Positions 1 through 32,000 of a stretch of 32,000 bases of DNA are shown here, piece after piece (positions within the stretch are counted from its first letter, which is position 1; the number at the start of each line of letters is the position of its first letter). The notes under the pieces are model-generated. The model searched no databases, was not told where the DNA came from, and saw only the letters and a program-made list of their open reading frames with translations. This DNA comes from Candidatus Brocadia sp. (GTDB lineage Bacteria; Planctomycetota; Brocadiia; Brocadiales; Brocadiaceae), in contig CP091279.1 in the NCBI GenBank assembly GCA_021650915.1, positions 780,001-812,000 on the forward strand, written 5' to 3'. The translations under genes and the position numbers were made by a program.

Positions 1-15
1 AAGCTAAATTGATAC

Positions 16-146
16 TAACAATCTAGTTTTTTGAAAAATCCCGAAGGGATGACATGGTATCATTCATTTTGCCATATTTCACCCCTATGGGGTTAAATAT
101 GGTGGTGTGCCCTATTCTATAATCATGTCATCCCTTCGGGATTTTC
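16..146. repeat. MITE-related palindromic element, diverged or partial
   Basis: Left end TAACAATCTAGTTTTTTGAAAAAT (16-39) matches 22/24 nt of the left end of the MITE at 18014-18037. Internal inverted repeat GAAAAATCCCGAAGGGATGACATG (33-56) / CATGTCATCCCTTCGGGATTTTC (124-146). No matching right TIR found. Confidence 0.45.
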
Positions 147-235
147 CGGTCTGTCCATTTTCCCTGTTGGCTCTTAACTATTCAGAGAAAATATTCTCTG
201 TCAATTTTTGCTGAATAGTTACCTTTTGCTTAAAC

Positions 236-282
236 AAAAAAAGCCTTACTACCGATTTATGGAACTTTTTCGGCAGTAAGGC
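236..282 (-). terminator. Rho-independent terminator (minus strand), probably for purM
   Basis: Arms GCCTTACTACCG (243-254) and CGGCAGTAAGGC (271-282) pair at 11/12 positions. On the minus strand the hairpin is followed directly by a U7 run (A-run 236-242 on plus). Lies about 230 nt downstream of the purM stop. Confidence 0.6.
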
Positions 283-510
283 TATCTTGAGAAAATTGCT
301 TAGTGCATCTAAAGGACTTTAACTTTCGTTACCTGATAGAGTATGGTTTATCTATCAAGACCAGAATTATAATCCTTGCATACTTCCCTGTATAATTTCA
401 AGACCCTTTCCTTTGCGCCCCCCGATCACTCAGGGTTTGCCTTTTTCGAACTATCGACTTAATCGATAGTTATTTGATTATATCACGAAAACAAAAAAAG
501 TCAATTGCTT

Positions 511-1584
511 TTACACAATCCGAACAATCCTATTATCTCCCCGCGTAACTTCACCAATAACTATTCCCGGTTCTTTTGCGTATTTCAAAGTGTTTAAGAC
601 TTTTTTTACCTCAGATTCTGGTACGATCAGCACCATACCAATACCCATATTGAATACATGAAACATTTCCTGGTCGGTAATTTCACCAACGTCCTGAATT
701 ATCTTAAATATCTTTGGGACATCCCATTCCTTTCTTTCCAGGGTAACAGAGCAACCTTCAGGCAAGATACGCGGTATATTATCCCGTAGTCCGCCGCCGG
801 TGATATGCGCTATTCCTTTTATAACATTTTTTGGTTTGTGTTTGTTCAATGTCTTCAGGATCGTTTTTACATAGATATTCGTCGGTCGTATCAGTTCTTC
901 GCCGAGGGTAGTATTCAGCCCGTATTTCGTGAGCCTCTGGTTTGTTTTCATCTTTGCCTTATCAAAGAAGACCTTTCGCACCAGGGAAAATCCATTGCTA
1001 TGGATTCCACTCGATCTTAAGCCAATCACCCGATCCCCAGGCCGTATCGTTTTGCCTGTGATCACGTTTTCTTTTTCAACAACGCCAATCACAAAACCCG
1101 CGATATCATATTCTCCCTTCTGATAAAACCCCGGCATCTCCGGCGTTTCACCACCAATGAGGGCGCAACCTGCCTGACGACATCCCTCCACAATGCCATC
1201 CAATACTTCATGAAGCACCGTCGGCACAATTTTACTGCTTGCCAAATAGTCCAGGAAAAACAAGGGTTCTGCGCCCAATACCACGATGTCATTGACGCAC
1301 ATGGCCACGAGATCAATTCCAATGGTGTTGTGTTTGTTCATCATAAAGGCAATTTTCAGTTTGGTGCCCACACCATCGGTAGAGGAAACAAGCACGGGCT
1401 GACGATATTTTTTCAGACGGGAGTTTAAAGCGAATAATCCTCCAAAACCATCAGGATTTTCAATCACCCTCTGACTAAAGGTTGTCTGCATTTTTGAATA
1501 AATATCTGTCGTAAATTGACCTTTTGTGCCAATATCAACACCCGCATCACGGTAAGAAAGCCCTTTTTTTGTTTTTTTTGTCAT
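511..1584 (-). CDS. purM: Phosphoribosylformylglycinamidine cyclo-ligase (AIR synthetase)
   Basis: 357-aa ORF with PurM hallmarks: YRDAGVDI near the N-terminus, STDGVGTKLK, GGETPEMPG and HITGGG. Confidence 0.93.
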   Translation of the reverse strand: MTKKTKKGLSYRDAGVDIGTKGQFTTDIYSKMQTTFSQRVIENPDGFGGLFALNSRLKKYRQPVLVSSTDGVGTKLKIAFMMNKHNTIGIDLVAMCVNDIVVLGAEPLFFLDYLASSKIVPTVLHEVLDGIVEGCRQAGCALIGGETPEMPGFYQKGEYDIAGFVIGVVEKENVITGKTIRPGDRVIGLRSSGIHSNGFSLVRKVFFDKAKMKTNQRLTKYGLNTTLGEELIRPTNIYVKTILKTLNKHKPKNVIKGIAHITGGGLRDNIPRILPEGCSVTLERKEWDVPKIFKIIQDVGEITDQEMFHVFNMGIGMVLIVPESEVKKVLNTLKYAKEPGIVIGEVTRGDNRIVRIV

Positions 1585-1601
1585 AGGTTGTCCATGATAA
1601 A

Positions 1602-1630
1602 GTAAGGGCGAACGGCCGTTCGCCCCCTAC
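1602..1630. repeat. GC-rich palindrome (REP-like)
   Basis: GTAAGGGCGAACGGCCGTTCGCCCCCTAC contains the perfect 20-bp palindrome GGGCGAACGGCCGTTCGCCC (1606-1625). Its outer bases (GTAAGGGCGAA...TTCGCCCCTAC) match the inner inverted repeat of the MITE at 18066-18139. Confidence 0.7.
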
Positions 1631-1663
1631 AATGATAAATTAGGCCTCGGCGACCTTCTCAAT

Positions 1664-1690
1664 GTAGAGCGACGAGCCTCGTCGCTCTAC
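1664..1690. repeat. GC-rich palindrome (REP-like)
   Basis: GTAGAGCGACGAG-C-CTCGTCGCTCTAC has perfect 13-bp arms. It sits between the GT2 stop and the purM start. Confidence 0.7.
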
Positions 1691-1763
1691 AACCACAATT
1701 TTGAAATTCCTGTGCATTAAATTAACGTTTTGCTACTGTGACCTCCGTGCCGCGGTGGTTTAT

Positions 1764-2777
1764 CTATTCCTTCCATGACGGTCGTATTGAACTCAACCTG
1801 CCTCGGTAATAACCCAGCCACATACCATACACATAGGCGAACTCACGTACGAGAGGTAAGACTGCAAGTACCGCCAATGTTTTTAACGATATCCCCGTGC
1901 TGTCTCCCATTCTTGCCATAACGATTATACCTAAGGGAACGTATACAACCGTTAAGATACTTAATAAAAGCAAAAAGATCGAACCCGGTACGAAATACAC
2001 CCGCATTCCATACGGGATTGTTGCCAGAGACGCAAAAAGGCATGCAAAAAGCACGATAAAAAGTACGGGGCGTATCCATAATCTCAGATTCAATGGTAGT
2101 TGTCCATGAAATTTCAGACCCATTGCATATCCCCAGTAAAATTTTCTCCTCCAAATACCCGACCAAGTGTCAGGATACTGGGTGCTCACAACATTGCTGG
2201 GATCATAAACAATCCTGGCGCGCTCACTCAATTTCCAGCCCAACTCAGAATCCTCACACCACCATGCATTTTCGTTAAACCCGCCCAAATCCACGAGTGC
2301 GTCTCTACGAATTGCTGAATTTACACCAGACAGCTTATTGGGAACCAATGACTTCTTACCTATCCCATTCAATAGATAATCCAGAACACTTGATGCATTT
2401 GCCAGGGTTTTATCCCTGTTACCGGCTCGATAAGCCCCCCCTACTGCAACAACGCCTTGTTCTTCAAAATGCGGTTTAAACCTTTGCAACCAATCAGCGG
2501 GTACAACGGTATCAGCATCCGTTGTGATAATAACATCACCCGTAGCCTTTTGCAATCCGAAGTTCAGGGCAGCAGCTCTTCCACCGTTCTTTTCACACCT
2601 GACCAGGACTACCCCGTTATGAAGGAATCTCTCAACGATCTGAGTTGTGCGGTCGGTTGAGGCATCATCAATAACAAAGATCTCCTTATTGTCGTACGTA
2701 AGCGAAGTGAGGGAATTGAGACAGGATGAAATGGCTTGTTCCTCATTGTATGCAGGAATAAGAATGGAAAATTTCAT
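1764..2777 (-). CDS. Family 2 glycosyltransferase with C-terminal transmembrane segments
   Basis: N-terminal ILIPAYNEE, DDASTD and TDADT (DxD) GT-A signatures. The C-terminal ~100 aa is strongly hydrophobic (LFIVLFACLFASL, IFLLLLSILTVVYVPLGIIV). Confidence 0.85.
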   Translation of the reverse strand: MKFSILIPAYNEEQAISSCLNSLTSLTYDNKEIFVIDDASTDRTTQIVERFLHNGVVLVRCEKNGGRAAALNFGLQKATGDVIITTDADTVVPADWLQRFKPHFEEQGVVAVGGAYRAGNRDKTLANASSVLDYLLNGIGKKSLVPNKLSGVNSAIRRDALVDLGGFNENAWWCEDSELGWKLSERARIVYDPSNVVSTQYPDTWSGIWRRKFYWGYAMGLKFHGQLPLNLRLWIRPVLFIVLFACLFASLATIPYGMRVYFVPGSIFLLLLSILTVVYVPLGIIVMARMGDSTGISLKTLAVLAVLPLVREFAYVYGMWLGYYRGRLSSIRPSWKE

Positions 2778-2833
2778 GTAAACACCTTTACTCCACTGAT
2801 TCCGGAAAGCAGAGAGAAGAAGAATTTCTGCTT

Positions 2834-4255
2834 CTAAAATAGTTTCCTGAACATGGCCTTTAAGGAATCCAGAGAACCCAATCTTCGAATGTTTTTCAGG
2901 ATGAATCGTGGGGTCAAAAAGAATTCATAATTCGCACAACGTACAGCATTTTCAAGTGCGGTCTTGCTAAGGTGAGGATAGGCAATGATTGCCTCCTTTG
3001 CCACATTGACCGGTTTATAATCTCCGTATACGAATAAGTTATTTTCTCTGGCAATGTTATAAAATTCCGTCCCCGGGAAAGGGTTGGCAATGTTATACAT
3101 GACCTGATCTACCTTCAACCGTTTGACCTCTTTCATATTCTTCTTCATCGTATCCATAGTTTCCAACGGTGATGCACCAAACATAATATTGATCTTCGCC
3201 GATATGCCGTATTTTTTCACCAGATTGATGGCCTCTTCATTTTTTCTCACATCAATATCCTTTTTTATGAAATCTAATATCTCCTGGTTAAAAGATTCAA
3301 CGCCAAGATCAATAAACTTACAATGGGCTGCAGCCATGGCCTTTACAATAGGTTCGTTCAGGTGATCTGATCGTGCAGAACACCCCCATACCAGGCCAAG
3401 ATCTCTGATACCTTCGCAAATCTTCACCGTACGTTCCTCACCCCATACAAACTGATCATCCTGCACATTGACGGCTCTATAACCCTGGGATTTTAGTAAT
3501 TGAAATTCCTCAATAATGTTTTCAGGAGATCTTTTTCTTACTGGTGGTTTTTTGCCCAGATAATGTTTATATTCAAGTTCCCGTGAAAAGCTTAAAGAAG
3601 AGGGGACACAATAGATACACCGGTATGAGCAACCCCGTGATGTATAAACTGCCGTAAAAGGGCGTTTTCCCAGTTTGGGATTGTGGTAGGCATCCCGTTC
3701 TTCCAGGAGGTGTCTGGCTGGGAAAGGAAGCAGATCCAGGTCTTCTATCGGCTCCCGGTTGCTAGTATGAATGATTTTACCCCTGTCTCTGAAAGACAGA
3801 CTTTTTATGCCGCTCATCGTTGATTTTGTCTCTAATGCCTGTACAAGTTCCAGCATCGTGTATTCGGGTTCACCCCTGACGACATAGCTATTGTCATCGA
3901 CAACAAATTCCGCAGGCCTGTCAGATGGTGCAGGTCCGAAAAAGACAATCGGCGCCTCTCCTCGAACCTCACGAATGTCTCCGTGCGCACGGGAATCGGT
4001 ATTTTGAGAGAGGTTGACAGAATAAAAACAATAGACATCACTTCGGTCCTCATTTAAAAATGTCAAAAAATGTTCCCGATCCCATTTTTTTATCGTCGTT
4101 TCTACATAGCGAACTTCGTAACCCGATTTTTCCAGGATTGCCGCGGCGCTCAGGAGAAAGATATTCGGGACATAATAGAGCAGGTATGCACAACCTGCAA
4201 CCCGTTCCGGAATCTTTCCATCAGTGGGAGGTGGCACAAGAAAAGTAATTTTCAT
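2834..4255 (-). CDS. B12-binding-domain radical SAM protein (class B)
   Basis: 473-aa ORF. CxxxCxxC cluster motif in YTSRGCSYRCIYC. The ~170-aa N-terminal region resembles a cobalamin-binding Rossmann-like domain (MKITFLVPPP...FFGP). Confidence 0.85.
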   Translation of the reverse strand: MKITFLVPPPTDGKIPERVAGCAYLLYYVPNIFLLSAAAILEKSGYEVRYVETTIKKWDREHFLTFLNEDRSDVYCFYSVNLSQNTDSRAHGDIREVRGEAPIVFFGPAPSDRPAEFVVDDNSYVVRGEPEYTMLELVQALETKSTMSGIKSLSFRDRGKIIHTSNREPIEDLDLLPFPARHLLEERDAYHNPKLGKRPFTAVYTSRGCSYRCIYCVPSSLSFSRELEYKHYLGKKPPVRKRSPENIIEEFQLLKSQGYRAVNVQDDQFVWGEERTVKICEGIRDLGLVWGCSARSDHLNEPIVKAMAAAHCKFIDLGVESFNQEILDFIKKDIDVRKNEEAINLVKKYGISAKINIMFGASPLETMDTMKKNMKEVKRLKVDQVMYNIANPFPGTEFYNIARENNLFVYGDYKPVNVAKEAIIAYPHLSKTALENAVRCANYEFFLTPRFILKNIRRLGSLDSLKAMFRKLF

Positions 4256-4260
4256 CCGAG

Positions 4261-4419
4261 CTATGTGTAGATTTCTGAGGAGGTCGCTCCGGTAATAGAT
4301 ATGACACTATCACTTTTATTTGATTCATAACCAGGCTGAATTACGAGCCCAGGATCACGAAAAGCATCAGCATTTGAGCCGAAAGAACCAAGGCCAAACG
4401 CCTTCAACATTAGGGACAT
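4261..4419 (-). CDS. Candidate small ORF (52 aa) 5 nt upstream of the radical SAM gene; hypothetical
   Basis: Hand-translated (below the ORF-track cutoff): MSLMLKAFGLGSFGSNADAFRDPGLVIQPGYESNKSDSVISITGATSSEIYT. Its stop TAG (4261-4263) lies 5 nt before the rSAM ATG (4255). No clear SD and no recognisable family. Confidence 0.2.
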   Translation of the reverse strand: MSLMLKAFGLGSFGSNADAFRDPGLVIQPGYESNKSDSVISITGATSSEIYT

Positions 4420-4583
4420 CAGATACTATACAGGGGAGGACACACAATGATGATATCATTCCTGCCGACAGAAAACCATCAAATTCCCCTTTCTCACCTT
4501 GCTCATGATCATGGTGAGTTTTTCCCGATAGCCGGGATAGCGTATGATTTTGGCTATTATTGCTATACTGAAGATACATCACT

Positions 4584-5081
4584 TTATTCATGAATACGTT
4601 CATAGATTGATAACGTGTAAGGAATTACATCTTCATAATTTTCCGACCTTATCCTTCGGAACAATGCAAAGGGAATATCGGGAAAAAATACATCACCAGC
4701 AATCTCCCGATGGAGGACTGACAAATAAATCCGATCAGCTATCGCAATCGCCTCCTTGTAGAGTTGTTCACCACCACAGACAAACATCTCATTTTCATCT
4801 TCAGGACAAATGGTAATTGCAGATGCTAAATCTCTTGCAATAATGCATCCGGGTGCGCCGTAGCCTGCTTTACCGGTAAGAATGATATTGATTCTCCCGG
4901 GAAGTGCGTAGCCAATTGATTCATAGGTTTTCCTACCCATAACCAGGGTATGTCCCATGGTGATGCTTCTGAATCGGCGTAATTCAGCGGGGAGGTTCCA
5001 AGGGATACGTCCGCGATTCCCAATAACACGGTTTGATGCCATCGCTGCTATGAGTGATATCCTGAGACCTGGTCTTTTCAT
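4584..5081 (-). CDS. folA: Dihydrofolate reductase
   Basis: ISLIAAMASNRVIGNRGRIPWNLPAELRRFRSITMGHTLVMGRKTYESIG is a classic DHFR N-terminus. Start placed at the internal ATG 5081 (166 aa); the ORF-track start 5183 adds a non-homologous 34-aa extension. Confidence 0.9.
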   Translation of the reverse strand: MKRPGLRISLIAAMASNRVIGNRGRIPWNLPAELRRFRSITMGHTLVMGRKTYESIGYALPGRINIILTGKAGYGAPGCIIARDLASAITICPEDENEMFVCGGEQLYKEAIAIADRIYLSVLHREIAGDVFFPDIPFALFRRIRSENYEDVIPYTLSIYERIHE

Positions 5082-5255
5082 GTTGATTTCCCTACTATGG
5101 CTAAGTCTCAACTCCATTGCCCGCTTTTCAAACTCATACGTTAATTCTCTCATGACTATAAAAGAAATGATCTCCTTTCTCAATAAAAATAAGTAGAGTC
5201 ATAAATATGATTAGATGAAATATTCTTACCCGATACTACATGGAAGGCCTTCCGA

Positions 5256-5282
5256 TAAATTATTTCTTTGCTGTTCCGATAA
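5256..5282 (+). promoter_or_regulatory. Sigma-28 (FliA)-type promoter candidate for the che cluster
   Basis: TAAA (5256-5259), N15, TCCGATAA (5275-5282), versus the consensus TAAA-N15-GCCGATAA. It lies about 55 nt upstream of the first gene. TTCCGATAA occurs twice (5250-5258 and 5274-5282). Confidence 0.45.
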
Positions 5283-5335
5283 TGCAGGGTAACAAATTCA
5301 ACAAAAAGGCACTGGATGCAATAAGGTGAACATTT

Positions 5336-5524
5336 ATGGAAAGTCCAAATATCATGACGATAAAGCAAGTCGCGGAATATCTCAAGGTAAGCCCACGCAC
5401 GATTTATAAGTTAGTAAAAACGGGCGGAATTCCTACCTTTAAAATAATGAACATGTGGCGCTTTGAGCAATCCAAAATTGACCAGTGGATACAAGATAAA
5501 AGTGAAAGTAATAATTTTAAGTGA
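5336..5524 (+). CDS. Small excisionase/MerR-type helix-turn-helix DNA-binding protein
   Basis: MTIKQVAEYLKVSPRTIYKLVKTGGIPTFKI..WRF....IDQWI matches the HTH_17/excisionase-family pattern. 62 aa, with a possible alternative start at 5354. Confidence 0.75.
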   Translation: MESPNIMTIKQVAEYLKVSPRTIYKLVKTGGIPTFKIMNMWRFEQSKIDQWIQDKSESNNFK

Positions 5525-5540
5525 ACTGGAGGTAAAGAAC

Positions 5541-5918
5541 ATGCCAAAAGTATTAATCATCGATGATTCAGCGGTTATGCGTAAGATTATTCAAAGGAAT
5601 ATTCAACAATCAGGCCTTTTGGTGGACGAGTTTGTTGAAGCCGGAGACGGAAGGGAAGGTCTTGAAAAGGCAGCTTCTAATAGTATTGATTTAATCCTCT
5701 GCGACTGGAACATGCCCAACATGACAGGGATAGATTTTGTTAAGGCACTTAGGGGTTCTGCACAAAAAAATAATATTCCTATCGTAATGGTGACTACAGA
5801 AGGCGGCGAGACAAAGATTGAAGAGGCCAAAAGGAGTGGCGCAAACGGTTACCTGACAAAACCGTTCACACCGGAGCAGTTAAAGTCAAAATTAGGAAAT
5901 TTTTTACTCGTAAAATAA
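5541..5918 (+). CDS. cheY: Chemotaxis response regulator CheY
   Basis: Single REC domain with DD (IIDDS), phospho-Asp context LILCDWNMP, T (VMVTTE) and K (LTKPF). Start ATG 5541 is preceded by GGAGG (5528-5532). Confidence 0.9.
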   Translation: MPKVLIIDDSAVMRKIIQRNIQQSGLLVDEFVEAGDGREGLEKAASNSIDLILCDWNMPNMTGIDFVKALRGSAQKNNIPIVMVTTEGGETKIEEAKRSGANGYLTKPFTPEQLKSKLGNFLLVK

Positions 5919-5988
5919 TGGTCGCATCATTTTCGTGCGTCCTTTAAAAATTCTTCTACTTCACCAGAGAAAAAGGAGAGAACGGATT

Positions 5989-6516
5989 ATGACACCAGAA
6001 AGTATGATGGGAACCGTCTGTCTGGATATTGCCGAATCTACAAAGACATTGTTTGAAACGATGATTATGATGGATTTGAAGCATGGCGAGGCATCGTTGG
6101 TAGATGACACACAAATAAAAACAGACGTTATCGGTATGGTGAGTTTTACCGGTAAATGTCATGGCGTAATTGCCCTTTTTTGTTCACAAACGTTTGCATT
6201 AAAGGCTGCATCAGCCCTACTGATGACAGAACTAAACGAATTTACGAGTGAAGTAAAAGATGCGATAGGTGAGATATCAAACATGATCGCAGGAAATGTG
6301 AAAACAAAACTTACTGCGCAATACGGCGATATGCATCTCTCCATTCCCATCGTAATTACCGGGGAGGGTCTATCGATTACCGCCGTAAATAATCATCCAA
6401 TTGTAGCAGAAACCACACTCTCCTGCTTCAGCAAAGATCCGTGGCTCATGACGCCTTTTATTTCCAATAATGAAAAATTTAACATCGGTTTGTTGTTGAA
6501 AGAATCAAAAAAATAG
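5989..6516 (+). CDS. cheX: CheX-type CheY-P phosphatase (CheC/CheX/FliY superfamily)
   Basis: DAIGEISNMIAGNV carries D-x3-E-x2-N, with a Pro 22 residues after the Asn. Size and single-site layout fit CheX. Start ATG 5989 has an AAGGAG RBS. Confidence 0.75.
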   Translation: MTPESMMGTVCLDIAESTKTLFETMIMMDLKHGEASLVDDTQIKTDVIGMVSFTGKCHGVIALFCSQTFALKAASALLMTELNEFTSEVKDAIGEISNMIAGNVKTKLTAQYGDMHLSIPIVITGEGLSITAVNNHPIVAETTLSCFSKDPWLMTPFISNNEKFNIGLLLKESKK

Positions 6517-6538
6517 CATTCATTCTATAGTAACAAAA

Positions 6539-7546
6539 ATGGAAAACCCTATAATCAAAAAGTCACCATCCTCCAAGCTGGAGGAAACTCTGATAAACAC
6601 CTTTCCCCGGATTTGCACCGATTGTGGTAAATTAACAAACAAACAGTTTTTACTGACAAATCCCGTGCTGCAAAACACAACACTGAGCGAATTCATTAAG
6701 AATGCCAACACAAGCTATATACTGGCAAAATTGACGATTGAAGAGTTTTACGAGGGAGAACTGTATTTAATCTTTACCGTAAAAGAGGCTATTACGATAG
6801 GAAGTCTCTTGTTAACCCTTGAAGATGCCATAATAAGGGAAAATGCAGACAAGGGTATTTTTGAAGGTGATTGTACAGACGCATTCAAGGAATTTGCGAA
6901 TCAGGTCTGCGGTATGTTAGACAACGAACTAAGACCGAAGTTACCCAAGCCCATCCACCTGAAATTAACAAGCACGGTTCTCATGAACAAAGAGAACGCA
7001 AACACGGTACTCAGTGAAGAAATCTTGAATGAAGAACGCCTTATTCTGACGGCGACTATGCAGATTCTTGGCTTTGATGACGGCAAATTCATACTAAGTA
7101 TTTCCAAACTGGTTGGTGAAGAATTTTTTTGTGAGATCATCGCAGAGGATACCAAAAAGTTCAGGGGCACGATACTCGTTGTAGATGATTCAAATACTGA
7201 CCTCCGAATTATACGAAAACTTTTAGGTGATGAATATAAGGTATTGGTCACGGACAATCCAAACAGTGCACTCTCTAGGCTTCAAAAAGACCACATCGAC
7301 CTTGTTTTAATTGATGTTCACATGCCAGGTATTAGCGGGATAACGCTTTGTGAACGATTTAGAAGGAATGCAATGTCTAATGCAATACCAATTATAATAT
7401 GCTCCTCATCTCCAACGCAAGAAAACGTGATACAAGCCATTCGCGCTGGAGCGGAAGACTTTCTGGTTAAACCATTCACCAGACAAAAATTAATTGAAAA
7501 GATTAATAAGCACTTAATAAACAGAAACGTACTCTTAAATTCTTAG
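6539..7546 (+). CDS. Fusion protein: CheC/CheX-like N-terminal domain plus C-terminal REC receiver
   Basis: C-terminal REC is complete (VVDDS, LVLIDVHMP, ICSSS, LVKPF). The N-terminal ~205 aa contains DAFKEFANQVCG (D-x3-E-x2-N), but the downstream Pro spacing is not canonical. Confidence 0.7.
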   Translation: MENPIIKKSPSSKLEETLINTFPRICTDCGKLTNKQFLLTNPVLQNTTLSEFIKNANTSYILAKLTIEEFYEGELYLIFTVKEAITIGSLLLTLEDAIIRENADKGIFEGDCTDAFKEFANQVCGMLDNELRPKLPKPIHLKLTSTVLMNKENANTVLSEEILNEERLILTATMQILGFDDGKFILSISKLVGEEFFCEIIAEDTKKFRGTILVVDDSNTDLRIIRKLLGDEYKVLVTDNPNSALSRLQKDHIDLVLIDVHMPGISGITLCERFRRNAMSNAIPIIICSSSPTQENVIQAIRAGAEDFLVKPFTRQKLIEKINKHLINRNVLLNS

Positions 7547-7704
7547 GAAGGTATCATTTTAACCCGACGAACATACGAAAACCGCAGATTTCACAGATAA
7601 CGGGGATCTATTTTTTATAATCCGTGTTCTCTTTTTTGTTGTGACTATGCCACGTTATGAAATTTGTGACTTCCCTTAAAACATGATTGATGAGGACACC
7701 GAAT

Positions 7705-9504
7705 ATGGAAGACAACATGAATCTTATGGACGATGTTGAAATTGTTAAAGAATTTCTTGTCGAATCTAATGATCACCTGGACGACGTTGAATCCAAAATA
7801 CTGGATTTGGAAAAGAACCCCGAAGATGTTGATATTATTAATGGCATATTCCGTCCGATTCACAGCATAAAAGGTAGCGCTGGTTTCCTGGGTCTGAAAG
7901 ATATCGGTAAGGTAAGTCACGAATTAGAAACGCTTCTGGATGAAGGAAGGAAGGCCAAAATAATAATTACACCGGGGATCATTGAGATCCTCTACGAAGG
8001 CGTAGACCTATTGAAAAAACTCAGAGATGTGGTAGTTAAAAAGGTTGATAACACGAATGCCTCCATAGATGTAATTAATTACCACCCATTTTTATCAAAA
8101 ATACCTGCTATTTTAGGACACCATCAGGGTGTCGCACAAAAAGAAAAGACCATGGGTAACTCTCTAAAGGAAAAGCATATTGGCGAAATATTAGTGGAAA
8201 CTGGCGATATTAGCAAAGATCAACTGGAAATAGCATTACAGGAACAGGCACAGGGAAAACGATTGGGTGAAATATTGGTCGAAAAAGGAATGACTACCCC
8301 AGAAAAAATTAATGACGCACTCAAGGTCCAATCGGTGATAGGCAAACCATCTTCTGAAACGGTTAAGGTAGATACCCAAAAGTTGGATAACCTGGTTAAT
8401 CTTGTGGGTGAACTGGTGATTGCCAATGCCCTCATCTGTGAAACGCTGGGAAACATCAATCGCGGCGCAAACAAAAATTTTTCTCACCTCAACAAGATCG
8501 TTAAAGATATACAGGATCAGGTCATGTGCATGAGGATGGTGCCTTTGAAATCAACCTTCCAAAAGATGGCCAGACTCGTGCGGGATGTTTCCGCAAAGGT
8601 GGGCAAGAAGGTTCAGTTGGAAATTTCCGGGGAAGAGACGGAACTGGACAAGACAGTAATTGATGAGATCGGGGATCCGCTCGTACACATTATCAGAAAC
8701 TCAATCGATCATGGAATCGAGCCTCTGGAGGAGCGAATAGCGAAAGGGAAACCGGCAGATGGTCTTGTGCGGTTAAATGCCTTCCATCGGGCTGGCAACA
8801 TTGTCATCGAAATAGAAGACGATGGAAAAGGCCTTTGTAAAGAGAGGATTTTAAGAAAGGCAATTGAAAGGGGTTTAGTCGATGGAAATGCCACTCTCTC
8901 AGATCAGCAAATCTTTAATCTCATTTTTGCCGCAGGGTTCTCTACAGCCGAAAGGATAACCGATGTTTCAGGACGCGGCGTGGGGATGGACGTCGTAAAA
9001 AAGAATGTCGAGCGTCTGCGGGGAAAGGTAGAGATTTCTACCGTAGAAGGAAAAGGAACAAAAATTTCCATCAAACTGCCGCTTACTTTGGCAATTATTG
9101 ATGGCATGATTGTGCAGGTTGGTCCTGAAAAATACATCGTCCCCATGCTTTCCATTGAGGAGTCCATCCGTCCAAAGAAAGAAGACATATCTACCGTGCA
9201 ACAACGCGGGGAATTGATTAACGTGCGGGGCGATTTGCTCCCCATGGTGCGTCTCCATAATTTGTATAATGTTCCGCCGAAGAGAATGAATCCGTGGGAG
9301 GCACTCATCCTGGTCGTTGAAGGTGAGGGGCAAAGATGCGGGATTCTTGTCGACGATCTCCTCGGCCAACAGCAGATAGTCATTAAGAGTCTGGGAGAAC
9401 AGTTCCGCAATATCAGAGGCATTTCCGGCAGCGCTATCCTTGGTGACGGACGCATAGGCCTTATTTTGGACGTTGGGGGTATTATGAGTATGGCGTTGAA
9501 TTAG
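7705..9504 (+). CDS. cheA: Chemotaxis histidine kinase CheA
   Basis: Hpt motif HSIKGSAGFLG, dimerisation segment (LDNLVNLVGELV), HATPase N/G boxes (IRNSIDHGIE, DDGKGL, GRGVGMD) and a C-terminal CheW-like domain. Start ATG 7705 lies 8 nt after GAGGA; the ORF opens at 7687. Confidence 0.93.
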   Translation: MEDNMNLMDDVEIVKEFLVESNDHLDDVESKILDLEKNPEDVDIINGIFRPIHSIKGSAGFLGLKDIGKVSHELETLLDEGRKAKIIITPGIIEILYEGVDLLKKLRDVVVKKVDNTNASIDVINYHPFLSKIPAILGHHQGVAQKEKTMGNSLKEKHIGEILVETGDISKDQLEIALQEQAQGKRLGEILVEKGMTTPEKINDALKVQSVIGKPSSETVKVDTQKLDNLVNLVGELVIANALICETLGNINRGANKNFSHLNKIVKDIQDQVMCMRMVPLKSTFQKMARLVRDVSAKVGKKVQLEISGEETELDKTVIDEIGDPLVHIIRNSIDHGIEPLEERIAKGKPADGLVRLNAFHRAGNIVIEIEDDGKGLCKERILRKAIERGLVDGNATLSDQQIFNLIFAAGFSTAERITDVSGRGVGMDVVKKNVERLRGKVEISTVEGKGTKISIKLPLTLAIIDGMIVQVGPEKYIVPMLSIEESIRPKKEDISTVQQRGELINVRGDLLPMVRLHNLYNVPPKRMNPWEALILVVEGEGQRCGILVDDLLGQQQIVIKSLGEQFRNIRGISGSAILGDGRIGLILDVGGIMSMALN

Positions 9505-9632
9505 CTATCGGGGGTAGGGTGGGCATCGCCCACCAAAAAATAGGCAACCTAAACGAGATGCTTGTTGGGATACCCGGTTAACTGTTCATTTATCAGGCTG
9601 GAATAGTGATATTAATTTATTATGAGACTTCC

Positions 9633-10074
9633 AATAACGAATATCGAACAGGGAATAATGAATGTCGAAGGATAAGAGAATATTTGATCTTGAAGAACGC
9701 TTAATAGATTTTGCCGTCAGAATTATTCGGACAACGGAATCCTTACCAAAAACCAGGGTGGGAAATCACATTGCGGGGCAACTTATTCGCTGCGGTACAT
9801 CATCCGCTCCCAATTATGGTGAAGCCCAAAGCGCAGAATCTCGTTCTGACTTTATACACAAGATGAAAGTCTCCCTTAAGAGTTACGTGAAACAAAGATA
9901 TGGTTATTAATAATTGTAAAAGCCAATCTCATAAAACCAATGTCAAAGCTTGCACCCCTGATTAATGAGAATAATGAGCTTATTTCGATTTTTGTGACAA
10001 GTGTAAAAACCGTGAAACAAAACGTGGATAAGAAAACCTCATAGTTCGAAATTCCTTGTTCGATATTCGTTATT
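9633..10074 (+). mobile_element. Inverted-repeat-bracketed four-helix-bundle gene cassette (copy 1)
   Basis: AATAACGAATATCGAACAGGGAAT (9633-9656) and ATTCCTTGTTCGATATTCGTTATT (10051-10074) are reverse complements at 23/24 positions. They closely bracket the ORF. Confidence 0.6.
9662..10044 (+). pseudogene. Four-helix-bundle protein (23S rRNA intervening-sequence protein family), 1-nt frameshift
   Basis: Frame 1 gives ...SSAPNYGEAQSAESRSDFIHKMKVSLK and stops at 9910. From 9880 the -1 frame continues with the family-typical ELRETKIWLLIIVKANLIKP...ELISIFVTSVKT to the stop at 10044. One base is missing in CTTAAGAG (about 9878-9882). Confidence 0.8.
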
Positions 10075-10180
10075 TAACGGGACGGGCAGAACGATGCAAA
10101 TAGTATCAAATGTTTCAGGTACGAATGATCAATGGTTTAAAAAAATCGTTGGCCAAAAGACGGCCTCCTGATCCCCGTTC

Positions 10181-10200
10181 CCTGACACCTGACACCTGAT
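10181..10200. repeat. Tandem heptamer tract (CCTGACA x ~3)
   Basis: CCTGACA CCTGACA CCTGAT read directly from the sequence. Confidence 0.8.
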
Positions 10201-10210
10201 CGCTAAAAAA

Positions 10211-11646
10211 TTGGTAGAGTAGAAAAAGAGAGACTTGGTTAAAGAAAAAGCCCTCCAAATATGGTAAAAAATAGTTTTGATACAAGAAACTAAACCATAA
10301 AGAAAAGGAGGGCTATATGGGAGCAACCCCATGCACAGATGGTATCACAATAGAATTTGGTTGTCAAATTCGGGTTGAATTAAAGGACGGCAGCCTGGAG
10401 TCGATTCTCAAGGCATTTTGCAAGATACTGCCGGAGATATTAAGGGATTTTATTCAGAAGATCGTGGTTGGTTTTGGTGAGAGTGCGATGGCGCAATCAC
10501 GGAAGCCATTTTGCTGCGACGAATGTGGGAATGACAAGGAGTTTATCTGGAAGACGAGGCATGGAAAAGAGACGAAGATACTGACGGTCTTTCAGTGGTT
10601 GAGATTAGAGCAGTTGCAGGTGCAGTGCAAGAGGTGCGGTCATAAGATGTATATAACGCGAAAGCTTCTGGGGATGGAGCGGATGAAGCGAATACCACCG
10701 GAGACGTATCGGAAGCTTGGGCTGGTAGGATCGTTAACGACCTACCGGGTAGCGAAGAAGATCGTGTCGATGTTTGGCTGGACAGTAGACAAGATGACGA
10801 TATGGAAATCGGTACAAAAGACGGCAGCAGAGATAGATTTTCAACTCGACGAGAAGGGACTTCCCCTGGGAGAAGCAGACGGGACAGGGGTAGGGATTAA
10901 GGGGATAGCAAAACGAGGCAAGGAGCTCAAGGTCTTTGTGCAATACAAGAGCGGTGGAGGGGTGAGAGTGGCAGGGCTTGACATAGGGAATTACAACGGC
11001 AGTTGGGATACGCTGTTTGGTAAGAGTATTAAGGTGTTCAGGAAGTTTTCCCAGTTTCTTTTGATAACCGATGGCGACACCTCTATTTTGGATAGTTTGA
11101 AAGGTAAGATCAAGGTGCTTGTACAGAGATGTTTGTGGCATATTCCGTATCAGGCAAAGTATGTATTGTGGCAGGATGGGCTCAAGAGCAAGGGGAAAGA
11201 ATGGCTGGAGGTGATGTCTGAGCTTATGGAGGTCTGTGCGATACGGCCATTGGTTGATTGTCAGAAGACCATCGAGAAAATGATAGAGTCCAAGAGGAAA
11301 CGATTGGATGCGGTGATTCAGCATTGTTTGTCGAAGGGATATACTCATACCGCATCCTATCTTGAGAATGCCAGGCCTGATATGTTTACGGCGATAGAAA
11401 AGAGGCTCAATGGCAGAACGACAAGTAAAGTAGAGCGCGTCATGCGTACGGTTAACATGCGGGTGAATGTGAGCAAATGGAGTGTTGCCGGGGCGCTGAA
11501 CGTTACCAAAATTCGGCTTGCCTATTACTACAACGGCTTTGATGCGTGACAACTATACATTGGAGGACTTTTCTCAGGTCTCCACTTGACAACGCTACTA
11601 AAAAATTACTTATTTTAAAACTATATATAGGCCATTCTTATTTACC
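10211..11646 (+). mobile_element. Insertion sequence carrying the transposase; boundaries approximate and unresolved
   Basis: A single transposase ORF interrupts the che cluster. Only weak terminal IR candidates exist (for example ATAGTTTTGATACAAG 10271-10286 versus CTTATTTTAAAACTAT 11609-11624, 13/16). No clean target duplication found. Confidence 0.3.
10317..11549 (+). CDS. IS transposase (zinc-ribbon plus DDE-type core; ISLre2/ISKra4-like architecture)
   Basis: 410 aa. N-terminal CCDECG...CKRCGH zinc-ribbon pattern. Acidic motifs EADGTGV and LITDGDTSI, then QRCLWHIPYQ, resemble UPF0236/ISLre2-type transposases. Family assignment is from memory only. Confidence 0.65.
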   Translation: MGATPCTDGITIEFGCQIRVELKDGSLESILKAFCKILPEILRDFIQKIVVGFGESAMAQSRKPFCCDECGNDKEFIWKTRHGKETKILTVFQWLRLEQLQVQCKRCGHKMYITRKLLGMERMKRIPPETYRKLGLVGSLTTYRVAKKIVSMFGWTVDKMTIWKSVQKTAAEIDFQLDEKGLPLGEADGTGVGIKGIAKRGKELKVFVQYKSGGGVRVAGLDIGNYNGSWDTLFGKSIKVFRKFSQFLLITDGDTSILDSLKGKIKVLVQRCLWHIPYQAKYVLWQDGLKSKGKEWLEVMSELMEVCAIRPLVDCQKTIEKMIESKRKRLDAVIQHCLSKGYTHTASYLENARPDMFTAIEKRLNGRTTSKVERVMRTVNMRVNVSKWSVAGALNVTKIRLAYYYNGFDA

Positions 11647-11672
11647 ATAAAGAGTACGGGAGAAAAAATACT

Positions 11673-13832
11673 ATGAAAGTTACTTTAAGCACAAAAATTA
11701 TTTCGTTATTTATTATTGGTGGTTTAGTGCCCTTGGTCGCGATCGGCGTATTGAGCTATTACAGCTCAAGTAAGGCATTGAAAGAACAAGCATTTAATCA
11801 GCTAGCTTCTGTAAGAAATGTCAAACAAGCATTTATTAATGATTGGTTTTCAAAAAGAAAATGCGATGCGGTAACTCTTTCAAAAAATGAGATGGTTATC
11901 AATGCGACAAAGGAATTTAAAAAGGCATTTAATGAGCTGGGGGCCGAAAAAGTGCGAGACTTGTATATTACCAAAAATCCGTTCCCAGCCGGTAAAAAAC
12001 TGGAATATGTTGATGCACAGGACGGCAGCAATTATAGCAAATTACATGCACGGTATCACCCTGTTTTCAAACAGTACCTTGAAGAATATGGGTATTATGA
12101 TATTTTCCTTTTGGATGCAGAAACAGGGAATATCCTTTACACCGTTTTTAAAGAATTGGATTTCGGCTCCAATTTAGTTTCGGGACTTTACAATATGAGC
12201 AATATTTCAAAGTTATACAAGGATATTAATTCTACGAATGCCATTCATGAACAGAGTTATGCAAAACTGGTTGATTTTGAACCTTATGCACCGTCGAATG
12301 GAGATCCGGCGTCTTTTATCGCTGCCCCAATCTATGACAATAATCAAAAGATAGGGACACTCATTTTTCAAATGCCCATCAGTAAAATTGATGCAATCAT
12401 GCAGGATCGCTCCGGTCTTGGAGAAACAGGAGAGACCTATCTGGTAGGATCGGATAAACTGATGCGCTCCAATTCCCGATTTTCGGAAAAGCCAACTATC
12501 TTTGTCACCAGGGTTGATACTGAAGCCGTAAAGGAATCCTTAGCCGGTAAGGCCGATTCCAAAACCATCAGGGATTATCGCGGCATGCCTGTTTTAAGCG
12601 CATATGCGCCATTCAACGTACTCGGTCTAAATTGGTCCATTATAGCGGAGATCGATGAGGCAGAGGCGCTCAAGGCCGTCAATAATCTAAGGAAGTGGAT
12701 GATTATCATCGGCCTCGCTTCAGCAGGTTTTGTTGCTGGGTTGGGTATCCTTGTAATTAAGATTACCAGCAAGATATCAGGGCTCTTCAGAACGCTCCTG
12801 GATGATTTAACTGAGAGTTCAACGCAGGTAGCCTCCGCCTCAGAACAGATTTCGGCATCAAGTCAGAGCCTTGCCCAAGGCGCTTCAGAGCAGGCCGCCT
12901 CCATCGAAGAGACTTCATCATCCATGGAAGAAATGTCCTCCATAACCAAGCAGAATGCGGAGATTGCACATACGGCATCCGAGTTAGTAACCTCTTGTTT
13001 CATGTCTGCACAAACAGGCGACGAGTCTATCACGAAAGTGAACGATTCAATGCAGAAAATCAATGAAAGCAGCAACAACATCGTAAGCATTATCAAGGTT
13101 ATTGACGGCATTGCCTTCCAGACCAATCTTTTGGCGCTCAACGCCGCTGTAGAGGCTGCGAGGGCAGGAGAACACGGGAAAGGCTTTGCGGTGGTTGCCG
13201 AAGAGGTGCGAAATCTCGCACAGCGATGCGCCAGCGCTGCTAAGGATATTACGCAACTCATTGAGGACAGCGCAAAGAAGGTCACCTCAGGCACAGACCT
13301 TGTCAAACAATCCAGTGAAATTCTTAAAGAAATTGTTTCGAAAGCAAAGAAGGTTACCGATCTCGTAAATGAAATTACCAACGCCTCAAAAGAACAGGCA
13401 GAAGGTATTGACCAGGTCAGCAAAGCCATTACCCAGATGGATCAGGTTACCCAACAAAACGCAGCGAATGCCGAAGAAACAGCTTCATCCAGTGAGGAAC
13501 TCTCAGCACAGGCAGAAAGTCTGAAGGCGCTTGTGGATAGAATTGCCGGAGAGGTTGGAGCAGGGAAGGAGAATAGCGTGGTTTCGAGCCAGAAAGATGT
13601 TCAAGTAACGAAGAAACAGGTGTATGCTCCTTCAAACAAAAAAAACCGGTTTGTTCGGGAAAAAACAGACGGCAGTGCGATGAAAGTGAGTAAAGACAAA
13701 GGCCTTAAAGAGTCCTGGCATGATTCACAGGACGATACTTTGCAGGATGATAACGGAAGAATACATGCCGTACCGGCTTCAAAGTCTAGCCGTCTGATTC
13801 CCATGTCGGATGATGAATTTAAAGATTTTTAA
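11673..13832 (+). CDS. Methyl-accepting chemotaxis protein with periplasmic double-Cache-type sensor
   Basis: TM1 ([19 protein letters not shown]), a ~300-aa Cache-like region ([28 protein letters not shown]), TM2, and an MCP signalling hairpin ([37 protein letters not shown]). Ends in a long tail terminating DDEFKDF. Confidence 0.92.
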
Positions 13833-13948
13833 CAAGACAGTATTTCCAGTCGTTGCAGATCTACAACCAAAAATAACCGCCACGCTTTTCCCACCTTTGT
13901 AAGGTAGTGAAAAAATGGTAGAAAAACTTACCATAAGGAGATTGAAAC

Positions 13949-14353
13949 ATGGCAACTAAGTGGAGTGAAGACCTGTCGATCGGCGTAAAAGCAATCGATG
14001 AACAGCATAAAGGAATATTTAGCAGGGTAGATAATTTGCTCAACGCGATGAGGCAGGGTAAGGGTAAAGACGAGATCGGTAAAACATATACATTCTTAGC
14101 AGATTATGTAGTCAGGCATTTCAAAGATGAAGAGGATTTAATGGCCAAATACAACTACGATGGTTGTTCAAAGCAAAAGGAAGAACATACGCGATTTGTA
14201 AAAGAATTCTCTAGTTTAAAAAGGGAGTTCGAAACAAACGGCACAAGGCCAAATCTGGTAATTGATACACAACGAAAATTGTGTGACTGGTTGACAAATC
14301 ACATCTCTAACGAGGATAAAAAAATTGGCGTATTTTTGAGGGTAGCGGGATAA
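13949..14353 (+). CDS. Bacteriohemerythrin-like protein (single domain)
   Basis: W-x-x-x-L-x-IG-x-x-x-IDEQH, HFKDEE (HxxxE) and NHISNED (HxxxxD). The helix-C HxxxH pair reads QKEEH, so one ligand His is replaced by Gln. Confidence 0.85.
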   Translation: MATKWSEDLSIGVKAIDEQHKGIFSRVDNLLNAMRQGKGKDEIGKTYTFLADYVVRHFKDEEDLMAKYNYDGCSKQKEEHTRFVKEFSSLKREFETNGTRPNLVIDTQRKLCDWLTNHISNEDKKIGVFLRVAG

Positions 14354-14446
14354 CCCGTATATAAACGAAGCCTGAAAAATCAAAATGCAAAATAGCGAAT
14401 AAAATTCAAATACAAATTATCGCAGATACCCATGAAAGGAGAGCAC

Positions 14447-14959
14447 ATGCAAGCAGTGAAGGAAAAAGAGAGAAAACCGGGCGTTTCGGAGACGGTATTG
14501 CGTGAAGGAAAATACTTGACCTTTGTATTGTGTGGTGAGGAGTATGGTATAGAGATACTTAAGGTCAGGGAAATTATAGGCATTATGAACATAACACCCG
14601 TGCCTCAGACACCCGGTTACATGAAGGGAGTAATCAATCTCCGGGGAAAGGTGATTCCTGTTGTAGACCTGAGATTAAAATTTGGATTTCAAGAAGTGGA
14701 GCACACAAAGGAGACATGTATCATCGTCGTGGAAGTCATGAATAAACTTACAGGTATTCTTGTAGATACTGTCTCAGAAGTACTTGACGTCAGAGGTCAG
14801 GATTTGGAACCCGCACCCCATCTTGGAGATGGCATCAATACGGAAATATTTCTGGGTATGGCAAAGATAAAGAACAAGGTAAAAATACTCCTCGATATTG
14901 ATAAAATTTTAGGCACGGAAGAGATCAATATGGTTGAGAGTTTAATGAGTATAGGTTAA
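14447..14959 (+). CDS. cheW: Chemotaxis coupling protein CheW
   Basis: YLTFVLCGEEYGIEILKVREIIGIMNITPVPQTPGYMKGVINLRGKVIPVVDLRLKFG is a canonical CheW core. ATG 14447 follows AAAGGAGAG; the ORF opens at 14432. Confidence 0.92.
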   Translation: MQAVKEKERKPGVSETVLREGKYLTFVLCGEEYGIEILKVREIIGIMNITPVPQTPGYMKGVINLRGKVIPVVDLRLKFGFQEVEHTKETCIIVVEVMNKLTGILVDTVSEVLDVRGQDLEPAPHLGDGINTEIFLGMAKIKNKVKILLDIDKILGTEEINMVESLMSIG

Positions 14960-14993
14960 TTTTATTTTTTCATAAACACGGGTGATTTAAGGG

Positions 14994-15291
14994 TTTGAAG
15001 ATATTGAGGCTTGGCATCTGTCACGCGAATTAATCGGAAAAAAGTATATCTCTGACGAAGATGCTGTAGTTTGCCAGAGGCTATGGACTTAAGCGGCAGA
15101 CACCAGAAGCATCCGGATCGTCGACGCATAATATTGCTGAAAGTTTTGATTTTGATACAAATGTCGAGTTCGTCCGGTTCTTACGAGACGCTAAACGCCT
15201 TTACACGGAAGTTCAGAGCAAGCTGGAAGAATCCGTGCGGCTGTCCATGGGTTTATCAAATATCTTAAGAATTACGAAAAAAGCAAAATAA
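14994..15291 (+). pseudogene. Four-helix-bundle protein gene remnant (copy 2), N-terminally truncated and frameshifted
   Basis: FEDIEAWHLSRELIGKKY (family N-terminal FEDLxVWQ-like motif) in one frame. RGYGLKRQ...SSTHNIAESFDFDTNVEFVRFLRDAKRLYTEVQSKLEE (E.YGL..Q.RR...SI.SNIAEG....EF..FL pattern) in another, ending TAA at 15291. Confidence 0.6.
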
Positions 15292-15359
15292 CCCACCCTG
15301 AACCTGATAACCTGAGTGATTAGTTTTGCAATACTATTTAAGAAAAAAGGGAGAAAAAT

Positions 15360-17102
15360 ATGATTGGTAAAATGAATATGATGACAAGACTCATTGTCAC
15401 GATTGTCACAGTCATTGTGGTTGCAATGAGTATTCTGACGTATATCAATGCGAAAAGGCAAAAGGCACAGATGTTGGCTGAGGTGCGTACCCAGGCACGA
15501 ATGGCAGCAGACCAACTTATTTCTGCGAGAGCAGTAATCGCAGAGAAGCAAAAGGCAATTAATACCGACTCAAAAGGTAACTTTGAATTCAAGGGCGTGA
15601 TCCCGGCAGTTGTTGGGCGTGAGATTGCCGAACATTTCAGCCAAACGACCATTTTCAAGATGAAGCAGACGAGCATTAAGTACAGGAACCAGTCAAATAA
15701 GCCTGATTCATGGGAGGTACATCAGTTAGAAAGGTTTGAGAGAGAGCCAGGCTTAGCAGATACCTCAGAAATAACAAAATTAGAGAACGGCTCGACGGTC
15801 TTTCGGTTGATGGTCCCTTTGAAGATCGAGGAGGCATGCTTGAAGTGTCATGGAGACCCGGCAACAAGTCCGACCAAGGATGGCAAAGACATCACGGGCA
15901 GGCAAATGGAGAATTACAAACTGGGGGATATTCGTGGCGGAATAAGCGTAACTGCGCCGATGTCAGCCGTAAATGCGACAATTGCCTCGAATAGAAATTT
16001 CAACATCATAGGAAATGGAATTTACGTGCTTCTGGTAGGTACCATAGTCTTTTTCCTCACTCGAAATATCATCACCTTACTGAAACGACTGGTTTTTAAC
16101 TTAAGAAATGGCGCAGAAGAAGTTGCTTCGGCAGCAAACCAGATTTCTTCTTCCAGCCAGTCCCTTGCTGACGGGGCGTCGCAGCAGGCATCTTCCGTTG
16201 AAGAGACCTCTGCTTCGATTGAGGAAATGGCCTCGATGATAACGAAGAACTCCGATAATGCAAAGGAAGCAAATCAACTCGCAATTATGACAAAAACATC
16301 GGCTGAAAGTGGCAATGTGGCCATGGATACGCTGCAGACAACGATGCGGGACCTCAATTCAGGCAATGACAAGGTCCTTTCGATAATTAAGTCAATTGAT
16401 GAAATCGCATTTCAAACGAACCTTTTAGCCCTCAATGCCGCTGTTGAAGCAGCAAGGGCGGGAGAGCACGGAAAAGGATTTGCCGTTGTTGCAGAGGAGG
16501 TGCGCAACCTAGCACAAAGGTGTTCCGTTGCGTCTAAGGAAACTGCGGACTTAATCAACTCGAGGGTAGTAAGCACTGAGAATGCCGCAAAGATTGCCGA
16601 CAAATTTGCAGCCAATCTTAATGAAATCGTAACCGAGGCAAAGAAGGTAACAGACTTAGCTGGTGAAATTGCCGCTGCCTCGCAGGAACAATCTGATGGT
16701 ATCAGTCAAATATCCAAGGCAGTTACGTCAGTAGACACGGTTACTCAGCAAAATGCGGCAAACGCGGAAGAGTTAGCGTCATCCAGCGAAGAATTGTCTG
16801 CACAGGCAGAAAATCTGAAAGTCATTATACAGGAACTGGTCATGGAGATCGGGAATATTGATAATGATTCGAAGACTTCCAAAAAGTCACAATCTCATAC
16901 GTATTTCGAAAAGAAATTTCATCATTCCCTGAAAAATGATCCTGATAATAAAAGCAAACAGATGATGCAAGCAAAAAAAGCCAATAATTCTCCAAGGCCT
17001 GGTAGTAAGACAAATGGGAATAGCTTTAAAAAAACCGTGATCGCACGAAACAGGATATCAGATGAATTAATGCCTCTCAGTGATGATTTCAAGGATTTTT
17101 AG
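15360..17102 (+). CDS. Methyl-accepting chemotaxis protein with periplasmic heme-c (CxxCH) Tll0287-like/DUF3365 sensor
   Basis: TM1, then a ~180-aa periplasmic domain with CLKCH (15837-15851) in the context PDSWE...CLKCHGDP...[12 protein letters not shown], then TM2. MCP signalling domain is nearly identical in protein to the first MCP. Tail ends DDFKDF. Confidence 0.9.
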
Positions 17103-17117
17103 CGCCATGAGATTGTT

Positions 17118-17158
17118 GTTCAATGGGTGCAAATCAGTACATTTTGTACCCATTGAAC
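17118..17158 (+). other. Strong stem-loop just after the MCP stop (no U-run)
   Basis: GTTCAATGGGT (17118-17128) pairs perfectly with ACCCATTGAAC (17148-17158). It is followed by a second small hairpin, CGGCAGGAAATTGCCG. Confidence 0.5.
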
Positions 17159-17277
17159 GGCAGGAAATTGCCGTGATAACTAGATGAAATGAATACCGCG
17201 TTGAGGAATTGAATTACTGCGCAGGAATTTCTGCTCTGCTGTTTTGAAGGGAAGACTTGGAGGGGAGTGTTACTAAC

Positions 17278-17757
17278 ATGAATGATGTTCAGACTGCAAT
17301 TACTGTTGGCGTTGGCGATCTGAAGATTACGCAAGCGCCTAATGAATTAAAAACATTACTGGGCTCCTGCATTGGAGTTGTATTACACGACCCTATCAAC
17401 AAAATTGGTGGGCTATTACACGTAATGTTACCAAAAAATAATAGTAATGATTTAAAGATTACCAAGTACGCTGATACAGGGCTCCCCTTTTTTATTTATC
17501 AGATGGTCACCCATGCAGGCGCATCCAGAGGGGCTCTTTATGCCAAAATATTTGGTGGCGCAAAGATGTTCGAGACCAATGGCCTGTTTAATATAGGTGA
17601 ATCAAACGAAATAGAGGTACGACGAATATTGAAAGAAGAAGGAATCAGGGTAGTATCGGCGAAAACCGGTGGTACGAAAGGATACAATATTTTGTGCGAT
17701 ACAGAGACGGGTGAGGTAACGTGCCGTATCTTTGGTGAAGCAATCGTAATTTATTAA
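17278..17757 (+). CDS. cheD: Chemoreceptor glutamine deamidase CheD
   Basis: LKTLLGSCIGVVLHDP, GGLLHVMLP, AKIFGGAKMF and NIGESN are CheD signatures with the catalytic Cys/His context. ATG 17278; the ORF opens with TTG at 17257. Confidence 0.9.
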   Translation: MNDVQTAITVGVGDLKITQAPNELKTLLGSCIGVVLHDPINKIGGLLHVMLPKNNSNDLKITKYADTGLPFFIYQMVTHAGASRGALYAKIFGGAKMFETNGLFNIGESNEIEVRRILKEEGIRVVSAKTGGTKGYNILCDTETGEVTCRIFGEAIVIY

Positions 17758-17830
17758 TATCATTATAATGCCTGCAAAGCACCAAAATACAAGCACCAAA
17801 TCACAAATAAATTCCAATAAACAAAATCCA

Positions 17831-18340
17831 ATGTTCAAACAATATGATTTAGAAGAAAGAACATTCTGTTTTGCCAAGAATGTTACCCTTTATGTGAGGC
17901 AATTAACAAAAAATGTTTCAACCTTGGAACATGGTAAGCAAGTAATACGTGCTTCTGGTTCTGTAGGAGCTAATTATATTGAAGCCAACGAAGCCCTAAG
18001 TAAAAAAGACTTGTAACACTTTAGTTTTTTGAAAAATTACCATAATAACGATGTTGCCGCACGGTGTAAGGGCGAAGCATTTGCCATAAATTGGTATAAA
18101 TGTATTCATACCCCAAGCTGGCAAATGCTTCGCCCCTACTTTTTCAAAAAACTAAAGTGTTACAAAGACTTTATTATGAGAATAAAGGTATGCCGTAAAG
18201 AGGCAAAAGAATCTGCTTATTGGATAAGATTAGTAGTCGAAACAAATGATGAGCAATATAAACGAGAAGGAGAAAAGCTTATAAATGAGGCAACTGAGCT
18301 AAAGAAGATTTTTTTCACTATTATTTTAAAATCAACGTAG
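17831..18340 (+). pseudogene. Four-helix-bundle protein gene (copy 3) interrupted by a MITE
   Basis: N-terminal half MFKQYDLEERTFCFAKNV...GSVGANYIEANEALSKKD ends at a TAA created at the MITE junction (18014-18016). C-terminal half FIMRIKVCRKEAKESAYWIRLVVE...ELKKIFFTIILKST resumes after the insert in the same frame. Confidence 0.85.
18013..18163. mobile_element. MITE, 151 bp, perfect 24-bp TIRs, 8-bp target-site duplication
   Basis: TIR-L GTAACACTTTAGTTTTTTGAAAAA (18013-18036) is the exact reverse complement of 18140-18163. Flanking direct repeats AAAGACTT at 18005-18012 and 18164-18171. Inner IR at 18066-18085 / 18120-18139 (19/20). No coding capacity of its own. Confidence 0.88.
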
Positions 18341-18415
18341 TTTTACTTTTTAGATATTGTAATTTATTTGAAATTTGGTCTTTGCGACTTGGTCTTTTAG
18401 ATTATAAGCTTTTGT

Positions 18416-18440
18416 GTTCTTTGTAACTTTGTGGTTACTA
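18416..18440 (+). repeat. Solo copy of the CTTTGTNACTTTGTGGTT arm
   Basis: GTTCTTTGTAACTTTGTGGTTACTA closely matches GTCCTTTGTGACTTTGTGGTTCTA (20898-20921). It lies 27 nt upstream of the cheC ATG. Confidence 0.6.
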
Positions 18441-18466
18441 ACCTTAATAAAATAAAAGAGGTAAAA

Positions 18467-19072
18467 ATGAATATTACTCAAGAACGTATGAAGGTAATTG
18501 AAATTATGTCGCGGCTGAGTATCGATAGGGCTTCCAGGGCTCTATCCAAGACACTAAGAACCGGCGCCATGATTTCACTTTCAAATGTATACATAGCCGA
18601 TTTAAGCGAAACGACTGAAAGAATGAATAATGATCTCCGGGAAATGACGGGCGTTATGGTTGATTTTAAAGGGAATATTGGCTGTAAGCTTTTGTTCATG
18701 CTGCCGGTGAACGGTTCATTCATTCTCACAGACCTCTTTCTCAGACAACCAACCGGCACGACGAAAGAATATAATGAATTTACTGAAGGCGTAATTCAGG
18801 AATTGGGAAACATTCTTGCGAGTCATATCAGCAATGTGCTGGTATCTGATTTTGACGCTACCTTGGTGCCAGAACCACCACATGTGCATAATGATTATGC
18901 CGGAGTTATGTTTGCAAATCTGGTCATGGAACAAGGCATGAATGATGATAAGCTGTTGCTGATGGAGACAAAATTCGAAATTTGTAAAAATGAGATCGAG
19001 TGTTACCTTTTTTTAGTCCCGGAGGCGACGTCGTTTGTGAAGCTATTGGATAATATAGGAGTAAAAGTATGA
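18467..19072 (+). CDS. cheC: CheC-like chemotaxis protein (first active site degenerate)
   Basis: CheC-sized, two-repeat layout. The second site retains E-x2-N-x22-P (QELGNILASH...PEPP). The first site position reads KVIEIMSR and lacks D/E/N. ATG 18467 follows AGAGG; the ORF opens with GTG at 18431. Confidence 0.75.
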   Translation: MNITQERMKVIEIMSRLSIDRASRALSKTLRTGAMISLSNVYIADLSETTERMNNDLREMTGVMVDFKGNIGCKLLFMLPVNGSFILTDLFLRQPTGTTKEYNEFTEGVIQELGNILASHISNVLVSDFDATLVPEPPHVHNDYAGVMFANLVMEQGMNDDKLLLMETKFEICKNEIECYLFLVPEATSFVKLLDNIGVKV

Positions 19073-19461
19073 AAAAAATTTTAGTAGTAGACGACTCTAA
19101 AGTCATAAGGATGGTAATCAAGCGACTTTTGACACAACATGGGTATCAGATTGCAGGGGAGGCTGAAAATGGAAGGGCGGCATTTGAAAAATACAAAGAC
19201 TTAAGACCAGACGCCGTAACTATGGATATTATCATGCCAGAAGTTGACGGCATTCAAGGGTTGAAAGACATCCTATCCTTTGATAAACAAGCAAAAGTAA
19301 TCATGATTTCCGCCATAGACCAGAAAGAATCATTGCTGGAAGCCATTCGGCAAGGAGCGGCAGATTACGTGGTTAAACCATTTGAGGATGATCGGATGGT
19401 GGCGGCAATGAAGAATATATTTGACGAAAACCAAAAGGATGCGGGAGGCAGTAGGCAGTAG
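19069..19461 (+). CDS. cheY: CheY-like single-domain response regulator
   Basis: VVDDS, VTMDIIMP, MISAI and VVKPF are REC signatures. There is a 4-nt ATGA overlap with the cheC stop. Confidence 0.88.
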   Translation: MKKILVVDDSKVIRMVIKRLLTQHGYQIAGEAENGRAAFEKYKDLRPDAVTMDIIMPEVDGIQGLKDILSFDKQAKVIMISAIDQKESLLEAIRQGAADYVVKPFEDDRMVAAMKNIFDENQKDAGGSRQ

Positions 19462-19480
19462 GCCGTAGACAGTAGACGAC
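19446..19480. repeat. Tandem heptamer tract (AGGCAGT-like x5) spanning the cheY stop codon
   Basis: AGGCAGT AGGCAGT AGGCCGT AGACAGT AGACGAC read directly from the sequence. Confidence 0.8.
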
Positions 19481-19522
19481 GGTCTCTTAACAAGAATATT
19501 TTAACACTTTATAACAAATAAT

Positions 19523-19953
19523 ATCTGAGGAAAACAGGAAGGCAAGAAAGTGGGACTTGAATTTGAGAAATTGACAGATGATATCATTGCAGCATCCATT
19601 GAAGTTCATAAAACCCTTGGACCAGGTTTTCTTGAAGCTGTTTATGAAAATGCACTTTCACGAGAATTCGAAACTCGTGACATTCCTTATAAACGACAAT
19701 GGGAAATATCTATATTCTACCATGGAAATGAAGTAGGCAAGCACAGACTGTATATGTTTGTTTTTGATAAATTTGTAGTTGAATTAAAGGCAATAAAGGA
19801 AGTTACAAATGAGCATTTTGCAATTGTTCGTTCCTATTTAAAAGCAGTAAGACAAAGACACGGTTTGATCCTAAACTTTGCAAAACCAATTTTGGAAATA
19901 AAAAGAGTTATTTTTACAGAATAATATTCCTGATCTTCCTGCTTTCCTTAGAT
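19523..19953 (+). mobile_element. Inverted-repeat-bracketed GxxExxY gene cassette
   Basis: ATCTGAGGAAAACAGGAAGGCAAGAAA (19523-19549) and TTCCTGATCTTCCTGCTTTCCTTAGAT (19927-19953) are reverse complements at 21/27 positions. They abut the start and stop codons. Confidence 0.5.
19550..19924 (+). CDS. GxxExxY protein (PD-(D/E)XK nuclease-like small protein family)
   Basis: Family signature GPGFLEAVYENAL (G-x-x-E-x-x-Y), followed by ...VVELKA... Intact 124-aa ORF with a GTG start. Confidence 0.8.
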   Translation: MGLEFEKLTDDIIAASIEVHKTLGPGFLEAVYENALSREFETRDIPYKRQWEISIFYHGNEVGKHRLYMFVFDKFVVELKAIKEVTNEHFAIVRSYLKAVRQRHGLILNFAKPILEIKRVIFTE

Positions 19954-19981
19954 GTTATTTAAATTTTTAAGATGAATACCT

Positions 19982-20815
19982 ATGGACATCGATATTAACG
20001 ATAAAGAATTTGGTCTTTTTCAGCGGCTAATCTACAATAAAAGCGGAATAAATCTTACCCCTGCAAAAAAAGAGCTATTGAAATCGCGATTAATAAAACG
20101 TTTACGGGAGCGTTCATTAACTTCATTTAAAGAATACTATCAATACGTTACGGAAGAAGATACAACGGGCGAAGAACTGGTCAGTATGCTGGATTGTATT
20201 TCCACAAACCTCACAGAATTTTTTAGGGAATCGGCTCATTTTGATTTCCTGTCAGAAAATGTGCTTCCTGTCTTACTGGAGAACAAAAGAAAAAACCGTG
20301 AGAAAAAGATCAGGATATGGTGCGCAGGGTGCTCAACCGGCGAAGAGCCATATAGTATTTCTATGATACTGTCAGAACGTATAGAACAGCTTTCGAAATG
20401 GGATATAAAGATATTAGCTACCGATTTGTCAACCAGGGTATTAAAAAAAGCCACTCAAGGAATATATGCAAAAGAACGGTTGAGGGATATTCCTCTTCAA
20501 ATGCTCAACACTTATTTCAAAAAGGAATCTCATAATCTCAAAGACTGTTATCAAATAAATGATTTCCTGAAAGGATTGATTGCCTTTAGAAGGCTCAATC
20601 TGACCGATGAAATCTTTCCCTTCAAAGGGCAATTTGATTTTATATTTTGCAGAAATGTGATGATCTATTTTGACAAACAAACGCAGAGTGAATTGGTGTC
20701 AAAATTTTATAAACATCTTGCCCCAGAAGGATATCTTTTCATAGGACACTCTGAAAGCCTTGCCGGCACTGAAACCAGGTTCCGGTATGTACGGCCCACA
20801 GTTTATCAAAAGTAA
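19982..20815 (+). CDS. cheR: Chemotaxis protein methyltransferase CheR
   Basis: N-terminal helical domain (F..F..L......GI.L...K...L..RL..R) and SAM-binding RIWCAGCSTGEEPYSISM, IFCRNVMIYFD. Confidence 0.92.
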   Translation: MDIDINDKEFGLFQRLIYNKSGINLTPAKKELLKSRLIKRLRERSLTSFKEYYQYVTEEDTTGEELVSMLDCISTNLTEFFRESAHFDFLSENVLPVLLENKRKNREKKIRIWCAGCSTGEEPYSISMILSERIEQLSKWDIKILATDLSTRVLKKATQGIYAKERLRDIPLQMLNTYFKKESHNLKDCYQINDFLKGLIAFRRLNLTDEIFPFKGQFDFIFCRNVMIYFDKQTQSELVSKFYKHLAPEGYLFIGHSESLAGTETRFRYVRPTVYQK

Positions 20816-20837
20816 CCCTAGGCGTATTGAATAATGG

Positions 20838-20921
20838 GAAACCACAAAGACACAAAGGGCACAAAGAAAATTAAAGAATAGAGATTGACTTCTTCGTGTC
20901 CTTTGTGACTTTGTGGTTCTA
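20838..20921. repeat. ORF-less long inverted repeat built from 9-bp-periodic CACAAAG / CTTTGTG units
   Basis: Left arm GAAACCACAAAGACACAAAGGGCACAAAGAA (20838-20868) and right arm TTCTTCGTGTCCTTTGTGACTTTGTGGTTC (20890-20919) are reverse complements apart from 1 indel and 3 mismatches, with a 21-nt loop. Located between cheR and cheB. Confidence 0.75.
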
Positions 20922-20961
20922 ACGCAATTTCAAATAAGAGACGTTGTTAAGGAGCCCTGGC

Positions 20962-22056
20962 ATGGTAAAGAAAATAAAGGTGTTAATTGTGGATGATTCA
21001 GCGGTAGTTCGAAAAATATTATCCGCAGGCCTGAGCAAGGATCACGAGATTGAAGTTATTGGAACAGCGGCAGATCCGTTTATTGCCCGGGATAAAATTG
21101 TAAATTTAAGGCCCCATGTAGTCACACTGGATGTCGAAATGCCCAGGATGGATGGCATCTCCTTTCTGCAAAGATTAATGACCTATTATCCATTACCCGT
21201 CATTATGGTCAGTTCCTTGACGCAGGCTGGTTGTGAGACCACATTAAAGGCACTGGAAATAGGGGCATTGGATTTTGTTGCAAAACCATCACTGGACATA
21301 TCACATACGCTTGATGAAATAATAACCGAACTGGCGGAAAAGATAAAAGAATCCGCACATGTTAAAGTGAAAAAAAAAGAATATTTCAAGGATGCTGGCA
21401 ATAAGAAGACCAATACCCTGTCACCCAAAACAAATCACGCATTGATAAACAGCACACACAAGATTGTTGCAATAGGGGCATCGACAGGAGGAACGGAGGC
21501 GCTCAAGGAGGTGTTGATCCATATGCCATCAAACGCACCGGGAATATTGATTGTGCAGCATATGCCACAGTTGTTCACAAAATCCTTTGCTGACCGATTG
21601 AATTCTCTTTGTTCTATCGAAGTGAGAGAGGCGAAGAACGGAGATAGTATTATTCCTGGCCTGGCGCTGATTGCACCGGGAAACTATCACATGGAGTTAC
21701 GAAGAAATGGCGCCCGATATCACGTAATAACAAACCAGGCCCCCCCGGTTCGTCGCCATAGACCATCTGTCGAAGTGCTATTTGAATCTGTTGCAAAATA
21801 TGCTGGTTCAAATGCCGTTGGCGTGATCATGACAGGTATGGGCGATGACGGCGCAAATGGCCTTTTGAAAATGAAAGAGGCAGGCGCTAAAACGATAGCC
21901 CAGGATGAAGATAGCTGCGTGGTATTTGGTATGCCCAAGGAAGCAATCAAATTAGGCGCGGTTGATACGGTCGTTCCATTGAACAAAATTACCCCTTCCG
22001 TTTTATCATCGTTAGAAATGAAAACACCACAATCTCTCCTCCGGCAGAAGGATTGA
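20962..22056 (+). CDS. cheB: Chemotaxis response regulator protein-glutamate methylesterase CheB
   Basis: N-terminal REC (VLIVDDS, VTLDVEMP) plus a methylesterase domain (GASTGGTEAL, HMP, GMGDDGANGL). ATG 20962 follows AAGGAG; the ORF opens with TTG at 20944. Confidence 0.93.
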   Translation: MVKKIKVLIVDDSAVVRKILSAGLSKDHEIEVIGTAADPFIARDKIVNLRPHVVTLDVEMPRMDGISFLQRLMTYYPLPVIMVSSLTQAGCETTLKALEIGALDFVAKPSLDISHTLDEIITELAEKIKESAHVKVKKKEYFKDAGNKKTNTLSPKTNHALINSTHKIVAIGASTGGTEALKEVLIHMPSNAPGILIVQHMPQLFTKSFADRLNSLCSIEVREAKNGDSIIPGLALIAPGNYHMELRRNGARYHVITNQAPPVRRHRPSVEVLFESVAKYAGSNAVGVIMTGMGDDGANGLLKMKEAGAKTIAQDEDSCVVFGMPKEAIKLGAVDTVVPLNKITPSVLSSLEMKTPQSLLRQKD

Positions 22057-22128
22057 TGGTGTATGATACAATGAGTGTTTATCACATCGTATAAATTTCA
22101 TATAACATGAACTATTTTGGTTTGTACC

Positions 22129-23598
22129 CTAGATTCGATCCGCAATTGTGTGTAAAAGTTGTTTTGCCAACTTGGGCTCAGTCAGAAAATGTACGTGACT
22201 ATAAGAACCAAGTACGCGGTTAGCAATTAGACCGTCTTGTTTTGGCGTATTGTCACCATGTTTAGACAGCTCATACGCATATTGTGCCCCGACAGGCACG
22301 TGTAAAGACGACCAATGAAATTCGTGTGCCTTGAATGTGTCACCTTTCATACACAGAATCGTATCATGAATTGCTTTTACCAGTACGTAACCTAATCCCT
22401 GCCGTTTATTTTCCATCTTGGTAGTACCCTTCAGTATTCCGCACATCTCATGGCTATTATTTTTAAAATCAGTGAGTTTTTCAAGCAAATACATCATTCC
22501 ACCGCATTCTCCATACATGACGACACCATTCCTGTGCGCTTTTCGAATAGACTCCTTCATGGTGGTATTTGATGCGAGCATGGAGGCGTATAATTCAGGG
22601 AAACCGCCACCGATATACAGGCCATCAATGTCCGCTGGTAAGTATTTATCATAGATAGGACTAAAATACGTCAGCTCAGCCCCGAGCAACTCCAGGAGAT
22701 CGAGATTATCCTGATAATAAAAATTGAATGCCTCATCCATGGCAACGGCGATCCGGCAGGGAACTTGTTCATTAACACCGCAAAATGCGGTCTTCTCAAA
22801 GGACGGAAGATTTTTTGAGGATAATGCAATATCGACAAGTTTTCCTATATCCACGGTGGCAGATAACAGCTTACCAATCTTTTGATATGCAGATTTTGAA
22901 AACTCCTGCTCAACGGATGGCACCAAACCAAGATGGCGCTCCGGCAGCATTATTTCCTCATGAAAAGGGACATACCCCAGTACCGGAATCTCGCAATAGT
23001 TTTCAATAGAGTTTTTAAGAGAAGTATAGTGTCGCCCACTCCTCACTCTGTTCAGGATTACCCCCTGTATTTTCACCTCTCTATCAAAGTGCTTGTATCC
23101 CAATACAATCGCACCTGCACTGCGCGACAATCCTTTTGCATCCACGACCAATACTACAGGAGTATTCAATACTTTTGCAAGATGCGCTGTACTCCCCGAC
23201 TCTGTCCCGTCCAAACAACCGTCATACAACCCCATCACACCTTCAATTACTGCCATATTCGAGCCCGTAAAAGCGTGTTCGAACAATTCCAGGCACACAT
23301 CTCTGCTCATAAGCCAGGTATCCAGATTCCGAGAGGGTCTTTCCGTAATGGCCGTATGATGTGAAGGGTCAATATAATCCGGTCCGGCTTTAAAGCCTTG
23401 AACTACGTAACCCTTGTCTTTCAGCACGGACATCAAACCCAGGGTAATCGTTGTCTTACCAACACCGCTGTGTGTACCGGCGATCAATATTCTTGGATAA
23501 TAATTGGAATTTTCTGTTATGAGAGTCACTGATGAACAACAAGTATAATCAAAGGTTTTTGGCAACAAATGATAATTATTCTTTCCCGGTATAAGCAT
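22129..23598 (-). CDS. cbiA: Cobyrinate a,c-diamide synthase
   Basis: P-loop ILIAGTHSGVGKTT, FKAGPDYIDP, and a C-terminal GATase (ECGGMMYL, HEFHWS). Start uncertain: ATG 23598 overlaps the upstream gene by 23 nt. GTG 23529 gives a more homologue-like N-terminus, and the ORF opens at 23676. Confidence 0.88.
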   Translation of the reverse strand: MLIPGKNNYHLLPKTFDYTCCSSVTLITENSNYYPRILIAGTHSGVGKTTITLGLMSVLKDKGYVVQGFKAGPDYIDPSHHTAITERPSRNLDTWLMSRDVCLELFEHAFTGSNMAVIEGVMGLYDGCLDGTESGSTAHLAKVLNTPVVLVVDAKGLSRSAGAIVLGYKHFDREVKIQGVILNRVRSGRHYTSLKNSIENYCEIPVLGYVPFHEEIMLPERHLGLVPSVEQEFSKSAYQKIGKLLSATVDIGKLVDIALSSKNLPSFEKTAFCGVNEQVPCRIAVAMDEAFNFYYQDNLDLLELLGAELTYFSPIYDKYLPADIDGLYIGGGFPELYASMLASNTTMKESIRKAHRNGVVMYGECGGMMYLLEKLTDFKNNSHEMCGILKGTTKMENKRQGLGYVLVKAIHDTILCMKGDTFKAHEFHWSSLHVPVGAQYAYELSKHGDNTPKQDGLIANRVLGSYSHVHFLTEPKLAKQLLHTIADRI

Positions 23599-24013
23599 CC
23601 GGATTGGTAAGATACTTTGTCCTGCAATGATCAGAACAAAAGTAATAGATTTTATCCTGATACACGCAGGTAACAAATCTTCTTAATTCATCGATTTTCA
23701 TATGACATACAAAATCGATCGTGCCCTCCGGAGGCGTAACATTTCTGAGATATTTGGATGGCTCCTTATCAAAGTCCACTTTGCATTCTTGACTACAAAA
23801 ATAATATGCCACTCCTTCGTAACTGGATTTTGGAGTATTTTCGCCAATCGTAATATGAACACATCCCATATCAGAAAAATATGCACAGACCGGATCAATG
23901 ACCTTTGGTTGTTCTTTTTGCGATAAAGTCGTTGTATTTGCGCATCCGGTAATTATGCATATAAAACCTGGTATCAGAAAATATTTTGCTATCACAGGAA
24001 GCTCCTTTCTCAT
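23576..24013 (-). CDS. Lipoprotein with two YHS/TRASH-type metal-binding domains
   Basis: Signal peptide with lipobox (FICIITGC). Two YHS-domain patterns, GVAYYFCSQECKVDFDKEPSKY and DKIYYFCSDHCRTKYLTNPDAY. Confidence 0.75.
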   Translation of the reverse strand: MRKELPVIAKYFLIPGFICIITGCANTTTLSQKEQPKVIDPVCAYFSDMGCVHITIGENTPKSSYEGVAYYFCSQECKVDFDKEPSKYLRNVTPPEGTIDFVCHMKIDELRRFVTCVYQDKIYYFCSDHCRTKYLTNPDAYTGKE

Positions 24014-24065
24014 AATTTTTATTGCTCAATATCCGCAGAAAACCTTCTTTTACCACGGGAAATTC

Positions 24066-25064
24066 TTAAAAACCATAGCTAACGCCAACAACCGCTTTAA
24101 AATCAGTTTCCTGCTGCTCACCATTGAGGTTTTGAAAAACTGGAAAAAATACTGACGCACCTATCCCCAGATGGGAAGTAACTCCTACGCGGACTCCCGG
24201 CGAAAGGAAAACCGTAGTTCCTCCACTGTCTTTTATGTCCTCCCCGTCTTCCTCATCCCGAAAAAGATATCTTACATTAATTTCTCCAACAGGAGCAAAA
24301 TTTGGGTATTTATTTCTTTGGACCACCTGATACGCAGTCGCAAGATTCCAATCCATACGATCGCCTATTTCAAAGTCTCTTGCCCCCTCGGTACGAAAAG
24401 TATAGTGGACGTTTGTGTCTAATGTCCATTTTTCTGTAAACCAGCGTGAATAGGCTAAGCCCGTTGCAAAATCATAGGAACCGCTCCCCGGCTGTTCCAC
24501 CGCTTCTAATTTTTCTCCATGGTTGTTCTCCTTGTCATCAACACCGGTAGGAAATTTAACGCCTGCCAAAAAAGCATAATGCCCTTGATGCCCGCGCCAG
24601 AAACGGTACTTACCTGAAAGCCATAAATCAGTGATTCCATCGGGATTCGCCTGAAATACCTCAACTTCATCGTCTTCGAGTTCAGACTCGCGAAAGTTGA
24701 TCGCTTCAAACCAACCAAAGCTAAGACCAAACGTCAGATCATCGGTAATACCATACCCCATCTCAACGGTATGGATGAAAGTTCTATCTATGACGTCAAA
24801 AGAACCGGCTTTTTCAGCTTTTCTAAGAAGTTTTGAATCGGAAATGGACTCGAATTCAGTTAATTCCGTTCTTAACCCCAATGAAAATGTTCCACTTTTT
24901 AAAGTAATCGCCGGGATGGTAGTAGCCCCCCCGCCTGTTCCAGGGCCATGATTCGCATCAACATTCGTTCCGCAGAGGAGTAAAAGGAGTACGAATAATG
25001 AACACACATACTTAAATCTACGATTTATAATCCCCATGCTATAACTTCCAAAATAGTTCATCAC
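24066..25064 (-). CDS. Outer-membrane beta-barrel protein (MetA-pathway/transporter-like family)
   Basis: Signal peptide (LFVLLLLLCGTNVDA), alternating amphipathic beta-strand pattern, aromatic C-terminus ...VGVSYGF. Alternative start at 25037. Confidence 0.6.
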   Translation of the reverse strand: MMNYFGSYSMGIINRRFKYVCSLFVLLLLLCGTNVDANHGPGTGGGATTIPAITLKSGTFSLGLRTELTEFESISDSKLLRKAEKAGSFDVIDRTFIHTVEMGYGITDDLTFGLSFGWFEAINFRESELEDDEVEVFQANPDGITDLWLSGKYRFWRGHQGHYAFLAGVKFPTGVDDKENNHGEKLEAVEQPGSGSYDFATGLAYSRWFTEKWTLDTNVHYTFRTEGARDFEIGDRMDWNLATAYQVVQRNKYPNFAPVGEINVRYLFRDEEDGEDIKDSGGTTVFLSPGVRVGVTSHLGIGASVFFPVFQNLNGEQQETDFKAVVGVSYGF

Positions 25065-25113
25065 TGCATGACGGCAATCATTCCTTTTAATTTATGAAAA
25101 TCAAAACGAGAAC

Positions 25114-25239
25114 ACCCGCTTGCAGAGAATTTTAGAAAGACACCGTTGCTGGTTTGAATACATATCAAAATTTATAAAGGAAACGACCTTCTTTAGGAGA
25201 AACATCGAGGCGGTTTTCTTAGAGAGGATACAAGCGGGT
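25114..25239 (-). promoter_or_regulatory. Structured leader candidate upstream of the OMP-YHS-cbiA genes (class unknown)
   Basis: ACCCGCTTG (25114-25122) and CAAGCGGGT (25231-25239) form a 9-bp GC-rich closing helix around ~108 nt. On the minus strand it is followed by GUUCUCGUUUUGAUUUUC. Confidence 0.25.
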
Positions 25240-25332
25240 CAGAAAGGGTAATTGAGATGTCATTAAAGAGAAAACACAGAAATAACCTCTTTGTTAGTTG
25301 AATTTGGTTCTCCACTCCTCTCTTACCCATTA

Positions 25333-26115
25333 TTATTTCATTCCCTTCAACTTCTCACTTTCTTGCTTCATTGCATGGTTTAAATTTTCTTGCCATTTAA
25401 TCCCATAATGCCTTTCAAGCCAACTTTCAATATGCCCCTGCCAGAGATGATATGCCTGTTTTATACTTTCGATCTTTGGATGAACTTTGGAAGTATACAA
25501 AACACACGCTGACTTTGGCGCTTCTAAAAGAAAATATTCTGCAGGTTTTTCATCCCAGATAGCGCTAATCTTACCGACATTTTCACAGAGATTTAGCTTT
25601 TTTCGTATCTCTTCTGCAGTAAAACCGGGGGCAATTTTTTTTAAAAATTTTTGATCGTCCCTGATAGCAAAATATAGCCGAAAGATATGTTTGTGTTTCA
25701 GGGTAATGTAGTCCTCCGGCGCAAGGTATTCGTTGTAGATGCAAGGAGCAGGGATATCATGCATAAAGCTGTCTGGCTTATCAGGAAATTCATTGCAGGT
25801 ATAGGGACGATACTTCTTACCAAAGATTCCGCATCGCAACAATGCACCGATAGAATGCCCTGTTGGCGTAATCAATCCCCTTAAATAAAATTCCAGACAT
25901 TTGCAAGGGTTGAACACGATATCCTTCGACTGAAGGGCCGTATAAAGCAGTTTGATACCATAAGATGCGTTCCTTCGTTTTAAAAATACCTTTGTGACAC
26001 CCAAATGATTTTGATTCCTGGGGATGCTCGTAAAACAGCATATTCCATCAGCGCAGACGTCGTTAACAAAACCAATATTCTTACCGCAACCAGAGCTACC
26101 GGGATCAGTTCTCAT
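25333..26115 (-). CDS. Cys-rich hypothetical protein (possibly YkgJ/UPF0153-like metal-cluster protein)
   Basis: Cys clusters (GCGKN...CADGICC; CKC...; RCGIFGKKYRPYTCNEFP, resembling the C.IY..RP..C..FP motif). ATG 26115 overlaps the cbiQ stop as ATGA; the ORF-track start 26160 is unlikely. Confidence 0.35.
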   Translation of the reverse strand: MRTDPGSSGCGKNIGFVNDVCADGICCFTSIPRNQNHLGVTKVFLKRRNASYGIKLLYTALQSKDIVFNPCKCLEFYLRGLITPTGHSIGALLRCGIFGKKYRPYTCNEFPDKPDSFMHDIPAPCIYNEYLAPEDYITLKHKHIFRLYFAIRDDQKFLKKIAPGFTAEEIRKKLNLCENVGKISAIWDEKPAEYFLLEAPKSACVLYTSKVHPKIESIKQAYHLWQGHIESWLERHYGIKWQENLNHAMKQESEKLKGMK

Positions 26116-26915
26116 AATGATAATCCATACCAGACATTGACATTCCTGCTTTTTATACATTCTATTTTATAAACAAGACCGAAGACAATACAAAGTAACG
26201 AGGCGATTATACCCGTTATAAATAAAAAATCCAGAGATGATATCCTGAAATCTTTGTTACTGCTCATTTCTCCTGGGAATCCCTGAAGGACTGCCATCTC
26301 ATGCCTTTCATCAGGCTGCCCAAGTGCCTTGCTCGTTAATATTCCGGCCATAAATCCGATAACGCGAAGCGGTTGCCTGCAGCGGGCACCAAAAAATCGC
26401 AGATATTTATCCTGCAACAGATGTCTTGTCTTGTATAAAAACAGAAAGAGACAACAATACACAAAATACAAAAGTCTGATCAGAAGACGTGGGAAATGAA
26501 GTAATTCTAATCCCTTTAAAAAATCTGACAAGGTTGTAGTTAAGGAGATAATGATAAGGAGAAGAGAAGACAGGCTTGACTTCACTGCGATGGAGAGAAA
26601 TGTCCAGACACCTTTATCCGTAATTTCTACTTTCCAATAACCTATGTGCATGGACAAACAGACGAACCCTGTCTTTATAAAGGGGACGATCATTGCAATG
26701 ACAACTACCCATGGAATCAAAAGGGAAATTCTTTTTAATATCTGCCCTGGTGTAATCCTGGCGAGAAACACGATTGCTAATAGTATCAGGAAATAGAGCC
26801 CAAAATCCCTGAAACGGGTGATGGGGGTCAGGATTATGCAACAGAACATTGCCAGAAATGATATGATCTTCGACCGTGGGTCGAGTTTTTCTAACATACC
26901 AGCCATTTTAAGCAC
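26112..26915 (-). CDS. cbiQ: ECF-transporter transmembrane (T) component, CbiQ/EcfT family
   Basis: LDPRSKII start motif, multiple TM helices, conserved C-terminal Arg-rich loops, and a cobalamin context. Starts at 26906 or 26897 are also possible. Confidence 0.6.
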   Translation of the reverse strand: MLKMAGMLEKLDPRSKIISFLAMFCCIILTPITRFRDFGLYFLILLAIVFLARITPGQILKRISLLIPWVVVIAMIVPFIKTGFVCLSMHIGYWKVEITDKGVWTFLSIAVKSSLSSLLLIIISLTTTLSDFLKGLELLHFPRLLIRLLYFVYCCLFLFLYKTRHLLQDKYLRFFGARCRQPLRVIGFMAGILTSKALGQPDERHEMAVLQGFPGEMSSNKDFRISSLDFLFITGIIASLLCIVFGLVYKIECIKSRNVNVWYGLSL

Positions 26916-27862
26916 AGAATAACCCCAATTCCACTGATTAAAAACAATACAGCCGTAATATAAAGAATCTTTACGGCGTGATCAATCGAATTTACAGTTA
27001 AATGATTGTGTGCATCTCCAATCAATGGTTTGTCAACAACCTCACCCTGGTAAGTGCTTGGCCCCCCTAACTGGACTCCCAACGCCCCAGCCATTGCGGC
27101 CTCCGGAATACCACTATTGGGGCTTTCATGCTTACGCCCATCACGGAAAGCTATCCGTAAAGACCTTATAAATCCGTAACCGCAGAGAAATGAGGCGGCA
27201 GGAATTAATACCGCACTCATCCTTGCAGGGATATAATTGGCTGCATCATCAAAACGTGCCGACGCCCAACCAAACCGGATATATTTTTCGTTCTTATACC
27301 CAACCATAGAATCCAGGGTATTTATCGCCCGATAGGCCATGGCACCAGCAGGCCCCCACAGGAAAGAATAAAACAATGGCGACACAACACCATCAACGCT
27401 ACTCTCTGCAATGGTTTCCACGCATGCCCTTACGATTTGTTCCTCAGTAAGATGTGCCGTATCCCTCCCGACAATCATCGACAACGTTTGTCTGGCCATT
27501 ATTACATCATTTTTCCTGAGACAACCCATAATCTTTCTTGCCTCACCAGCCAGGCTTTTTACGGAAATTGCGAAATAAATACAAATAGCGCCGATTACCG
27601 TTTCACAGGGATAACGGCATTGTTTGGCAAGAAGTAGTATGGCAAAAATTGCCAGATACGTTCCCATCACAACGACGACGGTTAACAATATTCCGTTGAT
27701 ACGGTCAGGGAGGATACATTTTCGTAATACGAATTCCGCCCGTTCTATAAATCTTCCTATGAGTCGAACCGGATGATATGACCATTGAGGGTCACCAATG
27801 GCCAAGTCTATGAGAAAGGCCACTGCCACTTGGACGAGATCAGCATACAAGGGAGCAATCAT
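26891..27862 (-). CDS. cbiB: Adenosylcobinamide-phosphate synthase CbiB/CobD
   Basis: AFLIDLAIGDPQWSYHPVRLIGRFI, NGILLTV, DSMVGYKN and GWASARFDDAANYIPAR are CbiB signatures. Start set at ATG 27862, because the upstream 19 codons of the ORF are the translation of a terminator U-run. Confidence 0.9.
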   Translation of the reverse strand: MIAPLYADLVQVAVAFLIDLAIGDPQWSYHPVRLIGRFIERAEFVLRKCILPDRINGILLTVVVVMGTYLAIFAILLLAKQCRYPCETVIGAICIYFAISVKSLAGEARKIMGCLRKNDVIMARQTLSMIVGRDTAHLTEEQIVRACVETIAESSVDGVVSPLFYSFLWGPAGAMAYRAINTLDSMVGYKNEKYIRFGWASARFDDAANYIPARMSAVLIPAASFLCGYGFIRSLRIAFRDGRKHESPNSGIPEAAMAGALGVQLGGPSTYQGEVVDKPLIGDAHNHLTVNSIDHAVKILYITAVLFLISGIGVILCLKWLVC

Positions 27863-27888
27863 GATACAGAAATAAAACCGGTAAACAC

Positions 27889-27990
27889 AAAAAAAGAGCC
27901 AGAAACCAGAATTCATCAATCGAAATGAAAGACCACTTTGATACCGTAAGCGGTCTTCAATTCTGAATCAAGAACTCTGGCAACTGGCCC
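27889..27990 (-). terminator. Large compound stem-loop plus U7: dnaK terminator and/or attenuator in front of cbiB
   Basis: On the minus strand, GGGCCAG (plus 27984-27990) pairs with CUGGCUC (27896-27902), followed by UUUUUUU (27889-27895). Nested helices are CAGAAUU/GAAUUCUG and AAGACCGC/GUGGUCUU (27929-27957). The U-run ends 27 nt before the cbiB ATG. Confidence 0.5.
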
Positions 27991-28068
27991 CTTTCGAAAC
28001 AGGTACGCAACGTTTAGTTATTCATTCTCAGACGAGTGCTTCACCGAAAAGATATCACGATTTTAAAA

Positions 28069-29937
28069 CTATTCCTTCACTTCATAATCTGCATCGATTA
28101 TTTCACCCTCTCCACCCTCCCCTTTTTTCCCTTTGCTTTTCTTGTCTTCATCCCCCGGTGGAGGCGGTGGCTGCTGCTCTCCTTGTTTGGCAGATTGCTC
28201 ATATACTTTTGAACTGATTTCATGCAAGGCGCTGGTTAAGGCATCCATTTTTTGCTGAATATCTTTTTCATCATCCGCTTTAACCGATTCTCTTAACTCC
28301 TTAATTGCAGACTCAATCTTCTGCTTCTGAGAGTCGTCGATCTTGCTGGCTACGTCTTTAAGGGTTTTTTCTGCACTGTAAGCCAGAGTATCTGCCTTGT
28401 TTTTTGTCTCAGCCCTTTCTTTTGCCTGTTTGTCCTGGTCTGCGTATTCCTGTGACTGCTTAACCATCCGGTCGATATCGTCCTTATTTAATTTGGTCGA
28501 CGCCGTGATGGTAATCTTTTGCTCGTTTCCTGTACCCAAGTCCTTTGCATGGACATTAATGATGCCATTGGCATCAATATCGAATGATACCTCAACCTGA
28601 GGAACGCCCCTTGGTGCAGGTGGGATACCGGACAAATGAAATCTTCCCAGGGTTACATTGTCTCTGGCCATTGACCTTTCACCCTGAAGGACGTGCACTT
28701 CAACGCTGGTCTGATTATCTTCCGCCGTTGTAAAGACCTGGCTTTTCTTCGTTGGGATCGTAGTATTTCTTTCAATTAAATGGGTAAACACACCGCCAAG
28801 GGTTTCTATGCCGAGCGATAGTGGTGTCACATCCAGAAGCACAAGATCTTTGACCTCTCCCGACAAAACGCCGGCCTGGATTGCGGCGCCCATGGCAACG
28901 CACTCCATCGGATCAATGCCCCGTTCGATCTTTTTTCCAACATAATCTTCCACAAATTTTTGAACGATAGGCATCCTTGTTGGTCCACCCACCAGAATAA
29001 TCTTGTGAATGTCATTCGGCGTCAATTTGGCATCTTTTAGCGCCTGTTCAACCGACTGACCGCATCGATTCACAATCGGTGAAACCAATTGTTCCAGTTT
29101 TGCCCGGGTTATTGCATGGGTGAAGTGTTTTGGTCCCGATGCATCAGCCGTAAGGAAGGGCAGGTTGATATCCGTGGTTAACGTTGTGGAAAGTTCGATC
29201 TTGGCCTTTTCTCCGGCCTCCCGTAATCGCTGCATAGCCATCTTGTCGTTTTTGAGATCGATTCCATATTCTTTCTTGAACTCAGACACCAGGTAGTCCA
29301 CAATGGTGTTATCCATATCGGTGCCACCCAATTGGGTATCGCCGCTCGTTGAGACCACCTCAAAAACACCCTGACCAAAGTCCATTATGGTACAATCCAA
29401 AGTACCACCGCCCAAATCGAACACCAGAATTTTTTGAGATTCTTCAACCTTGTCCAACCCATAGGCAAGTGATGCCGCGGTAGGCTCGTTAATAATACGG
29501 ACAACATCTAATCCGGCAATCGTCCCAGCATCTTTCGTGGCTTGCCTTTGGTTATCGTTGAAATAAGCCGGAACCGTGATTACGGCCTTTTCAACCCGTT
29601 CACCAAGAAAAGCCTCCGCGTCCTGCTTTATCTTTTGCAGAATAAATGCTGAGATTTGCTGTGGAGTAAAGGTTTTGCCCCGAATGGTGACTTTGTAATC
29701 GGTGCCCATCTTTCTCTTAATTGCATAAATAGTGCCTTCCGGGTTGCTGACAGCCTGTCTTCTTGCGGGTTCGCCCACCAGTTTTTCTCCGTCTTTGGTG
29801 AAAGCGACATACGAAGGAAATGCCTTTCCACCAACGGTTGCGCCTTCTGCACTGGGAATAATCGTAGGCTTGCCACCAATCAAAACAGCAGCAGCAGAGT
29901 TACTTGTCCCTAAGTCTATACCAATTATCTTTGCCAT
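28069..29937 (-). CDS. dnaK: Molecular chaperone DnaK (Hsp70)
   Basis: [27 protein letters not shown] and a C-terminal acidic tail; 622 aa. Confidence 0.97.
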
Positions 29938-29940
29938 TTC

Positions 29941-30552
29941 TTAACCTCCTTTTTCCTCTTCTGGCTTTTCTGGTTCCTGAGTAGTTTCCGATATTTTTGA
30001 TTTCTGAGATACAACTACTTTCGCGGCTCTTAACACTAAATTATTTAATAGATAACCTCGTTGAATCTCCTCCAATACAGTATCTTCAGGCACATCATTA
30101 TTAACCTTTTGCATCATGACCTCATGCTTATAGACGTCTAAGTGCAAACCCACAGAAGGTATTGGTTCCAGGCCTTCCGACTTCAAGATACGTGAAAATT
30201 CCTTGTAAATCATTTTAACCCCTTCAAGAAGATCATTTTCTTTTGTATCCGTCGTTGTGCAGACTGCTTTTCCCAAGCACTCGTAAATATCCAGGAGTTT
30301 TTTAATGAGTGACTCAGCAGCAGTACGCTCAATCGTTTGACGTTCTTTTGCAGCCCATTTTTTATAGTTTTCAAAATCTGCTGCCAGGCGTCGCATCGAT
30401 TCCTGAAGTTCGCTAATTCTCTTCTTATTTACCTCGAGTTCCTGTTTCAGTGATTGAATTATTATTTGCTGTTCTGCAAACAATACCTCAGAAGGTTGCA
30501 CAACTTCCATTTTTTCGGATGGATTAGCATCCTTTTCTGTTCCATTCGACAT
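29941..30552 (-). CDS. grpE: Nucleotide exchange factor GrpE
   Basis: Coiled-coil N-terminus then RLAADFENYKKWAAKE (GrpE R.AEFENYRKR-like) and a C-terminal beta-domain. Sits directly upstream of dnaK with a 3-nt gap. Confidence 0.9.
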   Translation of the reverse strand: MSNGTEKDANPSEKMEVVQPSEVLFAEQQIIIQSLKQELEVNKKRISELQESMRRLAADFENYKKWAAKERQTIERTAAESLIKKLLDIYECLGKAVCTTTDTKENDLLEGVKMIYKEFSRILKSEGLEPIPSVGLHLDVYKHEVMMQKVNNDVPEDTVLEEIQRGYLLNNLVLRAAKVVVSQKSKISETTQEPEKPEEEKGG

Positions 30553-30618
30553 GGTAATCTTACCCTAAATAATCTTCCCAAAATACAACTTTTGCAGACT
30601 TATTTCACAAATATGGTT

Positions 30619-30649
30619 ATTATAATACCATAATTAAAATCTCTGTCAA
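30619..30649 (-). promoter_or_regulatory. Sigma-70-type promoter candidate for grpE-dnaK
   Basis: Minus strand TTGACA (30649-30644), then either a 16-nt spacer to TATTAT or a 19-nt spacer to TATAAT (30624-30619). A short palindrome, ATGGT-N9-ACCAT, overlaps the -10. No CIRCE element seen. Confidence 0.4.
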
Positions 30650-30669
30650 CGAGTTGCTGACGGAATCAG

Positions 30670-31365
30670 CTACATCCCGCCTTCTCTTAAAATTTTTGCA
30701 AGCATCGCTACCTGCCGAAGAGGAATGCTGGTCTCATGCAACCCTTTTATGGTTGCTTCAATGTCATAGTGAACCCGTTTTATCTCAGCATGTCCATCCT
30801 CCCATACTGCATACGACGCCATAGGAATGCCATCACGCGGCTGACCTACACTTCCAGGATTTACCACCGTAACGCCCCTGATCATACGAACCATGGGCAA
30901 GTGGGTGTGTCCCAGAAAGACGACGTCGGCAGAAACATCCGTTAGTTCTGAATCCCATTGCTCGTCGGAGACATCTGGCCTGAGATATTTATAAAGATCA
31001 CCGCCGGGTGACCCATGTGATAATAAAAATTTTTTCCCATCGCTTTCTAAAAGTGCCGATACGGGTAAATTACCAAGATATTCTTTTTCTTCTGCATTTA
31101 AAACAGCCCTCGAAAACACCTTCCCGGCATTACTAAGTTCCTGATATTTCACGGAACACCCGCACTCTGCATTCCTGCCAATAGCGTTATCGTGATTTCC
31201 CCGAACTACCGTGTTGGTTAATCCTCTGATCCTCTCCATACAGAGACGAGGATAATGTCCGTAATTCACTATGTCACCAAGACAAAAAACCATATCGGCG
31301 CGTTCTGAGACCGCGTCTAATGCCGCCAAATTGCCATGAACGTCTGAAATGACCAGGATCTTCAT
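30670..31365 (-). CDS. Metallophosphoesterase (YfcE/MJ0936-type)
   Basis: MKILVISDVHGN, GDIVNYG, GNHD, GHTH and GS.G are calcineurin-like phosphoesterase motifs. ATG 31365; the ORF opens with GTG at 31371. Confidence 0.85.
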   Translation of the reverse strand: MKILVISDVHGNLAALDAVSERADMVFCLGDIVNYGHYPRLCMERIRGLTNTVVRGNHDNAIGRNAECGCSVKYQELSNAGKVFSRAVLNAEEKEYLGNLPVSALLESDGKKFLLSHGSPGGDLYKYLRPDVSDEQWDSELTDVSADVVFLGHTHLPMVRMIRGVTVVNPGSVGQPRDGIPMASYAVWEDGHAEIKRVHYDIEATIKGLHETSIPLRQVAMLAKILREGGM

Positions 31366-31530
31366 GTACACGGTATCATTTGACTACTCAGTATAAATAG
31401 TTCGTAAAACTATGTATTATACTGATATAATATTGCTAATCAAGCACTATCTGATACCTTTAAATAACCCTGCGCGTTTTGGTAGTCAGCCCGTACCCGC
31501 GTGCTATAAATCGGAGGAGAAAAATTTATT

Positions 31531-32000
31531 ATGAGGATTGTTGAAAACCTTGTGACGTTTCGTTTAAGACTTAAAAATTCCCCTGGTACCCTTGGAAAGG
31601 CCCTTACGACCATCGGCAAGTCGGGTGGAAGTATGGGTAACATTCAAATTATTAAGGCCGACAAGGATTTTAAAATCAGGGATCTGGCAGTGTATGTTAG
31701 CACCGACGAACAAGTTAAAGAAATTGTGAACACGCTTTCTGCCCTTGGAAAAGACCATGTTGAGGTCATTTCTGTTAAGGACAAGGTCTTTGAACTCCAT
31801 GAAAAGGGAAAGATTTCCATAAGTAACCGCATTGGCATTACGACATTTGAAGACCTTTCACGGGTTTATACCCCTGGTGTAGCCAAAGTATGCAAGGCGA
31901 TCCAGAAGCGTCCGGAACTGGCAAGGGAATATACGATCATCAAAAATACCGTCGCCGTTGTCACCGACGGCACGGCAATCCTGGGATTAGGTGATATTGG
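31531..32000 (+). CDS. NAD(P)-dependent malic enzyme with N-terminal ACT domain (5' partial, runs off the window)
   Basis: Hand-translated: MRIVENLVTFRLRLKNSPGTLGKALTTIGKSGGSMGNIQII... (ACT-like), then HEKGKI...DLSRVYTPGVAKVCKAI...YTIIKNTVAVVTDGTAILGLGDIG (malic enzyme N-terminal signature). GGAGGAG RBS at 31513-31519. Confidence 0.85.
   Translation, partial: MRIVENLVTFRLRLKNSPGTLGKALTTIGKSGGSMGNIQIIKADKDFKIRDLAVYVSTDEQVKEIVNTLSALGKDHVEVISVKDKVFELHEKGKISISNRIGITTFEDLSRVYTPGVAKVCKAIQKRPELAREYTIIKNTVAVVTDGTAILGLGDI

Follow-up and report, generated by a model that had tools for sequence, protein, structure and literature searches.

Inverted-repeat-bracketed mini-genes have repeatedly invaded the gaps of a Brocadia chemotaxis operon

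The gaps of a chemotaxis (che) operon of an anammox bacterium, Candidatus Brocadia sp., were repeatedly invaded by promoterless mini-genes of about 0.4 kb that are bracketed by inverted repeats (IRs). The window, i.e., the whole stretch of DNA analysed, comprises 32,000 nt of the forward strand (GCA_021650915.1, CP091279.1, positions 780,001-812,000). A preliminary description placed insertions with genes for four-helix-bundle (4HB) or GxxExxY proteins, or their remnants, after cheA (C1), cheW (C2), cheD (C3) and the second cheY (C4), and an IR pair with no ORF after cheR (C5); all five junction features were confirmed in position. The flank-IR scores of C1, C3 and C4 (43, 38 and 37) exceed those of all 209 ordinary genes used as controls (99th percentile 25.9, maximum 32), and these che junctions contain the five strongest IRs of the 32-kb window. 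The shared IR architecture applies to C1, C3, C4 and C5 but not to C2, for which no IR was found (flank score 19, inside the range of the controls). All cassette ORFs read in the + direction, like the operon itself, in agreement with the reported co-orientation. Features described below are on the + strand unless stated otherwise.

The C1 IR (9633-9656/10051-10074) is complementary at 23 of 24 positions. The left arm (9633-9656; AATAACGAATATCGAACAGGGAAT) has a 7-nt period and pairs with the right arm (10051-10074), with a duplex dG of -34.9 kcal/mol (z = -9.3). Enclosed is a 4HB pseudogene (TIGR02436/PF05635; 9662-10044) that has lost one G at ~9880, as alignment with an intact copy of 88% identity shows. 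After frame repair, its product shares 92% identity with intact 127-aa homologues. A C1-type cassette is located within the cas2>cas6 operon of B. sinica, and homology between the two copies begins exactly at the first base of the left arm. The post-cheA junction also contains an ISH6-like IS (10211-11597) that was overlooked previously. In the cheX-RR>cheA spacer, outside the range covered by the preliminary description and overlooked there, we identified a decayed ORF-less hairpin (7580-7674) with (CACAGATnn)n arms of the GxxExxY type. At this junction B. sinica (L002) has a clean hairpin, L003 a GxxExxY gene and L005 a decayed 4HB gene, the latter two within the same arms as those of the hairpin in the window, and Kuenenia (L008) has an empty spacer of 23 nt.

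C2 (14985-15292) is a decayed remnant of a bAvd-like 4HB gene with multiple frameshifts, fragments in two frames and lost arms. Once the stops are taken out, its frame gives a PF05635 match (E=2e-7) of 31.6 bits, slightly below the cutoff of 33.8. This 4HB lineage shows no homology to the cassette present at the same junction in relatives. An A-rich array in the hemerythrin>cheW spacer (14375-14416) resembles the left arm of the MQNDKSKFKD-type 4HB cassette and is possibly a remnant of such an arm, an assignment in which we have low confidence. L003 has a similar remnant, and the spacer in L006 is 46 nt long.

The C3 arms, in the cheD>cheC junction, are longer (~51-57 nt) and 73-80% complementary (IR 17763-17826/18348-18407). 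The left arm (17763-17830) consists of GCACCAAAATACAA units with a 14-nt (2x7) period, and pairs with the right arm (18348-18407). A 155-bp MITE (18011-18165, no strand assigned) interrupts the 4HB gene (17831-18340); the MITE has 29-nt terminal inverted repeats (97% complementary) and AGAC on either side. Removal of the MITE and AGAC restores the reading frame. A relative of this MITE occurs in the cheY>cheR spacer of Kuenenia. The C3 orthologue in L003 lacks the MITE and has two nonsense codons. The three 4HB copies in the window are dead by different routes, as proposed previously: a 1-nt deletion (C1), decay (C2) and MITE insertion (C3). In the minimum free energy (MFE) fold of the whole C3 cassette, the ORF is enclosed by 45 long-range pairs. 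Immediately downstream is an overlooked orphan right arm of the (CTTTGTGn)n type (18409-18436) from an earlier GxxExxY cassette; at this same junction, L005 carries a GxxExxY gene with (CACAAAG)3 arms.

C4 has an IR (19516-19541/19935-19960) with 23 of 26 positions complementary. Its left arm (19516-19549; ATCTGAGGAAAACAGGAAGGCAAGAAAG) has an 8-nt period and likely includes the ribosome-binding site (SD) of the GxxExxY gene (19550-19924; TIGR04256/PF13366, PD-(D/E)XK nuclease, 121 bits). Between species, the right arm (19925-19960) shows 97-100% identity. This gene lineage has the same arms at unrelated loci too, where the C4-type cassette adjoins encapsulin, FBPase and GAF-HD genes. The moving unit comprises arms plus ORF. 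Although open, the frame has Tyr (TAT, 19751-19753) in place of the near-invariant catalytic Asp68, a substitution (D68Y) that was overlooked previously. Asp occupies the equivalent position in 81 of 85 GxxExxY homologues, so the protein encoded in the window is probably catalytically dead. Overlapping the cheY stop codon is an orphan (CAGTAGG)n left arm (19447-19477), also overlooked, which is the leftover of a bAvd-like 4HB cassette. The corresponding cassette has an intact 4HB gene and both arms in L002 and a decayed 4HB gene in L006; (CAGTAGG)n copies number two in the window, three in L003 and eight in L005. C5 (20840-20918) is an ORF-less hairpin (dG -37.5) with (CACAAAGnn)3 arms (IR 20840-20868/20890-20918, 26 of 29 complementary) and a 21-nt loop. 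Its arms are of the GxxExxY type and differ very little from the arms of the GxxExxY cassette in L005.

Across seven related che clusters, these junctions are either empty or occupied by a different cassette or an ORF-less hairpin. The outgroup che operons (L007 and Kuenenia L008) have empty spacers of 15-50 nt and no hairpins. Because occupancy of the same junctions varies among relatives, the che cassettes represent turnover rather than a fixed arrangement. For example, a 4HB gene is at cheW>MCP in one species and, as an 84% identical copy, at cheD>cheC in another. Cassettes often lie inside or beside the arms of earlier cassettes. Several are kept at the same site in three to four species, so that part of the residence has been long and vertical. 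Purifying selection acts on intact cassette genes (dN/dS 0.07-0.25; che genes ~0.08), so the earlier suggestion that the proteins are dispensable is not supported: the window just happens to contain dead copies. The architecture, turnover, spread, co-orientation and likeness to intervening sequences are supported. Cassettes are under selection while active and then decay by frameshift, nonsense mutation, MITE insertion or internal deletion, which leaves ORF-less hairpins and orphan arms; both these arms and deletion derivatives were observed.

The conservation of the small genes at the same junction in several Brocadia species, and published 23S_rRNA_IVP genes within cas loci that were read as functionally associated, could indicate that they are accessory components of host pathways (e.g., chemotaxis or CRISPR-Cas). 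We consider this highly improbable, given that the same lineages occur in che, cas, encapsulin, FBPase and other operons, that sister species hold different families at one junction, and that all copies in the window are dead, in contrast to the constrained che genes. The cassettes are not tied to chemotaxis: the same lineages, with their arms, are in unrelated operons and phyla.

MFE folds contain a long-range stem that encloses the cassette ORF, and both strands of the arms give similar duplex energies. Arm mismatches display no asymmetry between G·U and A·C (47 vs 47), and are mostly of the transversion type, unable to pair on either strand. The absence of G·U asymmetry weighs against RNA processing, and also against a reading of the hairpins as domesticated RNA modules that segment or stabilise mRNA or couple translation, with the ORFs incidental. 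In favour of such modules, ORF-less hairpins do remain at several junctions, the C4 right arm is strongly conserved between species, and cyanobacterial STRR hairpins (7-bp repeats in operon spacers) were proposed to stabilise transcripts. However, the outgroup operons work with short hairpin-free spacers, close species differ in both occupancy and arm sequence, the ORFs are under purifying selection, and cassettes are common to several phyla. The reading as RNA modules is unlikely.

Across the loci scored, arms exceeded the control 99th percentile at 23 of 32 4HB loci and 44 of 76 GxxExxY loci. About 30-40% of loci are without clear arms. Arm units are tandem, 7 nt long with 4HB cargo and 8-10 nt with GxxExxY cargo, and a CACAGA core is recurrent. 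The predicted strand bias was found: the upstream gene is co-oriented with the cassette in 77 of 86 cases (69% baseline, p=6e-6), and landing sites are spacers downstream of a co-oriented gene. Promoter-like and terminator-like sites are at chance level. Given the location downstream of a co-oriented gene, transcription is most plausibly by read-through. None of the 72 loci scanned is in rRNA, and no rRNA is near any of them. No target-site duplications were found at the cassettes and no mobility enzyme was identified for them; the 4HB cargo lacks a catalytic domain.

Arms that look like terminal inverted repeats with sharp outer boundaries, the known ORF-less derivatives, and IS and MITE activity in the same region could all point to non-autonomous, MITE-like DNA transposons mobilised by a conventional transposase in trans, with the 4HB and GxxExxY genes as passengers. 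We view this as quite improbable. Arm sequences vary among cassette lineages, with a period that follows the cargo family, which is hard to reconcile with a single trans-acting transposase. Further, target-site duplications are absent, the same two cargo families recur world-wide, and the strong bias toward a co-oriented upstream gene is untypical of MITEs.

One 4HB lineage (60-86% identity) occurs in Brocadia, Dehalococcoidia, Nitrospirae, CPR and a Methanophagales archaeon, although these cross-phylum assignments depend on MAG binning. The cassettes spread laterally between species and phyla. Cassettes have dS of 0.08-0.32, i.e., 3-4 times lower than flanking genes (0.5-1.25), and nucleotide identities of 91-100% (82-87% for the flanks); the low dS may stem from gene conversion within a genome, or from constraint at the nucleic-acid level, instead of transfer between species. 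It is also compatible with GxxExxY cassettes being autonomous homing or transposing elements, in which the 124-aa nuclease would cut empty sites bearing a hairpin or arm and repair would copy the cassette in, with 4HB cassettes as a parallel RNA/DNA-binding system or as parasites of the GxxExxY machinery. We regard this as a tentative possibility. It would fit the PD-(D/E)XK fold with near-invariant E, D and ExK residues, the CACAGA arm core of GxxExxY cassettes conserved across metagenomes of 35-66% GC, cassettes inside pre-existing hairpins with the same arms, the hairpin-ORF-hairpin order at some GxxExxY loci, and the lack of target-site duplications. Yet 4HB cassettes behave alike without a nuclease, and homing alone leaves moves to new junctions unexplained.

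One of the closest known systems is the ORF-bearing intervening sequence (IVS) of 23S rRNA (Leptospira, Coxiella, Xanthomonas), whose S23p protein (PF05635) is of the same family as the 4HB proteins. In both, complementary arms enclose an ORF and form a long stem, distribution is sporadic and horizontal, and the ORF decays while the element stays. RNase III excises the Coxiella IVS, in which tandem heptamers resembling the 7-nt units of 4HB arms directly precede the S23p ORF. The IVS host is rRNA helix 25 or 45, whereas the cassettes reside in spacers of protein-coding operons, include a second, unrelated cargo (the GxxExxY nuclease) of the same design, and would only by analogy be excised by RNase III.

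Cyanobacterial STRRs, 7-bp tandem-repeat hairpins of unknown function between co-transcribed genes (e.g., hupS-hupL), resemble the ORF-less hairpins and orphan arms but are described as repeats alone, with no link to a cargo gene. REPIN-RAYT systems also have a gene between inverted hairpin-forming repeats and extragenic ORF-less hairpins of the same kind. However, RAYT is a single-copy, vertically inherited Y1 transposase with REP sequences conserved across the genome, whereas the cassettes have 4HB or PD-(D/E)XK cargo, are multi-copy and laterally mobile, and have their own arms in each lineage. Shared with integron cassettes are small promoterless co-oriented ORFs, use of an upstream promoter, imperfect palindromes and exchange at one site; an attC core and IntI gene were not seen, and the cassettes are dispersed among ordinary operons instead of forming arrays at an attI site. 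Free-standing homing endonuclease genes (phage T4 seg/mob) are likewise small nuclease genes between conserved genes, polymorphic among relatives and spread by repair, but lack inverted periodic arms, and 4HB cargo is not a nuclease. Finally, one cassette protein (L002, 13542-13904) matches bAvd and PHROG 3206. Avd in diversity-generating retroelements (DGRs) binds RNA stem-loops that adjoin a long-range RNA duplex. In the gene tables read for che-cluster loci, no RT, TR or VR is annotated and, unlike DGR Avd, the cassettes are stand-alone, yet a B. sinica 4HB copy (L133) adjoins a cas6-RT-cas1 gene.

In the searchable literature we found no description of such cassettes outside rRNA, in line with the earlier view that this is not a described system, and the same design seemingly exists in protein-coding operons of many phyla without prior description. 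We conclude that the cassettes probably belong to a widespread class of selfish mini-genes that is promoterless, of IVS-type design and essentially undescribed. Each would be ~0.4-0.5 kb and consist of one small ORF (for an Avd-like 4HB protein or a minimal GxxExxY PD-(D/E)XK nuclease) with inverted arms of 25-80 nt, built as short tandem-unit arrays, within a few bases of it. Because arm type tracks cargo type, each protein is likely to recognise the arms of its own cassette. The cassettes probably spread through homology between arms or hairpins, perhaps with stimulation by nuclease cuts, rather than by a classical transposase. In the polycistronic RNA, the arms are predicted to pair into a long stem around the ORF. 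Such a stem would be a substrate for RNase III, as in the 23S rRNA IVS, and the host operon would therefore tolerate the insert.

The window carries a chemotaxis gene cluster that, mapped with Pfam and NCBIfam profiles, is co-directional on the + strand. The genes are, in order, cheY (5463-5918), cheX (5935-6516), a cheX-RR gene (6539-7546), cheA (7687-9504), a dCache MCP gene (11673-13832), a hemerythrin gene (13949-14353), cheW (14432-14959), a Tll0287 MCP gene (15360-17102), cheD (17257-17757), cheC (18431-19072), a second cheY (19069-19461), cheR (19982-20815) and cheB (20944-22056). The MCP encoded at 15360-17102 is 100% identical to Candidatus Brocadia sp. proteins, and its close relatives are all from the anammox family Brocadiaceae. 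Within the spacers of this operon, also on the + strand, we identified the five elements named in the preliminary description: four cassettes, C1 (9633-10074), C2 (14985-15292), C3 (17763-18407) and C4 (19516-19960), and an ORF-less hairpin, C5 (20840-20918). A six-frame HMM search of the window found sequence of the two cassette gene families, 4HB (four-helix-bundle protein) and GxxExxY (a small PD-(D/E)XK nuclease), confined to the che cluster.

In C1, a 4HB gene lies between inverted repeats (23/24) that are 5 nt from its start codon and 5 nt from its stop. The ORF scores 49.2 bits with the TIGR02436/PF05635 HMM (cutoff 24) and changes frame at ~9880, where one G is missing by alignment with an intact copy; once repaired, it has 92% identity to intact 127-aa sequences annotated as 'four helix bundle protein'. 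The PDB relative is 2RLD (E=9e-15). C2, apparently a 4HB gene broken at several points, lacks arms, as we term the inverted repeats; with stops removed, its frame matches PF05635 at 31.6 bits (E=2e-7), below the Pfam cutoff of 33.8, and no single frame of C2 matches the 4HB HMM built here. C3 has arms of ~55 nt around a 4HB gene split by a 155-bp MITE; the two halves score 28.3 and 28.0 bits, both reaching the HMM cutoff, and the frame is restored once the MITE is removed. C5 is a 29-nt inverted repeat (26/29) with a 21-nt loop.

C4 encodes a GxxExxY/PDDEXK_3 protein (121.1 bits with the TIGR04256/PF13366 HMM, cutoff 35) between inverted repeats of 23/26. A PDB sequence search with GxxExxY returned no match. 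The AF2 model of the C4 protein (pLDDT 96.2) has Cas4, MGME1 and lambda exonuclease as its nearest solved folds; GxxExxY is modelled with confidence as a minimal nuclease of the Cas4/lambda-exonuclease kind. The C4 frame is uninterrupted, and E78 and K80 of the ExK motif are present. The C4 nuclease is probably inactive, because residue 68, a near-invariant catalytic Asp (81/85 homologues), is Tyr (TAT, 19751-19753). All window copies are impaired, C4 by Tyr68 and the 4HB copies by the different routes previously proposed for them (frameshift in C1, decay in C2, the MITE in C3). In PADLOC, GxxExxY has a weak partial match to the candidate family PDC-M36A (E=7.5e-5) and three 4HB proteins have none; the sole match in PHROGs is that of a bAvd-like 4HB protein to Avd, the accessory protein of DGRs.

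Other repeats and insertions occur in the region. The 155-bp MITE in C3 (18011-18165) ends in terminal repeats of 29 nt and contains a GGGCGAAGCATTTGCC palindrome; Kuenenia has a related copy between cheY and cheR (L008 13332-13474), so the MITE family is common to different anammox genera. The window edge (35-145) has a perfect inverted repeat of 22 nt, AAAATCCCGAAGGGATGACATG, whose arms are 67 nt apart; it is probably another MITE-like element. An ISH6-family-like IS (10211-11597) encodes a 410-aa transposase (ORF 10317-11549; NCBIfam NF041731, 193.6 bits, below the cutoff of 240) and has an 8-bp direct repeat, CTAAAAAA, on either side (10203-10210 and 11598-11605). It cuts cheA and C1 off from the remaining operon, and its site is uninterrupted in B. 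sinica. A GC-rich palindrome, GGTGGGCA(T/A)(C/T)GCCCACC, recurs across species in several che spacers (window 9511-9533; L003 ~15296-15320; L006 ~15210-15235; L002 ~8890-8910) and constitutes a separate small repeat family.

The bracketing of ORFs by inverted repeats, as first noted from the sequence, is far above chance for C1, C3 and C4. Their flank inverted-repeat scores (43, 38 and 37) all exceed the maximum of 32 for 209 ordinary genes scored identically (99th percentile 25.9), and the best five inverted repeats of the 32-kb window are all in these che junctions. Shuffles and the same control rule out an artefact of chance or low complexity. The arms are tandem arrays, in which 5-mers recur every 7 or 14 nt around 4HB genes and every 8-10 nt (peak 9) around GxxExxY genes; a CACAGA(G/T) core is often common to the latter. 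By this rule, the ORF-less hairpins at 7580-7674 and C5 are of GxxExxY type and an orphan (CAGTAGG)n array is of 4HB type, as relatives confirm. In most cases the ribosome-binding site or the start codon is overlapped by the left arm, which in one 4HB lineage (MQND, or MQNDKSKFKD) encodes the N-terminus. Termini are conserved across unrelated loci within a lineage and differ between lineages. Since arm period tracks cargo, each cassette protein probably recognises its own arms. Avd is known to bind RNA stem-loops, and own-arm recognition is consistent with this activity and with the GxxExxY nuclease model.

We compared orthologous clusters in six further assemblies: B. sinica (L002), L003/L004, WS118 (L005), a Brocadiaceae MAG (L006), L007 and Kuenenia (L008). 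In the outgroups (L007 and L008), spacers at the cassette junctions are mostly short (15-50 nt), and the Brocadia junctions are variably occupied. Between cheX-RR and cheA, the window has a decayed ORF-less (CACAGAT)n hairpin and L002 a clean ORF-less one; within arms of this same type, L003 carries GxxExxY and L005 a decayed 4HB gene. Between cheW and the MCP gene, L002, L003 and L004 share an intact MQNDKSKFKD 4HB gene and the window has what is probably a different, decayed 4HB gene (C2); that C2 is a decayed copy of the relatives' cassette is excluded by nucleotide alignment. The cheD-cheC junction holds the C3 4HB gene in the window, the same gene without the MITE and killed by two nonsense codons in L003, an MQND 4HB gene in L006, GxxExxY with (CACAAAG)3 arms in L005, and in L002 a 62-nt spacer with 25 nt of 4HB coding sequence left. 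GxxExxY occupies the cheY-cheR junction in the window, L003 and L005; L002 has a bAvd-like 4HB gene with (CAGTAGG)n arms at this site, and L006 a decayed version. Between cheR and cheB, the window has an ORF-less (CACAAAG)n hairpin, L003 and L005 the right arm only, and L006 a derivative of the MQND cassette formed by internal deletion. Thus, the che junctions are repeatedly colonised, and their occupants replaced and decayed.

Orphan left (CAGTAGG)n arrays are present in the window (19447-19477), L003 (13915-13933) and L005 (14015-14068), with 2, 3 and 8 copies, respectively. Species thus differ in array length (2 to 8 copies), and the stop codon of cheY is part of the array, so that slippage here, within an orphan arm, alters the C-terminus of a host protein. 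In Kuenenia, the cheY-cheR spacer has a hairpin built of (CGTAAAT)n heptamers with no ORF (L008 13760-13815); the outgroup genus thus also has hairpins of the 4HB arm type, with tandem repeats of 7 nt. Two small ORFs in che spacers of WS118 have no Pfam match. One (L005 6833-7021) has a 4HB-like N-terminus followed by a repeat (HSERSEESG); the other (L005 11816-12043, 75 aa) lies between an MCP gene and cheD and is without arms.

The preliminary description had suggested that the proteins are dispensable, which is not supported for intact cassette genes: their dN/dS of 0.07-0.25 argues that the proteins matter when present. Cassette dS (0.08-0.32) is 3-4x lower than that of the flanking cheY, cheR, cheW and MCP genes (0.5-1.25), and nucleotide identity is 91-100% for cassettes versus 82-87% for flanks. 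These values suggest that cassettes have recently been transferred laterally, or copied by gene conversion, into the same site.

Lateral spread is also apparent between loci. The MQND 4HB copy between cheD and cheC in L006 is 84% identical to that between cheW and the MCP gene in L002, with the same (CAAAATN)n arms. The C1 lineage occurs in B. sinica between cas2 and cas6(-RT-cas1) (BAFN01000001; L130 2001-2384) with 88% nucleotide identity to C1; homology starts exactly at base 1 of the left arm, with no relation between the sequences upstream of it. Members of the C4 lineage (75-83% protein identity) adjoin encapsulin, FBPase-TPR (Scalindua) and GAF-HD genes, each time with the same CTGAGGAA...TTCCTCAG arms. 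As judged from sequence, the mobile unit is the arms plus the ORF. Searches found at least 7,994 relatives for C1 and 1,330 for C4. The C1 lineage is highly multi-copy in anammox genomes. One 3.12-Mb contig encodes three distinct C1-type 4HB paralogues (P0290, P0310 and P0353; 86-90% identical to repaired C1), and almost all of the at least 8,000 candidates scored in the C1 search were significant.

A scan of species-representative genomes recovered the MQND lineage (60-86% identical) in Brocadia, ~20 MAGs of Dehalococcoidia and other Chloroflexota, Nitrospirae, several CPR phyla and one Methanophagales archaeon. This 4HB census covers the MQNDKSKFKD subfamily, a single lineage, the divergent 4HB alignment being too variable to serve as a query. 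Flanking inverted repeats were expected at copies elsewhere; they exceed the control 99th percentile at 23/32 MQND-4HB loci and 44/76 diverse metagenomic GxxExxY loci (35-66% GC), and the remaining loci are not above it. The predicted strand bias is found upstream, where the neighbouring gene is co-oriented in 28/30 MQND-4HB and 49/56 GxxExxY cases (pooled 77/86 versus a 69% baseline, p=6e-6); the bias of the downstream gene is weaker. Gaps to neighbouring genes have a median of ~60 nt. Rfam searches at the gathering threshold detected no rRNA in the window or in the 76 related loci scanned, and no Rfam family of any kind matched in the window. Given that no scanned locus is in rRNA, we infer that operon spacers, rather than rRNA, are the main habitat.

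As anticipated for transcribed arms, the MFE folds of C1, C3 and C4 hold an ORF-enclosing stem, with 33, 45 and 31 long-range pairs, respectively (in silico range 31-45). Arm duplexes are predicted at -33 to -41 kcal/mol, with z-scores of -5 to -9. The arms of both strands pair equally well. There is no excess of G·U over A·C at arm mismatches (47 versus 47), and RNA-level selection by G·U asymmetry thus gives no signal. Promoter-like and terminator-like motifs are at chance or background level. The analyses show the cassettes to be co-oriented units without promoters of their own, bounded by arms, which move laterally and subsequently decay. The Coxiella IVS (23S rRNA intervening sequence) involves the same protein family, with heptamer repeats upstream of the ORF, RNase III excision and ORF decay; by analogy, the arm stem may be processed by RNase III.

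Cassettes may integrate by recombining into hairpins or arms, with the nuclease perhaps stimulating the process. Some loci have a hairpin-ORF-hairpin arrangement, and cassettes are nested or in tandem with older arms at C3 (with an orphan arm) and C4 (with an orphan array) in the window, at the cheX-RR-cheA junctions of L003 and L005, and at two further loci (L125 and L126). At 36 loci with clear arms, no target-site duplication was detected (mean flanking direct repeat 1.94 nt versus a null of 1.68±0.23). We favour recombination into hairpins or arms over classical transposition, given the lack of target-site duplication, the cassettes inside matching hairpins and the low dS. Transposons and MITEs share conserved terminal inverted repeats with the cassettes, although only within a lineage, and differ in their target-site duplication. 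The cassettes contain no transposase, their sole ORFs being 4HB or GxxExxY; the nearby ISH6-like transposase belongs to an independent insertion, which has an 8-bp duplication of its own. An integron cassette was rejected on inspection of the arms, which have no attC core (GTTRRRY), and no integrase was identified among the profiled window ORFs or the che-cluster gene tables. In REPIN-RAYT systems the gene between the repeats encodes a Y1 (IS200-like) transposase, whereas the cassette cargo is PF05635 or PF13366. The geometry is partly shared by REPIN-RAYT, integron cassettes, MITEs and free-standing homing endonuclease genes, and each differs from the cassettes in a defining feature.

Among known systems, the ORF-bearing 23S rRNA IVS comes closest, and the cassettes are of IVS type. 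Shared are complementary termini and a stem around the ORF (that of S23p, the 4HB protein of the IVS), as in the folds of C1, C3 and C4. The location differs, the IVS being in helix 25 or 45 of 23S rRNA and the cassettes being flanked by che genes. The ORF-less hairpins find their closest described analogue in the STRR hairpins of cyanobacteria, which consist of 7-bp repeats within operon spacers and have no known function. In the searchable literature, the two families appear only in connection with rRNA IVS and DGRs, or in cas loci, where their presence is unexplained. The TIGRFAM notes on TIGR02436 and TIGR04256 record an IVS location and large paralogous families; neither the arm architecture nor the operon-spacer habit is, to our knowledge, described. 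The initial observation of cassettes bracketed by inverted repeats in operon spacers is confirmed and extended, and its interpretation partly supported.

A tentative reading, to which we give rather low probability, is that 4HB and GxxExxY cassettes are an unrecognised class of the smallest autonomous mobile elements, ~430 bp with one 120-aa protein. A pentameric 4HB protein would recognise the 7-nt units of its own arms, and the nuclease the ~9-nt units of its own. Integration would target hairpins and transcribed spacers with no target-site duplication, and 23S rRNA IVS and cyanobacterial STRR hairpins would be special cases or relics.

The periodic arms are testable cis elements for a possibly new mechanism of mobility or RNA processing, and the cassettes are compact natural parts, promoterless, self-insulating inserts that operons tolerate. 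They also constitute a systematic confounder of guilt-by-association annotation: 23S_rRNA_IVP genes have been published as 'associated' with cas loci, and this may be mere hitchhiking, as with the B. sinica copy between cas2 and cas6. The cassettes would explain in biological terms why two very large protein families without known function, PF05635/TIGR02436 and PF13366/TIGR04256, exist, and the long-puzzling ORFs of 23S rRNA IVS would represent one habitat of a general operon-riding element.

Follow-up and report, generated by a model that had tools for sequence, protein, structure and literature searches.

Classical bacterial MITEs, such as Correia of Neisseria, pneumococcal RUP, ERIC and MITEAba12, are 100-200 bp long, bear long terminal inverted repeats (TIRs), fold over their whole length into a hairpin, and occur in many copies which lie mainly between genes and occasionally disrupt one. 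An element of this kind was found in the window analysed here (by which we mean the whole stretch of 32,000 nucleotides, positions 780,001 to 812,000 of contig CP091279.1, from Candidatus Brocadia sp.), and the repeat family to which it belongs, called family 1 below, shares all of these features. Family 1 differs from the classical MITEs in its host, a member of Planctomycetota, in the combination of one TIR with at least five unrelated hairpin cores, and in the target-site duplication, which is TA in Correia and RUP and 9 bp in MITEAba12 but 8 bp in family 1.

Among autonomous elements, canonical IS66 insertion sequences, with three ORFs (tnpA/B/C), resemble family 1 in the GTAA start and in the 8-bp duplication (PMC11946415). 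Their inverted repeat, however, starts with GTAAGCG (PMC11946415), bases 5-7 being GCG instead of CAC or CAA; the TIRs of family 1 begin with GTAACAC or GTAACAA, and the canonical start was not seen among them. The family-1 TIR is nearer to the ISBst12 group (ISBst12, ISGka4, ISDge4), whose members encode a single-ORF DDE transposase (PF03050), start with GTAAC and generate 8-bp duplications, and which is likewise present in the bacterial family from which the window's element comes. ISDge4 has TIRs GTGACTACTCAGCA and GTAACTGCTCAGCA, an 8-bp direct repeat and a single transposase of 449 aa (PMC12898284). ISGka4 on pHTA426, annotated as 'IS66-like element ISGka4 family transposase', ends with GTAACTATTCAGCC and GTATCTATTCAGCC and is flanked by the duplication AACTCGTC. 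Elements of this group are about 1.7 kb long and contain a transposase gene, whereas the window's element has 151 bp and lacks one; the ISBst12 terminus also departs from the family-1 TIR at positions 6, 10 and 13 and in the whole inner half. Thus, the description of the ends as IS66-like, made in an earlier note on this DNA, holds at the level of the IS66 family, by way of a resemblance to the ISBst12 group with its GTAACTAYTCAGC terminus and 8-bp duplications, but not in the sense of the canonical GTAAGCG.

The sequence at 18013-18163 is a MITE inserted at AAAGACTT in a four-helix-bundle gene between cheD and cheC, and we consider it likely that its mobiliser was a transposase of the ISBst12 group. 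The insertion adds 159 bp, including an 8-bp duplication, belongs to family 1 and inactivates its host gene.

The insertion and its host gene

The element, 151 bp long, is bounded by perfect 24-bp TIRs, GTAACACTTTAGTTTTTTGAAAAA at 18013-18036 (plus strand) and its perfect reverse complement at 18140-18163 (minus strand), and is flanked by the 8-bp direct repeat AAAGACTT at 18005-18012 and 18164-18171; all these coordinates and sequences are exactly as the earlier note had given them. The number of matches to the 24-bp TIR expected in the window by chance is 0.00. The palindrome reaches 2 nt into the duplication (TT..AA), and wider boundaries of the element, with TT...AA counted in the TIR, were ruled out because in the logo of the 260 listed family ends conservation starts abruptly at G1; it ends at position 24. 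Between the TIRs of this copy, which belongs to subfamily A with the core GTAGGGGCGAAGCATTTGCC..., lies a core hairpin (18066-18139) with 20-nt arms at 18066-18085 and 18120-18139 and a 34-nt loop. The nested 20-bp inner repeat noticed before is indeed present, with 19 of 20 positions paired and one A/G mismatch, and can be extended to 36 nt at 78% complementarity. The coding capacity of the element is confined to trivial ORFs of 31-42 aa that overlap it; no similarity to a transposase was detected within the 32-kb window, nor does the window contain a PF03050 transposase.

The interrupted gene is split into a 5' part at 17831-18012 (plus strand), which holds the first 60 codons and two bases of codon 61, and a 3' part at 18172-18340 (plus strand), whose frame is still open in the window. 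Deletion of the 159 bp at 18013-18171, that is, of the element and one repeat copy, yields an uninterrupted ORF of 116 aa with ...EANEALSKKDFIMRIKVCRKEAKES... in its translation. The continuous four-helix-bundle frame predicted earlier was thereby recovered: the restored ORF aligns without a break to TIGR02436 ('four helix bundle protein'; residues 9-113 to profile positions 3-106 of 109, E 2.7e-18) and also matches Pfam PF05635. When the insertion is kept, the best Pfam match is confined to the N-terminal half of the protein, residues 9-64. The 159 inserted bases are in frame, as had been claimed, and the frame through them is open except for a single stop, the TAA at 18014-18016 (plus strand), which truncates the host gene after codon 61. 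This stop had been ascribed to the left junction; it is indeed the only one, but it is not made by the junction, since it consists of bases 2-4 of the element's own GTAA terminus. The host gene is inactivated by this TAA. Two sister strains (L121 and L123) carry a further TAA in the 3' part of the gene (GTCGAA changed to GTCTAA), as expected of an already inactivated gene, and the gene would now be in neutral decay.

Intact orthologues of 116 aa, P0001 and P0002, were obtained in a protein search; they are 91-92% identical to the restored protein, and one of them is assigned to Candidatus Brocadia sp. by NCBI. On eight contigs (L124-L131) the orthologue is found in the order MCP - cheD - gene - cheC - cheY, the same as in the window. 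In the DNA alignment the relatives read ...AAGTAAAAAAGACTT|TATCATGAG..., with one AAAGACTT, and the window and strain SOEW01 have exactly 159 bases more. BLAST alignments of the window with the empty-site relatives break at 18012|18164 with an overlap of 8 bases. The empty site that had been proposed as a check was thus found in L124 and L128-L130, where AAAGACTT occurs only once, the MITE is missing and the gene is intact. Since the window has exactly 159 bp in excess of these intact relatives, the pair of filled and empty sites constitutes a proven insertion with an 8-bp target-site duplication. The contrary case, in which the 159 bp would be an ancestral part of the gene, was tested and is contradicted by the orthologues devoid of them. 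Together with a multi-copy family showing consistent 8-bp duplications, the empty orthologous sites bear out the interpretation of the element as a MITE insertion. The locus provides a clean record of transposition (filled site, empty site and duplication) in an uncultured anammox bacterium, although the event is of an ordinary type, in a small dispensable gene, and leaves the understanding of MITEs unchanged.

Two other assemblies (L121, L123), 99.4% identical to the window, have this insertion as well, and the empty-site relatives show 76-85% identity to the window in the flanking genes. The insertion would therefore have taken place after the split from the relatives of about 76-85% identity and before that of the strains of 99.4% identity. 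Its earlier dating as a recent event is acceptable in so far as it is later than species divergence, but it is recent only in relative terms, being common to strains 99.4% identical. The insertion can be used as a strain marker.

Contig LAQJ01000239.1, which we take to be a contig of Ca. Brocadia fulgida, is 100% identical to the window from 18105 on, so that its position 1 lies inside the element; position 1 of a Logan contig (L123) corresponds to window position 18137, again inside the element. Both contig starts are assembly breaks caused by the repeat. Family 1 thus fragments short-read assemblies of anammox bacteria, with two public contigs ending in the window's copy alone.

A separate observation concerns one of the relatives, L131, whose positions 1-361 align with window 17653-18012: the region of the four-helix-bundle gene shows 92.5% nucleotide identity there, which is above that of the neighbouring che genes (about 79-85%).

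A repeat family in anammox bacteria

Many copies of the family TIR, GTAACAnTTTAGTTTTTTGAAAAA, are found in Brocadia, Kuenenia, Jettenia and other Planctomycetota. A pattern scan for the end, in one genome per species, gave at least 120 matched stretches; within these, ends were called with up to 4 mismatches to the family-1 TIR. Nearly all of the stretches listed come from Brocadiaceae or Planctomycetota, the hosts being Brocadia (pituitae, sapporoensis, carolinensis and several MAGs), Kuenenia, Jettenia and other Planctomycetota, together with two deltaproteobacterial MAG contigs. At least 260 ends were obtained. At least 96 pairs of them face inward, with a spacing that is usually 128-170 bp and most often 150 bp, and at least 68 ends are solo.

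The flanks of the other copies carry 8-bp repeats as well. Among the 96 pairs listed the repeat is perfect in 42 and has one mismatch in 18, and its sequence differs between copies, so that the duplications which the earlier note suggested looking for at other loci do exist. According to the logo, the target site is AT-rich and roughly palindromic, R-A-A-W-W-T-T-Y. The listed copies almost always lie between genes: after excision, only 6 of 95 are situated in an ORF of 120 aa or more, compared with a coverage of 71% of the loci by such ORFs. The window copy is one of the rare genic insertions; the gene that it hit is one of a multi-copy family, in which it is tolerated.

At least 22 paired copies were counted in one Brocadia MAG, and 11 or more in a second. 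Copies of the same genome at different loci are up to 97-99% identical, and it follows that the family has recently been active in Brocadia. Among the matches listed, copies of other Brocadia species share no more than 89.5% identity with the window's copy. The shared TIRs enclose at least five unrelated hairpin cores; in 118 of 130 cases the core lies no more than 200 nt from a TIR. A full-text literature search returned no paper describing MITEs in anammox bacteria or family 1, which is apparently a large and so far undescribed repeat family. A high-copy, recently active family is thereby revealed across Brocadia, Kuenenia and Jettenia.

Several individual loci deserve mention. In the core hairpin of subfamily A, the 34-nt loop is found in either orientation with respect to the asymmetric spacer (for example, L033 6577-6726 and L074 289-438), which suggests inversion by recombination between the hairpin arms. 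L015 contains a segmental duplication of a MITE with its flanks (1150-1420 and 2600-2900), and in the second copy the left TIR is precisely missing, as if deleted between short AAAAGGTA repeats. Solo ends are present 2-50 nt upstream of start codons of dinB-like, aspartase-like and other genes (L004 6868-6891, L050 4827-4850, L082 866-889). The family-1 end contains TTGAAA, and promoter donation by the solo ends is possible. Exact family-1 ends were also met on contigs binned as Desulfobacterales and Deltaproteobacteria (L008 2803-2887; L114 3101-3124), which could reflect either horizontal transfer or mis-binning; on L008 the end is followed by AATATCGAACAAGGAAT, a motif flanking a four-helix-bundle gene in the window.

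Termini and the putative mobiliser

Comparison of the ends was based on ISGka4 and on a sample of 80 metagenomic loci with ISBst12-like elements, from which 41 full-length copies of about 1.7 kb, ending with GTAACTAYTCAGC, were extracted; this terminus and the 8-bp duplications were checked on both. The consensus of the metagenomic ends is GTAACTATTCAGC, with the first 13 bases alone being conserved. Flanking duplications were seen in 7 of the 41 copies, all of them exactly 8 bp, at offset 0, directly outside GTAAC. A direct duplication is lacking in 31 of the 41 full-length copies (L133-L212), probably as a result of short contigs joining the flanks of different copies. In many of the copies without a duplication the flanks are mutually complementary and the inverted repeat runs a few AT-rich bases past GTAAC; palindromic targets or chimeric assembly of multi-copy elements are possible causes.

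The TIR of the window's copy, which is also the common one in family 1, agrees with the ISBst12 terminus in 10 of the 13 terminal bases, GTAAC being shared. Agreement rises to 11 of 13 in the variant GTAACAATTTAGC (20 of the 260 listed ends) and to 12 of 13 in the variant GTAACAATTCAGC; the listed examples of both variants are elements with perfect or near-perfect duplications. Positions 6 and 10 of the ISBst12 terminus, T and C, are about 98-99% conserved, whereas family 1 has A and T there, and for this reason the known ISBst12-like enzymes may not recognise family-1 ends.

A second MITE family of Brocadiaceae, family 2, has the TIR GTAACTATTCAGCG/A, which is an ISBst12-type terminus, and perfect 8-bp duplications in three of four pairs (its copies are L107 7258-7858, L109 1554-1746, L111 7449-7729 and L087 3045-3339). 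The two families share genomes, 8-bp duplications and the GTAAC start, and differ in that the end of family 2 is identical to the terminus of ISBst12-like insertion sequences, while that of family 1, including the window's copy, is a diverged version of it. In L107 a family-1 copy (7512-7724) is nested inside the family-2 copy. No hybrid elements, with one end of each family and a duplication, were found beyond TIR variants and nested copies.

The window itself contains, at 15-222, a chimeric repeat remnant without a flanking duplication. Its components are a family-1 end in degenerate form (CTAACAATCTAGTTTTTTGAAAAA, 15-38), a hairpin with perfect 22-nt arms (35-56 and 124-145) and, after these, the right-hand portion, about 185 bp, of a family-2 MITE, which ends with GCTGAATAGTTAC at 222; homologous sequences are L087 3163-3340 and L088.

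Searches for the mobiliser were concentrated on an element combining family-1 TIRs with a transposase gene, and no full-length one was recovered from the at least 120 genome loci, the 80 loci with ISBst12-like elements, or viral, plasmid and phage collections. In the metagenomic loci the family-1 TIR was present at 0 of 80, and in the viral, plasmid and phage collections a partner with this TIR gave no match. Beside the 68 listed solo ends no autonomous partner was seen, the interiors consisting of housekeeping or ordinary genes, and among the listed loci the GTAA...TTAC pairs 0.4-4 kb apart with duplications could all be traced to MITEs lying next to or inside one another, or to a single segmental duplication. 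All-against-all clustering of the ORFs of the listed loci disclosed no multi-copy transposase. When ISGka4 and seven ISBst12-like proteins served as tblastn queries, a single truncated insertion sequence came up, in Kuenenia, with the other type of TIR. This element (L050 1209-2250, Kuenenia sp. Bin_40) is frameshifted, and some 260 aa of its transposase are left; the left end reads GTATCTATTCAGCGAAAATAATTTAGAATTTACTTGACAG (also given as GTATCTATTCAGCG). Full-length homologues, such as Q1PX41 of Kuenenia with 449 aa, contain PF03050 and PF20042. Genes of ISBst12-like transposases in Kuenenia are those of L050, P0124 (449 aa, PF03050 and PF20042) and L213, and they represent ordinary IS copies or fragments with TIRs of their own.

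The following course of events may be proposed. The element would have been cut-and-pasted, or copied, into the octamer AAAGACTT of the four-helix-bundle gene of Candidatus Brocadia. Being non-coding, it would have been moved in trans by a DDE transposase which binds to the 24-bp ends and cuts with an 8-bp stagger. The likeliest enzyme is one encoded by a single ORF (PF03050) and belonging to the ISBst12 group within the IS66 family. An enzyme of this group appears most likely because of the GTAACTAYTCAGC ends, the 8-bp duplications and its presence in Brocadiaceae. We infer, from the sequences of the ends, that it is the best-supported mobiliser of family 1. The earlier suggestion of an IS66-type transposase is therefore retained in the narrower form of an ISBst12-type enzyme, but the partner expected elsewhere, with the same TIR, did not emerge among the loci searched. 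On this interpretation the known range of ISBst12-type ends is enlarged.

Mobilisation by a DDE transposase from outside the IS66 family and the ISBst12 group, such as those of ISL3, IS1595, IS256 or IS6, which also give 8-bp duplications, might explain why the family-1 TIR departs from the ISBst12 terminus at otherwise invariant positions, why its inner half, TTTTTTGAAAAA, has no counterpart in ISBst12-like ends, and why the loci searched yielded no PF03050 partner with this TIR. We regard this as fairly unlikely, since every ISBst12-group end examined shares with family 1 the terminal GTAAC and 10-12 of the 13 outermost bases, and the same genomes also house a sister family of MITEs that ends exactly as ISBst12 does; to our knowledge, the ends of other families making 8-bp duplications start with GG or similar, and not with GTAA. 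It is very improbable, in our estimate, that a classical autonomous partner does not exist at all and that the elements are served by a transposase resident in the genome, which may be domesticated, present once and devoid of TIRs, in a manner similar to REP/RAYT, or cross-mobilised by insertion sequences of the GTAACTATTCAGC type. The signs of recent activity, i.e. 97-99% identical copies with intact duplications, would fit such an arrangement, as would the use of one 24-bp end on at least five unrelated cores across several genera and the lack of a partner among the listed matches of the sampled near-complete assemblies. Yet the partner search covers the listed matches only (at least 120 loci), the ISBst12-like genes of Kuenenia belong to ordinary IS copies or fragments with their own TIRs, and a conserved syntenic transposase gene was not identified. 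A broader proposal, quite unlikely as a whole, would treat the 24-bp end as the hallmark of a superfamily of mobile hairpin modules, built on five or more unrelated cores and active at present in several anammox genera without a classical autonomous partner; an ISBst12-like transposase resident in the genome, and perhaps domesticated, would move them, or they would be moved through cross-recognition by GTAACTATTCAGC insertion sequences; cores with a stem and U-tract would then serve as portable terminators or RNA-stability modules in operons, here between cheD and cheC/cheY.

That the sequence might not be a transposon, but an ancestral or lineage-specific insert in the gene or a REP/BIME palindrome spread by a Y1 (RAYT) enzyme, is brought to mind by its folding into one long hairpin and by the resemblance of the cores to REP-like palindromes. 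REP/RAYT and IS200/IS605 elements are not known to produce duplications or to have long TIRs, and the element has both an 8-bp duplication and 24-bp TIRs. Moreover, the orthologues lack it precisely and carry the octamer once, and 8-bp duplications accompany 42-60 of 96 listed independent copies, each with a different sequence. The empty sites and the recurrence of the duplications refute this possibility, to which we assign next to no probability, and the reading as a MITE with an ISBst12-type mobiliser is the one we prefer.

RNA fold and the cassette genes of the che operon

As RNA, the element forms one long hairpin with a free energy of -71.1 kcal/mol (z = -12.2). On the plus strand, the GC-rich 20-bp inner stem is directly followed by TTTTT (UUUUU in RNA) at 18140-18144. 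A consensus terminator scan made no call at the core hairpin because its loop of 34 nt exceeds the 8 nt allowed by the scan, and Rfam gave no match in the window. Judging from this arrangement, the core hairpin with its U tract could be terminator-like, placed between cheD and cheC/cheY/cheR/cheB; this is put forward purely as a hypothesis. The insertion may affect expression of the operon.

A second four-helix-bundle gene is present in the window at 9633-10074, matching TIGR02436 once two frames are joined, and is bracketed by a 24-nt inverted repeat (AATAACGAATATCGAACAGGGAAT, 96% complementary). It cannot be read without a frameshift near 9880, and is therefore a pseudogene or the product of a sequencing error.

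The cassette genes of the che operon each lie within a long inverted repeat of their own, with arms at 17776-17826 and 18348-18398 around the host four-helix-bundle gene, and at 19516-19541 and 19935-19960 around a GxxExxY (PDDEXK_3) gene (19550-19924); in the relative L129 a cassette repeat has its arms at 4451-4480 and 4944-4973. In the slot between cheY and cheR of the relatives, a four-helix-bundle/bAvd gene replaces GxxExxY, and its flanking repeats are different ones that consist of CAGTAGG heptamers. By analogy, the che cassettes look like exchangeable units resembling the intervening sequences of 23S rRNA.
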